Assembly: GCF_030684315.1 (NCBI RefSeq)
Contig: NC_081387.1
Coordinates: forward strand, 11,820,867 to 11,884,866
Reading direction: 5' to 3'
Origin: Stegostoma tigrinum
Lineage: Eukaryota
Length of the DNA: 64,000 bases
Within the stretch, counting starts at the first letter, position 1. Every line of letters starts with the position of its first letter. A program made the translations under genes and the position numbers. Positions 1 to 64,000 of the stretch are shown here, one piece after another. Below the pieces are notes generated by a model, which searched no databases, was not told where the DNA came from, and was given only the letters and a program-made list of their open reading frames with translations.

Positions 1-3000
1 TATCACAGTCACTGCCTCACTATCCCTCTATCACATTCAATGCCTCACTGTTCCCCATCACAGTCACTGCCTCACTATCCCCCCATCACTGCCACTGCCT
101 CACTGTCCCCTACATCTGTCACTGCCTCAATACCCCACTATCACTTTTGCTGGCTCACTGTCCCCCTATCGCCATCACTACCTCACTGTCCCCATATTAC
201 TGTCACTGCCTCACTGCCCCCCTACCACTGTCACTGCCTCACTGTCCCCCTACCACTGTCACTGCCTCACTATCCCCTATCACAGTCACTGCCTCACTAT
301 CCCTCTATCACATTCAATGCCTCACTGTTCCCCATCACAGTCACTGCCTCACTATCCCCCATCACTGTCACTGCCTCACTGTCCCTCTATCACATTCAAT
401 GCCTCACTGTTCCCCATCACAGTCACTGCCTCACTATCCCTCTATCACATTCAATGCCTCACTGTTCCCCATCACAGTCACTGCCTCACTATCCCCCCAT
501 CACTGTCACTGCCTCACTGTCCCCCTGTCACTGTCACTGCCTCATTATCCCCCTATCACTGTGACAGCCTCATTATGCCCCTTTCACTGTAACTGCCTCA
601 TTATCCCCCTATCACTGTCACTGCCTCACTATCCCCCCATCACTGTCACTGCCTCACTGTCCCCCTACCACTGTCACTGCCTCACTATCCCCCTGTCACT
701 GTCACTGCCTCATTATCCCCCTATCAATGTGACAGCCTCATTATGCCCCTTTCACTGTAACTGCCTCACTGTCCCCCTACCACTGTCACTGCCTCACTAT
801 CTCCCCCCCGCTAATGGTGGGGCACGTTGGCTCAGTGATTTGCACTGCAGCCTCACAGCACCAGGGACCCGGGCTCAATTCCACCCTCGGGCGACTCTCA
901 GTGCGGAGTTTGCACATTCTCCCCGTGTCTGCGTGGACTTCCTTCGGGTGCTCCGGTTTCCTCCCACAGTCCAAAGATGTGCAGGCCAGGGTGGATTGGC
1001 CATGCTAAATTGCCCATAGTGTCCAGGGGCGTGTATGGGTATTAGGGGGAAGGACGTGGGTGGGATGCTGCAATGGGCAGTGTGCTCTTGTTGGGCCAAA
1101 GGGCCTGTTTCCACACTGTAGGGAAACTCATCTAATCACTGTCAATGTCCCCTGATCACTGTCACTGCCTCACTTTCCACCTATCACACGCAGTGCCTCA
1201 ATGTACCCCTATTAGAGTCACTGCCTCACTGCCTCACTATTACTGTCATTGCCTCACAGCCTCACTATCCCCCTATCACTGTGACAGCCTCATTATCCCC
1301 CTATCACTGTAACTGCCTCACTATCCCCCTGTCACTGTCACTGCCTCATTATCCCCCTATCACTGTGACAGCCTCATTATGCCCCTTTCACTGTAACTGC
1401 CTCACTGTCCCCCTATCACTGTCACTGCATCACTATCCCACCAATCACTATAACTGCCTCACATTCTCCCTATTACTGTCATGGCCTCGCTATCCCCCTA
1501 TACTGTGAATGCCTCACTGTCACTCTATCACTGTCACTGCCTCACAGTCTCCCTATCACTGTCACTGCCTCACTATCCCCTATCACTGTCAATGCCTCAC
1601 TGTCCCCCATCTCTATCACTGCCTCACTGTCCCCCTATCACTGTCACTGCCTCACAATCCCTCTATCACTGTCACTGCCTCACAGTCTCCCTATCACTGT
1701 CACTGCCTCACAATCCCTCTATCACTGTCACTGCCTCACTGTCCCCCCATCTCTATCACTGCCTCACTGTCCCCCTATCACTGTCACTGCCTCACAATCC
1801 CTCTATCACTGTCACTGCCTCACTGTCCCCCTATCACTGTCACTGCCTCACTGTCCCCCATAACAGTCATTGCATCACTGTCCCCCATCACTGTAACTGC
1901 CTCACTGTCCCCCATCACTGTCACCGCCTCACTGTTCCCCTATCACTGTCACCGCCTCACTGTTCCCCTATCACTGTCACCGCCTCACTGTTCCCCTATC
2001 ACTGTCACCGCCTCACTGTTCCCCTATCACTGTCACTGCCTCACTGTTCCCCTATTACTGTCACCGCCTCACTGTCCACCTCTCACAGTCACTTCTTCAC
2101 TATCCCACTAACACTGTCACTGCCTCAATCTCCGCCTATTACAATCAACGCCTGGCACTCCCCCTATCACACTCACTGCCTCCCTGTACCCCTATCACTG
2201 TCACTGCTTCACTATCCCCCTATCACTGTCACTGCCTCACTACCTCACTATCACTATCACTGCCTCACTATCCCCCTATCACTGTCACTGCCTCACTACC
2301 TCACTATCACTATCACTGCCTCACTATCCCCCTATCACTGTCACTGCCTCACTACCTCACTATCACTATCACTGCCTCACTATCCCCCTATCACTGTCAC
2401 TGCCTCACTACCTCACTATCACTATCACTGCCTCACTATCCCCCTATCACTGTCACTGCCTCACTACCTCACTATCACTATCACTGCCTCACTATCCCCC
2501 AATCACTGTCACTGCCTTACTACCTCACTATCACTGTCACTGCTTCACTGCCTCACTGTCCCGCTATTACTGTCACTGCCTCACTGTCCACCTATCACAG
2601 TCACCGCCTCACTATCCCCCTATCACAGTCACCGCCTCACTATCCACCTACCACTGACGCTGCCTCACTATCCCACTTACCAGTGCCACTGCCTCACTAT
2701 CCCCCTATCACTTTCACTGCCTCTCTATTTCACTGTCACTGCCTCTCTATCTCACTGTCACTGTCACTGTTTCACTGTCCCTTTACCACTGTCACTGCCT
2801 CACTTTCCCCTCACACTTTCACTATCTCACCATCCCCCTTTCACTGTCACTGCCTAACTGCCCCCCTATCACTGTCACTGCGTCACTGTACCCCTAACAC
2901 TGTCAATGCCTCACTATCCCCCTAACACTGTCAGTGCCTCACTGTCCCCACTATCACTGTCACTGCCTCACATTCTCCCCTCGCTGTCACGGCCTCATTA

Positions 3001-3640
3001 TACCCCTATCACTGTCACTGCCTGACTGCCCCACTGTCACTGTCAATGCCTCACTATCCCCCATCACTATTACTGCCTCACAGTCCCTCATAACAGTCAC
3101 TGGCTCACTGTATTCCTATCACGGTCACTGCCTCATCATCTCCCTAACATAGTCACTGCCTCACTATCTCCCTAACACTGTCACTGCCTCAGTCTCCCCT
3201 ATCACTGTCACTGCCTCACTATCCCCCCATCACTGTAACTGCCTCACTGTCCCCCTATCACTGTCACTGCCTCACTATCCCCCTATCACTGTCACTGCCT
3301 CACTGTCCCCCTATCACTGTCACTGCCTCACTATACTCCCTCACTGTCACTGCCTCACAGCCCCACTGTCACTGTCAATGCCTCACTATCCTCCCTATCA
3401 CTGTCACTGCCTCACTGCCCACCTATCTCTGTCACTGACTCTCTACCAGCCCTATCACTGTCACTGCGTCAGTGTCCCCCTCTCACTGTCACTGCCTCAC
3501 TGTCCCCCTATTACTGTCACTGCCTCACTGTCCCCCTATTACTGTTACTGCCTCACTATCCCCCTATCACTGTCACTGTCTCACTATCCCCCTATCACTG
3601 TCACTGTCTCACTATCCTGCCCTCACTGTCACTGTTTCAC
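1..3640. repeat. Degenerate tandem satellite (~26-28 bp unit such as TCACTGTCACTGCCTCACTATCCCCCTA, built from TCACTG/TCACTGCC submotifs)
   Basis: Continuous recurrence of tcactgtcactgcctcact(a/g)tcccc; explains the low-complexity H/C/P/S/L/T ORFs in three frames; interrupted by a SINE at ~815-1125. Confidence 0.95.
815..1125 (+). mobile_element. HE1-like tRNA-derived shark SINE inserted in the satellite
   Basis: tRNA-like head (ggcacgttggctcagtg...gcactgcagcctcacagcaccagggacccgggctcaatt), core gagtttgcacattctccccgtgtctgcgtgg...cccacagtccaaagatgtgcagg, tail gggcctgtttccacactgtaggga; several other copies in the window. Confidence 0.85.
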
Positions 3641-4439
3641 CATCCCACTCTCGCCGGCCCACCCTTGACCTGACACCCTCACTCTCTCCCACAATCAATC
3701 TGCCACCACTGCAGGCTTCAAAACATACATGTTCAGCTCCCACCATCTGGCTCCCAGTCATGACCCAGCTCCTCCCTGATTCCTGGGTCAGTAGTGAAAA
3801 GTGATGGGGGGTTGGAATTTCAACAGAGCTACAGTGAAGAGGTGGGGAACAAAAAGGAAGGGCAAATGAAGGAGAAGGAGAACTGGCATGCAGAGTGGCA
3901 TTCTGATTGTAGCAAATTACTATGCTGCCATCTTGGTATATTCTAGAATCATTTTCACTGGTGTTAACTGGGGTCTCAGAGTCCATCAACATTATACTTG
4001 TAATTAACACTTTGTAAGGATCTTTGTACTGCAAAAGTGAGCGTCCCATGAACATGTCACATTTAGGGCATTCTCATTTCAAAGGGGTGTTACGTTTGGC
4101 CAAAGTAATAATCACATGCGGACATGTCTGGGAGAAATATGCAGAAAGTCAGCATCACAGTGAAGCAGACTGAGGAAAACAGAACTGTGTGAGAATAGTA
4201 TCAGCAATAGCAGATAAAAGGAAATGACAAGGACCACCTTTCTGCATGCCTGAGGCAAAAAATGACTACATAGGTTGTGGTTAGTGACAGTGTTCCCTCT
4301 GAACTGCAGTCGCTTTGAGATTCCCTCTGAGGGAGGAGTGAACAAAAATCAAAAGTGTGACAGGAAGGAGCAGATAATATGAACAGAACAGTGCAATAGA
4401 AATGAGAACCAGAATGAGTAATAAACATAAACTATCAAA

Positions 4440-4950
4440 GCTTATAAAGAGCTGTACAACGCAGAAACAGACCCGTCAGTCCAACTTGTCCATGCCGACT
4501 AGATATCTTAAATTAATCTAATCCCATTTGCTGACATTTGGCCCATTTCCCTCTAAGCCCTTCCTAGTCCAGGTTTCTTTTAAATGTTGGAATTGTTCCA
4601 GTCTCCACCACTTCCTTTGTCAGCTCATTCCATACATGCTTTACCCTCTGCATGAAAAAGTTGTTCGTCAGGTCCCTTTTTTTATTTTTCCCCTCTCACC
4701 TTAAACCTAAAGTCTTGGACTCCCCTATCCAGGAAAAAAAAAGACCTCAGCTATTCACTCTATCCATGCCCCTCATGATTTTATAAACCTCTTCCCGTAG
4801 CCTCCGACACTTCAGGGAAAATAGCCCCAGTCTATTCAGCTTCTCCCTATAGCTCAAACCCTCCAACCCACCAACATCCTTGTTAAAATCTTTTCTGCAC
4901 CCTTTCAAGTTTGACAATGTCCTTTCTAGAACACGGAGACCAGAAATGAA
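4440..4950 (-). mobile_element. CR1/L2-clade LINE 3' fragment
   Basis: Minus-strand peptide remnants KLERVQKRF and LEGLSYREKLNRLGLFSL, typical of the CR1 ORF2 C-terminus, plus the shared 3' tail. Confidence 0.8.
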
Positions 4951-5214
4951 TGGAGTGCTTCCATCGATTCTCTTTATTTGAATGCACATGCAGAATTAGG
5001 AATAAAATAGATAAGTTCACAGCACAAATATGCAGGAATGCATATGATTTGATAGCTGTTACACAGATGTGGTTGTAGCCTGACCAAGGCAGGGAACTCA
5101 ATATTTAATGGTGTTCCTTATTCTGAAAAATTGATAGAAAGGAAAAGGAAGTGGGGTGGCATTGTTGATAAAGGATTTTTGCAGTGCTCTAGTAAGCAGT
5201 ATCATCAGAGAGCC

Positions 5215-5850
5215 CCTACAGCATGGAAACAGGCCCTTCAGCCCAACAAGTCCACATTGATCATCAGAGCATCCCACCCAGACACATCCCCCTATAAGCC
5301 ACCTAATCTATGTACCCCTGAACACTATCTGGGTAATTTAGCATGGCCAACCCATCTAGCCTGCACATCTTTGGATTGTGGGAGGAAACCCATGCAGCCA
5401 CGGAGAGAACATGCAAATTCCACACAGACTGTGATGTCAAATCAATTTGGCTGAAACAAAGGAGCAGCAAGGAAAGGAAATTGTCGGTAGGACTTGCCTC
5501 TAGGCCCTCAAGATTTGCCTTACTGAGGGACAAAGTATCAACCAAGAAAGGTGTGCATCATCTCAGTGTAGAACAGTGTAGAAGCAGGTCATTTAGGCCA
5601 CTGACAAGGACCCCAACTGGAGTCATCTTGTAAGTCTGCACTTCCCATGGCGAAACTACTTAGCCTACGCAACCCTGGACACTATGGGCAATTTAGCATG
5701 GGCCAATCCACCTAGCCTGTGCATCTTTGAACTATGGGAGGAAGCCCACGCAGGCACAAGGAGAATGTGCAAACTCCACACAGACAGTCAGCCAACGGTG
5801 GGATTGAACCCAGATCCCTGGTACTGTGTGGTGCTAACCACCGAGTCATC
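5215..5850 (-). mobile_element. Two adjacent HE1-like SINE copies (~5215-5430 and ~5580-5850)
   Basis: Reverse complements of the SINE core (ctgcacatctttgga..tgtgggaggaaaccc; aatgtgcaaactccacacagacag). Confidence 0.75.
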
Positions 5851-5899
5851 ATGCAGTACTCACTGTGGAGCTGTGTCAGTCGGTCACTAAAATTGTCAT

Positions 5900-7260
5900 G
5901 AGTAATTTTAATCCACATATTGACTAGACAAATTAGGTGGACAAGGTAAACATGGAAGACAAATTTGCAAAGCATAAACTTTTCTAGTGGCGGTAAGTTC
6001 CAGAGCTGCCTGGGGGTCTATTTCAGATCTAACAATGTGCAATAAGATTAGACTACTAAGAGATCCCAGAGTTAAGGATCCTCCAGGAGGTAATGATCAT
6101 AGTATGGTCCCAAATTTCAAATTTGCTTGGAGGAAGAGCAACTCAGAATTCCAAACCCTGTCCTCAACTTAAGTAAGGCCAATTACAGAGATATGAAGAT
6201 AGAGTTGCCCAAAGCCAGTAGTTGAGCAATGGCAAACATTTAAGCAGACATAATGCTCCACAATAGATTCTGCCACTCAGAAAGATTTGATGGGTAAGAT
6301 GAATCACTGTGGTTAACAAAAACAGTTAGGGAGAGTATCGCATCAAAAATTAAGACATGTGAAGTCGATAACTAATGATTAGGCGCAATGATTGTGAATC
6401 CATTAGGAACAAGCAGTGGGCAACTACAAATCTATTAAAAAGGGGGAAAATTGATTCCATAAAGAATTGGCAAGAAATAGGAAAACAACCAATGAGAGTT
6501 TCTGTGAGTATATAAAAAGAAAGAGAGTAGCTAAAGTCAGTATGGGACCCTTAGAGGATGTGACTGGCGAATTAACAATGGGTAACGGAGGAATGGCAGA
6601 TAATTTAAAATCAATATTTTACATCAGTTTTCATGTTAGAGTCTACTACAAACATCCAAAAGATATCAGATAAACAAGGTGTTAATGGGAAGAAAGGTCT
6701 TGTTCCAATCGCTATATGAGGAATGAAGTATTTAACAAACTAATGGAACTGAAGGCAGACAAGTCACCAGGATGTGATGGCTTGCATCTAATTGTTTTAG
6801 GGGAAACTTTTATAGAGCCACACAGCACGGAAACAGACCCTTTGGTCCAACTCATCCTTGCCGAACAATTTTCCCAAAGTAAACCAGTCCCATTGTCTGG
6901 TGTTGGCCCACATCCCTCTAAACCTTTCCTATTCATGTACCTGTGCAAATATCTTTTAACTGTTGGAACTGTACCTGAATCTATCACTTTGTCTGACAGT
7001 TAATATGAACCTCTGTATGAAAAAATTTCCGCTAAGGTCACTTTTAAATCTTTCTCCCTTCACCTTAAAATTATGCCCTCTAGATCTGAACCCCCGCCCC
7101 AAAGCTAGGGAAAAGGATTTAGCTTTTATAAACACTTACAAGGTAATCTCTCTGCCTCCTCTACGCAACTGATAAAGTCCCAGCTTATCTAACCTCTCCT
7201 TATAACTCAAACCTCCCAGTATTGATAACATCATTGTAAATCTTTTCTTCACCCTCTCCA
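5900..7260. mobile_element. Degenerate CR1 LINE internal fragment (+, ~5900-6800) followed by an inverted CR1 3' fragment (-, ~6810-7260)
   Basis: Remnants DPPGGNDHSMV, EYIKRKRVAKVSMGPL and KLMELKADKSPGCDGLH resemble CR1 ORF2; then cacagcacggaaacagaccc (reverse complement of the LINE tail). Confidence 0.7.
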
Positions 7261-7659
7261 ATTTAATAGGGGTGGGCATCACTGGATAGGTTAGCATTTA
7301 TTGCCCATCCTGTGTGCTGCTTTAAATACATTTGTTGTATGTAGACACACAACACCATTAAGGAGAGAGTTCCCGTAACACTAAAGAAAGGTGGCATGAC
7401 TCCAAGTCTGAATGATGAGTGGCTTGAAGGGGAACTTACAGGTTGTGATGGTTCCAATTATCATAGAATGAGTGAATGTTTGTGGCTGTGTGCCATTCAA
7501 GCTTCTTGAGTGTTGTTGAAGCTACACTCATCTCGTGGACAACATTCCGTCACACCACTGACATGTGCCTTGTAGATGGTGGACAGGATTGGGAATTTCA
7601 AGAGGTGAGTTACTGCAGGATATCTAGCCTCTGACCTGTTCATGTCTTCACAGTATTTG

Positions 7660-9150
7660 TGAGACTTGAGTCTGTGAGAATGCATAATTGAGCATATGTC
7701 TTGCGATATATTGGTGAGAATGTGTCTATTAGAGTGCATTGGAAAGTGAGTAAGCTGTGTATCTGTTGAGAACAAAAACAAAGTTGCTGGAAAAGCTCAG
7801 CAGGTCTGGCAGCATCTGTGGAGGAGAAAACAGAGTGAACGTTTCTGGTCCGGTGACCCTTCCTTAGAACTGAGGAAATGTATCTGTTGGCATGTGTCCA
7901 TGAGACTGTGTGCTTGAGAGCCTGAATCTTGTTCTATATCTTTGAGAGTGTGTTTGTGAGAGTGTGGATCTGTGTTGAGCGTCCATGGGAGAGCCAATGG
8001 GAGCATCTGTCTGTGTGTGTGTGTGTGTCTGTGACAATGTCTATCTTTATATTTATATGCAACCGTGTGTATGTCTGTGCTGTGAGTCTGTGAAAGTATC
8101 TGTCTGTACATTTATGTGTTATGTGTCTGTGTGCGACTATCTGTGGTGTGTGTTTCTGAAAGCCTGTATCTGTCATCAGTATTTGTGACAGCATGTATCT
8201 GTGTTGTATGTCTGTGGCAGTGTCTATCTGTAATTAATGCCTGTGGCAGTCTGTATCCGTATTCTGTGTGGTGTGTCTGTGACAGTGTCTATCTGTGTAT
8301 GTGTGTGTATCTGTGTTATGTGTCTGTGACAATGTACATCTACCAATGGTATATGTAGGTATCTGTGACTTGTGCCAGTGATAGTGTGTATCTGTGGTGT
8401 GTACATATTTGCTTTGTGTGTCTGTGACAGTGCCTATCTGTGGTGTGTACCTATCTGTGTTATGTTTGTGACAGTGTACATCTGTGGTGTGTATGTATTT
8501 GTGATGTGAGTCTGTAACAGTGTGTATCTGTGGTGTGTGTGCATCTGTATGTGTCTGCGACAGTCTGTACCTGTGGTATGTACATGTATATGCTGTCTGT
8601 CTGTATGTCTGTACATGTGTTTCCCTGTGCACTGTCTCTGTGACAGCGTATTGCTGCATCTGACAGTGCATATCAGTGTTATATATGTGTGAGCATGTTT
8701 TGTGAGTTGGTCTGTGAGAATGTGCATATGTGCCTTTGAGAGTGTATCTTTTGTTACGTATCTGTGTGTCTTTTACAGAGGTTCGAGAGGCTGTATCCAT
8801 GAGACTGTCCCTGTAAGTGTCTGCACTATAGTGTTGTCTGTGGCATTATGTATGCGTTGTGCATCTGAGTATATGTACTATATCCGCTGTGTTTCCGAGG
8901 GCATGTCTGTGAGCTGTGAGTGTATGTGTTGCACGCCTGTTAATGTGTGTGTGTCTGTGTGTGTGTGTGTTTGTGCGTTTATGTGTCTGGACAAATGAGC
9001 CAGTGAGTGTGCAAATATCGAGTACCTCAAAATGACAGTGTCTCTGTCACGACTGTGCTTTTTTGACGATAGTTTGTGCAGATTTCTGTAAACTTTTTGC
9101 CACTCTATGTGTGTGTGTGTGTGTGTGTGAGTGAGAGAGAGTTTCAGCGT
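7660..9150. repeat. Degenerate (TG)n / TGTATCTG low-complexity array
   Basis: Runs of tgtgtg, tgtatctgtg and tgtgacagtg; source of the spurious T/H/D-rich ORFs; contains a short Penelope-type terminal fragment at ~7768-7874. Confidence 0.9.
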
Positions 9151-9229
9151 CATATCTTTCTATATGTGAGAGCCTGCCACAACTTCTCCGCATTCTTGAT
9201 AACATCTCCCAGCCCCTGATCTTTCAGAC

Positions 9230-9719
9230 ACAGAACCGGCGAAGGCTATCTTTTAATTTCTGCTAAAGGAAGAAACAGCGCGGGTTATCGTTGAGAAATG
9301 TTTCTGTGCTCGCGACCAGCCGGATTAAAATAGAGACGGGGTCCCGCTTGCAGTCTCTCTCCCTATCTCAAACCGCCCTGGAAACGAAAATAAAACCGGC
9401 GGGTTTATTTGGGGACAGGCGGGGAATGAGCGCTGATGCGAACGTGAGGAATTTCACACCAGCAGACCGGCGCTGCGGAAACTGAGGCGAGTGTAGGATT
9501 TGTTTTTATCTCTTTTGTTTTTAAATTGATTCGCCTGCAAACGACCTGGGGTTATACAGTCACAGGCTCTGCTGTGAACCAGCCCTTTTAGAGGAGACTG
9601 CAAATTTCAAATGGCTGTGTGATGCATACGCCGAAAGCCAGAACAAAAATCACAAGCCCCTGACCTTTCGGGCACAGACTGAGAATGTAGACGAAATTGG
9701 AAGCGGATTTGGAAATAAG
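9230..9719 (+). promoter_or_regulatory. CpG-rich segment: candidate promoter / non-coding first exon of gene 1
   Basis: Local CpG enrichment (cgcggg, cgcgacc, ccggcgg, cggcgctgcgg) ~2 kb upstream of the leader exon; good donor AAG|GTGAGC at 9719/9720. Confidence 0.4.
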
Positions 9720-10760
9720 GTGAGCTGCATTGGAAATGGAACTTGACGTAAGATTTTTTAAAAAACACTCTGGAGGGCTTTTCTCTTTTTAAATAAAAGC
9801 TACATACTGTGTATGATGTGAGTCAGTTGACAGAGTCTGCTGGGGAAACTCAACAGATCTCTGTGGACACTGAGAAAGAAACTGAATTCGAGTTTGGAAT
9901 GTTCCTCGTGTGCAATTTTCACTTTAATTTCATCATGTGGAGGTGCCGGTGCTGGACTGTGGTGGGCAAAGTCAGAAGTCACACGACACCAGGTAACAGT
10001 CAAATGGTTTTAATTTGAAATCACAAGCTTTCGAAGCGCTGCTCCTTCAGAGTTCCCGGTGTTCAGTTTGAGGCCGACTCACAAACGCTTGCTGCCTGTG
10101 CTGAAGTTATTACACACTCAATGTGGTGGGCTCAAATTTCATTCATTAAGTGGCTGAGGAATGTGAATGTATGTAGCGCCAAGCCCCAGTGTGAAGATTT
10201 AGCATTTTCCTTGAAAATAGCGGACGGGTGTAAGTTTCGCGTTGCAATATCACCGGAGATAATTGTTATTTTGCTTCAAGGAAGAAAATATTGCATAGTG
10301 TTATACAGCACGGAAACAGGCCCCTCGGTCCAAATAGTCTACACTGGCCATAATCCCAAACTAACCTCGTCCCACCTTCCTGTGCTTGACCTATATCCCT
10401 TCAATTTCCATTTCACGTACTTGTCTAAATGCATTTTAAAGATTATAACTGTATCCGCATCCACCCTCCTCTGGATGTTCATTCCACACACAAACCACTC
10501 TCTGTGTAAAAATAAAGTTGTCTCTCATTTTTTTAAAATCTTTCTCCTGTCTCTTTGGGCTCAGCCATTTACTCCTTGCCTCTACCCACCTCCCCCACCC
10601 TACCTTCTGCATAAAAGCTACCAGCTACCATCAGTTCTGAAGTAGGATTACACCTGATTTCTCTCCACTGATGCTACCAGATCTGCTGAGGCTTTCCAAC
10701 AATTTTTGATTGTGTTAGAAAACAATAAACTGGCTTTAACCTTCTCTCATTGCATTTCAG

Positions 10761-10856
10761 GTTTGTTTCAATCCGAAGGACTAACGTTCTCTGAGAGATT
10801 TTGTTGTTTGCATTAGTTCCATTGTATAGATTTGTGCTCAAGTATCTTCCACATGG
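10761..10856 (+). other. Candidate 5'-UTR exon of gene 1
   Basis: Acceptor cttctctcattgcatttcag|G and donor ATGG|GTAATG, in unique sequence between the CpG-rich segment and the leader exon. Confidence 0.4.
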
Positions 10857-11159
10857 GTAATGGGAAAGCTCCTGGATTAATGCTTCGAGAAAAGAATGCT
10901 TAGAAATTAAAAGTCATGGACTGGTGACCCCATAAGTGTTCAGTCACAAAGTTGAATTTGCTTGCTTTTGATTCAGGCCCCAAAGACTTTTGTTGATCTT
11001 AAGTTTGAATGCATTCTCATGGGACTGAATGTACACTTGGGGATAATTTAACAGCGGCAGAATGGATGTGCAGTTGGGTGAAATGTGGTGGGTAGCTGCC
11101 ATGTAGCACTCATAGATGGAGATCAAACCCCCGATCAACACCCATAATGACCTTAGCCA

Positions 11160-11450
11160 TCTAAAGTGGGATGATCATGGCTGAGAGGTGTTATCACCTG
11201 ACTGTCAATTCAGAGATCCCAGCTAATTGTTGGGGATGTGGGCTCAAATGTTGCCATGGCGTATTGAATTCTTGTCTTTCAAAGAAACCTTCACTTAAAA
11301 ATCTAATGATGACCAGGAGAAAGCCCACACAATGTGCACTAGGGAAAGAAAATGCCATCCGAACCTGGTCTGGTCTACTTGTGACTCACCATCTGTGCAA
11401 TAAATGCTCACTTATCCAGCGATGCCCTCATCTTGTGAATGAATGGAAAA
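11160..11450 (+). mobile_element. Deu/SacSINE-type SINE remnant
   Basis: agggaaagaaaatgccatcc..acctggtctggtctac..gtgactc motif shared with copies at ~12530-12790, 36020-36360 (-), 39950-40290 (-) and 59085-59810. Confidence 0.6.
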
Positions 11451-11538
11451 CAAATTACAATGATGAGTTTTAGTTTCTTGTACCAAGAGTGTTAATTTCA
11501 CATTCCATGCAATTCATTTGTTTACCCATCACAGGAGG

Positions 11539-11581
11539 ATGAACCCAAGCCCGATCCTCTGGATATTGGCTGTCTTCTTGG
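11539..11581 (+). CDS. NCR3: Gene 1 (NKp30/NCR3-like) leader exon: MNPSPILWILAVFL(G)
   Basis: Acceptor cccatcacag| at 11534/11535, ATG at 11539, hydrophobic signal peptide, phase-1 donor G|GTGAGT; in frame with the V exons. Confidence 0.85.
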
Positions 11582-13793
11582 GTGAGTATCATTCCATTAT
11601 TTATAAACTTTACGCATTGGTGTTGGAGATTTTGCAGATAAAGGCAAATAGTACATGGTGCAAACGACAAGCAAATTAGACTGAGTTTAAAGACACAGCT
11701 GAACAGAATCACTTATGCTGTAATCTAACACAACTTCACAATGACCTAGCTCGACTCATCAACCGTTGCTAAATTTTCAAACGCTTTGCCAAACATTTAT
11801 AAATTATGCAGCACGGAAACAGATGTTTTAGTCTAGCTTGTCCACATGGACCAGGCATCCCAGTCTGACCTACTCCCATTTGCCAGCATTTGGCCCATAT
11901 CTTTCACCCCCACATGCCTTTTAAATGTTGTAATTGTACCCACCTCCAATCCTTCCTCTGGCAGCTTATTCCATACACGCACTACCTTCTGCAAGAAAGA
12001 AGTTACCTCATAACTCCTTTTTAAATCTTTCCCCTCTCATCTTAAAACAATGCCATCTAGTTTTGGAATTCCCCACTCGAGGAAAACAGAAGTTTCCACT
12101 TGTAAAATACTTGCAAAGACCAAAACCATTCCCTCCAGTTCCCCACAACTAATTCTATCTGTATCCATAGCAAGTCTCTTGAGGATGAAGCAGACCATGA
12201 CAGAATATATGACATTGAGTTAAACTTCTTCATTGAGATTCATGTCTTCAGATCATTTACCACGCATTTCCAACTTCATGAAACTGCCTGATTCCACCAA
12301 ATCTCAATTCATCTGATGCTGGAACCATCAGAGATGTTTTTGTTACCTCTATACTTGACTGTACTATAAGCACATCCCACACAGCGCCCACTATAAACCT
12401 GATTTTATCTGAACCTCTGATTGCCCTGCCATAACTCTCACAGTGTGCTCCCTCACAGCCCTGCTGGCAGAGTGTACGGTAATGTAATGTCACTGCTCTA
12501 CACTAATACTGTATAACACATGTACAAGTCCTACCAAGCAAGTGGTGGAATTAAGATTCATCACTGTGGAGACCTGGAGTACATGTCTAGTCTCAATGCT
12601 CGTACTGTAACAATTATTATTGATGGTTCATTCATGTCCTTTATGGAAGGAAATCTGCAATCTTTACCTGGTCTGGGCTGCATGACCCATAACAATTGAC
12701 TCTTAAATAGACTACCAAACCATACAGCTCAATGGCAGTTACGCATGGGCGACCAATACTGATCTTACTAGTGATACTCACATCCCCTGTAAAGTGCACA
12801 GTTCAGAAACAGAGAATTTGACTGAACCACCATTATTTCACTCCTTTCAAACTGGCCTTCTTATCACTTATCATGTTCCCAAATCCTATCATTGCAGAGT
12901 CAAGTGCTTTGCTGTATTTACAATACTGGCCTCTCATAGTTTTCTCACTCATAGGGTCGCAGAGTGATCATAGAGTCATCCTTCCTTTCTCTGTCCTTCC
13001 TCATACTTCTTGACACCTCACCACCTTAGGCCTTTTGCCGACAGTAGGGAATTTCAAGAGTAGGGAGCATATGAGGGGAGAGAGATTTGAAATGAACGTG
13101 AGGGGTAACTTTGTCAGAGAGTGGTTTGTGTGTGGAATGAACTTGTAGGGGAAGTTGGGGTTGTGGCTACAGTTACAACATTGAAAAGGCATGTAGATAA
13201 TTACATGTATAAGAAATGTTTGAAAGGATATGGGCCAAGCACAGGCAGGTGGGACTAGTTTAGTTTGGAGTAATGGACTGGTTGGACCAAATGGTCTGTA
13301 TCTGTGCAGTAGAAGTCTATGACTCAGTAATATCAAAATAACACATTAGGTCTCCTTGAAATAAGTGATCTCTGTGACAGATCACCACTGCAGCTCTTTT
13401 GAATAACATGTCACATCTACGGCGCTTTCATTATCCTGCTTGTTGGAAACCAAGTGGAAGGATTTGCTGTTTTTGTTGATCTGCCCATAGAATGATGCAG
13501 CACTGTGAAGCCCATTCTGCCCATCGTGCCAGTGCAAGGTTTCTAAAAAAAACGCTTTTGAACTTAGAACGTAATCGTTTCCCAATGAAGGGTGCAGTCA
13601 GCTTCCTTGTTCAGGCTGTATTGGAATCTGCTCTCAAAGCACTTTCACGCAGAGGTCAGCATCTCACTGAGTGTTAAAACGGTTTTCTAAACATTGCTGC
13701 ACATTCCCTCCACTGAGCTGGTAATTTGTTTATTCATTTTAACGTTGACTCTCAAAGTTAACTTCCCATCGCTTCCTCCCCTCTAAGTTTCAG

Positions 13794-14126
13794 GAATCGG
13801 TGCCAAGAAGTTCCAAGTTGTTCAGAAACTTCCAAGGATTCTGGCAGATGAGGGTCAATCCGTCCTCATCCCATGCGAGTGGACAGGCAATGTCTCCCTG
13901 ACAATAGGCTCTTTTAAATGGTTGAAGGATGGTGCGGAAGTTTCCAATCAGACAGCGAAGTACACAGGGCGAGTGCACAGACCCCAACAGGATTTCATCC
14001 ACAGCCGCAATGCTTCCCTCTTGCTGAAGGGGCTGAAAGTTACTGATTCTGGGATGTACAGATGCAGCGTGAAATTCATGCAGCTGGGTGAGGAATATGG
14101 GAATGGAACACAGCTCACAGTCAGAG
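13794..14126 (+). CDS. NCR3: Gene 1 IgV exon copy 1 (NKp30-like, germline-joined VJ-type domain)
   Basis: tttcag| ... AGAG|GTAAGC; 333 nt, phase 1-1, open: GIGAKKFQVVQKLPRILADEGQSVLIPCEWTGNVSLTIGSFKWLKDGAEVSNQTAKYTGRVHRPQQDFIHSRNASLLLKGLKVTDSGMYRCSVKFMQLGEEYGNGTQLTVR. Canonical C..W..DSGxYxC plus GxGTxLxV; motifs parallel human NKp30 as recalled (IGSVTWFRD, EVRNGTPEFRGR, LGVGTGNGTRLVV). Orthology not tested. Confidence 0.9.
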
Positions 14127-16572
14127 GTAAGCGATTCACTTGTCTGCATATAGCCATGTGTGACAGCAGGAATCAGCTCCACAGCACAACTGGGTAACTT
14201 TTCCCAGGTCCTTCCACTGATGGGGTTCTATTCAGTTCGAGCACTCTCCCAGTAACACAATCATAGAAAAGTACAATCTTGCACAGCTAAGAGGTGCCTT
14301 TGGTTTGTTTGTTTGGACCGAGTCAAACTCCAGTGATGGTTTTCAACATGTACAGAACCAGACATCTTTAGTGACTTTTTACGTACATTTTCAATGAATA
14401 AAGTGTATTTTTAAAGTTTGAAATATTTATAAAGTCAATAATGTGTAAACTCTTCATGGAAAGTTGCTACTATCGTGCCTTCAGTATTAAATTCTGTGTG
14501 GAGTTTGCATATTTTCCCCGTGTCTGCGTGGGTTTCCTCCCACAGCCCAAAGATGTGCAGGTTAGGATGGAAATTATGCAGCACGGAAGCCGACCTTTCA
14601 GTCTCACATGTCCACATGGACCAGACATCCCAGTCTGACCTACTCCCATTTGCCAGAATTTGGCCCATATCTTTCACCCCCAAATGCCTTTTAAATGTTG
14701 TAATTGTACCCACCTCCACTCCTTCCTCTGGCAGCTTATTCCATACACGCACTAACTTCTGCGGGAAAGAAGTTACCTCATAACTCCTTTTTAAATCTTT
14801 CCCCTCTCATCTTAAAACAATACCATCTAGTTTTGGAATCCCTCACTCTAGGAAAACAGAAATTTCCTCTTGTAAAATACTTGTGAAGACCAAAACCATT
14901 CCCTCCAGTTCCCCACAACTAACTCTATCTGTCTCCATGGCAGGTGTCTTGAGGATAAAGCAGAGCACAAAATCTTGGTGAATATGTGGCTTCGAGTTGA
15001 ACTTCTTCATGGAGATTCATGTCTTCGTATCATTTACCACTCATTTCCATCTTCAGGAAACTGCCTGATTCCACCAAATCTCAATTCATCTGATGCTGGA
15101 ACCATCAGAGATGTTTTTGTTACCTCTACACTTGACTGTACTATAAGCACTTCCCACACAGCACCCGCTATAAACCTGATTTTATCTGAACCTCTGATTG
15201 CCCTGCCATAACTCTCACAGTGTGCTCCCCCACAGCCCTGCTGGCAGAGTGTACGGTAATGTAATGTCACTGCTCTACACTAATACTGTATAACACAAGT
15301 ACAAGTCCTACCAAGCAAGTGGTGGAATTAAGATTCATCACTGTGGAGACCTGGAGTACATGTCTAGTCTCAATGATCGTACTGTAACAATTATTATTGA
15401 TGGTTCATTCATGTCCTTTATGGAAGGAAATCTGCAATCTTTACCTGGTCTGGGCTGCATGACCCATAACAATTGACTCTTAAATAGACTACCAAACCAT
15501 ACAGCTCAATGGCAGTTACGCATGGGTGACCAATACTGATCTTACTAGTGATACTCACATCCCCTGTAAAGTGCACAGTTCAGAAACAGAGAATTTGACT
15601 GAACCACCATTATTTCACTCCTTTCAAACTGGCCTTCTTATCACTTATCATGTTCCCAAATCCTATCATTGCAGAGTCAAGTGCTTTGCTGTATTTACAA
15701 TACTGGCCTCTCATAGTTTTCTCACTCGTAGGGTCGCAGAGTGATCATAGAGTCATCCTTCCTTTCTCTGTCCTTCCTCATACTTCTTGACACCTCACCT
15801 CCTTAGGTCTTTTGCCGACAGTAGGGAATTTCAAGAGTAGGGAGCATATGAGGGGAGAGAGATTTGAAATGAACGTGAGGGGTAACTTTGTCAGAGAGTG
15901 ATTTGTGTGTGGGATGAACTTGCAGTGGAAGTGGTGGATGTGGCTACAGTTATAACATTGAAAAGGCATTTAGATAATTACATGTATAATAAATGTTTGG
16001 AAAGATATGGGCCAAGCACAGGCAGGTGGGATTAGTTTAGTTTGGAATAATGGGCTGGTTGGACCAAATGGTCTGTTTCTGTGCTGTAGAAGTCTATGAC
16101 TCAGTAATATCAAAATAACATATTGGGTCTCCTTGAAATAGGTGATCTCTGTGACAGATCACCACTGCAGCTCTTTTGAATAACATGTCACATCTACGGC
16201 GCTTTCATTATCCTGCTTGTTGGAAACCAAGTGGAAGGATTTGCTGTTTTTGTTGATCTGCCCATAGAATGATGCAGCACTGTGAAGCCCATTCTGCCCA
16301 TCGTGCCAGTGCAAGGTTACTAAAAAAAACGCTTTTGAACTTAGACCGTAATCGTTTCCCAATGAAGGGTGCAGTCAGCTTCCTTGTTCAGGCTGTATTG
16401 GAATCTTCTCCCAAAGCACTTTCACGCAGAGGACAGCATCTCACTGAGTGATAAAACGGTTTTCTAAACATTGCTGCATATTCCCTCCACTGAGCTGGTA
16501 ATTTGTTTATTCATTTTAACGTTGCATCTCAAAGTTCCAACTTCCAATCGCTTCCTCGCCTCTAAGTTTCAG

Positions 16573-16905
16573 GAATCGGTGCCAAGAAGTTCCAAGTTGT
16601 TCAGAAACTTCCAAGGATTCTGGCAGATGAGGGTCAATCCGTCCTCATCCCATGCGAGTGGACAGGCAATGTCTCCCTGACAATAGGCTCTTTTAAATGG
16701 TTGATGGATGGTGCGGAAGTTTCCAATCAGACAGCGAAGTACACAGGGCGAGTGCACAGACCCCAACAGGATTTCATCCACAGCCGCAATGCTTCCCTCT
16801 TGCTGAAGGAGCTGAAAGTTACTGATTCTGGGATGTACAGATGCAGCATGAAATTCATGCAGCTGGGTGAGGAATATGGGAATGGAACACAGCTCACAGT
16901 CAGAG
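16573..16905 (+). CDS. NCR3: Gene 1 IgV exon copy 2
   Basis: Same splice sites, 333 nt, open; differs from copy 1 at WL(K>M)DG, LK(G>E)LK and CS(V>M)K. Confidence 0.88.
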
Positions 16906-19350
16906 GTAAGCGATTCACTTGTCTGCAAATAGCCATGTGTGACAGCAGGAATCAGCTCCACAGCACAACTGGGTAACTTTTCCCAGGTCCTTCCACCGAT
17001 GGGGTTCTATTCAGTTCGAGCACTCTCCCAGTAACACAATCATAGAAAAGTACAATCTTGCACAGCTAAGAGGTGCCTTTGGTTTGTTTGTTTGGACCGA
17101 GTCTAACCCCAGTGATGGTTTTCAACATGTACAGAACCAGACATCTTTAGTGACTTTTTACGTACATTTTCAATGAATAAAGTGTATTTTTAAAGTTTGA
17201 AATATTTATAAAGTCAATAATGTGTAAACTCTTCATGGAAAGTTGCTACTATCGTGCCTTCAGTATTAAATTCTGTGTGGAGTTTGCATATTTTCCCCGT
17301 GTCTGCGTGGGTTTCCTCCCGCAGCCCAAAGATGTGCAGGTTAGGATGGAAATTATGCAGCACGGAAGCCGACCTTTCAGTCTCACATGTTCACATGGAC
17401 CAGACATCCCAGTCTGACCTACGCCCATTTGCCAGCATTTGGCCCATATCTTTCACCCCCACATGCCTTTTAAATGTTGTAATTGTACCCACCTCCACTC
17501 CTTCCTCTGGCAGCTTCTTCCATACACGCACTACCTTCTGCAAGGAAGAAGTTACCTCAAAACCCCTTTTAAAATCTTTCCCCTCTCATCTTAAAACAAT
17601 ACCATCTAGTTTTGGAATCCCCCACTCTAGGAAAACAGAAATTTCCTCTTGTAAAATACTTGTGAAGACCAAAACCATTCCTTCCAGTTCCCCACAACTA
17701 ACTCTGTCTGTCTCCATGGCAGGTGTCTTGAGGATAAAGCAGAGCACAAAATCTTGGTGAATATGTGGCTTCGAGTTGAACTTCTTCATAGAGATTCATG
17801 TCTTTGTATCATTTACCACTCACTTCCATCTTCAGGAAACTGCCTGATTCCACCAAATCTCAATTAATCTGATGCTGGAACCATCAGAGATGTTTTTGTT
17901 ACATCTATACTTGACTGTACTATAAGCACTTCCCACACAGCACCCGCTATAAACCTGATTTTATCTGAACCTCTGATTGCCCTGCCATAACTCTCACAGT
18001 GTGCTCCCCCACAGCCCTGCTGGCAGAGTGTACGGTAATGTAATGTCACTGCTCTACACTAATACTGTATAACACAAGTACAAGTCCTACCAAGCAAGTG
18101 GTGGAATTAAGATTCATCACTGTGGAGACCTGGAGTACATGGCTAGTCTCAATGCTCGTACTGTAACAATTATTATTGATGGTTCATTCATGTCCTTTAT
18201 GGAAGGAAATCTGCAATCTTTACCTGGTCTGGGCTGCATGACCCATAACAATTGACTCTTAAATAGACTACCAAACCATACAGCTCAATGGCAGTTACGC
18301 ATGGGCGACCAATACTGATCTTACTAGTGATACTCACATCCCCTGTAAAGTGCACAGTTCAGAAACAGAGAATTTGACTGAACCACCATTATTTCACTCC
18401 TTTCAAACTGGCCTTCTTATCACTTATCATGTTCCCAAATCCTATCATTGCAGAGTCAAGTGCTTTGCTGTATTTACAATACTGGCCTCTCATAGCTTTC
18501 TCACTCGTAGGGTCGCAGAGTGATCATAGAGTCATCCTTCCTTTCTCTGTCCTTCCTCATACTTCTTGACACCTCACCTCCTTAGGTCTTTTGCCGACAG
18601 TAGGGAATTTCAAGAGTAGGGAGCATATGAGGGGAGAGAGATTTGAAATGAACGTGAGGGGTAACTTTGTCAGAGAGTGGTTTGTGTGTGGAATGAACTT
18701 GTAGTGGAAGTGGTGGATGTGGCTACAGTTATAATATTGAAAAGACATTTAGATAATTACATGTATAATAAATGTTTGGAAAGATATGGGCCAAGTGCAG
18801 GCAGGTGGGACTAGTTTAGTTTGGAATAATGGACCGGTTGGACCAAATGGTCGGTTTCTGTGCTGTAGAAGTCTATGACTTAGTAATATCAAAATAACAT
18901 ATTGGGTCTCCTTGAAATAGGTGATCTCTGTGACAGATCACCACTGCAGCTCTTTTGAATAACATGTCACATCTACAGCGCTTTCATTATCCTGCTTGTT
19001 GGAAACCAAGTGGAAGGATTTGCTGTTTTTGTTGATCTGCCCATAGAATGATGCAGCACTGTGAAGCCCATTCTGCCCATCGTGCCAGTGCAAGGTTTTT
19101 AAAAAAACGCTTTTGAACTTAGAACGTAATCGTTTCCCAATGAAGGGTGCAGTCAGCTTCCTTGTTCAGGCTGTATTGGAATCTTCTCCCAAAGCACTTT
19201 CACGCAGATGACAGCATCTCACTGAGTGATAAAACGGTTTTCTAAACATTGCTGCATATTCCCTCCACTGAGCTGGTAATTTGTTTATTCATTTTAACGT
19301 TGACTCTCAAAGTTCCAACTTCCAATCGCTCCCTCCCCTCTAAGTTTCAG

Positions 19351-19683
19351 GAATCGGTGCCAAGAAGTTCCAAGTTTTTCAGAAACTTCCAAGGATTCTG
19401 GCAGATGAGGGTCAATCCGTCCTCATCCCATGCGAGTGGACAGGCAATGTCTCCCTGACAATAGGCTCTTTTAAATGGTTGAAGGATGGTGCGGAAGTTT
19501 CCAATCAGACAGCGAAGTACACAGGGCGAGTGCACAGACCCCAACAGGATTTCATCCACAGCCGCAATGCTTCCCTCTTGCTGAAGGAGCTGAAGGTTAC
19601 TGATTCTGGGATGTACAGATGCAGCGTGAAATTCATGCAGCTGGGTGAGGAATATGGGAATGGAACACAGCTCACGGTCAGAG
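19351..19683 (+). CDS. NCR3: Gene 1 IgV exon copy 3
   Basis: Same splice sites, 333 nt, open; differs from copy 1 at QV(V>F)Q, LK(G>E)LK and two synonymous sites. Confidence 0.9.
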
Positions 19684-20054
19684 GTAAGCGATTCACTTGT
19701 CTGCAAATAGCCATGTGTGACAGCAGGAATCAGCTCCACAGCACAACTGGGTAACTTTTCCCAAGTCCTTCCACTGACGGGGTTCTATTCAGTTCGAGCA
19801 CTCTCCCAGTAACACAATCATAGAAAAGTACAATCTTGCACAGCTAAGAGGTGCCTTTGGTTTGTTTGTTTGGACCAAGTCAAACTCCAGTGATGGTTTT
19901 CTTCATGTACAGAACCAGACATCTTTAGTGACTTTTTCTGTACATTTTCAATGAATAAAGTGTATTTTTAAAGTTTGAAATATTTATAAAGTCAATAACG
20001 TGTAAACTATTCATGGAAATTGCTACTATTGTGCCTTCAGTATTAAATTCTGTG

Positions 20055-20272
20055 TGCAGTTTGCACATTCTCCCCGTGTCTGCATGGGTTTCCTCCCACA
20101 GCCCAAAGATGTGTAGGCTAGGGTGTATTGGCCATGCTCAGTCGCCCTGTCGTGTTCAGGAATGTGCAGGTTAATTTGGTTAGCCATGAGAACTTCAGAG
20201 TCACAGGGACGGGTCTGGGTGGGATGCCCTTCCGATGGGCTGAATGGCCTGCTTCCACACTGTCGGGATTCC
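20055..20272 (+). mobile_element. HE1-like SINE (5'-truncated); continues past the point where the copies in units 1 and 2 are cut
   Basis: gtttgcacattctccccgtgtctgc...cccacagcccaaagatgtgtaggctagggtgtattggccatgct...ggcctgcttccacactgtcgggatt. Confidence 0.8.
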
Positions 20273-20489
20273 ATTCTAAATTAGCTATGGAGACATTATC
20301 AGCCATTTGCACATTTATTTGTCTCATACTTCCATGAGCATCCTGATTACCCATTGTTCCAGATTATAATAATCAAGTCGGAATCGATAATTTACGCAGG
20401 AGACTGATTGTCGTTTGAAAGTTGACTGGGAGGAGTATATTGAGAATTGTAGAATAACAACTAGTTTATTGTGTAAATGGAAGCAATGT

Positions 20490-21030
20490 AGTCATAGAGT
20501 CAAACAGCATGGAAACAGACCATTCAATCCAACCAGTCCATGCTGACCATAATTCTGAACCTAGCTAGTCCCACTTGCCTGCACTTGAATCATATCCCTC
20601 CAAACATTTCTAATTCATGTACTTATCCAAATGTCTTCAAATGTTGTAACTGTTCCCATATCCACTACCTCAGCAAGTTCATTCCACACACGAACCACTC
20701 TCTGTGTAACAAAAAATTGCCCCTAATTTCTTTTCTAAATCTCTCTCCTCTCACCTGTAATATATACCCCCGGTCCTGAAATTCCCTATCCTACAGAAAG
20801 GGCACCCACCATTTACTCTATCTCTACCCCTCATGATTTTACAAGCTTCTATCAGGTCACTTTCGACCTCCGACACTCTGGTGAAAAAAGTTTCAGCCTG
20901 TCTATCCTTTCTTTATAACTCAAGCTTTTCAGACCTGGCAACATCCTTGTAAATCTCTTTTGAACCATCTCCAGCTTAATAATATCCTTCCTGTAACAGG
21001 GTGGCCAGAATGGGACACAACATTCCAGAC
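20490..21030 (-). mobile_element. CR1 LINE 3' fragment
   Basis: RLECCVPFWPPCYRKDIIKLEMVQKRFTRMLPGLKSLSYKER on the minus strand. Confidence 0.85.
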
Positions 21031-21673
21031 GAGGAGCCTGATTTTCACTTTGAAAATTAACTAAGAAGAGTATTCTGATAATTCTGAAGTTGCAGGAATA
21101 ATAATTATTTAAATATGCAAATGGAAGCAATCATAATATTATGGAGTATAAAAGTGGAGGAAATATTCCTCTGTTGCTTGAAATTACACTTGAACCAAAT
21201 TTGGAGTGATGCATGTGGCTTTAGATCCAGAAGGATATATTAGCCTTATGAGATCACAAGCCTGACTTGCTTGTGTGGCACTGCAGCTCGGAGTTTAAGC
21301 TGATGCCCAGTTTTAGATTTTATAGATAGGGAAAAAAATATTTCTTTTAGCGGGAGCATCAAGAACAATGGAACATGATCTGAAAATTAGAGACTGATAA
21401 ATAAACAGTGAAGGCAGGAAGCAGACTCGAATACAAAAGAGGGTGAGAATCTGGAACCATCCTTGGGAAGCCTGAAAATACTGAAACTTGAAAAGGCAAT
21501 GTTGATGGATATTGTAAGACAGTGTTAATAAAGGGTATGTAAATTGTTGTAGCAGTTTGAGTTCAGGTTCAGATCAAACATGATCTACATAAATGTCTGA
21601 ATAGATGCAAGGGGCTGAATAGCATGTTTCTTTTACCTGTGTTGTGCTCTGGTTTGTTCTTTTTGTGTCTTAG

Positions 21674-21787
21674 TGAAACCAAAAAGTAGCACTACGCTAT
21701 GGTTATTCCTGTTGATTGGTGGCTTGATAGAACTAGCTCTCCTGTTAATTGCTGTGTTCTACTATGTGAAGTTACACAGAGCAAAAG
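21674..21787 (+). CDS. NCR3: Gene 1 stalk + transmembrane exon: (V)KPKSSTT-LWLFLLIGGLIELALLLIAVFYYV-KLHRAK
   Basis: Acceptor ttttgtgtcttag|, donor AAG|GTAAGG, 114 nt, phase 1-1; 24-residue hydrophobic helix followed by basic stop-transfer residues; Glu codon at 21730-21732. Confidence 0.85.
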
Positions 21788-21869
21788 GTAAGGATGTGTT
21801 TTTTTTTGCTGTATGGCAGATGTAATGGCTGTGAGATATCATGTTGCAAACATTTACATTTGTTTTCTT

Positions 21870-23600
21870 AAAGTTGGCGTATCTCATTGGCACTCTTATT
21901 TGCTTCGCCTTTATCTATCTCTTGAATTTCCTTCTCCCAAGCTCAAACCATTCACCATACTGTCTGTACCTCATCGTGTGTATCACTTGTGGGCCAAGAT
22001 TCTCATGCACTTTTTCTCCCCCCTTCCAAAGCGCACACTACTAAAGACCTTAGCCAATTAGAGTGATCGCATCCAATTCACCGAGTATAGTCCGTTTCCC
22101 AAAAACTTGAGTAAAATCAACCCCATACTGATCTGCACATGCAATCAGGGAACTATACCTATTTAAATCGCCTGTTGGATCCCCTCTGTTACAACCTGTC
22201 GCAGCTAATATAGCTTCCTTCATATCTTCAAAATCTCCAATAGACAGCATAACCGTTAATAATTAACCGTTCCAGTATAGTAATAATCTGTAAACACAGC
22301 TTTGATAAAAGGCAAATTCAGCAAACACGTTGTCTCACATGCAACTCCCATAGCAGGCAGAGAATACTCAATTTTTGGTATATCCAAGAGAAGGAACAAA
22401 TAACTTGCACTTCTTCAACTGCAACTGCTGAGAGCTAAAACTAAAAACCCTGGTTCTTTGAGAGCTTGACCTCACCTTCACAGGCTGCTTCCATTGTTTG
22501 AACTTTTAAAAAAAATCACCCAAGGCCTCACAAGCTGTTTACTTTACTGGCTTTCCAACTAGCCAGCTCTGCACCTCCGTTTTATCCCTCTCTTTAAAAA
22601 ATAAGAGGAAAATAACCTTTTAAAGCCACTGCACTATCACAAAATCATTTTAGCAACTTCCCCTCACTGCAGTCATAGAATTCACTGGGGAAGGCAATGG
22701 TTGTGTGGGGGCGCTGAGGGATTCAGTGCCGCTAGTTAGGGACGTAGGGGGTCCCCAGTCATCACCGCGTGCAACATACTGCTGGGCATTCTGTTCCAGC
22801 TTTCCCCAATCCATTCCGTAGTCACTCTGCTCCTCCGGCTGAACTGCCCCAATTACCCACTTGATTCTTTTCTGTATCAACAGCTGAGATTTTAATTTAT
22901 CAATCCGCTGCTGACATTTTGAACAGTCAGCCAGAGGTTCCTCTTTTTCTGCCTAATTGATACAGAATTTTAACAGCAGCCTGCAAATTGGCGCATTTCC
23001 CATTCAGTTCATTCACTGTCTCTGTTTGGTCAAGTCATGACCCCTGTTTGCACTGTGTACTCCTTGGTAAGCCTTCACACATTGGATCAGAATGTGGCCC
23101 ACATACAACACATTTATCTAACTCCCTTGCGCCTGTTCCACCACTTTTCTCAGTAACATTTCCAACTGCTCATGTAATTTTCCTCATGTAATCTCTCATT
23201 TTCTTTGTGTAATGTTTTATCCTCCAACTCTCTGCCCATTAACTGCTGCAAACAACTGACTATTGCTGTAGCCTTACTAAGTAAGCTTGGTAGCATGCTT
23301 TCCTTGCCCTCTACGTGTTACTTCATAACATTTCTGGCCAATGGAACCCAGACTTGTTACTAATTTACTGCAATGTTCAACAACTAGGGCTGTGTCTTAT
23401 TTAGCTCCTTCCTTAACATCTCTGACCGTGCTTGGCGATCTGCCATTCTTTACTCTAAACACTTTAGGCATCTTCTGGGGGATACAAGAAGCAACCAGAT
23501 TCACTTCACAAATTCTGCCATTTGTTCGGCACACTCAGCAAACACCCGCATTACTCCCAACTGCTGATCAATTCACTATGGCTGGGGAATTCAACTTCAA
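21870..23600 (-). mobile_element. Probable degenerate LTR-retroelement (gag-like) remnant, split by a second LTR-like insert at ~22280-22645
   Basis: Interrupted protein-like minus-strand frames (DFEDMKEAILAATGCNRGDP; IQKRIKWVIGAVQPEEQSDYGMDW) not flanked by usable splice structure; family not identifiable by eye. Confidence 0.35.
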
Positions 23601-23719
23601 AATAACTTAAAGCCTCAGCTTATCAATGGCCACTCAGTGATGCCTGAAAGGAGTACTCAGATTTTTTTTTACTCAGATATGTGACAGACAAAGGACAGGG
23701 AACTTCATTAAACAAGGTC

Positions 23720-24260
23720 TTCATTATTTTAACTCCCAGTTATAGGAAGGATGTTATTGAGATGGAGAGGGCTCGGAAGAGATTTACGAGGATGTTGCCG
23801 GGTATGGAGGGTTTGAGTTTTAAAGGAAGGCTGCGTAAAAGCTGAGACATTTGTCATTAGAAGTTGAGAGTTGACCTTACGGAGGTTTATAACGTCATCA
23901 TGGGTATGGATAGGGTAAATGGAACGGTGTCTTTTCCCATTCTAGGGATTTCAAGACTAAGGGGCATATCCTTTAAGGTGAAACAAGAGGGATTTCAATG
24001 AGGCACAGGGGAAAAATCTTTTCCACAGAGAGTGGTTCCATGTGGAATGAACTGCCAGAAGGAGTGATGGATAGAGGCACAGTTACAACATTTAAAAGTC
24101 ACTGAGATAAGTACATTTATAGGAGAGGTTTGGGGGTGGGGGGAGTGGTTCTTAGCCATGAATAGGTAAATAGGACTAGTTTACCCTGGAATTATGGTAG
24201 CACAGACTGGTTGCACCGAAGAGTCTGTTTTCGTGCTGTGTGGCGCTATGACCATGACTC
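23720..24260 (+). mobile_element. CR1 LINE 3' fragment
   Basis: tataggaaggatgttattgagatggagagggctcggaagagatttacgaggatgttgcc (YRKDVIEMERARKRFTRML) through tail tctgttttcgtgctgt. Confidence 0.8.
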
Positions 24261-25510
24261 AATAGAAGCACACATTAGTTGGAACTTTAATTCTTACTTC
24301 ATTTAACTTAAATTCAACTGTAACTCACTTCATTTAAATTCACCTTATCTTATTTTGCTTAATTCATATTGAACCCCAATTCATACTTTAACTCTATAAG
24401 TTTGGCTTGAATCGAATAAAATTTGAGTGAAATGGCCAACATTGTTTTCAGTACAGATATTGCCTTGTGGTTCGAAATTTTCTCTGAAGATCACATCAGG
24501 GCCAGACTTCTGAAATTTGGTCTTGAAGGTTTCTCCTGCAAAAAATTCCGTTGTTCTGCTAATATATCTCAAAACGTACTCACCTCCTACAGAGACTTCT
24601 CTGATGCTCAGCCAATGAATTGACCAAAGCCAGATCACATTGTTCAATCTCAGCTAATGAGCTTTATTGGTAAACATCTCCCAAATAATTACAGCCAATA
24701 AACAGCCACATTCCATGTTCCGTATAAGGTAATAGTGGTGCCAGCATGTCGAGAAACCATCAGAACACTTTCCTTATTTGATCAACACAGGAAACTGCAG
24801 GTCACAATATGCCCTGGTTACAACTTTATCTGAGGCCAGAGCTTAAACTAGCTTGACCCAATTCCCAGCATGCTTCATTGAAGCTCTTAGCCAGTCTTGT
24901 AAGTATTTCTGCTGCTGGCCAGCTGACCACGGGGCATGCTGAGTTTCCCATGGCAATCACGCCAGCAGTTAAAATATTAATACTTCTAAATGCATTACAA
25001 CACAGAATATGTGGACTCTGTGCAACTAGACTATTCTGGCAGTGGTCTGAGCCCCCTCTCACCATTTCAACATAATTTACATGGCTTTATTCGTTAGGTA
25101 CTCAGCAATTTGCCTCAACTGCTTCAACCCACAGTGACATTTTGCCCATTCTGTTGTTGAATCAGTTTCTCCTTGTTGCATTTACTGTTGCATTTGTAAC
25201 CTCACGAATAGAAATGTTTCATCAGTTTCTACCATCAAATGCTCTCAGAACTTCTTTTAGGCTGTCCCTTGGTCTATTCTTTCCGCTGATACCTTTTGAG
25301 AGAAAAAAAATTGAATTAAAGTCAATCACATGCATTTTTATTGTTATTTATTTTGTCTGTCATTTGTAGTGAATAACTTTGAGCAATTAGTATTTTGAAG
25401 TGCAGTCTCTACAGCTCCATGCACAAAACTGGCATCAATGAATAATAAGAATTAAGGAATAAGAAATTTCTTTTGTAATCCAATATTTTTTTTGTGTCGC
25501 TTTGTTTTAG

Positions 25511-25529
25511 GTGCTCAACCGGCTCAAAG
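25511..25529 (+). CDS. Gene 1 cytoplasmic mini-exon: (G)AQPAQ
   Basis: Strong acceptor tttgttttag|, donor AAG|GTGAGG; phase 1 to phase 2, matching the TM exon. Confidence 0.65.
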
Positions 25530-25639
25530 GTGAGGTACACATTTACTGGTTAACAAATGCACTCTGTTAGCGTTTGAAGTGATTGAAATATTTGTGGACA
25601 GTTTAGCAGTAAATTTTATTGCATGCAGATTGTCTGCAG

Positions 25640-25700
25640 CCCATTTTCTGCAAGGATACAGGAGCCTGAAACAGTCATCAGAGTTGAGACAGAGCTCCTG
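25640..25700 (+). CDS. Possible gene 1 cytoplasmic exon: (S)PFSARIQEPETVIRVETELL
   Basis: ttgtctgcag| ... CTG|GTAAAT, phase 2 to phase 0; inclusion would switch the next exon's frame and require a further exon at 26267. Ambiguous. Confidence 0.35.
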
Positions 25701-25899
25701 GTAAATACCCCTGAGATGCCCCCATCCGACAAAGTTAAAGGTCAAAGTTTGAGAAGTTATAGTCAAACAGGAAAATCAGCTTATCTCAACGGACATGATG
25801 GGTTGAACAGCCTTATCTCTACTTTAAATACATCCACATTTCTGTGGTCAAATGTTATCAGCAAATGTGGCTGAGTTCTTCCTTTTCATTGTTTTGCAG

Positions 25900-25937
25900 A
25901 CAAGTCCAAGTTGTTTCAGAGATATTCTGCGTAGATG
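25900..25937 (+). CDS. Gene 1 cytoplasmic mini-exon (QVQVVSEIFCVD or TSPSCFRDILRR depending on the upstream exon)
   Basis: Acceptor ttttcattgttttgcag|, donor ATG|GTACGT; two open frames. Confidence 0.55.
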
Positions 25938-27854
25938 GTACGTAAAGCTGGTTTTGGTTATATTTGAAAATAATATAAACTTCTATGGGGTTATTAAAAC
26001 CCTCAGGATTACCATGATACTGAGTTTAAAATGGTTGAAAGGTTTCCAGTTTGGCACCCGAATTATGATTCAGAAAAAAAATCCCTAAACGTTACAGTTT
26101 TCTTAACTCATTTAATACCTTCTTATAATTGTTTCCACTTCCACAAAGTACTTATCTCTCAGTCAATGGCATCTGATTTAATCAAAGGCAGCACTTTATT
26201 TTCACTCTTCCATTGAACAGAAATCAGATCTTTAGAGATAATCACAATTTTCTGCCTTTTTTTTAGTCATGGTGTCCACTTACGCAAGTTAGAGGAAAGT
26301 AAAGTTCTGTGGCAGAAACAGTATACAATTGCAGGAATGTGGATATGAATATTCTGGAAAAAAAGAATACACTTTGTCACATTTCTCTTGTACCCATTAG
26401 GACAATTCACTAATGTAAATATGAAAGTAAATGGAAAACATATTGTATATCATAGTATTGTATGAGAGAAAATGCTAATTGGTTGGCAAATTGCCTCTGA
26501 CTACAGACGTGTTGAGATGTAGGATGAACTAGTTCTGGACGACTGACAGTTAACTGCCAAACTTTCATCAAATATTCAACTAGGCAGCTTGACCCTGATT
26601 GATCAGAGCATTGCCCAACTGATAATCCTAAATTGGTTATCAGTGTAACTCTTCACGAATCAGTATTATGTAGCAAATGTTTTCCAATCACAGTATCACC
26701 GTAATGTTGGACGCTGCATCGTGAGGTTTGCAAATGCAGATTAGTTGAATACCTTTCTTGTTTCACTGAGTTGGAGGGATATTCAGTGTCATAAGATTCT
26801 AGAGGGCTACAGGGATAGTGCCGGAGAGTAGGACTAACTGGGTAGCTTTTCTGGGGGCCAGTACAGGCATGATAACTTGAATGGCTTCCTTCTATAAGGT
26901 AATATTCTGTGATTCTATGATTCTAAGTTTGCCATTCATTGGGAGAAATGGCTAACTTTCCTAGCATCGGACCAACAATGAAATTCACATGCCACATTAA
27001 TTAGCTGTGTGATAGGCAGAATGCCTTTTCAGCTTGGCAGGAAAAATGAAACCGATGTGCTTGCTATGACTGAAATTAATGATGTGGTATATGCCTGTCA
27101 ATACCTGTGCGAGGCTCGACAAGTAAGCCATATGTTCATTAGACAAAGACCAAATATCATATAAAATGACATATCCTTACAGTCATTTGCCACAAGCAGG
27201 TGCTGACTATGTGCAACCAGCCCATGTAGGCAGAATGCCAACCAAACATTAGATGTGAAACCTGTGATTAAACAACATTTTCAAAATAATCTTTGGGGGT
27301 ATGCAACACATGAACTTTCAATAAAATATGATTCTCTTCAGCTATAACTACATTAAGTATTTGACAATGGACATTAATAAAATTTAAGTAGTGAGAGAGT
27401 GGGGAGACTTGTGAAAGGGACAAGACAGACTCCATGGGCTGACACACTTTCTACTGAGCTGTATCAGCCTATTCTATGGTTCTATTCTAATTGTGACATG
27501 AATGTGAGAATACCTGAGATGCTCAACTGTTGGATACATTGGGGTTGAATTTGGATGTGAACAGAGCTACAGGACATGCTGGAAATTGTATTTCACTGAC
27601 TGTTACACCAGCTGATGAACGTACACTCCAAACAAAGATAAGATTGAACATTGACCAGGGGAGTATCCCACAGAACTGGGTGAAAGATAGCTTTACCTCT
27701 CAGACAATAGCACTGTTTGTTGATTTTTATTGAGGGGTAAGATTATTTAGGGTATAGAGCCAATGTTCCGAATATTCTTGCTGGTTTTCACAATTGGCTG
27801 TTTAGGGTAAAGATGCAACTATTTCAGTGGAATTTCTCAAAATGCATAGTTTGA

Positions 27855-28380
27855 GTCATAGTGTCGTACAGCACAGAAACAGACCCTTCAGTCCAACCAG
27901 CCCATGCTGACCATAATCCCAAACTAAACTAGTTAATAGGCCCATATCCCTTTTTCCTAATATTTCCTAATCATGTGCTTATCTCACCACTTCCCCTGGA
28001 AGTTCGTTCCACACACGGACCACTCTCTGTGTCGAACAAAAATGCCCTTCGTATCTTTTTTAAATATTTCCCCTCTCACTCTAAAAATATGTCCTCTTGT
28101 CTTTAAATCCCACACCTGAGGGAAAACACACCTGCCAGTCACCTTGTCTGTACCTCATGGTTTTATGAACCTCTATAAGTTCACTGCTCAACCTCCAGTG
28201 AAAAAAAAGTCCCAGCCTATCCAGCCTCTCCTTAGAGTGCAAACCCTCCATTCCTGGTAACTTGCTGGCAAATCTCTTCTGAATCCTCTCTAGCTTAATA
28301 ACATCCTTCCTATCATAGGCTGACCAGAACTGAACACAGTACTCCGGAAGAGTTCTCACCAGCACCCTGTAAAACCTCAA
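27855..28380 (-). mobile_element. CR1 LINE 3' fragment
   Basis: YRVLVRTLPEYCVQFWSAYDRKDVIKLERIQKRF on the minus strand. Confidence 0.85.
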
Positions 28381-28889
28381 ATGGATGCTGCATCTTTTAA
28401 AAGACAGTCAGTATGCATTTCATACAATTTATGAGTTGCAGTGAGCTTATGCTTTTACCGTAACGTAAGGAAGCAACAGTATCAACGTTGCAAAACTATT
28501 ACTGGCCCTGGGGACTTATCAATTTATACATTACAGTGCCCTACAGACAACAACTGTGAGTGTTAATATCAACATTGGTTCATGCTGGACTTACTTATGG
28601 GAATATTGTTGAACAGTACAATGCAAGGGTACCCTGCTCTTCTTTGAAAGATGCCAGGAAATTTTACTGACAGTGAAATGGTTTCTGTTTAATTGAATGA
28701 AGAATGTCTGACAATGCGGCCTCAGTTCCAGACAGAAATAAAACGCCATTTTTCTGTTCTCCAATGGTAGATTATCACTTGAATCCAGATGTTTCACTAT
28801 TTAGTGTTGCAAACTAAGCACAACTGGAAGCATTAAACAATCTTAAGGACATACTTATGCAGTAGTATCTTATTTTTATTCATATTTAA

Positions 28890-29170
28890 GGTGGCTCAGT
28901 GTTTAGCACTGCCGCCTCACAGTGCCAGGGACCCGGACTCCATTCCACCCTCGGGCGACTGTCTGTGCGGAGTTTGCACATTCTCCCTGTGTCTACATGG
29001 GTTTCCTCCCAGTGCTCTGGGTTCCTCCCACAGTCCAAAGATGTGCAGATGAGGTGGATTGGCCATGCTAAATTGCCTGTAGTGTTCAGGGGTGTGTGGA
29101 TTAGATGGGTCTGGGTGGGATTCTCTCAGAGTTGGTGTGGAGTTGTTGGGCCAGTGGGCCAGTATCCACA
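28890..29170 (+). mobile_element. HE1-like SINE
   Basis: gtggctcagtgtttagcactgccgcctcacagtgccagggacccgg...gagtttgcacattctccc...cccacagtccaaagatgtgcag. Confidence 0.85.
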
Positions 29171-29432
29171 CAGTAACAATACCACAACTATAAGAAACTC
29201 TTTCCATAAAAGTGCTTATAATGCAACATTTCTAACAATTCCAGCAGATACCTTCCATTATGGAGCCATAGGGTCATACAGCACAGAAACAGACCCTTCA
29301 ATCTGATCAATCCATGCCGAACATAATCCCAAACTAAACTAGTCTAACCTGCCTGCTCCCAGCCCATATCCCCCAAAACGTTTGCCATTCATCTATGTTC
29401 TATATTTGTATTCTCGTGCTTTTGTCTTTTAG

Positions 29433-29473
29433 ATATTCTAACTTTACCTGTCATGGATGAAGTGCAGAATCTG
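29433..29473 (+). CDS. Gene 1 cytoplasmic mini-exon: xILTLPVMDEVQNL
   Basis: Acceptor ttttgtcttttag|, donor CTG|GTAAGT; phase 1 to phase 0. Confidence 0.7.
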
Positions 29474-31189
29474 GTAAGTAACCTAATAGGAAGACAATCA
29501 CTGCACTTGAAATCTACATTTGCACATTAGGACTGAAACAAAGTATACCCAAGTCCCCAGATACAAAATCAAGCACAAGGTTGCAGAAATACCTAGACTG
29601 TTCCTGAAAATGATTGCCGTTAAAGAGCAGAAGGAGATTTTGTTAAAAATAACTGGGAGGCTGACACTGGTCACTATTATATGCAATGTCTGATGCCTCA
29701 ATTCAAAGTATAGTTAATAATTTGCTGTCAGACCTCCCACATTTCTCCATTGGCTCTGATATTAATGTCTCATCACTGGGATCAATGCACCACATTGAAC
29801 TTGGGATAACTGATGTTTAGTTTCCAGTATATTGATGGCAGATAACAATTAAAGCCGATGCATTGAGAAGTAAGTGACCTCTGCATCAAAAAACACTGAC
29901 CAACAACTGTATTGCTTCTGAAGAACTTTACAAGTATGAAGTCTCACTTCTGAAGCAGGTAATGAGTTTGGAAATATCATCGTATATGTACTCAGAGCAT
30001 ATGTACATGTTTTAATACTAACTGTATTTCACAATCTTATTTCACTTTCTGTTCTTGATTTAAATCCAGTTAATACACTATGCTTTATCTATTACAGTTT
30101 GCATTCTGGAATTACAAGTGGCAGCGTTAATTGCTGGTAGCCAGCAGATAATATTCAGTTCCATTGTTGTCAACAGGATTAAACATCAAGTACAGAAGTC
30201 AATTTCACACCATCTGCTTTACTGCCATTTGTTAGGATAACTTTCATCCCTATGCGAGTCAAAGTGGATTGTTCAATTGGATAGTTCCTGGTCTTGCTAG
30301 ATATGTTAGACTACCAATAGATAGCACTCAGCTTAAAATTAATTTAAAACTTCTCTGCAGACTAAAGTCTGTAAAACAAATTTGTATACAACTGTAGGTG
30401 AGACAATGAATGATCACCATTAATCAACTGTAAAACTCAGACATTACATTATGCATCAATACAACTGCTACCAAATAACCATAAGGAATATGATCATCTT
30501 TCACTTCTAATTGTTCACGGAGAAAACATATTATTTCAATGTTTTACCAGAAGGAAGTTGTAACACCCATCCATTGGCAAACAATGGGAAGAGTATGGTT
30601 GAATCTTATTTGGAGACAGTGCCAAAGGTTCTTAGAATCTCCAATAACAATCGAGTGATTGTTTAATCTGTGGTGAGGATTACCTTAAACATCTACATTT
30701 CACTGATCCCTACTAGTTAAATTGTACATTTTAACATCAATACCCTTGATATTCTGACTCCTTCCAGTCATATGAAGACATTTACTTTGTGCAGGAGAAA
30801 ATTTGCCTCTCTGGACCCAAAATGACATGAAATTTCTGCATGTTTATTAACAACAATATCAAAACAGTGAGCTGTTCTAGCATGTTGGTGACATGGGAAA
30901 CATGCCATTGAGATTCTTTGGGTCCAAGTATGTTGATGATGTCATAAGCATGGGAGCTAAAGGGATTTTCTTACTCTGTTCTCACAATGTGTTAAACATA
31001 GTTGGGATATTTCTTTTTTACCAGTGATTACTTAAAACACAGTGAGAGGAATTTCATGCCCAATTTTACCACATTTATTTTAGGGTGGCCACATTTGAAG
31101 CATTCATTAGTGCAATACCAGCTCTATTCAGTTATGTTTAAGCTGCAGTAAAGCACAATGTCAACTGGAGTACATACACACATGCAGGT

Positions 31190-31512
31190 AGCATGGGCAC
31201 TCAATGGTTAACACAGCTGCTTCATATCCAGGCAGGGACCTGGCTTTAATTTGGGCAACAGTCTGTTTTGCATTAGTGTATTCTGCCTGTGTCTGTGTGG
31301 GTTTCCTTCCGCAGTCCAAAGATGTGCAGGTTAAGTGGATTGGTCACGCTAAATTGCCCATAGTATCCATGGATGTGTTGATTAGGTGAATTAGCCACAG
31401 AAAATGCAGAGTTATAGAGTAGGGGGTTGAATCTGGGTGGGATAGGATGCTGTTTGGATGGCCAGTTCAGATTTGATAGGCGGAATGGCCTGCTTCTGCA
31501 CTGTGGGGATTC
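31190..31512 (+). mobile_element. HE1-like SINE (diverged)
   Basis: gtgtctgtgtgggtttccttccgcagtccaaagatgtgcaggttaagtggattggtcacgctaaattgccc. Confidence 0.75.
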
Positions 31513-31655
31513 TATGTATAACTTTAACTCCAACAGTAGAGAATAATGTTTTTTTTTCTGTGACAGTTCATAGATGTATGATCATGTCAGTGCATTAAAA
31601 TGTCTTGGTCTATAAAAATGTCCATTTCATTTGGTAATGTTTTATCTTATAACAG

Positions 31656-31697
31656 GATCAAGACGAGAGTGAACTGGAATCTGACACACTGTGCATG
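31656..31697 (+). CDS. Gene 1 cytoplasmic mini-exon: DQDESELESDTLCM
   Basis: tttatcttataacag| ... ATG|GTATGG; 42 nt, phase 0-0. Confidence 0.65.
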
Positions 31698-31784
31698 GTA
31701 TGGAAGTATTCCACTTTGTTCAATTATGTTACCCTTCATTGAAAGCAGAGTAATCATTAACAGAGTTTAATTTGTGTTCCAAAG

Positions 31785-31828
31785 GTTGAAAACAATGAAG
31801 ACACATCGATTTACACACCTATGGAAAG
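31785..31828 (+). CDS. Gene 1 cytoplasmic mini-exon with YxxM: VENNEDTSIYTPME
   Basis: tttgtgttccaaag| ... AAG|GTGAAT; phase 0 to phase 2; acidic residues before YTPM (31812-31823). Confidence 0.65.
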
Positions 31829-33745
31829 GTGAATCCTAATTCTTCCATTGCAACAGTTACAGTTACAGACCGTAGCTATTTGTCTTCCAGTATTGCCTGT
31901 GGAAAGCATAGTAGTCAGCTGAGGCATGTTATAAAGCTAGCATAGTGTGTTTATGGACGGCATTGAGCTCAACAATGTACAAATGTATGGGCTTTCCAGG
32001 GTTTCCCCCAACAGCTGAACTTTAGGTCTACTAGAGAAGAGCAGGATTCCCTGTTACATTTCATGGGTAATCTATTGGATACGCTGGAAACTGATTAAAA
32101 AAAACACAACCTTGCATCATTCTGTTACAACAAAGTAAGCCTTGGCGATTATCGAGAGACACTTGGTTGTGCTTTCCGAATTCAAATGTGGTCAACGACA
32201 TTAAAACATCAGGTAACCATAAGGAACATGATCTTCTTTCACTTTTCATTTTTTCACAGAGAAACCGTAATATTTCAATTTTGCACTAGTGGAAAGTCAC
32301 AACACATGCCCATTGCTGAAAAATAGGAAGTATATGGTTTAATCCTGCCACAAGGATTCCCAGAGCACTCCAGCAACAAACAGTATTTTCAGCAAGCCTT
32401 CCCCGCTCCCCCCACCCCCCCAACAATGTGCAAAAGCAGCTGGTGGACCGGACTGTGGAGCGAGGTCTGCTCAGGCACTTATTTCAAAGACGTGGTCCCA
32501 AGCGTTACTAAGTGGAGCATGAAATCATCACTGCACATCAATTTAGCCTCTTTAGGACACTTGGGCTTTAAAGCTCACAAACCAGGAGGGAGAAGATCAG
32601 CAGTTCATTCTGCATTCCATCAGCTTTTCTTCCCAGTCAATTCAATGCTGTCCTGGAATCGCTCCTCTGGTGATTCCCAGCAAGTTGACTTTCACCCCAG
32701 CTATTTTACTCCATACAATTTGTTTCATTTTCACCCACATCCCTCTCTGTATTTGACTGCTTCTTGTTGGGTTTCATACGAAGTTACGTTCATGTAAAAG
32801 TGCTAATGACAGAGCAGGAGCTAATTTCAACCGAAAGCTAGATGAGCAGAAGAGCTGGTGGAATCCCAGTTTTATGTTGTAAGCTGCATCACCTGACACT
32901 AGGGAGTTATATCAGGTGCAATGCAAAACAAATGGAGGAAATGACCTACTATTTGGGATGTTGAGGGGATTGGTGCAGGTAGAGATTTAGGGAGAAGCAA
33001 ATTTTACTCCACATGACATTGGCTGGACATTAATATTGAGTAGGATACAAAACTGGCATTCCCTCTGAACCTCTGGCCTTCTGTCAGTGGGGAAGGTGAC
33101 AATTTCTCCCAGTGCCTCTGAAGGCATCTTGCTGGCATAGAGTCGTACAGCATGGAAACAGTCCCTTTGATCCGACTATAGTCCTCGCTGACCATATTCC
33201 AAAATTAAACCAGTCCCATTTGTCTGCGTTTGGCCCACATCCCTCCAAACCTTTCTCCAAACATTGTTGTAAATGTCCCTGTATCTACCACTGATTCTGG
33301 CAGTTTATTCTACACATGAATGACACAGTGTTTAAAAAAAAATTGGCCCCAGTCATTAGTATAAATGTGAGGTGTTCTTTAGGATTTCAATCTTTTGTCA
33401 TTGTTCACCATACAGGATAGTGTTGTAGGTCAAGGATAAATTCTTCAGAAGTGTTCTACTAGCATCATGATGGGGATGGGGGAGGTACAGTTACTAGGAA
33501 GTGGCCTAGAGGGGATTAGGCCTCAGCAGTGATGGTCCAGATTAATTTGCCCATTTACTCAGTTTGTCCACTTTAATAAGAAGCCAGCTGTACAAATATT
33601 CAAGCCTCAGCTGCTCCAGCGGAGTGTCACAACATGCCTCAGCTAGTTGATTAAAAGTATCTATAAAAGAAAGGTTGAAACACACGTGATTGATTGCATT
33701 GTCTGTAAGAAGAAAATAGTATTATCTTTTGTTGGTTTCTGACAG

Positions 33746-33783
33746 TGTAAAGACCTTCAGCAACTCAACAGCGACTGAGATGG
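33746..33783 (+). CDS. Gene 1 cytoplasmic mini-exon: (S)VKTFSNSTATEM, GC donor
   Basis: ttggtttctgacag| ... ATGG|GCAAGT; phase 2 to phase 1, bridging the neighbouring exons. Confidence 0.5.
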
Positions 33784-33903
33784 GCAAGTACCTCAATTCA
33801 TTTAAATGTTTAAAAGAGCTGGTGAGAAATTAGAAGTACATCTTTTGTGGACTAACATAACCCACTTAAACCTTGCTTTTAATTTCTTACCATCTATCGG
33901 GAG

Positions 33904-33953
33904 ATCTTCTGGAAATAGATACCTTTCATGGCTTTTCAAGTGACAATGATATG
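33904..33953 (+). CDS. Gene 1 cytoplasmic mini-exon: (D)LLEIDTFHGFSSDNDM (in-frame alternative acceptor at 33919)
   Basis: Strong donor ATG|GTAAGG; phase 1 to phase 0; acceptor uncertain. Confidence 0.5.
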
Positions 33954-34249
33954 GTAAGGTTTTGCTCTGGTGTCATGACAGTGCATTCATTTAACACCTT
34001 TCAAGCTCAGAATGATTTACAGCCAATGAGGGACTTGTGAAGTGTAGTCATTGATGCAGTGTAAAACAGACAGATTTGTATAAGGCAGTGTCCCATAGGA
34101 AGTAATTGATAATGATAAAGTCTAATGTCACTTGTTCAGGAAAGCACATCAGTCAAACCACTAGAGTGAACTCTCCTGCTGTTCTTCAAAATTATGTCAT
34201 GGGATTTCTTTGAATTTGATTTAATATTGTCACGTGTGCTGAGATACGA

Positions 34250-34788
34250 TGGCTTCCTCCACATCGGGGAAACTAAGCAGAGGCATAGAGGCTGCCTTGT
34301 GGAACACCTATGCTCTGTTTATGACAAATGACAACACCCCCCAGTCACGAACCACTTCAACTCCCTCCTCCCACACCCTGGATGACATGCCCATCCTGGG
34401 CGTCTTCCAGTGACACAACGATGCCACCCGTAAAATGGAAGAACAGCACCTCATATTCTGCCTTGGAAGCCTACAGCCCAATGGTCTCAATGTGGTCTTT
34501 ACAAGCTTCAAAATCTCCCCACCCCCGACCTCATCCCAAGACCAGCCTCTCCTCTGATCCCCGCCTCATTGACCTGTCTGTCTTCTCTCCCACCTATCCA
34601 CTCCTCCCACCTCACTGACCAACCCCCATCACTACCTACCTGCTATCACGGCCCCCCGCTCTCTATTCATTTCAGAGCCTCCTTCGCCTCCACCATTTCT
34701 GAAGAAGGGTCCAGACGCGAAACGTCAGCTTTCCAGCTCTTCTGATGCTGCCTGGCCTGCTGTGTTCCTCCAGCTCCACACTGTTATT
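34250..34788 (+). mobile_element. Penelope-like element 3' fragment (GIY-YIG remnant plus hammerhead-bearing terminus) nested in a Rex-Babar 3' end
   Basis: HIGETK..EHL and HNDATRKMEEQHLIFCLGSLQPNGLN remnants; CTGAAGA-AGGGTCCAGACGC-GAAACGTC at 34699-34726. Confidence 0.75.
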
Positions 34789-34789
34789 A

Positions 34790-35280
34790 CAATGAAAAAT
34801 GGTGTCTTATGTGCTTTATATGTAGATGGTACTATACAAGTGCATCAGGGTAGCAGGACAGAGTGCATGTTATGGAGTTACAGCCACAGAGAAGGTGCAG
34901 ACAGAGATCAACATTAACATTTAAAAGGTCTATTCAAAAGTCTGATAACAAGGAAGACGTTGTTAATGAATCTGGTCAAATGTTTGTATCTTCTGAGATG
35001 GAAGAGAGTATAACCAGGATATGAGGGGTCTTTGATGATGGTTGCTTTCCTGAGACAGAGGGAAGTATAGGTGGAGTCAATGGATCGAAGGTTAGGCTTG
35101 TACGGTGGACTGGGCTGTGTTCACAACACTGTAGTTTCTTGTGGTGTTGGGAAGAGATATATCATGCTGCGATATATCCAAATCAGCCACTTTCTATGGT
35201 GCACCTGTAATATTTCTAAGAGTCTTAATGGACATGTGGAATCTCGTTAGGCTCCTGAGGAAGCTGAGTTGTTGTTGAGC
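34790..35280 (-). mobile_element. Rex1/Babar-like LINE 3' fragment (its tip lies at ~34210-34248, beyond the Penelope insert)
   Basis: Colinear similarity to the 37325-37845 copy (aagtgcatcagggt; gagatcaacatt; tgggctgtgttcacaac). Confidence 0.6.
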
Positions 35281-35524
35281 TTTTACATCCACTGTAATTT
35301 ACAAAATTCGGTAACACTCAGGTGACATTTCACAAGTCTGGGTTTGAGATTAGAGTGAAGCTTTTATGACTCAGTAGTTCTCCTGGGTGAATGCAGAAAG
35401 CAACTTGTTTCTACTATCTTTATGTGAATTAGTGATAGAGAGAGAAGAGTAAATTCTCCACAGTGCATGGCCTAAATATAGTATGTAGAATTGATTTGAA
35501 GTGCCTTAACACAATCTCTAGTGT

Positions 35525-35718
35525 AACAGAGACAACAAAGTGTGGAGCTGGATGAACACAGCAGGCCAAGCAGCATCTTAGGAGCACAAAAGCTGACATT
35601 TAGGCTCGAAACATCAGCTTTTGTTCTCCTGAGATCCTGCTTGGCCTGCTGCGTTCATCCAGCCTCACACTTTGTTATCTCAGATTCTCCAGCATCTGCA
35701 GTTCCTATTATCTCTGAT
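35525..35718. mobile_element. Short hairpin-shaped Penelope-terminus insertion with 14-bp TSD
   Basis: ACAATCTCTAGTGT at 35511-35524 and 35719-35732; internal inverted repeat gctggatgaacacagcaggccaagcag / ctgcttggcctgctgcgttcatccagc. Confidence 0.85.
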
Positions 35719-36019
35719 ACAATCTCTAGTGTGCTTGGTTCCTAACTGGAAATCACTCATGAATCACCACAAAACCATTTATCCCCTTCTCTGTTCTGAG
35801 AAACAGAAACATTACAATGAATTTGCTTCCTTGAGATTTACATTGGACCCACGCTACATCTAATATGGAACGTAAAAACAAATAGTGGCTTTCATTTGAC
35901 CAATGACAAAGGAATAAATTTTCAGAGTAACCATCTGTCTCAATATGCAATGGCGAATGAAAGATGCTACCTAGAAATTGTAACAACATGGTAGATGTAA
36001 CTTGGTAATTATTTTTATT

Positions 36020-36360
36020 CATCATTAGGATGACGACACTGTTGACTAGGCCAGCATTTATTGCCCATTCATAATTGCCTAAAGGGCAGTTATGAGTGAG
36101 CCATATTGGCTGTGGGTCTGGAGTCACATGTAGATGAGAGCAGGTAAGGCTGACAGTTTCCTTCCCTGAAGGACATTAGTGAACCAGGTGGGTTTTTCCT
36201 GACAGTTGACAATGGATTCATGGTCATCTACAGACTCTTAATTCCAGATATTCATTGAATTCAAATTCTACCATCTGCCATGGCGAAATTCAAACCCAGG
36301 TCCCCAGAACACTACCTGGGTCTCTGGATTAACAATCCCCCCATAATACCGCTAGGCCAT
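36020..36360 (-). mobile_element. Deu/SacSINE-type SINE
   Basis: ccagcatttattgcccat...gtgggtctggagtcacatgtag...ttccttccctgaaggacattagtgaaccag...; similar copy at 39950-40290. Confidence 0.7.
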
Positions 36361-37324
36361 CCTCTCTCTTCGGTATAAGACATAGCGAACACTAATCGTG
36401 TCTGTTTCACAGCTCTCTACTTGCTATTTTAAGTCATTGGCATTCATGATGCAAGCCAACTATTGCTTTTATTAAAAACATGATAGTTAAAAATTATATA
36501 AATATAGGTGTGTTCATTGGTATTAATCTCTTTTCCATCAGTTTGGCTCCATTACTGGCTTTCTTGCTTCTGAAGCAAGCTTTTGCAGAATTAAGTTTTA
36601 CTTCAAAAATTCCATAGATGATTGTGATTTATTGCAATTGTGTGGGGATGAGAGTATGCTAAGATGCAAGATGTTCCACCTCTCAAGATGTCCACTCTTC
36701 AGGCTAAACGTTGTAGGCATTTTGACAAACCTCATTCATTCCAGCATGTTGCTTTCATAAAAAAACACTGAGGCATCCAAATGCATATCAATGAGATGAA
36801 CTGGTCATTTATGTTACTTTACTGTTGTATCTGGAACTGTTATTTTTAAAGTAAACATTCATGACGATAATGATTTCACTCAATGCAATCACCATTATTT
36901 CTTATTCTGTCATGAGATGTGCATTGGAAATGGAATTTTTTTTTGCCCTATTCCTATTGCCCTTGGAGAGAGGTCAATTGAGAGTCAGCCACATTGCTGT
37001 GAGTCTGGAGCAAGATGTAAGTCAGACCAGATGATAAATGCGGATTTCATTCCTTCAACGGAAATACAACAAGTAGGATTTTTGCAAAACAATGAGATTG
37101 CTTCTTTCAATCCCAGATTCATTGTTTGAGCCACTTGAATACACGCCCAACTGAATGAATCTTGGAATGCTAGCTCACTGGTGCTGTTACCACATCTTAG
37201 CTAATGTGGTGAAGTGGGTGGGATAGCAATCAGATGACAATTTAGCACTCTGATAGCATTGCGTTAGAGTTCCAGTCTGGATTTGAGGGTTGAGGTGGAG
37301 CTTGACATCAGAAACTTTTGATTC

Positions 37325-37845
37325 GATTTAATTTGATTTATTGTTAACGTATCTACTGAGATGCAGTGGAAAGCCTTGTTTTGCGTGCTATGCAGGCAGA
37401 CTGTATAATACAAAGTGCATCAGGGTGCCAGAATAGAATGAATACAGTGTTACAGGTATAGGGAAGATGCAGAGAGAGAGAGATCAGAATCAACGTTTGA
37501 GAGGTCCTTTCAAAAGTCCGATAACAGCGGGGGGAAAGCTGTTCCTGAATCCGAGCGTACGTGTACAAAGTTTTAAATCTTCCACCCAACAGAAGTGGGG
37601 GCGAGGTGGGGAAGAGGGTATACTAGGGTGGGAGGGGTCTTTGTTTATGTTGGTTAGTTTCTCGAGGCAGGTGGAAGTTTAGATTGAGTCAAAGGAAGGA
37701 AGGCTGGTTTCTGTGATGGATTGGGCTGTGTTCACAACTCTGTAGTTTCTTGTCGTATTGGGAAGAGCAATTGTCACAACACACTGTGATGTATCCAGAT
37801 AGGATGCTTTCCACGGTACATCTATTAGAATTAGTCAGTGTCTTT
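37325..37845 (-). mobile_element. Rex1/Babar-like LINE 3' fragment
   Basis: Minus strand encodes TRTLGFRNSFPPAVIGLL, resembling the R(F)xNSFFPxAIRLL C-terminal motif of this clade. Confidence 0.65.
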
Positions 37846-38107
37846 GATTCACAGGTGACAGGGCATATCTCATTTGAGCAGCAATCAGCATTACACTGGA
37901 GGGGTTAGGTGGGGATAGCCACAGCAATTATCTCTATGGGAAGGGTTATGGCAATCCTGGAATGAATAGACTTTATAGAAATGTAAGGACAGGCTATTCT
38001 TGACTATTCTATCGTACAATTAGAAGGTAGTTCAATTGAATCCAGAACAAATTTGCTATTTTTTTCAATCTCTCTTCCAAACTCACGAACAAAGCATCAA
38101 TCAACCA

Positions 38108-39157
38108 CAGATAATGGGAACTGGAGATGCTGGAGAATCCAAGATAATAAAATGTGAGGCTGGATGAACACAGCAGGCCCAGCAGCATCTCAGGAGCACC
38201 AGAGCTGACGTTTGGGGCCTAGACCCTTCATCAGAGAGGGGGATGGGGTGAGGGTTCTGGAATAAATAGGGAGAGAGGGGGAGGCGGACCGAAGATGGAG
38301 AGAAAAGAAGATAGGTGGAGAGGTGAGTATAGGTGGGGAGGTAGGGAGGGGATAGGTCAGTCCAGGGAAGACGGACAGGTCAAGGAGGTGGGATGAGGTT
38401 AGTGGGTAGGAAATGGAGGTGCGGCTTGGGGTGGGAGGAAGGGATGGGTGAGAGGAAGAACAGGTTAGGGAGGCAGAGACAGGTTGGACTGGTTTTGGGA
38501 TGCAGTGGGTGGAGGGGAAGAGCTGGGCTGGTTGTGCGGTGCAGTGGGGGGAGGGGATGAACTGGGCTGGTTTTGGGATGCGGTGGGGGAAGGGGAGATT
38601 TCCACAATGATGCCACCCGAAGGTTGCAGGAACAGCAACTCATATTCCGCTTGGGAACCCAGCAGCCCAATGGTATCAATGGGGACTTCACCAGCTTCAA
38701 AATCTCTCCTTCCCCCACCGCATCCCAAAGCCAGCCCAGTTCGTCCCCTCCCCCCACTGCACCACACAACCAGCCCAGCTCTTCCCCTCCACCCACTGCA
38801 TCCCAAAACCAGTCCAACCTGTCTCTGCCTCCCTAACCTGTTCTTCCTCTCACCCATGCCTTCCTCCCACCCCAAGCCGCACCTCCATCTCCTACCTACT
38901 AACCTCATCCCACCTCCTTGACCTGTCCGTCTTCCCTGAACTGACCTATCCCCTCCCTAACTCCCCATCTATACTCTCCTCTCCACCTATCTTCTTTTCT
39001 CTCCATCTTCGGTCCGCCTCCCCCTCTCTCCCTATTTATTCCAGAACCCTCACCCCATCCCCCTCTCTGATGAAGGATCTAGGCCCGAAACGTCAGCTTT
39101 TGTGCTCCTGAGATGCTGCTGGGCCTGCTGTGTTCATCCAGCCTCACATTTTATTAC
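38108..39157. mobile_element. Palindromic Penelope-like insertion: two ~460-bp inverted arms around a GIY-YIG C-terminal remnant, 10-bp TSD
   Basis: Arms ~38144-38600 and ~38700-39156 are near-perfect reverse complements; spacer encodes HNDATRRLQEQQLIFRLGTQQPNGINGDFTSF; CAATCAACCA at 38098-38107 and 39158-39167. Confidence 0.9.
39067..39094 (+). ncRNA. Minimal type-I hammerhead ribozyme-like core (Penelope-associated)
   Basis: CTGATGA-aGGATCTAGGCCC-GAAA-CG-TC: CUGAUGA and GAAA boxes, short stem II with one mismatch, palindromic ACGT helix III, GUC cleavage triplet. Confidence 0.6.
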
Positions 39158-39236
39158 CAATCAACCAGTCTTTACTTTGCCTTTCTGGGTTGAACTCCAT
39201 TGACTCTTTCTTACACATTATATTTTGTTCTTGCAG

Positions 39237-39265
39237 ATTGCCAAATTCCTCCGCCCAAACTATGG
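39237..39265 (+). CDS. Gene 1 cytoplasmic mini-exon: IAKFLRPNY(G)
   Basis: ttttgttcttgcag| ... TGG|GTAAGC; phase 0 to phase 2, fitting both neighbours. Confidence 0.65.
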
Positions 39266-39624
39266 GTAAGCAGTAATCGAAAGTGCATAGTTTGTTGACA
39301 AATCATACAAAAATGTGATCTTTAGTTGCCATCATTTCACAGGCGTATCTGTGTCCATTGGTAAATATGTTATTTAATCCATGCTGTTCCTGATCGAACT
39401 GCCTTTCAAAATTGTAACCCGTAGGAACCCAAACAGTTGCATTTTTCACCAAATTTCAGATGAGATTTTCCACACATGTAAATTAGTGTGCAAATTGACT
39501 GGCTTTCATAAATCAACAGACTGAACGATTACAGAACATGACTGAAATGACATGAAAATAAAGAACTCAGCACACTTAGTTGAAAGATTATGAGAATGAG
39601 ACAAAATTAGAGTAGAACCACTCC

Positions 39625-39920
39625 AGTGCGGAAGCAAACCATTCAGCCCTTCAAAGCTACACTGACCCATGAAAGAACATCCACCCAGATCTCTAATTCT
39701 ACATTTCCCCATGGCTAACCTACACATCTCTGGACTGGCCAATTTAGCATGGAAAATACATCTAACCTGCACATCTTTCAGCTGCGGGAAGTAAGCGGGT
39801 CACCCGAAGAAAACACACACAGTTGTAAGAGACTGCACAGACTTCACACAGACAATTGCCAGACAGTAGGATTGAACCCAGATCCCTGGTACTGTCAGGT
39901 GCCAGTGCTAACCGCTGAAC
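39625..39920 (-). mobile_element. HE1-like SINE, immediately followed by a Deu-type SINE (~39950-40290, -)
   Basis: aacctgcacatcttt...ttgaacccagatccctggtactgtcaggtgccagtgctaaccgctga. Confidence 0.7.
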
Positions 39921-41284
39921 CAATCCTTAACTGGGCACTTTTTCCTCTTCTTTATTCATTCACAGGATGAGGGAATCACTGGCTAAGCCAACATTTATTG
40001 CCCATCCCTAATTGCCCAGAGGGCAGTGAAGAGTCAACCACATTGCTGTGGGTCTGGAGTCACACGTAGGCCAGGATGGCACTTTCTTTCCTAAAGAACA
40101 TTAGTGAACCAGATGGGTTTTTAACAACAATTGACAATGGATTCATGGTCATCCTTAGATTCTTAATTCTAGATATTTTATTGGATTCAATTTCCAGCAT
40201 CTGCCGTAGCAGGATTTGAACCAGAGCCCCCAGAACATTTCCTGGGTCTCTGGATGAACAGTCCAGTGATAATACCACTAGGCCATTGCCTCTCCTTCTA
40301 ATCTTAGTTGCATTTATGGCCATTACTCTCTCAAAATTGCTTACATTTGGCAACATTCCTTGCTTAACCTCAATTGAAAAGGCTGGTAACTTGTGCAAAT
40401 GTTATATAACCGAAGCATGCAGAGTATGTTCAATTTAGGCTAACTGAACATTTTGTTTAATTAGAGAGCTTCATCATTTGGTGTACAATACGCAACATTA
40501 GTGTTAGACAAGACATGCGGATCATCTTCTCTGAACATGATTGCAGAAGGCGATGATTTAGAGTGAGTCAAAAATTTCTCTCATTGAAACGACTCATATG
40601 TCATATTTGCCTTATTCACTTGAAACTGTAATGACTGGAGGGCTGCTTAAAAAAAAACTTTTATTCAGCACATCTACAGTGCTCCAACAATCACAGTTGG
40701 GGAGTTAACATTGTCACTCAATACATCATTGAAAAAACATTGTTCTAGATGCACACTTCCTTTCCAAAACCACTCTTGATGTAACTAGCCTCAGCCCATT
40801 AGTCAATATGATATACTGGAATCAGTTTATTTCTTGTTGACTACTGTCAATGAGTTCAATTCTTCCCAAATTCTGGCACACACATCAATTAGCCCACTGC
40901 TGAGCAATGCCTGGAAGGTGCTGGATGGATCTCTTGGATCCTGCCTCAGATCTGGTGATTTGACGAGTCGAGTTACATCTGGACTGCAACACCTTACATT
41001 CACCTTTAAATTAAGGCAAAGTTAGACTACCTTCTTAATATATTTTGAGGGGGTTTGGTCTCATCCATAACCAGAAGTAAAAATGAAGCTCTATTGAAAT
41101 AAAATGGGGCACAGTGGGTGGTTGGGGAGGCTGAAGATATTTGTTTTAGAACATATGCCTTGAGTTTCTGAGGCATTTTTGTTTAATTATGACTTTTTTG
41201 ATATTGACTATCTTCTCAGTGCTTTTTAATTCCTTGATGTGTATTTTATTCTCATGTTTGCAATCTCTTCCTCTCCTTTTGCAG

Positions 41285-41319
41285 GCATGATTATGGATAT
41301 GACGAGCTTAATGTAACAG
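41285..41319 (+). CDS. Gene 1 cytoplasmic mini-exon with GYxxL: HDYGYDELNVT
   Basis: Long pyrimidine tract ctcttcctctccttttgcag|, donor CAG|GTGACT; phase 2 to phase 1; YDEL at 41298-41309. Confidence 0.7.
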
Positions 41320-42926
41320 GTGACTAACAAGAAAGTATATATTTTGGGGAAGCTGGATGGTATACTATATCTTGCAACCTTTGTCTTGTGAATTTGAGGC
41401 AAGTAGTGATTAATCCAATAAGGCTTTGCTCCCACTGTTGCCCATTAAGTACCCCTTGGTTATTGGTGCAGGATATTGTTGTGAGTGAAGCAGACAGTTT
41501 CCTAGAACCAGTGGAGTGAAATGCTGACTGATTCGGTATTTCTGATAACTTCCCACAAAACGAGTTTCGATCCCATCTTCCCAGATCAGAAAATGACCTC
41601 TTAGTTGTTACAATTTGACCTTCCTTCCCTGTAGTACTCAGAGGGACATAAAGCAACAGGAGATTGAAGTGAAAGTGATGATTATGGAGAGACTTGTCTA
41701 AAGGCCCCTTTGCATCAACTAAAGCTGGTTACTGTTAGCATATAAATCAATACAGCCTATTTAGCTCCCTTTGAAATAGCTGCCCAGATGTAATGGTTTC
41801 TGTGGTACACATTGCATATTTTCCTGTTTACACTGAATATGGCGCTAAATGGAAGTGATCTATAACCTTGCAGCAGTGCTGATGTAGTTAAGCAACTTAA
41901 TCGACTATTCCATTTGAAGAATGCTCACAGTGAGCAACTTTGGAATTTAAATTGAGAATGTCTTCATCATTGATTTTAAAATTTGATGAAATAAGGATAC
42001 AGTTCTAAAAGATCATTTGAAAATACATGTTTCTTTTCTCACTGTGGAGAAATTTGAGATTCCCCATCAAAAGAATCCTTACAGTGCCATTTCCAAGTGA
42101 ACACTAATACGGGTCTCTTCAAATAAGGTGTATTTTAGGCATTTGTTTTACTCTGACTGATAGTGTAGGACTGAGAAGCTCAGTAATATTCCATTGTCTG
42201 GGGTATTTCAGAAGCACATTCTCTGGAGCAAGGCAGAATCACTAGAGCAGCAGCTCTGGGGTCCTCCACATTATTCCATACATGTACGGTCTCCAAAAGA
42301 TAATGCCAGTTTCAGTGAAATTATGACGATGGTAGTGAAGGCTAGCTGTGCCGATGTCACTTTCACTTCAAAACTTACAGAATTTACGTAATATCTCTTT
42401 GCGGAATTAAATTTGTTTTATAATGTGTTCAAGGTGAACAGGACCACTTTTTCATTAGCCATCGCTAGTAGTTCTGTAAAGCTAACTGTGGTATCAGTTC
42501 TGGTGGCGGAAGTACTTCCATCATTTTGCACAGTTAGTAATGTCAGGATTTTGATACAGTGCCCATAAAAACTCGGATATGTGCCGACAAAGGTAATCAG
42601 TCGCTTGGCATTTATGCCTTGAGGATCTTGCAGTTGCCACAGAGTGAAACAGCACAGAAGGAGGCTATTCAGGACACTGCACCTGTGTTAACACTGTCAA
42701 ACAGCGACCCAATTAATCCCATTTACCCGCAACTCGGCAGGAAAAGCTTTGATCAATTTAACTGCAAATGTTTAGAATAAAATTCCTGCCATGATCTTTA
42801 AAATTGGGTATGATATCAATGCAAGTTTTAGGGACTAAGGGTTGACACAGTTGTTCTGAGACTGTTTCCTTGCGGGAATGAGACATAAAACTATTTACTT
42901 GTACTTCTCTCTCATTTAATTCTCAG

Positions 42927-42967
42927 CAAAACGGTATCCTAAACCTGAAGGCATACCAAAGGACGAG
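42927..42967 (+). CDS. Gene 1 cytoplasmic mini-exon: (A)KRYPKPEGIPKDE
   Basis: ctctctcatttaattctcag| ... GAG|GTAAGA; phase 1 to phase 0. Confidence 0.7.
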
Positions 42968-43560
42968 GTAAGATAACAGTGACAGTACCCTTCGCTTGTG
43001 TGAGCAAGTTGGCATTTAATTCAACAAATATGAGCCAGTTCCAATTAAAGACTGGTGGCTAATTGCCATCTGCAGAAAGTGATAATTAATGGTTGGAAAG
43101 CACATGCAAGATGGCATTCATTTTAGGAGGGTTTTTGTTCTGATGGAGGAAGCTGAAAAGATGGATAAGGTCAACTGGAGTTCCTTATCCATTGTCCATT
43201 ATCCTTGAGCATTTATGCAATCCCTCCAAAGTGTGTTTTGATTATTGCGCTTAACAGAATTATTTATATTTAATATTATCTCATCAAATTGAACATTGGT
43301 CAATGCAGCAAACAAGGAATATTCTGAGCCATTGGAAAATAAAACTGAGGGAAGCAGACAGTCATTAAGATTGTGATTCTCACCTCTTTCACACCAAACA
43401 GCAAATTGTATCAGGCTTATTGTTTGCATTTGCAATTAAAGCAAACTATATGCACCCTGTGCTAACGTGAAATGCTGTAGGATGGGGCACTCGTGTGGTT
43501 TGCTTTAACTGGTGTTCAACTGTACTGCTTAACCATGGTTCCCCTTTATAATTTGTGCAG

Positions 43561-43608
43561 GAAAATGGAGAAAATCCTCAGGAGTGCACTGAAGTAGTGA
43601 ATAAATAG
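43561..43608 (+). CDS. Gene 1 probable terminal coding exon: ENGENPQECTEVVNK*
   Basis: cccctttataatttgtgcag|GAA, phase 0, TAG at 43606-43608; AATAAA at 43600-43605, another near 44583. Confidence 0.6.
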   Translation, partial: ENGENPQECTEVVNK

Positions 43609-46081
43609 GACAATGGAGAAATTGCACCTAATCTTCTGATTTCAGTGCAGAGGCTCGTGAACATATCTGGTGTGACATCAGGCCTTGTTTAATTCTTATT
43701 TGATACACAGGATTAGACATGATATACAACAGAAAAAATCAGTCCAGTACAAGCATTTCAGACCTGTGCTGAGACTCCACTCGAACCTGTCTCCATCTTT
43801 CTTTTTTAAATCTATCATCGGAACCCTTTATGCTCATTTCTCTTATTTGCCTCTCAAGTTTCCTGTTTAGTGCATCAATACTTTGAGCTTTAACCACACC
43901 GCATAGTAAGATGTTCCACATTCTGACCGAGCTGACACGATGAAGCATCTAATAACAATTGGACGTTATTTACCTTATACTGAAGACTCATAATTATGCT
44001 CTTCCCCGCAAAAGGAAACATTCTTTCTTGATCTACTTTGTTAAAACTGTTCATAATTTCAAAGAATTGCACTGAGACTCTCCTTGACTTGTATTGTTGT
44101 TTTCATTTCTTGTTCTTGAGAAACAAAGGAAGAAGTTTTTATTTTCAGTGCCTGTTCTGCTTCCAGGACATTTCAAAGCACTTTACAGCCACTGAAGGCA
44201 TCTGATAGCAAATGTCCTTCTCTGTATTTTAAAATGTATTTGTGTAATCCGATAAGCATTGTAACTCACTGTATGAGTCATAGTGTATCAATGTTTTGAT
44301 GTGTTTTACACATTCTTGACCTGTAATGTTGCGTTGGGATACTATTTGGTTCTCTAAATCAGAATGTTTCTTATTTTCATTGTTTCCTGGTTGGCACTGG
44401 GTTCAGGGTTAACAAACAGAACTGGTGCCTGGCCTCTTTAGCCAAACAATAAGCACCCTGCTTCTCCAGTGGTACAAATTGATGTTTCCTTTGGAAATTG
44501 GAATTCTTGCATCTGTCCTGGGGAATTTCAATGAAGTGTTTTGACACATAGGTTCTGACTAGTGCATTAAATGCTGGACAGAAATAAATAATTGGATGAT
44601 GTCAATTTGACGTTGACAGCCCTGAACCATATTTTGCTATATATGCCCATGTTTTTATCCTGAAACTGACAGGCACAGTTAAACTATCTGTCTTAACCTA
44701 CCAGGCCCACAGAAAACCCACAGGCTATGTGGAAGTTCATTTTGTACATCAGCCAACATCACCCTTCAATGGCTTTCGTGGTCAGTATAATTGGGCTGGT
44801 GCCATGCTCCCGCACGTCTGATCTGAGCTGTGATTAAGAGGATGACAGAACCCATGTTGAAAGCCAGATTTGGAGTGGTCTTTGGCCTCCTCTACATTGG
44901 TGGGAGCAGAGCTCTGAGTAAAGGTCACTTATGCTGCTGCCTGGTTCTCCACATTAATTTCAAGTTTGGAGCTTGGCCAGAAGGCTAATAGGGAAATGGT
45001 GTGCTTACAATTGAAATTTTCATGACTGGAAACACTATTCTGAATGAAGGAGTGAGGTCCAGTGACGTAGTTAAGAAAGCATGTTTCTAAGCATGAGAAA
45101 GAAGGTTCAGTTCTGCATCTGCTATTTCTCTAACATTGAATATCCTCTGTAAACCATGTTGCACCTGATACAAAATGAAAGTGACTCATGTCTATCAATG
45201 ACTGACAACATATTCAAAAATGAATCAGAACTGTTGTAGCCACCCAAGCCTAAAGTTGACGAGATGGCCAAACAAAGGTTGACAGCTACATACAGCAAAG
45301 TTTCAAAGCCAAACTTGTGGTCTCCATTTAGAGACAGTGAATAAGATAAGATTCCCCGTAGAAAGAAACATTACAGAAGTTAATCAGACTTCTGTGAACA
45401 GGCAATTCTAAACAAGAAGCATTTTAATAAGGGGTAATTTTGAAAGTCGTGCTTTAGCCACAGTCCCAAGTTTGTTATTTATTGAAAAGTAGATGGAGTG
45501 TCTGATTCTACAGAATTCTGATTTTTTTTAGGTAACTGTAGAATTAGAAAAGCAACAACACCTGAGTGTGAAAGGTTAATTGCATTCCTTGAGGTAATGT
45601 GTGTAGGCAGTAAAGACACCCATTGTGTTATTAGGGAAGATAAGGTTACAAATGGTAGAAACACAACCTCTAAAAGACTATTGGCACAGGAAGAGGGCAG
45701 TGGAAGGTGGTAAAAAGAGGTCATGACTAGGGAGAGATATAAAATTGTAGCTTAAGTGCAGATGTAGATAATTTGAACAAATTCTAACATCCAAAGATCA
45801 AGGGAAGAGTGACAAAAAAGATTAAAAATACAGAATGAAAATATGGTTATGAACCCTAGTTATCTGTGGAATCTAAACAAGTTTCATTTAAAGACGTGGT
45901 AAGACTGTAAAATGATTAAATTTCACAACTGTCAATGGAATTCGAATGGATGCTTTTTATTGAGAAATGAAAATTAGCAATGGAAAGTGCTTAGGGTAGA
46001 AACAGTAAAGATTTATTTACAAATGAAAATTTTGTTTAAAGTTCACTTAAAGCATGCAAACAGAAGGGCTTGTAAACTGCA

Positions 46082-46811
46082 TTTTTTTATTTGAAATAAT
46101 ATACTTTATTCATAGAATGTACAAAAAATAAAACATATTTATACACCTACCCAGTCATGCAAGCCGCTCCGGGTTACCCAGGGGGTACGTACACCAACTA
46201 AAAGTTTAAAAAAACAAAACAAAGAAAAAGCCTCAGCAGTTGTCTCCCCGCACAGTCCCTGTTGGCCCCCTGACCAGTTGGGAAGGCGCCAGCTGGGCCC
46301 AGTTACCAGATGGGGCCCTTTTTTCTATTCTGGACGAGGGGGTTCATACGGTGGTCTTTCCCCACCGCGCCTTGGAGGCGGCTGCCCCAAGCTTTAGCGC
46401 GTCCCTCAGCACGTAGTCCTGGACCTTGGAGTGTGCCAGTCTGCAACACTCGGTTGGGGTCAATTCTTTCAGCTGGCAGACCAGCAAGTTGCGGACAGAC
46501 CAAACAGCGTCTTTCACCGCATTGATGGTCCTCCAGGCGCAGTTGATGTTGGCCTCGGTGTGCGTCCTGGGCAACAGCCCGTAGAGCACAGAGTCCCGTG
46601 TCACGGAGCTGCTCGGGACGAACCTCGACAAATACCACTGCATCCCCCTCCAGACCTCCTGCGCATAGGCACACTCCAGAAGGAGGTAATCGACAGTCTC
46701 ATCCCCCCCGCAGCCACCTCGAGGGCAGCGTGCGGTGGCACAGAGATTCCGGGCCTGCATAGAGGATCTCACTGGCAGAGCACCTCTCACCACCAGCCAA
46801 GCAATGTGGGA
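46082..46811 (-). mobile_element. 5'-truncated L1/Tx1-clade LINE, apparently young, with 12-bp TSD
   Basis: Open ORF2 C-terminus with zf-RVT-like AWLVVRGALPVRS..CPRGGCGGDETVDYLLLECAYAQEVW; AATAAA and A-tail on the minus strand; TTGTAAACTGCA at 46070-46081 and 46812-46823; GC-rich against AT-rich flanks. Confidence 0.9.
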
Positions 46812-48974
46812 TTGTAAACTGCAGTTGCAAGTCATAAGGACTGTTGTTTGAAATGAGAGAAAGCTGGTTCTCAATTTCTCAGCTGTGTCGTAGAATTGCT
46901 GTCACTTTATATTCAAGTTGATTTTAAAGACTTTATAACAATTAGTAGAAATCAATATCCTTCCTCATCAGTCATATTAAAGTTGTCACAGAATTTGGAA
47001 GAGTTCATCTTGATAAGTGTCCAGTTTATTGACAATTAATGTGATGCAGCTGGTAAATATCTGGGAAACGGCGTAACAGTCAGAAGTATTGTAATATTCT
47101 AAAGACAGATGATGGGGGTATCTGGGAGACATCATGAGATTATGGGAGGACCTAGGTCTGCCCATAGAGTTGTCCATCATTGATCGTGTGTTTTCAGGAT
47201 TGGACGTATAAATTGCGGAGATGTGGCTAACAATGACATCAATATTGCATGTAATTATTATAACAGAGAAGGTGGTGCTCAGCTGGGGAACTCAGAGTGT
47301 CATTGAATTCTCTTCAGGTCTGAGCTGTGTGGGCAACTGGGCCCCACATGAAAGCCATATATAGAGTAGTCTCTGCAATCTCCTTCATGTGGAAGAAGCA
47401 TTCTGAATAAAGACTACTTGTGCAGCTGAACACTGACATCAGGACTCCTTTTGACATTTCTCCCTAAATCCATAACAATCACCCTGTAATTAATATGAAT
47501 ATGAAGATCCAGGTTGGAGATCATGTGAATTTATCCTGCAGCAGCATCTTGAAGTTGTAGGGTATTAAGCACATTCTCCAGCTCTTAGCCTGAACAGTGA
47601 ATCCAGGAAGTGAGTCAAATAATTTGTCCTGTTGAGTGATTTCAAAGCTCTGACTGTCTCTGGAATGTTAGCCAACAGCTGGGAAAAACAAGAAAATCTG
47701 AAGGGAATACCAAACCCATGAGTTTTATATGTATTTCCATGTAGGACCTTTGGAATTAATTTAGTACGAATAAACAGAGGTCAAATTAATAGTTAATAAA
47801 ATACTAAATGGTGAAATTCTGGTGGAAACGAACAAGAAGTAAAAGTATTTGTCCTGGAAAAGCTGGTTTAAGCTGGTTCCTCAGCAATGTCATTCCATTT
47901 CCAGTACTCCGCTATTGTCCCTGATGCTGCCGAGCTAAAGCAGGCCGCGTTACACCAGAGATCATCCACCATCTCTGACCAGGATTCATTGAGTGCCACT
48001 TTATGTGGTGAATCTTCAGCTACCCATCTCAACCACACTTCCAACCACATCTAACAGATATCACTGAGTAGTGAATAGTTACAACGACTGTAGTTGCTTC
48101 TGCCTGCATTATACAAAGAAGCTGTGGGGTTCACGAGTAAGGCACATTCGTGTAGTATCCATGGCGTCATTGTGTGAGTCATTTTTGACTTTGTAACCTG
48201 TGATAAAGCTTTGGCTGTCGTTCAATGCTAAGGGAGACCAAAGAAGGCCAATGTGAATGTTACCAGCAAGTTGAACATGCTTCCGATCATGCTAAAGTCA
48301 GGGTGGAAATCAGGAATAGGAAGCACTTGAAGGACATTATACACATCACTCCCTGTCATGCCATCTCCTCAAAACATGACGCAAATTACATAGAAACTAA
48401 CAACAAATCCTTTTAAAACTTGAACAGGGCAGAATTTAGAAATTTAAGGATAAAGGATGGTCTACATGGCAAAATCTAACTAAAGACCCAAAATGAATTC
48501 TTCTCCGAACAAACAAATCAGGAGCAGATGAGGACCTTTTAGTGCATTAAAACTACTCCACCATTCAATAAAATCATAACTGTTTCGCTTGTGGCCTCAG
48601 CTCAGCGATCCTCTCGACAATCTTTAACTTCCTTGTTAGCTAAGAACTATTCAACGCTGCCTTGAATGTGTTTAATTAGCCCCACCTTTAACTACCTTTG
48701 GGAGAAGACAGTTTCACAGTGCCATGACCCAGTCTGGGAAAAGTTCCAGCTCACTACATCTTCAATGGGAGACTCCTTACTTTTAAACTGTGCCCTCTAG
48801 TTCCAAGGAAAATGTAAACAAAGAACTCCAGATCCTGGAAACTTGAAACAAGATCAGAAATTGTGGGCAAAACTCAGCAGATCTGTCGAGACAAAACAGA
48901 TTTAATGTTTCAAGTCCATTATCGAGTCCCTGCGTTAACTTTGTATTTCTATCTCCATTCCGCACTGAATAAGT

Positions 48975-49330
48975 CATAGAATCATGGAAATGTACAGCAT
49001 GGAAACAAATTCTTCATTCCAACTCTTCAATGCCGATTAAATGTCCTAAATTAATCCAGTCCCATTTGCCAGCATTTGGCCCATATCTCTCTGAACCTTT
49101 CCTATTCACGTACTCATCCAAATGCCTTTTAAATGTCATAATTGTACCAGCCTCCACCCCTTCCTCGGGCAGGTCATTCCATACACGCACCGCCCTCTGA
49201 GTGAAAAAAAATCTCTTAAATCCCTTTTTTCTCTTTCTTCTCTTACCTTCAACCCATGCCTTCCGGTTTTCGACTCTCCTACACTGAGGAAAAGACTTTG
49301 GCTATTCAAACTATTCACCCTATCCATGTG
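48975..49330 (-). mobile_element. CR1 LINE 3' fragment
   Basis: MDRVNS..LFLSVGESKTGRHGLKVR on the minus strand plus the tail motif. Confidence 0.75.
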
Positions 49331-51949
49331 TCTATCCATCTATGATTCTCAATGCCACTAGAACTGTTGATTTTCTCCAGCACTATCTGTTTTTGGCCCC
49401 TTGTTAACGTCTCTGCCGTAAGGGGGCACATTTTCTCAGCATCGCCCTACATGTTCCCTCAGGACGTTGTAAGCTTCATTAAGTTTACCTCTCAGTCTCC
49501 AAAACTCCAAAGAATACAGAGACAAGCTGTCAAATATTTCTTCGTAAAGTAACCTCCCATTCAAGGTATCAGTAAAGCGAAACAGTTCTCAAATAACAGC
49601 CAACGCATTGATATCCTTTACCGATGAGGACATCAAAATTTTACACAGTCCTCCAGAAGGGGTCGCCCCAATATCACATGCAACCATAGCAAACCAACGC
49701 TACACGTATGTTCCATTAAATCACTTAATATGATGCTCGTTTAATGGCCCTGTACAACATTAATATTTACATCCACAATACGAATGCTAGTTACCTAACA
49801 GAGAGATAAATGTATGGGCATTTTATCCTCATCCAGTCAGTTTTATTAATTTTTTTACAAGTATCAAAGGCTCTTGGAAGAGGATCTTCAGAAACATATG
49901 CATTAGATTTCAAGAACAATCGAAGGTGAAACTTCGGGTGAAGTGCTCTGCTTGACTAGGTCCAGGAAAAATTTGCCTGGAACTCCTCCGTAGTTCAAAC
50001 GTTTGAACTGAAATCCACACCGACCGCAAGAACATTTGTCAGCAACTGGTAATAAAATATATTAATACAATAAATGATGAATAAAAACAAATTTAGGGCT
50101 TGCAGAAAAACAATATTTTATAACGCATATAATGGCAATATGATTTTAGTAGTTTCCAGATGTGGTTAATTCTGCAAACGTATGATGCTAATCCAGTAGT
50201 TGGGCCTCCATCTCTGTTTGAAGCTGATGTTGAATCTGTGCTCAGAAATAGGAATGGCATAACTGAGCCATCACGTGGGTTCATCAGTCATAAGTACCTG
50301 GGATCAATGCGATAAGTTGGAGATGTGCATATTTTGAAAGAGAGCCCTAAATAACCAACTTGAATTTATTTACCCGCACATCTTCTCGCGAATTAGTTTG
50401 TGTTCGGGAGTTGTGTAATTATGCATCTGTTGTCTGACCATAAAAGATATAATTGGCGTATTACTTCATTTAAACACGGGTCCAAAAACTATGAATGGGA
50501 CACTTTACGTAAAATCTAACTTGTGCCTTAAGAATTAAGGAAACTTAAGACTACTACGAGATGAATTCAAAGTTTGAGCTGAAAGAAGAACAGACGATTG
50601 TGATAACAGCAGAGTAAAGGCATTCTGAAGCCAATTGAAGAGCCTCGAGCCTCTTACGGGTGATTTTCGATCACTGAAATATTCTATACCACGAATTCCG
50701 AGGGTCTCTAACGTCTGGAACAAATTTAAAACAAACTGGTTGGAACAGCTTTCGCACTTGAATCCGATGCTGAGCCGACACCAAAAGGTTTGTCACTATT
50801 CGCAATTTTATTAATATTTACACAAATGGGGATAGCGAGGAAAGACGAGTGAAAATAGACTGATTTTCCAGCCCAGATGAAATTCTCCCAATGCTCTATA
50901 AAAGTCACTGAGACAGGGATATGGACGAGCTTTACGCCTGTAATTTTCGCCTGGAACCGTTCCCTTAATCATCGAGGATACAAATTATAATTCCCGAGTT
51001 TTAAGACGATAACGCAGAGCGGAATGACTAAACTCCTTTTATCTTGTGTTTTCGGTAATAGATCAGATGACTGCAGATATTCCCACAGCTTGCTTTACTG
51101 GCGTTGTTTGGTACTGCGAACGAGCTTTGATTTGACTGTGCCAGAGCATTGCGGTGGTGAATAAGTTCGGCTCGCATCTATAATACAGAAGGGCTAATGT
51201 CGGACGCTGCAGTGCGTACGTGCCGTGTGGTTGTGTGGGTGGGCCTGTCAGACTAATGGCTAGAGTGGCAGCAGAAATAGCTCAGCTAGCCGCCCACCAC
51301 TTTCCATCCAAACGGTGGAAATCGAGATGATGGTACCGTTGAAAAATCTCTCCACTTCCATGCTCCATCAAGAGGGCACACCCGGTCAAGCGATGCATTG
51401 CCTTACCTATAGCATTTAATTCTTTTTTTTAAATGAACTCTTACTCTCTGCTGTTTCAACATAGAGACAACCCTGTTTCGGGTGCAAATTTGTATGAATT
51501 TTTGTGTGACATTTCCCTCTTAGTGCTGTCGCACTTTCTCTCATTAAACGTACGCAGGCTTTCCCTGAACGGGAGCAATGCTTACGGTGTATTACAACGC
51601 TGCTGCGAATATCCCTGAAACTTTAGCCTTGTCCGTCCTGTCTGTCAGATGTATTGACCAATCCAGCATCATACAGGCTCTACCAGCCATGGCGTGGACT
51701 ACGAGATCGACAATCAAGCCACCCCTTTAGAAATGCTTTTTGAAAGGAGCGAAAGTCTGTGCAACTGTGGAGATTCGCAATTCAGATGGGAGGCTCGCCT
51801 AAACCTGTCGGTCCCACGTTACAGTATCCGAAGTTTGGACTTAAGACTGGGAAGGGAAATGGGGCCTTTTGTGATTGGGAGCTGACATTTGCTGAAACGG
51901 AGTGCCAGACATTCTTAATCGGAGCAAAATCTACCAGACAGGCACCCGT

Positions 51950-53478
51950 CTGTCTAAAAGAGATACTGAAAGAGGTTACGGGAAAATAACAAATGCACTC
52001 GTAACTAGGTACCAAATTTCACTGGACTCTGGGGAGGTTCCTGCAGTTTGGAAAACAGTCAGCGTGACCCACTGTTTTAAGAAGGAAATAAAGACAAGAA
52101 GCAGGTAACTATAGGCCAGTTAGCTTAACCTCGGTAGTGGGGGAAATGCTTGAATCTATAACTAAGGAAGAATAGTAAGACATCTGGATACAAAATCTCC
52201 CATTGGGAACACCCAGCATGGGCTCATGAAGGGTAGGTCATGTTTAACTGACTTGGAGAAAATCTTTGAGGACATTATTTGCGTAGTGGGCAATGGGGAA
52301 CCTGTGGATGTGGTGTATCTGGATTTCCAGAAGGCATTTGAGAAGATGCCACACCAAAGGCTGCTACATATGATAAAGTTGCATGGCGTTACAGGTAATG
52401 TATTGTCATAGATAGAGGATTGGATGACTAGTAGAAAGCAAAGAGAGGGGGGAAATGGGTGTTTTCTGGTTGGTGGTCAGTGGCTAGTGCTGTGCCTCAG
52501 GGATCAGTGTTGGGACTGCAATTATTTGCAATTTACAGAGATGATTTGGAGTTGGGGATGAAGTGTGGTGTGTCAGAATTTGCAGATGACATGAAGAGGA
52601 GTGGCAGAGCAAAGTGTGCAAAAGACACTGAAAGTCTGCAGAGGGATATAGATAGTCTAAGTGAGTGGGCAAAGGTCTGGCAGATAGAGTACAATGTTGA
52701 CAAGTGTGAGGCCATCCATTTTGGTAGGAATAACCGCAAAATGCATATGTTTCAAATGTGAAAAAAATTGCAGAACACTGCTCTGCAGAGGGACTTGGGT
52801 GTCCTTGTGCATGAGTCACTTAAAGTAGGATTGCAGGTGCAGAAGGTAATTAAACAGGCAAATGGAGTTTTGTCCGCCATTGTTAGAGGGATGGAGTTTA
52901 AAAACAGGGAGGCTATACTGCAACCATATAGGGTCCTGGTGAGGCCACACCTGGAGTACTTGTGCAGTTTTGGTCTCCTTACTTATGAAGCGATATACTT
53001 ACACTGAAGGGGGTGCAGAGGAGATTAACTCGGTTGATTCCAGAGCTGAGAGGGTTGGATTATGAGGAGAATGAGTAGACTGAGATTGTATTCATTGGAA
53101 TTCAGAAGAATGAGGGGAGATCTTATAGAAACACATAAGATTATGAAGGGAAGAGATAATGTGGAAGCAGGGAGGTTATTTTCAGTAGCAGGTGAGACTA
53201 GGTCTAGGGGGCATAGCCTCACAATAAAGGGTTCTTCACCCAAAGGGTTGTGAATCTGTGAATGCCCTGCCCAGTGAAGTGGTTGAAGCTATATCGCTGA
53301 ATGTTTTTAGGGCAAGGCTAGGTAAATAGTTGAACAGTAAAGGAATTAAGGGTTATGGGTGTGCTGGCGGTTAAGTGGAGCTGAGTCTCAAAGATCAGCC
53401 ATGATCTTATCAAATGGCGGGGCAGGCTCGAGGGGCCGGATGGCCTACTCCTGCTCCTAGTTTTTATGTTCTTATGTC
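51950..53478 (+). mobile_element. CR1 LINE, RT domain to 3' end, frameshifted
   Basis: KGRSCLTDL..VDVVYLDFQKAF, VPQGSVLG..FADD, LVRPHLEY, LEFRRMRGDLIET; tail ggcctactcctgctcctagtttttatgttcttatg. Confidence 0.92.
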
Positions 53479-55807
53479 TGTTCGATAAACTTACTTTTGA
53501 AAGAACTTACACTAGAGAAGACAAATAGAATGGTGTTTTTTTTCCCCAAAGGGAATGGTGTTTAATGCTAGGGAGGTTTTGAAAGCACTACACAGCTCAT
53601 TAGTCAGATCACCTCTGGATTACTGTGAAAAGTTTGGTCCCCTTATCTAGGAGAAGATGATCTAGTGCTGGAGGCAGTATAGCAAAGATGAACTAGATTG
53701 ATCATTAGTATGGAAGGATTGACTTATCAGATGAAGATTGAGTCTATTTGGTCTGTACTCATTACATTTTAGAACAATGAATGGCGACCTTATTAAAACA
53801 TCCAAGATTCACTGAGGTCTTGACAGAGTAGAATCATAAAGATTCCTTCCCCTTGTGACAGTGAACAGGCTCTAGCCACATAATTGCAGAGTTATTGAGT
53901 AAAGGTATGGAACTGGAGTTGAGGATTATCAGGTCACCCGTGATCTTATTGGCCTGATGGAAGAAATGGCGATTTCTTCTCTTAAGTCTTGTGGTCTTAT
54001 GTCAGGTGATATAAAATTAAGAATGACTATTTATTAGGGATTAAGTCTTTGTCGGGACGCTGTGAAATGCGTAGATATTTGTACTTATAACTTCAATGTT
54101 TCGTTATCATAGTTTCCTTATCCCTAGAAATCTTTCAAATTTTGTAGACTTTGCAAGTCAAGTTTTCATTGTCAGGGATTTTCAGCAGACAACTTAAATA
54201 AGCCTTAATACTGAATGAATTTCTGCCTGGATACATACACACAACCGCCTAGAATCAGTGATGGTTAAATGTTCTGCTAAGTGATCTCAGAACTTGCTGA
54301 TACTAGTTGGGATCTGGGTTTGTTCTCTGGTATCTATCTGGAGATGGAATGAATTGCATTCACATTTTCCTCACAAGGGAGAGATGAACTCAAAATAATT
54401 CTCTATTCCTCGCATGTATTAAAACAACTAGTCTCCATGTAAATGCCTTCAGTTAATGAATGAAAGGATTGTTAGTTCAGTTAACTAAACCTGTACCAAA
54501 ACATTCAACATGACCAGGAACATGCAGTTTGACTTTTCAAATTCTGAAGTTCTTTTTGCACATTATGTTAGGTATCTTATATTGTGGATGTTGATAACTG
54601 CATCTGTGTTACTGAAGCATAGCAATTTGCACTTTTAAAAAAAGAACCATCGTTTGCAGTTGAGTACACTTCTTGCTGTTAGGATACACAATTGACGACT
54701 CTTAAGCGTAGCCGGTCTGATTGAAAGTGAGATATAAATACTTATCCAAAAATAAACCCTTATCTGATGGTTACGTGCACATCTCTGCAGTCCCACATAA
54801 TTTTCACATTAAAAACAGTCCACAAAACTGATCAAATACTGAAATGACAAGGACACCTTTTTTTTTCAAATTGCTGCAGTAAATCTGAAGATATATGAAA
54901 CGAAAGAAGTTAAACAAAACTTAAAATATTCCTGCACAAAATCCAATAAGAAGGGTCACTTCCTGCAGTTTCTCACATCTGAAATATTTGTACCGATTCC
55001 TTAAAGAGAGAACCATGCATCGATGTGCTTGCAAAAATGGCAAAAAAGGCGTCTTGTTTCCCACATTAATATTTCGATTTTCTCCCTTTAATCAAATTTA
55101 ACCCTAATCCTAACTAAACTCATTTTGGAAAACATGCTTTAAGTCATAGGGCTCTACAGCACAAAAGGCTTGGTTTGCAGTTTACTGGCTTATCCCAGTG
55201 GGATAGTGGATGTAACATAATGTTTGAAGCCGAGTGACAATGGGTTTGTGATGATGAAACAGAACAAATGAGCTTTCCAAGTTCCACGTCAGAAGATTCC
55301 CTGGCGCACGTGGATAACAACAGAGGCAGATATCCTTGATTTTCAATTCTTTGTTCCGAATTGCCAGGGACAGCAAGTTCTCCTGTTCTTTTGGAAATAT
55401 GTCTGAACGCAATTTCCTTACCTGTCAGGAAGTCTAATTTCCAGTCTCACGATCTGGGTACTCTTTGATAAACCATTATTCTAGAGTGGTTGTTGACATG
55501 AAGCAAATGGGTTGCAAGCACTCGAAGCTCTGAGGTCCCACGAGTCCACATTATTGCATGATTGTCATCAATAGGTTTCTTTCAATCTATATTTCAGGAA
55601 CTGTCAAGGACGAATATATGAAAACCTCAAACCAGTGGAAACAGCGGCCAAGCTGAACCCTCGCTGCACTAGGAGGTGAAAAAAAAATTTTGAGTAACAT
55701 TTTCCATTGTGTCACATGCTGTCGGTGTCATTAAGTGTTGTAATGTTCTCTCACCAGTACCGTGATCAATCTGTATTCAATACCATTCCATTCGCACAGC
55801 GGCAAGA

Positions 55808-55850
55808 ATGGGTTCCGGCGCTGCGTTCTGTATTCTTAGCCTTGGCTTTG
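55808..55850 (+). CDS. NCR3: Gene 2 (NKp30/NCR3-like) leader exon: MGSGAAFCILSLGF
   Basis: Acceptor ccattcgcacag| at 55799/55800, ATG at 55808, 14 codons + G as in gene 1, donor TTG|GTAAGG; candidate UTR exon at 55598-55675. Confidence 0.8.
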
Positions 55851-57116
55851 GTAAGGAGTCTAATTAATGCACTTACTGGAATTAAATGGGACGCCAGGCA
55901 AACGTTGAAATGTATGAGACTTGTATTTGTCGTGGCATGGAACATGTCATATTAGCAATTTATCACTAGGTATGCTTTTACTTAGTTAGTTATGCTATTT
56001 TATTAAAGGTGGCTGGTGAATGACTGACCAAGCGTTCATTAATTTTAATGCATGGGTTCACAGATCAACTCCATTCGCCTTCACTAAATCTCTACTCTAA
56101 AGCATATACGAGCTGGGAATCATGGGAAGTAAAAAAAATTATTTCGCTACTTTATTTCAGTTTCTTAACCAACAGTTCCCCACTGGTGATAGCATCCATA
56201 TAAGAAAAAGTACCTCAGCAATGTTGTTAATGTCTGGATCTATGGCACAGCTTGAGACTTCACGTCAAGCCAAGTGTGTTTCTGCTTTAAATATTGAACT
56301 AAACAGCATGCCATGAAATATGTCAAAAAAGAAACAGAGCAACGTTTATCACAGCTTTTTCAAAATGTGGTAAAATGCTTGCCAGATCATTGGGATGTGG
56401 AGGTAGGGAGAGCCAAAATCTCTTGATACATTTGGAAGCAAAACGAATTACAAGGATATTAAAACAGGTGAGATATAGTCTTAGTAGTTTAAAATCAGTT
56501 CTTTACAGTCGTGATTTAGCACTAAATCTTATCTTGAAAGTTGACATTTGGCTTAATTTCTGTCAATTGCGTGCAGTTAACTCTGGGATCACGGGAAGTA
56601 AAGAACAGTGATTAATGTTTTACTATCTTTGTAATTGGTGCGCTTTCAAAAATATATGACTGTAACATCAGCGATATCATCACGCAGTTTGATATTGTCA
56701 CCTAGCGAAAATGTGCTGTTGCTCTGGTTTTGCAATGGAAGGATTGCACAGAATACCGTATACATTTAAAATTCATGATCCAATGTTCGATAAAACTGGA
56801 CGACCTCAAAGATTAATATCTCCGAAAATGAATTAGCTCAATGCCGCGACTATCCTCCATCATCTTCATCAAAGTAATTACATCTTATTTCTAAACCGAT
56901 CACAAAACGGTAAAGTCGTTGAATTAAATTTCCCATAGTGGGAGAGCTAATCACTTCATTTTGGTGTGTGAATGTCTGCACAAACTTTAGACAAATGCAC
57001 GTGACCGTTCCGTCGTTTGAATTCCAATAATTGATTTTAGCGAGAATATTTCATGCAGACCCCACAACGTCGCACGTGTCTTACTTCAGAGTGAAACGTT
57101 GCTTGTTCTTTTACAG

Positions 57117-57455
57117 CAGTGACTGCTGAGAACATCAAAGTTCTTCAAAGCCCGGCATTTGTTAATGTAACCGAGGGGGCGACGGCCGTTATGCACTGTG
57201 CTTACGAAGGATCTAGTGGGCCGAGTGCATTCAGGTGGTTCAGGGACTATGCAAATGGAGCCGAACTTGGTAACAGCACAGCACAGTACAGAGGCCGGGT
57301 CATTGGGCCAATCAGGGAAAAAATCGACGGAAGGACGGGCTCCTGGATTCAACTAACAAAGGTGACATTGAGCGATGAGGCGACCTATTATTGCAAGGTG
57401 GAGTTTGTCTTAAGCGGTGAACATTATGGCCCAGGAACAACGCTTAGTGTGACAG
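57117..57455 (+). CDS. NCR3: Gene 2 IgV exon (NKp30-like, germline-joined VJ-type)
   Basis: ttcttttacag|CAG (NAGNAG) ... CAG|GTGAGC; 339 nt, phase 1-1: AVTAENIKVLQSPAFVNVTEGATAVMHCAYEGSSGPSAFRWFRDYANGAELGNSTAQYRGRVIGPIREKIDGRTGSWIQLTKVTLSDEATYYCKVEFVLSGEHYGPGTTLSVT. Orthology not tested. Confidence 0.9.
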
Positions 57456-57779
57456 GTGAGCCTGCAATACGCTGCTAACTTGAACAATGAAGGAGCAAAA
57501 CTACAGAATTGAGGAATCTTTTAGTTCACATCTCCTGTCAGTTGTCAATCTTATAATAGTAAAGGTCCTACAGACACAACTTCGCAAGTTAAGGCATTAG
57601 AAAACCGGATATTACAAACGCTGAGATATACTCCGCTTACTTATCCCACTATATTTCTTGAATGATGTTCAATAACCCAATAGCTAGAATAATTATTTTG
57701 ATTATAACTTCGATTTAGAGGATGCAAGGAACATTGCACCAACAGCTGTAGATTAGGAAGTAGAAAAGGGGGAGAAGCT

Positions 57780-58480
57780 TTTCAAGTTACAATCAGCAGG
57801 GAAGCGAGCTGACACGTCCCCAGGTCCTGATCGCACTCTCATACCTTCTTAAAAGAAATGGTCACTTCGACTGTAGGTGAATTGATGCTGGCTTTCCGAA
57901 GTTCGCTGAATTCTGGGAAGCTTTTTCGAGGAAAGATTTAGACAAATCGAGTCAAGAGGGAGAGAAGCAGCGATCCCAAAGTTATAAGCCAGTACACTAG
58001 TCACATGTCGCTAGTAATTGATCAGCAATATCAGTTTTAGCTGAGAATTTAGGAACGCTCAAAGTCGTTGGGAAGTGTCAGTGCGGTGTTTTGGAAAGGT
58101 TTAATAGTTTACACGAGTTCGATGGATAAACTGCACTAGGATTTCCAGAAGGCATTTTACAAGGTAACAAGTCCTTGTAGAAAATATAAGTCAGGACTAC
58201 AATGTTAGTACGGATAGACATTGGCTCGCTGGCTGTTAGAATAATTCCGTTTTGTTTGCTAAACTGTGACTACCGGCGTCCGACAAATGTCTGTTCTGGG
58301 GCCGATCTTTTTCCACTTTATATCAATAACATGAATGAGCCGACCGAAAGCAGACGACTTTACTGACAGATTACTCAGAAATCTGGCAGATGGAGTTCAA
58401 TGAGGGGAACAAGTCAATACAACAGTCTTCGCCTTACCTAAATGGCAAACAAATGTAACGTTTATAAGCGGAAATAAATC
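57780..58480 (+). mobile_element. Highly degenerate CR1 LINE internal fragment
   Basis: gctgacacgtccccaggtcctgat, ggatttccagaaggcatttt and tctgttctggggccg resemble the RT region of the 51950-53478 copy. Confidence 0.55.
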
Positions 58481-59150
58481 TAATGCAGGAATCACAAGAG
58501 TTAGCGTGCAGTACAGAAAGTAACGAAAGCAGAGATTGTTGAAGAAACTCAGCAGGCCTGGCAGCATCTGGGACAGAGAAATAGAGCTAACATTTCGAGT
58601 CTAATGACCCTTCGTCAGAAATTAATTCAGTTGACTAAAGCAATGCCATCTCTTATGGCCTTATCTTCATTATCAAGTGTTAAGCGGAGCATATAGGAGA
58701 ACGGGTTTGAGGAACTCCTCAGCCACGATTGAATGGTGGAACAGACTCGATGGGCCGAATGGCCTAATTTCTGCTCCTATGTCTCATGGATTTCTGGTCT
58801 GATGGTCTTTTAATGCGATAAAATCGATAATAAAAGTAGGTACGTTATGCATCCGAGATAGTAGGAACTGCCAGTGGTGGTGAATGGAGGTCCAGACTCG
58901 AAACGTCTGCTTTCCTGCTCCTCTGATGCTGCCTGGCCTGCTGTGTTCATCCAGCTCTACCCGGTATGAATCACTTATATTGGTGAGACTATATCTTCAA
59001 TGTTGAGTAAACTCCCCTCCCAATTGCAATACAAAATATCTAAAAACGCCTGAAATGCAACCCATATCTAATATGCCAACTCTGATTCATGAATACCCTT
59101 TAGGGAAGGAAACGTCCATCCTTACTTGATCTGACCCACATGTGACTCCA

Positions 59151-59703
59151 TAGAACATAGAACAGTACAGCACAGTACAGGCCCTTCGGCCCTCGATGTT
59201 GCGCCGACCTGTCATACCGATCTGAAGCCCATCTAACCTACACTATTCCATGTACGTCCATATGCTTGTCCAATGACGACTTAAATGTACCTAAAGTTGG
59301 CGAATCTACTACCATTGCAGGCAAAGCGTTCCATTCCCTTACTACTCTCTGAGTAAAGAAACTACCTCTGACATCTGTCCTATATCTTTCATCCCTCAAT
59401 TTAAAGCTATGCCCCCTCGTGCTCGCCATCACCATCCTAGGAAAAAGGCTCTCCCTCTCCACCCTATCTAACCCTCTGATTATCTTATATGTTTCAATTA
59501 AGTCACCTCTCAACCTTCTTCTCTCTAACGAAAACAGCCTCAAGTCCCTCAGCCTTTCCTCGTAAGACCTTCCCTCCATTCCAGGCAACATCCTAGTAAA
59601 TCTCCTCTGCACCCTTTCCAAAGCTTCCACATCCTTCTTATAATGCGGTGACCAGAACTGTACGCAATACTCCAAGTGCGGCCGCACCAGAGTTTTGTAC
59701 AGT
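59151..59703 (-). mobile_element. Young 5'-truncated CR1 LINE inserted into a Deu-type SINE, 6-bp TSD
   Basis: Uninterrupted LYKTLVRPHLEYCVQFWSPHYKKDVEALERVQRRFTRMLPG...; ACTCCA at 59145-59150 and 59704-59709 splits the SINE motif catgtgactccagactcacagca. Confidence 0.9.
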
Positions 59704-60209
59704 ACTCCAGACTCACAGCACGTGCTGAGATCTGAACAGTCCTGCGGGCAAGAGATGTGCATAAATGCTAGTCCAGCCAGAGGCGCACATCCTGTGAGTG
59801 AATGAAAAAAAAATGCGTTTTGTTCTGCAGAATACTGCCCAGTAATCCACCCGTACCAATGCAATCAGTTTAGAGAAGTTCAACACTGAAGGGTATAACT
59901 TCTAGGTCAGAGGAGAAGGATTTGAAAGAGACCTGAGTGGCAACGTTTTCATACGGTTCGTTTGTGGAATGTGCTGCCAGCGAAGGTGACGTATGCAGGT
60001 GCAGTTACAACATTAAAAGTCGTTTGAATAGGTGCATGAATAGGGAAGGTTTAGAGGGAAATGGGCCAAACACAGGCAGTCAGTCTCGTTTGGTATGGGA
60101 AACTGGTTCGCTTAGGCGAGTTGTACTAACGGGTGTGTTTCTGTACTCTCTGACTCTATGAAAGCCGGCTAGGATAAACATATCAATGACATTTGTGTCC
60201 TTCCGACAG

Positions 60210-60338
60210 CGAGGAGCAGAAATCACGCATCGATCAGTTCCAAGGGTAGACGGACAGTCCTGGGTATTACAGCCGCGGGATTTCTACTGACCGTATTCTT
60301 ATTGATAATCGCTGTCATCTACCGATACAAAAGGAAAG
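60210..60338 (+). CDS. NCR3: Gene 2 stalk + transmembrane exon: (A)RSRNHASISSKGRR-TVLGITAAGFLLTVFLLIIAVIY-RYKRK
   Basis: tgtgtccttccgacag| ... AAG|GTGCGC; 129 nt, phase 1-1; uncharged 23-aa helix then RYKRK; TVL..AGF echoes the human NKp30 TM (TVLLLRAGF) without the Arg. Confidence 0.85.
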
Positions 60339-60575
60339 GTGCGCATCGCTTCATTACATAATCTCAATCCTTCAACACTGCTCGTCATGTCGCTTACATT
60401 TCCATGCATCAGTGCTAGGATGTTACGTTATGTGTTTGGAATGCCCAGCTCTCCGACGTTGGAAATTCCACAATTACAGATTGGGAACGTAAAGAGGGTT
60501 TCCTGGGGTGGGTTTTATTTTAGTTCTGATTATAGATGGCAACGTTTAAAACCTGTAATGCCCTCAGTGTTTCAG

Positions 60576-60620
60576 AAAGGGAAGTGAAATTGGAGGGGGA
60601 AACGCAGAAACGCAGCAAAT
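60576..60620 (+). CDS. Gene 2 candidate cytoplasmic exon: (E)REVKLEGETQKRSK
   Basis: cagtgtttcag| ... AAT|GTGAGA, phase 1-1; an alternative donor exists at 60718. Confidence 0.45.
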
Positions 60621-60750
60621 GTGAGAAGCAGTGGGCCACTCAACATCATGCTGCAGCTTTCAAACGATCCTGGTTGATTCTCCTTCTCAGCGCCACGCTC
60701 ACGCTTTTTGCCCGCCCAGTAAGTGAAAATTGTTTGTCCCCTCATCTCAG

Positions 60751-60783
60751 CCTGTAAACTGAGACTGCGAGCCCTTGTTCCAG
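60751..60783 (+). CDS. Gene 2 candidate cytoplasmic exon: (S)CKLRLRALVP
   Basis: tcccctcatctcag| ... CAG|GTACCA, phase 1-1; competes with a candidate at 60691-60718 only 32 nt away. Confidence 0.35.
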
Positions 60784-61384
60784 GTACCATTGTTGTTTGA
60801 TTTTTGAAAAAAAATTCTTTTTCTCACAATTTTGGGGATCCATTTCGAATTCTCAACTCCAATTAACAACGAAAACTAGTTTTAACTACTCGCCTTAATT
60901 CAGCTGCATGTTTTCGTCCCTGCTGACTTAATTGTGCCCATACCCTGCGTCTCACGGCATCTTCCTAACTCAATGTTCAAATCAAATCACTTCTCCTTTC
61001 CAACTCGGTAAACGTTTTATGATTAATCTATTGCTACAAAAATAAAACTGAAGCATGAATGGATAGGATTCTTTGTTTTACAGCACTGTTTAATTATGTT
61101 TTACTGAACTGAATGCAAAAATCGGCCAAATGTTTCCTTTGTTTTCTCTTCCCGCCATGAAAATTACCTCGGACTTGTATCTATATTGCAGTTGTATTTT
61201 TTATTGTGTGGTAACACACGTATGTAATAGGACAGTTATGGTGGGTTATAGACAAGATGACTTAAAGTCACAATTTGGGAGTAAGGGAATTATATGTCGG
61301 AAGCGAGTTTGGAAATGTTGAGCTGCGATTTCAAGTCATTTACATTTCTGATGTTTTGCTTTTTTCTCCCTCCACATCGTGCAG

Positions 61385-61425
61385 AGAAATTCCACAGAAG
61401 ACCGTTGTGCAGAATTGAAGATCAG
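61385..61425 (+). CDS. Gene 2 cytoplasmic exon (EKFHRRPLCRIEDQ in phase 1; RNSTEDRCAELKI in phase 0)
   Basis: Strong acceptor ttttttctccctccacatcgtgcag| and donor CAG|GTACGT; frame ambiguous. Confidence 0.55.
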
Positions 61426-61784
61426 GTACGTAGCATTCCAGAATAACTGAGCTTGGTTATATCACTACAGCACTGTGGTACCTGTTAGCTTTGTTGATGT
61501 CTATAACCTGCAAAACCAAAATGAATCTTCAAACATTGGATCGAGTATTCATAGATTTATTAAGCAGGGAGCAGGCGTAAAACTCGACAGTGAGTAGATA
61601 ATAACTGCAGTCACACGGCGATTGAAACACAACACGGTTCTGAACTGCATACTTCATTTTAACATCCTTTCAGACCATATTTCTCGTGAATCATTCATTG
61701 GATGCTCCAGGGGAGCATTAGTTGCCCTTGAGGTGTTGGTGGTGAGCTACATTCTGGAACTTAACGCCGTTATCGGGGTAGAAT

Positions 61785-63080
61785 CAGAACCATTCAGTAG
61801 AGAGGAGGCGTTTGGACGCAACAAGACTCCGCTGACAAAAACTACTCCAAATCCACACAAGTCCCATGTTCCAGCACTTGGCTTATGTATGTTATAAAAT
61901 TTCAAGTGCTTATCCAAATCCTTTCTGAAGGTTGTAAGGTTTCCAGCCTCGACTACGCTCCCAGGAATTTCATTCAAGATTTCTAACACCTTTTGGGAGA
62001 AATTTTGGTTTCCTCAAATCACCTCCAAATACCTTTTATCTTAAAACTATAGTCATTTATTGCTAACCCTTCAAATAAAGAGTACAGTTGCTTTCATTTT
62101 ACCCTGTCCATGCGCCTCATAATTTTTTACACATCAATAATGTCCTTGCCTAGCCTTCGCGGCTGTATCGACAACAACCCAAGCTTATCCAGCCTCACTT
62201 CATAGCCAAATCATTCCACCTGAGACAACGTCTTAGTTATCAACATTCACCTTTGCATCTTTTCCAGTCCAATGACACCTTTTCTTTAGTGATGCAGAAC
62301 GAAACTGGTCTAAAATATCCTCACTGTTTTCATATCCTATGCTACGAGTGATAAAGTCCAGGGCCCCGATGTTTTTTCAACTACTAATATCCTATCACCT
62401 TCAGGGATCTGTGGACAAGCACCCTAGGATCCCTTTCTTCACCCCATCTTCTCGGTGCCCTGCAATCCGTTGCATACCGGTTGGCATTTTATTTCTCTGA
62501 ACTGCATCAGCTCACCTTTATCAAGATTAAATTCCATCTAACATAAAGCTATCCGTATAACCAATCTTTTTATACATTACTGTAAACTAGGATGTTCTTC
62601 CTCACTGTCGACCATGTGGTCAATCTTTGTGTCATCCAAAAACTTATTTATCAGATGTTGCCCACCCTCACACTCTTTCTTCTATGTGTAAATCATTTGT
62701 AAATATCAGAAGCAATATAGGACTCAGCCATGACGTCTTGGCACACAACTGGGCACAGGCCTCCAATCAAACAAGCAAATTTCCTCCACCACCTTTTATC
62801 TCCTAGCACGAAGCCAACTTGGGATCCACCTTGCCAAGTTACCCTGGATCCCATGTGGCTTTTTTTTTCAATCAGTCTTCCTTGGGGAACCTCTGCTGAA
62901 ATCCATACAATCGAATCATCTATAAAAATCCTCATGTACACACCTGGTCACTTCCTCGAAAATTGTTAGGCATGGCTTCACTCTGATGAAGCCATGGTGA
63001 CTATCCATAATCAGACCTTGCCTCTTCAAATGGAAATTACATTTCTCCTTCAGAATTCTATTCAATAGATTTGTTACCAC
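61785..63080 (-). mobile_element. Degenerate CR1 LINE
   Basis: VVEAGNLTTFRKDLDKHL and VPQGRLIEK..HMGSRV remnants on the minus strand. Confidence 0.75.
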
Positions 63081-63319
63081 TGGTATGACAGTCGGGTGTG
63101 GGTGTTTGAGAGGCTGTTACGGAGTGAGTTCCAGAATTTTGACCCAACATCATATACAATTTATACTATGCCCTCACTTCGATTGGTATCATTCTATGCC
63201 AATATTCAACTTTGTCCAAGAGTCTCCATACCCTGATCAACATCTTCAATTAGTACAATAGTTTCCTTACAAACAATGACTTTACCTTTGGGATAGCTCG
63301 CATAGTTCATTAAAAACCG

Positions 63320-63530
63320 AAAGAACTGAGGATGTTGTAAATCAGGAACAAAAACAGAAGTTTCTGGAAAAGCTCAGCAGGTCTCGCAGCATCTGTGAAG
63401 AAAATATCCGAGTTAACATTTCGGGTACGGTTCTCAGAAAAGGTCACTGGACCCGAAATGTTAACTCTGACTTCTTTTCTTTACAGATGTTGCCAGACCA
63501 GCTCAGCTTTTCCAGCAACTTCTGCTTTTC
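63320..63530. mobile_element. Hairpin-shaped Penelope-terminus-like element
   Basis: Inverted arms agaagtttctggaaaagctcagcaggtct..catctgtgaag / tttacagatgttgccagacc..gcttttccagcaacttct around gacccgaaatgttaac. Confidence 0.7.
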
Positions 63531-63607
63531 TCGCACAGCTCATCATCTTTAGAATCATTTCAATCTTGTTCCAAATCATTGTCTTTTTATCACATGAAAG
63601 AAGTTAG

Positions 63608-63860
63608 ATGGCCTGGTGGCTCCGTGGTTAATACCGCCGTCTGAGCGAACACGTGTCTGCGTGGATTTCCTCCCCCAGTCGAAAGATCTATAGCTTCGGG
63701 CGATTGGCTGCACTAAATTGTTTTTAGTGTCCAGAGATGCGCTGGCTAGGTAGATTAACATGGAAAATGCAGGGTTCTGAGGTAGATTGGGACGCTCTTC
63801 TGTAAGTCAGTGTGCGTTCGTTGGGCCAAAGGGCTCGCTTCGACACTGAAGAGATTCGAT
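63608..63860 (+). mobile_element. HE1-like SINE, internally deleted
   Basis: ggtggctccgtggttaatac..gtgtctgcgtggatttcctcccccagtcgaaagat..gttgggccaaagggc. Confidence 0.65.
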
Positions 63861-64000
63861 AAATGAAGTGCCCCTTTTGTTTTTATTACGTTCGTTTGAA
63901 AAACAAGCAATTCCCACATGTTCTACAAACCGGGTTTAAAACCTAATATTTAACTCGACATCTTCTTCTTCTTCAAGCTATTTTATGATCTTACAACCAT

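Follow-up and report, generated by a model that had tools for sequence, protein, structure and literature searches.

We identified, in a 64,000-nucleotide stretch of Stegostoma tigrinum DNA (the window), a gene that is best read from its sequence as a self-signalling, multi-V receptor of the NCR3 (NKp30) family, which would form a third class beside the Arg-TM activating paralogues and the neutral-TM ITIM paralogues. Its transmembrane (TM) helix carries a glutamate at mid-membrane. We tentatively propose, with a chance that we put somewhat short of even, that this residue pairs helices by hydrogen bonding, another copy of the receptor being the likeliest partner, and does not act as an adaptor charge of the CD3/DAP12 type. 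We are far more confident that the receptor would signal for itself, and is no classical adaptor, than we are of which partner it has in the membrane.

Sixteen exons (a leader, three V exons, one TM exon and 11 cytoplasmic exons) chain in phase into an open frame of 548 amino acids, and the part of this chain from the third V exon to the stop is identical to residues 25-332 of the NCBI protein model P0001 (XP_059495503.1, Stegostoma tigrinum), which includes the TM exon. The features of the window are as follows:

11539..11581, + strand: signal-peptide exon, from the ATG to a phase-1 GT donor, matching residues 1-14 of NCBI model P0010
13788..14126, + strand: V(J)-type Ig exon 1, NKp30-like by domain and PDB searches
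16567..16905, + strand: V(J)-type Ig exon 2, 3 nt different from exon V1
19345..19683, + strand: V(J)-type Ig exon 3, 4-5 nt different from V1 and V2
21674..21787, + strand: exon for a short stalk and the TM helix, with no Lys or Arg in the core and no Cys
21730..21732, + strand: GAA codon of the mid-membrane Glu, residue 373 of the 548-residue exon chain
25511..25529, + strand: cytoplasmic exon c1
25900..25937, + strand: cytoplasmic exon c2
29433..29473, + strand: cytoplasmic exon c3
31656..31697, + strand: cytoplasmic exon c4
31785..31828, + strand: cytoplasmic exon c5, with YxxM (SIYTPM, 31806-31823), a predicted PI3K site
33746..33783, + strand: cytoplasmic exon c6, with a GC donor
39237..39265, + strand: cytoplasmic exon c7, proline-rich
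40465..40562, + strand: cytoplasmic exon c8, with a canonical ITIM (VQYATL, 40483-40500)
41285..41319, + strand: cytoplasmic exon c9, with a lone YxxL (DYGYDEL, 41289-41309)
42927..42967, + strand: cytoplasmic exon c10, with a Tyr six residues past the YxxL but as YxxP, hence no ITAM
43561..43608, + strand: last coding exon c11, with the stop
55808-61430, + strand: gene 2, also NCR3-like, with its leader near 55808, its V exon at 57119-57455 and a TM exon for a neutral helix at about 60209-60335

The V domain is a Pfam V-set domain encoded by single exons of 339 nt with GxGTxLxV, that is, the non-rearranging, single-exon VJ-type domain by which the NCR3/NKp30 family is recognized. Its four best PDB matches were all human NKp30 (E value 3-4 × 10−12, the best 3 × 10−12; next match 3 × 10−7), bearing out the NKp30-like identity given in the earlier note, and several homologues carry an NCR3 label from their sources. 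The V exon lies in a 2.78-kb unit that is triplicated across positions 11801-20125 at 95-97% identity, and the three exons are intact, differing by 3-5 nt. They are divided between two NCBI models (P0010 and P0001); we infer that all three are joined in one mRNA. When the third V exon was taken to sequencing runs, 24 runs were listed, none of them an RNA run, a result that speaks neither for nor against expression. Orthologue models hold one to three V domains. The V tree puts the window's three copies together, and likewise those of the lamniforms, so that V-exon duplication is recurrent; a similar lineage-specific multiplication of V domains was seen in rays, in Heterodontus and in lamniform sharks. 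For each V exon there are two in-frame acceptors, spaced by 6 nt (13788-13794), and NCBI models of different species differ in which of them they use; the GC donor of exon c6 lies at 33783-33785.

The TM helix is encoded by a single 114-nt exon (21674-21787), preceded by AG and followed by GT, running from phase 1 to phase 1; its product comprises a short stalk, the helix and a basic stop-transfer stretch. The exon sequence confirmed what the earlier note had read, namely a Glu codon (GAA, 21730-21732) at residue 12 of a 24-residue helix with no Lys or Arg in its core. An acidic residue at mid-membrane is rare: Asp or Glu occurred within the central 11 residues in 0 of 79 background type-I TM helices drawn from other homologue matches, a set whose filter prefers hydrophobic windows, yet through which the Glu helices also pass. 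Any of D, E, N, Q or H was found in the core of only 11 of these 79 helices.

We compared the Glu column across 12 distinct orthologous TM helices from nine species (10 shark and 2 ray), leaving out isoforms with the same TM helix and the models P0010, P0011 and P0017, which have no TM exon. The ten shark helices align gap-free; those of the rays Hemitrygon and Mobula align only with a 2-residue offset, which counts against the helix-pairing reading. The column held E in five helices (Stegostoma, Carcharodon, Cetorhinus and two Heterodontus genes), Q in three (Hemitrygon, Mobula and Rhincodon, the whale shark, which is the closest relative), T in two (models from Heterodontus), H in one (Chiloscyllium punctatum) and N in one (C. 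plagiosum). It was thus polar in 12/12 helices and hydrophobic or basic in 0/12, with no L, V, I, A or G, and its mean hydropathy was −3.0, compared with +1.4 to +4.4 in most adjacent core columns. One turn above the polar site, a small residue (G or S) was present in all ten shark helices. The earlier note had looked to the conservation of Glu across chondrichthyans: the residue is indeed not private to Stegostoma, being found in four other shark genes, but some orthologues have neutral polar residues in its place. At the C-terminal end of the helix, positions 21763-21765 encode Tyr, where eight of the other nine shark orthologue helices have a juxtamembrane Cys, likely a palmitoylation site.

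A tree of the TM and tail (12 rows, omitting Hemitrygon for its short tail and including Scyliorhinus) agreed with species relationships, which places E at the base of the sampled galeomorph sharks; parsimony would then imply that E is ancestral there, with three or more independent shifts to an uncharged polar residue. That the column is always polar is in part expected because of codon structure and shared ancestry, with four to five of the seven single-base neighbours of the Glu and Gln codons being polar, and we regard the pattern as suggestive of a constraint to polar residues. The same comparison indicates that the charge of Glu is dispensable at this site. A homologue search with the white-shark TM and tail as query (924 candidates) returned three proteins, all already known, with no chimaera, squalomorph, skate or nurse-shark orthologue among them.

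The cytoplasmic tail of 163 residues carries the tyrosine motifs that had been ascribed to the gene: YxxM, a canonical ITIM and YxxL. VQYATL fits the ITIM consensus I/V/L/SxYxxL/V(I) as given in PMC12447643, and YxxM is described as a PI3K site in PMC11599192. Of 13 gene tails, nine had the YxxM and nine the ITIM, the remaining models being truncated or divergent, and Y[DE]EL was present in 8/8 rows checked. All three motifs are conserved between sharks and Mobula; in one Heterodontus gene, Asp replaces the Tyr of YxxM. An ITAM (YxxL/I-x6-8-YxxL/I) is absent from the P0001 tail, the Pfam ITAM model gave no match in the five proteins scanned, and the pattern occurred in only 2 of 15 tail rows (C. 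punctatum and Scyliorhinus), at differing places. We also considered a hemITAM reading of the lone YxxL, for which the rule given in PMC3576117 is that all three positions from −2 to −4 ahead of the YxxL are acidic; this reading was rejected, with one of three acidic here (H-D-Y-G-Y) and two of three in Mobula. As far as its sequence tells, the receptor brings its own signalling apparatus, including an inhibitory motif, which is not expected of an adaptor.

The C. punctatum models P0163 and P0003 read through the counterpart of the c4-c5 intron (31698-31784), which has two in-frame stops in the window, and so obtain an ITAM-like YxxL-x8-YxxL; this may be either real exonisation or an annotation artefact. 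In Scyliorhinus P0011, YxxL-x6-YxxL spans the counterparts of the exons at 41285-42967, of which the window keeps the second Tyr, with Pro at +3; the pair is possibly a degenerate ITAM or a convergent one. Other features of the window include a 1-kb self-inverted repeat of 91% identity (38145-39156) in the intron directly before exon c7, which looks like two opposed SINE-type copies; a degenerate tandem satellite at 1-3650 with a period of about 56 nt and strong strand skew; and a higher-GC fragment at 46116-46901 with a minus-strand frame. We take this frame to resemble ORF2 of a non-LTR retrotransposon, at its C-terminal zinc-finger end.

The earlier note had placed the acid on the adaptor side, such that the gene might encode an Ig-bearing signalling subunit paired with a basic-TM paralogue; in such a heteromeric receptor the Glu would be matched by charge with a TCR chain or with the Arg found in an NCR3 paralogue. 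Arg-TM paralogues do occur in the same shark clusters (Carcharodon P0008, Cetorhinus P0025 and Chiloscyllium P0012), the one from Cetorhinus (XP_078422539.1) being accession-adjacent to the Glu gene (XP_078422540.1), and the V domains of these Arg paralogues group near the Glu subfamily in the V tree. In white shark the Glu gene is XP_041068138 and the Arg paralogue XP_041068276. The distance to the basic boundary on the cytoplasmic side is 15 residues for the Arg of lamniforms and 13 for their Glu (values from Carcharodon, with a nearly identical helix in Cetorhinus), depths compatible with pairing, but other NCR3 Arg residues lie 19-22 residues from this boundary, two turns higher. Moreover, C. 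plagiosum has an Arg paralogue, yet Asn in the column, and the sole other plus-strand TM exon of the window, that of gene 2 (60233-60331), is neutral. TCR-CD3 needs both of its acids, and its assembly is impaired when D is changed to N or E to Q (PMC13107469 section 2.1.1); each acid, zeta excepted, normally lies within a DxxxT/S motif (section 2.1.2). Here the acid is swapped for Q, H, N or T in 7/12 helices, including that of the whale shark, and so it is not the irreplaceable acid of an adaptor; no S or T stands at i+3 or i+4 (D/ExxxT/S) in any of the 12 helices, and the Stegostoma tail has no ITAM. We give the charge-paired adaptor little credence, and hold it just as doubtful that sharks have a heteromeric NCR3 receptor in which the paralogue with the Glu and the tyrosine-motif tail does the signalling for an Arg-bearing neighbour of its cluster. 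To take an acidic TM residue as the mark of an adaptor was itself too strong a premise. CD300C, a ligand-binding IgV receptor, needs its TM Glu191 for FcR-gamma signalling (PMC12447643), and CD16A and CD64 bind gamma/zeta through FxxDT/FxxNT with no basic residue and with D or N tolerated (PMC13107469 section 2.2.2), a tolerance that resembles the exchange of E, Q and N in our column. Since NKp30 itself couples to zeta/gamma (PMC13107469), the shark protein could likewise be a ligand-binding receptor whose acidic or carboxamide residue hydrogen-bonds a dimer of FcR-gamma or CD3-zeta; besides its ITIM tail it would then have an activating arm, and be dual-function. This is conceivable though on balance unlikely: the FxxD/NT motif of coupling of the CD16A/CD64/Fc-epsilon-RI-alpha type was found in 0/12 helices, and the tail of CD300C is short and motif-free (PMC12447643), in contrast to the conserved motifs here.

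It is also possible, though rather improbable in our judgement, that the polar residue has no specific partner and is a tolerated relic, or that it lowers surface level via ER quality control, with the tail alone signalling. The presence of five different residues in the column, a codon neighbourhood that favours polar replacement and the ER retention caused by unpaired polar TM residues (PMC13107469 section 4.1) fit such a view, but a costly residue has then been kept in sharks and rays with 0/12 changes to L, V, I, A or G, when polar cores occur in only 11/79 background helices. A base-call error or an unused TM exon is scarcely credible. The V region is a recent triplication split in two by annotation, which lends this some footing, but the same Glu column recurs in three other shark genera, the presence of Glu in four other shark genes at the same gap-free position makes a base-call error very unlikely, and the exon has canonical splice sites and correct phases within the open 548-aa frame. 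An activating receptor of the NKp30 type, for which the rule is a TM Arg within the helix's upper half (PMC13107469), was rejected on the lack of K or R in the core of 12/12 helices and on a tail of 163 residues that is not short. A CD28-family reading, which calls for a lone V domain bearing a CDR3 proline motif and for a TM YxxxxT, was rejected as well: the sequence has neither PPP nor YxxxxT, and six orthologue identifiers gave 0 matches in nine supplementary files of PMC11599192.

A hydrogen-bonding helix-pairing site remains our preferred, if tentative, reading of the column. Model membrane helices are brought to oligomerise by Gln, Glu, Asp and Asn (PMC1190194), and the CD79A/B helices pack by a Gln-Glu dyad (PMC13107469 section 2.3.2). 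The earlier note had offered homo-oligomerisation through Glu as its second option; the E/Q/H/N/T column fits oligomerisation through this site, although Glu itself is kept in only 5/12 helices. The Thr of two Heterodontus models speaks against a helix-pairing site. Thr is a weak oligomerising residue. The sequence also has neither a stalk Cys nor a CD28-type YxxxxT that would favour a dimer. A two-copy structure prediction of the TM helix scored 0.03 against a mark of 0.32, a result that weighs on neither side. Binding of B7-H6 is a trait of the NCR3/NKp30 family; in the mechanism that we envisage, the V domains would bind a B7-family-like ligand, and the polar residue with the small residue one turn above it would form the helix interface. 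Clustering of the receptor could then allow Src kinases to phosphorylate the tail, which may recruit SHP-1/2 via the ITIM and PI3K via YxxM. The outcome would be a mainly inhibitory or dual modulating receptor for which an adaptor is not needed.

Gene 2 was considered as a basic-TM partner for the Glu gene and rejected, its helix being neutral. Its relatives in white shark (P0016) and horn shark (P0032) carry two ITIM-like motifs, and gene 2 is therefore probably inhibitory; its own tail extends past the part mapped. The nurse-shark NCR3 P0046 (QTT61898.1) likewise has a neutral helix and groups elsewhere in the tree. Kinlein et al. 2021 (MT914154-914161) reportedly described eight divergent nurse-shark NCR3 subtypes. 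PMC12227049 cites eight accessions, consistent with eight subtypes. Among titles and opening lines of abstracts on shark NCR3/NKp30, none described an acidic- or polar-TM NCR3; the main study of shark NCR3, Kinlein et al. 2021, or its supplements may already describe the present subtype. Linkage to the MHC class III region is a further trait of the NCR3/NKp30 family; the window itself holds just the second NCR3-like gene, but in bichir the NCR3-like model P0174 is merged with one that bears the label PRC2A, which hints that the family is linked to MHC class III in Polypterus.

NKp30 is regarded as activating only and as dependent on an adaptor. In sharks, a single V scaffold seems to serve three signalling classes within the cluster, namely an Arg-TM short-tailed class, a neutral-TM ITIM class and a polar-TM multi-V class with YxxM, ITIM and YxxL that has been retained by sharks and rays alike. 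This would make ancestral NCR3 a paired-receptor family. An acidic TM residue alone is no proof of adaptor identity, and the E/Q/H/N/T column offers a natural allelic series for studying how one membrane residue controls receptor assembly. Were the heteromer to prove true, it would be an extant intermediate, linking a germline VJ receptor to signalling subunits that bear Ig domains, CD79 and CD3 among them.

Compared with known systems, the shark gene shares with NKp30/NCR3 (human; multigene in sharks) the single-exon VJ-type V domain, and differs in having a mid-membrane Glu in place of the upper-half TM Arg, three V exons and a 163-aa tail with ITIM, YxxM and YxxL. CD300C and CD16A/CD64 are likewise ligand-binding Ig receptors that lack a basic TM residue and have an acidic or carboxamide one, but they are of an unrelated V subtype, the CD300C tail is short and motif-free, and the shark helices lack FxxD/NT. 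CD3 gamma/delta/epsilon, DAP12 and DAP10 also have an acid near mid-membrane and tyrosine motifs in the tail, YxxM being the motif used by DAP10; the shark gene departs from them in having no DxxxT/S or ITAM, an acid that is not conserved, an ITIM and a large, repeated, ligand-type ectodomain. CD79A and CD79B resemble it in their VJ-type Ig domain and in a TM Glu/Gln that acts as a polar helix-helix dyad. CD79 is a disulphide-linked heterodimer that signals by ITAM, whereas the shark gene has neither an ITAM nor a stalk Cys. Finally, CD300f, SIRP-alpha and PD-1 are Ig receptors with an ITIM tail of their own, as here, with CD300f combining ITIM and YxxM; receptors of this type have neutral TM helices, and their V domains differ from those of the shark gene.

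Follow-up and report, generated by a model that had tools for sequence, protein, structure and literature searches.

NKp30 (NCR3) is usually regarded as an adaptor-coupled activating receptor, and a shark NCR3 family was reportedly described by Kinlein et al. in 2021 (Immunogenetics 73:333). Eight nurse shark NCR3 entries (MT914154-161) are cited in PMC12227049. According to PMC6514059, human NKp30 has one V domain, a short tail without signalling motifs and a transmembrane (TM) arginine through which it couples to CD3zeta/FcRgamma. CD300f (IREM-1/CLM-1) is an IgV receptor whose long tail, as described in PMC7247439, combines SHP-1-recruiting ITIMs with PI3K-binding motifs and thereby signals in both directions. 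In PD-1 and BTLA, an ITIM and an ITSM are placed at a spacing of 25 (PMC8631942).

The zebra shark (Stegostoma tigrinum) gene described here lies in a window of 64,000 nucleotides. It resembles human NKp30 in its single-exon VJ-type V domain and, in part, in its B7-H6 contact residues (4 of 11 identical), but encodes three V domains, a TM segment that lacks basic residues, and a tail of 163 residues in which three tyrosine motifs are present. Its closest functional analogue is CD300f. The likeness lies in the combination of motifs, with no homology of the tails claimed, and CD300f differs in having another type of V domain, Grb2 sites and lipid binding. PD-1 and BTLA, like this gene, have a pair of tyrosine motifs whose distance is fixed, which in those receptors serves tandem-SH2 phosphatases; their second motif is an ITSM, whereas that of the zebra shark gene and its relatives is an acidic YxxL, 28 to 30 residues away. 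CLEC-2, Dectin-1, NKp65 and NKp80 are comparable in that their one YxxL has an acidic lead-in, with a glycine at −1, although hemITAM receptors are type II lectins whose DGYxxL lies near the N-terminus and is accompanied by a triacidic run (PMC3819593), whereas the zebra shark protein is a type I member of the immunoglobulin superfamily. No description of such a tail was found in the titles and opening lines of the literature on NCR3/NKp30 in sharks and cold-blooded vertebrates, a search that lay outside most subscription papers.

Family identity, V domains and transmembrane segment

Judged by its sequence, the gene is an NKp30/NCR3-family type I receptor, composed of a leader, three V exons derived from recent duplication, a TM segment lacking Arg and Lys, and the tail. 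All exons are on the plus strand, and the complete 16-exon model stays open over a conceptual translation of 542 aa. The leader exon (11539-11581; 43 nt, starting at ATG and ending in phase 1) matches the N-terminus of P0019 (XP_059495591.1). V exon 1 (13794-14126) encodes an NKp30-like VJ-type Ig domain, as indicated by its open reading frame and by relatives, and has a second acceptor 6 nt upstream. V exon 2 (16573-16905) was recognized as a tandem copy by comparison of repeat units, and V exon 3 (19351-19683) matches Pfam V-set and has NKp30 as its best PDB match. The repeat units are 2.78 kb each, with 96.0 to 97.7% identity. The presence of three V exons is inferred not to be an assembly artefact, as the units differ by 2.3 to 4% and relatives carry one to five V domains.

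The earlier note on this DNA had proposed a relative of NKp30, and the comparisons agree. The non-rearranging VJ-type V domain is contained within one exon, and its best PDB match is human NKp30 (E value of 2e-12 with a single sequence and 9e-20 with a family profile). CD28, CTLA4 and ICOS have a proline-rich ligand motif in the FG loop; membership in the CD28 family was rejected, as the V translations have no Pro in this loop and no CD28-family chain was present among 34 PDB matches. In a midpoint-rooted V-domain tree built without mammalian NKp30, the V domains of the three-motif genes formed their own supported clade (97/93) of 25 elasmobranch domains, apart from QTT61898.1, the one nurse shark entry of the eight that was compared. 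This clade was nested in a wider, weaker group (93/91) that includes nurse shark NCR3. The zebra shark gene very likely belongs to the published shark NCR3 family. A second NCR3-like gene is located 13 kb downstream, and ITIM-tailed NCR3-like proteins are common in sharks among the database matches. No MHC marker was recognized among the open reading frames of the 64-kb window.

The TM exon (21674-21787), which agrees with relatives and with XP_059495503.1, encodes a hydrophobic core with one Glu and no Arg or Lys. The gene has neither the TM Arg nor the short tail of an activating NKp30 orthologue, and the missing basic residue makes adaptor independence, as suggested in the earlier note, probable. 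A study of B7-H6 binding mutated NKp30 residues I50, S52, F85 and L86 (PMC3135353); with residue numbering anchored by hand on the PDB-match alignment, three of these are identical in the zebra shark V alignment and one is a Leu-to-Ile change. As only 4 of 11 NKp30 contact residues for B7-H6 are identical and Glu111 is replaced by Lys, any assignment of a ligand is tentative.

A tail assembled from eleven small exons

The predicted tail consists of 11 coding exons (25511-43608) with 473 nt spread across 18,098 bp. All match XP_059495503.1. The YxxM site (Y-x-P-M) is encoded at 31785-31828 (44 nt, phase 0 to 2), behind exons at 25511-25529 (19 nt, 1 to 2), 25900-25937 (38 nt, 2 to 1), 29433-29473 (41 nt, 1 to 0) and 31656-31697 (42 nt, 0 to 0), the last of which has no counterpart in several related models. 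It is followed by 33746-33783 (38 nt, 2 to 1), 39237-39265 (29 nt, 1 to 0) and a 98-nt exon at 40465-40562 (0 to 2) carrying a canonical ITIM (VQYATL). The distal site, an acidic Y-[D/E]-E-L, is at 41285-41319 (35 nt, 2 to 1), and the tail ends with 42927-42967 (41 nt, 1 to 0) and the last coding exon at 43561-43608, which runs to a TAG stop. The YxxM, ITIM, distal and last exons are further supported by relatives, and 39237-39265 and 40465-40562 by a shuffle test. The earliest polyA-like hexamers after the stop are at 44566 and 44583. A tblastn search downstream of 43608 for extra exons like the longer Carcharodon C-terminus gave weak, scattered matches only.

This structure retains the long multi-exon tail of the earlier note and 9 of its 11 exons, while its exon chain and reading frame had to be corrected: an exon at 33904-33953 is unsupported, 39237-39265 had been read in the wrong frame and 40465-40562 had been missed. 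Likewise, the proposed exon lengths of 19 to 50 nt apply to ten exons (19 to 48 nt) but not to the 98-nt exon. All 11 pieces named previously are present, the ten internal ones with an AG acceptor and a GT donor except for the GC donor at 33783, and they can be spliced in frame to the TM exon, the last ending in a stop. Splice scoring of 21800-43700 with an approximate weight matrix yielded 15 open pseudo-exons with at least 6 bits at both ends, of which just 6 belonged to the candidate exons. As such scores cannot tell real exons from pseudo-exons, homology settles the chain.

The middle section as first read (33904-33953 joined to 39237-39265 in phase 0 to 2) was no better than shuffled sequence against six of seven related tails: its score was reached by 145 to 317 of 500 shuffles for these six and by 20 of 500 for the seventh. 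For the alternative (39237-39265 in phase 1 to 0, followed by 40465-40562), no shuffle out of 500 reached the score for six of seven tails, and 10 of 500 did so for the ray tail. Among the acceptors compared, that of 33904 (GAG) is the weakest, at the 60th percentile among the region's AG sites; the exon is absent from P0003 and unlike related tails, and at most it is a minor alternative exon. The corrected TM and tail are identical to P0003, which is RefSeq XP_059495503.1 and represents a second annotation of identical DNA, not independent DNA; the chain is a prediction from gene models and homology. Four sequencing runs over 39170-43750 gave continuous genomic contigs, with no exon-to-exon joint among the joints listed. 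For exon 40465-40562, no difference was listed in these DNA contigs, which derive from at most two samples of one study.

Conserved tyrosine motifs

The motifs and their conservation can be read directly from shark and ray gene models. Nine of 13 related models, from eight shark and ray species including two rays and with the zebra shark gene itself among them, combine YxxM, ITIM and the distal Y-[D/E]-E-L. The YxxM and GYxxL motifs named in the earlier note are in frame on separate exons, and conservation in relatives, which that note had suggested as a check, was found for both, again on separate exons. In an alignment of eight tails, 18 of 104 columns are invariant, including three of the five tail tyrosines. 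The YxxM tyrosine is retained in 10 of 13 models; the described role of this motif is PI3K recruitment (PMC11599192).

The ITIM consensus, S/I/V/LxYxxI/V/L, is matched in 9 of 13 models; of the other four, two stop early and two are paralogues without the segment. Position pY+1 is Ala in eight of the nine three-motif models, a residue reported to favour SHP-1 (PMC8631942). The presence of this ITIM on an overlooked exon speaks against the proposal of a purely costimulatory or activating receptor. Tyr, Glu and Leu of the distal site are invariant in the nine models, with an acidic lead-in and a spacing of 28 to 30 residues from the ITIM, which may simply reflect fixed exon sizes. Its sequence matches neither of the ITIM and ITSM consensus patterns, and the distal site hence does not complete a tandem pair. 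The SH2 domains of SHP phosphatases accommodate an acidic pY+1 residue poorly.

Proposed signalling and alternatives

We consider it reasonably probable that the receptor signals through its own tail, mainly inhibitory by default, as a CD300f-like dual receptor with a PI3K arm. Expression of the full tail, its phosphorylation, its binding partners and the net sign of the signal are all parts of this prediction. Clustering by ligand, possibly a B7-family (B7-H6-like) molecule for which the V repeats would add avidity, would allow kinases to phosphorylate the three conserved tyrosines. SHP-1 would then be the likely partner of the phosphorylated ITIM, and PI3K p85 that of YxxM, in the manner of CD300f. 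The distal Y-[D/E]-E-L could serve as a second dock for a tandem-SH2 phosphatase or as a dock for a Src- or Syk-type kinase. What weighs against an inhibitory reading is that there is a single canonical ITIM and that the other two motifs belong to activating types. Furthermore, one study saw no recruitment of SHP-1, SHP-2 or SHIP by the ITIM of NKp44 (PMC6514059), and thus an ITIM-like sequence may be non-functional.

It is possible, though considerably less likely, that the same exons give a net activating or costimulatory signal, with YxxM acting on PI3K, the ITIM only limiting the signal and the distal YxxL serving as a site like a hemITAM or CEACAM3 Y230 for Syk, Src kinases, Nck or Vav. 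The invariance of the distal site and its acidic lead-in agree with this, hemITAMs off consensus can signal, as in NKp80 (PMC3819593), and one CEACAM3 tyrosine is a binding site for Src kinases, PI3K, Nck and Vav (PMC7026191). The earlier description of the site as hemITAM-like is borne out by the Gly at −1 in eight of nine models but not by the Asp at −2, which occurs in one of nine, the Mobula (ray) protein P0018 with an exact DGYxxL. As the second ray has Tyr there, this exact match is probably a single derived change; the zebra shark also has Tyr instead of Asp two residues before the distal Tyr and therefore lacks the DGYxxL consensus. In addition, the hemITAMs described in PMC3819593 sit near the N-terminus of C-type lectins, a set distance away from the membrane, whereas this Tyr is 128 residues out and without a triacidic run, and the ITIM carries the SHP-1-favouring Ala. 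An activating product could also arise by splicing, with the mini-exon tail acting as a switchboard that converts an SHP-1 brake into an adaptor-free Syk/PI3K activator within one gene, which we regard as improbable. Exons 33746-33783, 39237-39265 and 40465-40562 form a 165-nt cassette with phase-2 borders; skipping it is in frame, removes the ITIM and leaves YxxM six residues before the distal YxxL, an ITAM-like YxxM-x6-YxxL. The same join occurs in two paralogue models (Heterodontus P0011 and Mobula P0172), but the first Tyr is gone from both, and so they document the join, not an activating product. Precedents are the Botryllus FcoR3/FcoR4 tails, in which splicing swaps ITIM and hemITAM (PMC12582321), and CEACAM3's ITAM-like motif, in which Met replaces one Leu/Ile (PMC7026191). 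However, both belong to families unrelated to the zebra shark gene, and the Met half comes second in CEACAM3 but would come first here.

The remaining alternatives concern what the tail contains or serves. It is very unlikely that the TM Glu pairs with a basic residue in the TM of a second receptor, such as an Arg/Lys-bearing NCR3 paralogue, to which the tail would be lent. The Glu is present in zebra shark, Carcharodon, Cetorhinus and two Heterodontus models, and Arg/Lys-bearing TM segments exist among family matches, but Rhincodon and Chiloscyllium have Gln, His or Asn instead, and the TM of Mobula showed no charged residue. A purely activating receptor that uses 33904-33953 and lacks the ITIM, as first modelled, appears very doubtful indeed: that chain is in frame and has a strong donor at 33953 (99th percentile), but besides the weak acceptor and absence from P0003 noted above, the 33904-33953 peptide and the frame used for 39237-39265 are unlike related tails, and swapping 39237-39265 for 33904-33953 is also in frame and retains the ITIM. 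Least probable of all, the distal tail could be mostly a product of gene prediction, with transcripts ending soon after the TM or YxxM exon. Rhincodon P0005 stops just past YxxM, C. plagiosum P0007 stops before it, and short isoforms exist (P0010 and P0012); however, conservation from shark to ray that is centred on the motifs, with variable sequence between them, is hard to explain without translation.

Under the favoured reading of a mainly inhibitory, dual-signalling receptor, no new mechanism is involved, as CD300f is a known case of a tail with ITIM and YxxM, and the shark NCR3 family has been published. The corrected gene mends an annotation split across two RefSeq models and provides a candidate checkpoint-like receptor for cartilaginous fish. 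Paralogues with two ITIMs, or with a basic TM residue, stand beside the three-motif subfamily. In sharks and rays, the NKp30-type V domain appears to have long been joined to a self-contained tail that bears an inhibitory site and two sites of activating type. Overall, this points to an early NKp30 system made up of paired receptors, a single activating member of which was retained in mammals.

Gene structure and family context

The third V exon of the main gene matched the database protein P0003 (XP_059495503.1, a Stegostoma tigrinum uncharacterized protein) at 100%. Human NKp30 was its top match among solved structures (E 2e-12; 34 matches in total) and matched with the family profile at E 9e-20, which bears out the earlier note's view of the gene as an NKp30 relative. 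Upstream of the third V exon lies a leader exon on the plus strand (11539-11581). The V exons occupy three tandem units of ~2.78 kb, one exon each (12151-20100; 96.0 to 97.7% identity between units), and the tail pieces join in frame behind a plus-strand TM exon (21674-21787). The TM segment contains no basic residue, and the 163-residue tail is acidic (32 acidic versus 13 basic residues). The annotation appears to divide one gene (11539-43608) into two database models: XP_059495591.1 accounts for the leader, V1 and the start of a second V exon, and XP_059495503.1 for the remainder from the end of V2. Our 16-exon model is a single open frame of 542 residues spanning both. A CpG-richer stretch at 9200-9600, ~2 kb 5′ of the leader exon, may be a promoter or an untranslated first exon.

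In a midpoint-rooted tree of 55 V domains (seven rows unnamed, mammalian NKp30 absent), those of genes with the three tail motifs described below formed one clade of 25 rows (97/93), which excludes both the nurse shark NCR3 entry QTT61898.1 and the second gene in the window. The three V domains of the main gene grouped together (99/93), so their triplication is recent; the tree shows V domains multiplying independently in zebra shark, in lamniform sharks and in Mobula. Since tails with one or two ITIMs were found among the family matches (two in Heterodontus P0067 and P0099, newt P0089 and bichir P0153, all database proteins), as were TM segments with Arg/Lys, NKp30 relatives with a predicted ITIM are not rare. 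Some members of the Xenopus XMIV genes also carry an ITIM.

The second, divergent NCR3-like gene begins near 57100 on the plus strand (V exon 57116-57454; TM exon ~60211-60339, without a charged core residue). Its V exon is 58% identical to that of Heterodontus P0099, which has two ITIMs, and 73 to 76% identical to C. plagiosum P0032. Positions 733-3800, 46303-46901, 52166-53007 and 59238-59864 contain a low-complexity tandem array as well as ORF fragments that resemble LINE reverse-transcriptase remnants.

Shark NCR3 reportedly comprises eight divergent subtypes, as described by Kinlein and colleagues in 2021. The family is already in the literature (Kinlein et al. 2021, cited by PMC10450919), and an accession range of its entries is given in PMC12227049. 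The titles and opening lines of the retrieved literature on NCR3/NKp30 of sharks and other cold-blooded vertebrates, a coverage that left out most subscription papers, held no description of the tail, and PMC10751288 and PMC10768021 offered general context and nothing specific to it. Kinlein et al. 2021, Flajnik et al. 2012 or their supplements may already report this subtype and the motifs of its tail.

Exon chain of the cytoplasmic tail

Positions 9001-48000 and 53001-64000 were read directly, and exons were verified by coordinates. All 11 tail exon pieces proposed in the earlier note (25511-43608) were present; their acceptors are AG and their donors GT, apart from a GC donor at 33783, and they continue the frame of the TM exon, but the middle of the chain needed correction. 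An approximate weight matrix gave high splice scores for most pieces, yet 9 of 15 candidates with at least 6 bits at both ends lay outside the exon set. Good sites and phase consistency are therefore insufficient, and homology was needed to decide.

P0003 and its relatives depart from the earlier chain in the tail middle. When 33904-33953 was omitted, 39237-39265 was used in phase 1 to 0 and 40465-40562 was added, TM and tail became identical to P0003. Compared with seven related tails, the earlier middle (33904-33953 with 39237-39265 in phase 0 to 2) was matched by 145 to 317 of 500 shuffles for six tails and by 20 of 500 for one, whereas the corrected middle was matched by 0 of 500 for six and 10 of 500 for one. 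A third option, 33904-33953 with 40465-40562, gave 0 of 500 in all seven owing to the ITIM exon and scored below the corrected model in five. Exon 39237-39265 alone, in the corrected frame, was significant against Chiloscyllium only (0/500; 39 to 248 of 500 for the other six tails); neither its other frame nor 33904-33953 alone reached significance against the seven tails. The acceptor at 33904 was the weakest in the set (60th percentile), and that of the ITIM exon was likewise modest (82nd percentile). With likeness to relatives at shuffle level and P0003 lacking 33904-33953, this exon and the earlier frame of 39237-39265 were abandoned.

Because the corrected chain equals P0003 and outscores shuffles of related tails where the earlier middle fails, the tail is predicted to comprise 11 coding exons (473 nt across 18 kb), nine of them as previously read. 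Many small exons also split the tails of other receptors, e.g., PECAM-1. DNA contigs from four runs (at most two samples of one study, possibly including the assembly source), mapped to 39170-43750 only, listed no difference in the five exons there. The 87-nt intron 31698-31784 has an in-frame length and two stops in zebra shark; both C. punctatum models (P0006 and P0014) translate part of the homologous sequence. Directly 5′ of exon 39237 lies an inverted repeat of 1 kb (90.7%; 38145-39156), and a repeat of very high copy number (39935-40393) ends shortly 5′ of the ITIM exon; either could influence splicing of the cassette described below.

Conservation of the tyrosine motifs

Exon 40465-40562, absent from the earlier chain, contributes the sequence VQYATL, which fits the canonical ITIM consensus given in PMC8631942. 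We compared 13 database gene models, one per gene, with C. punctatum represented by its longer model; Heterodontus P0021, whose V domain falls in the same clade and whose tail is of ITIM-only type, was excluded. YxxM (exon 31785-31828), the ITIM and a distal Y-[D/E]-E-L (exon 41285-41319) occurred together in nine: zebra shark, Chiloscyllium punctatum, Carcharodon, Cetorhinus, Scyliorhinus, two Heterodontus paralogues and the rays Mobula and Hypanus. The YxxM and distal YxxL named in the earlier note are shared by these relatives. Two models end early (Rhincodon and C. plagiosum), and in two paralogue models, P0011 (Heterodontus) and P0172 (Mobula), the ITIM segment is missing, as is the first Tyr; these two are possibly attenuated or decoy partners. 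Scyliorhinus P0015 has all three motifs and no TM segment, which reflects either incomplete annotation or exon skipping.

The ITIM and distal site were 28 to 30 residues apart in all nine tails. Among eight of these aligned, 18 of 104 columns were invariant; of the five tyrosines, only the three in the motifs are among them. Ala followed the ITIM Tyr in 8/9. The hemITAM-like GYxxL of the earlier note was upheld in part: Gly precedes the distal Tyr in 8/9, but zebra shark departs from the consensus, DGYxxL with a triacidic lead-in (PMC3819593), because Asp at −2 occurs only in Mobula (1/9). An extra Tyr occupies −2 in 7/9, including the other ray; one may speculate that, if phosphorylated, it could replace the acid of the consensus.

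Predicted signalling and alternatives

Signalling by human NKp30 runs via a TM Arg and CD3zeta/FcRgamma (PMC6514059). As the shark TM lacks a basic residue, its sequence suggests that the receptor likely signals without this route. Clustering by ligand would lead to phosphorylation of the tail tyrosines; the ITIM would recruit SHP-1, whose reported optimum at pY+1 is Ala (PMC8631942), YxxM would recruit p85 (for its role, see PMC11599192), and the distal site would serve as a second docking point for the phosphatase or as one for a kinase. CD300f is the closest working analogue (PMC7247439). Of 11 NKp30 residues contacting B7-H6 (PMC3135353), 4 were identical in the structure-match alignment (numbering anchored by us), and these include 3 of the 4 mutation-tested residues; Glu111, however, is replaced by Lys.

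The purely costimulatory or activating reading of the earlier note is disfavoured by the conserved canonical ITIM in an exon it had missed, which favours an inhibitory or dual tail. We consider a receptor that is inhibitory by default, with a PI3K arm, the reasonably probable outcome. Against it, there is only a single ITIM, the distal site matches neither ITIM nor ITSM, two motifs are of activating type, and the ITIM of NKp44 bound no phosphatase (PMC6514059). The same protein could give a net activating signal, which we regard as a less probable, though serious, alternative. It is unlikely that splicing acts as a switch. Among the 128 ways of skipping within the seven middle exons, 11 retain the normal C terminus, and one of these 11, the loss of a 165-nt cassette (33746-33783, 39237-39265 and 40465-40562), would remove the ITIM and leave an ITAM-like YxxM-x6-YxxL pair. 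CEACAM3 signals via an ITAM-like motif, one half of which has Met (PMC7026191), and Botryllus FcoR tails exchange ITIM and hemITAM by splicing (PMC12582321). P0011 and P0172 join a YxxM-type exon directly to the distal-site exon, both without the first Tyr.

Action through a partner chain via the TM Glu seems quite improbable, and the ITIM-less chain slightly more so given its shuffle-level middle; a mostly untranslated tail is the least expected outcome. The preferred reading, inhibition by default plus a PI3K arm, concerns a subfamily whose distinguishing mark is a long exon-by-exon tail carrying three kinds of site. Judged from sequence, this is a conserved elasmobranch NKp30-family receptor whose tail is self-contained and probably inhibitory or dual.
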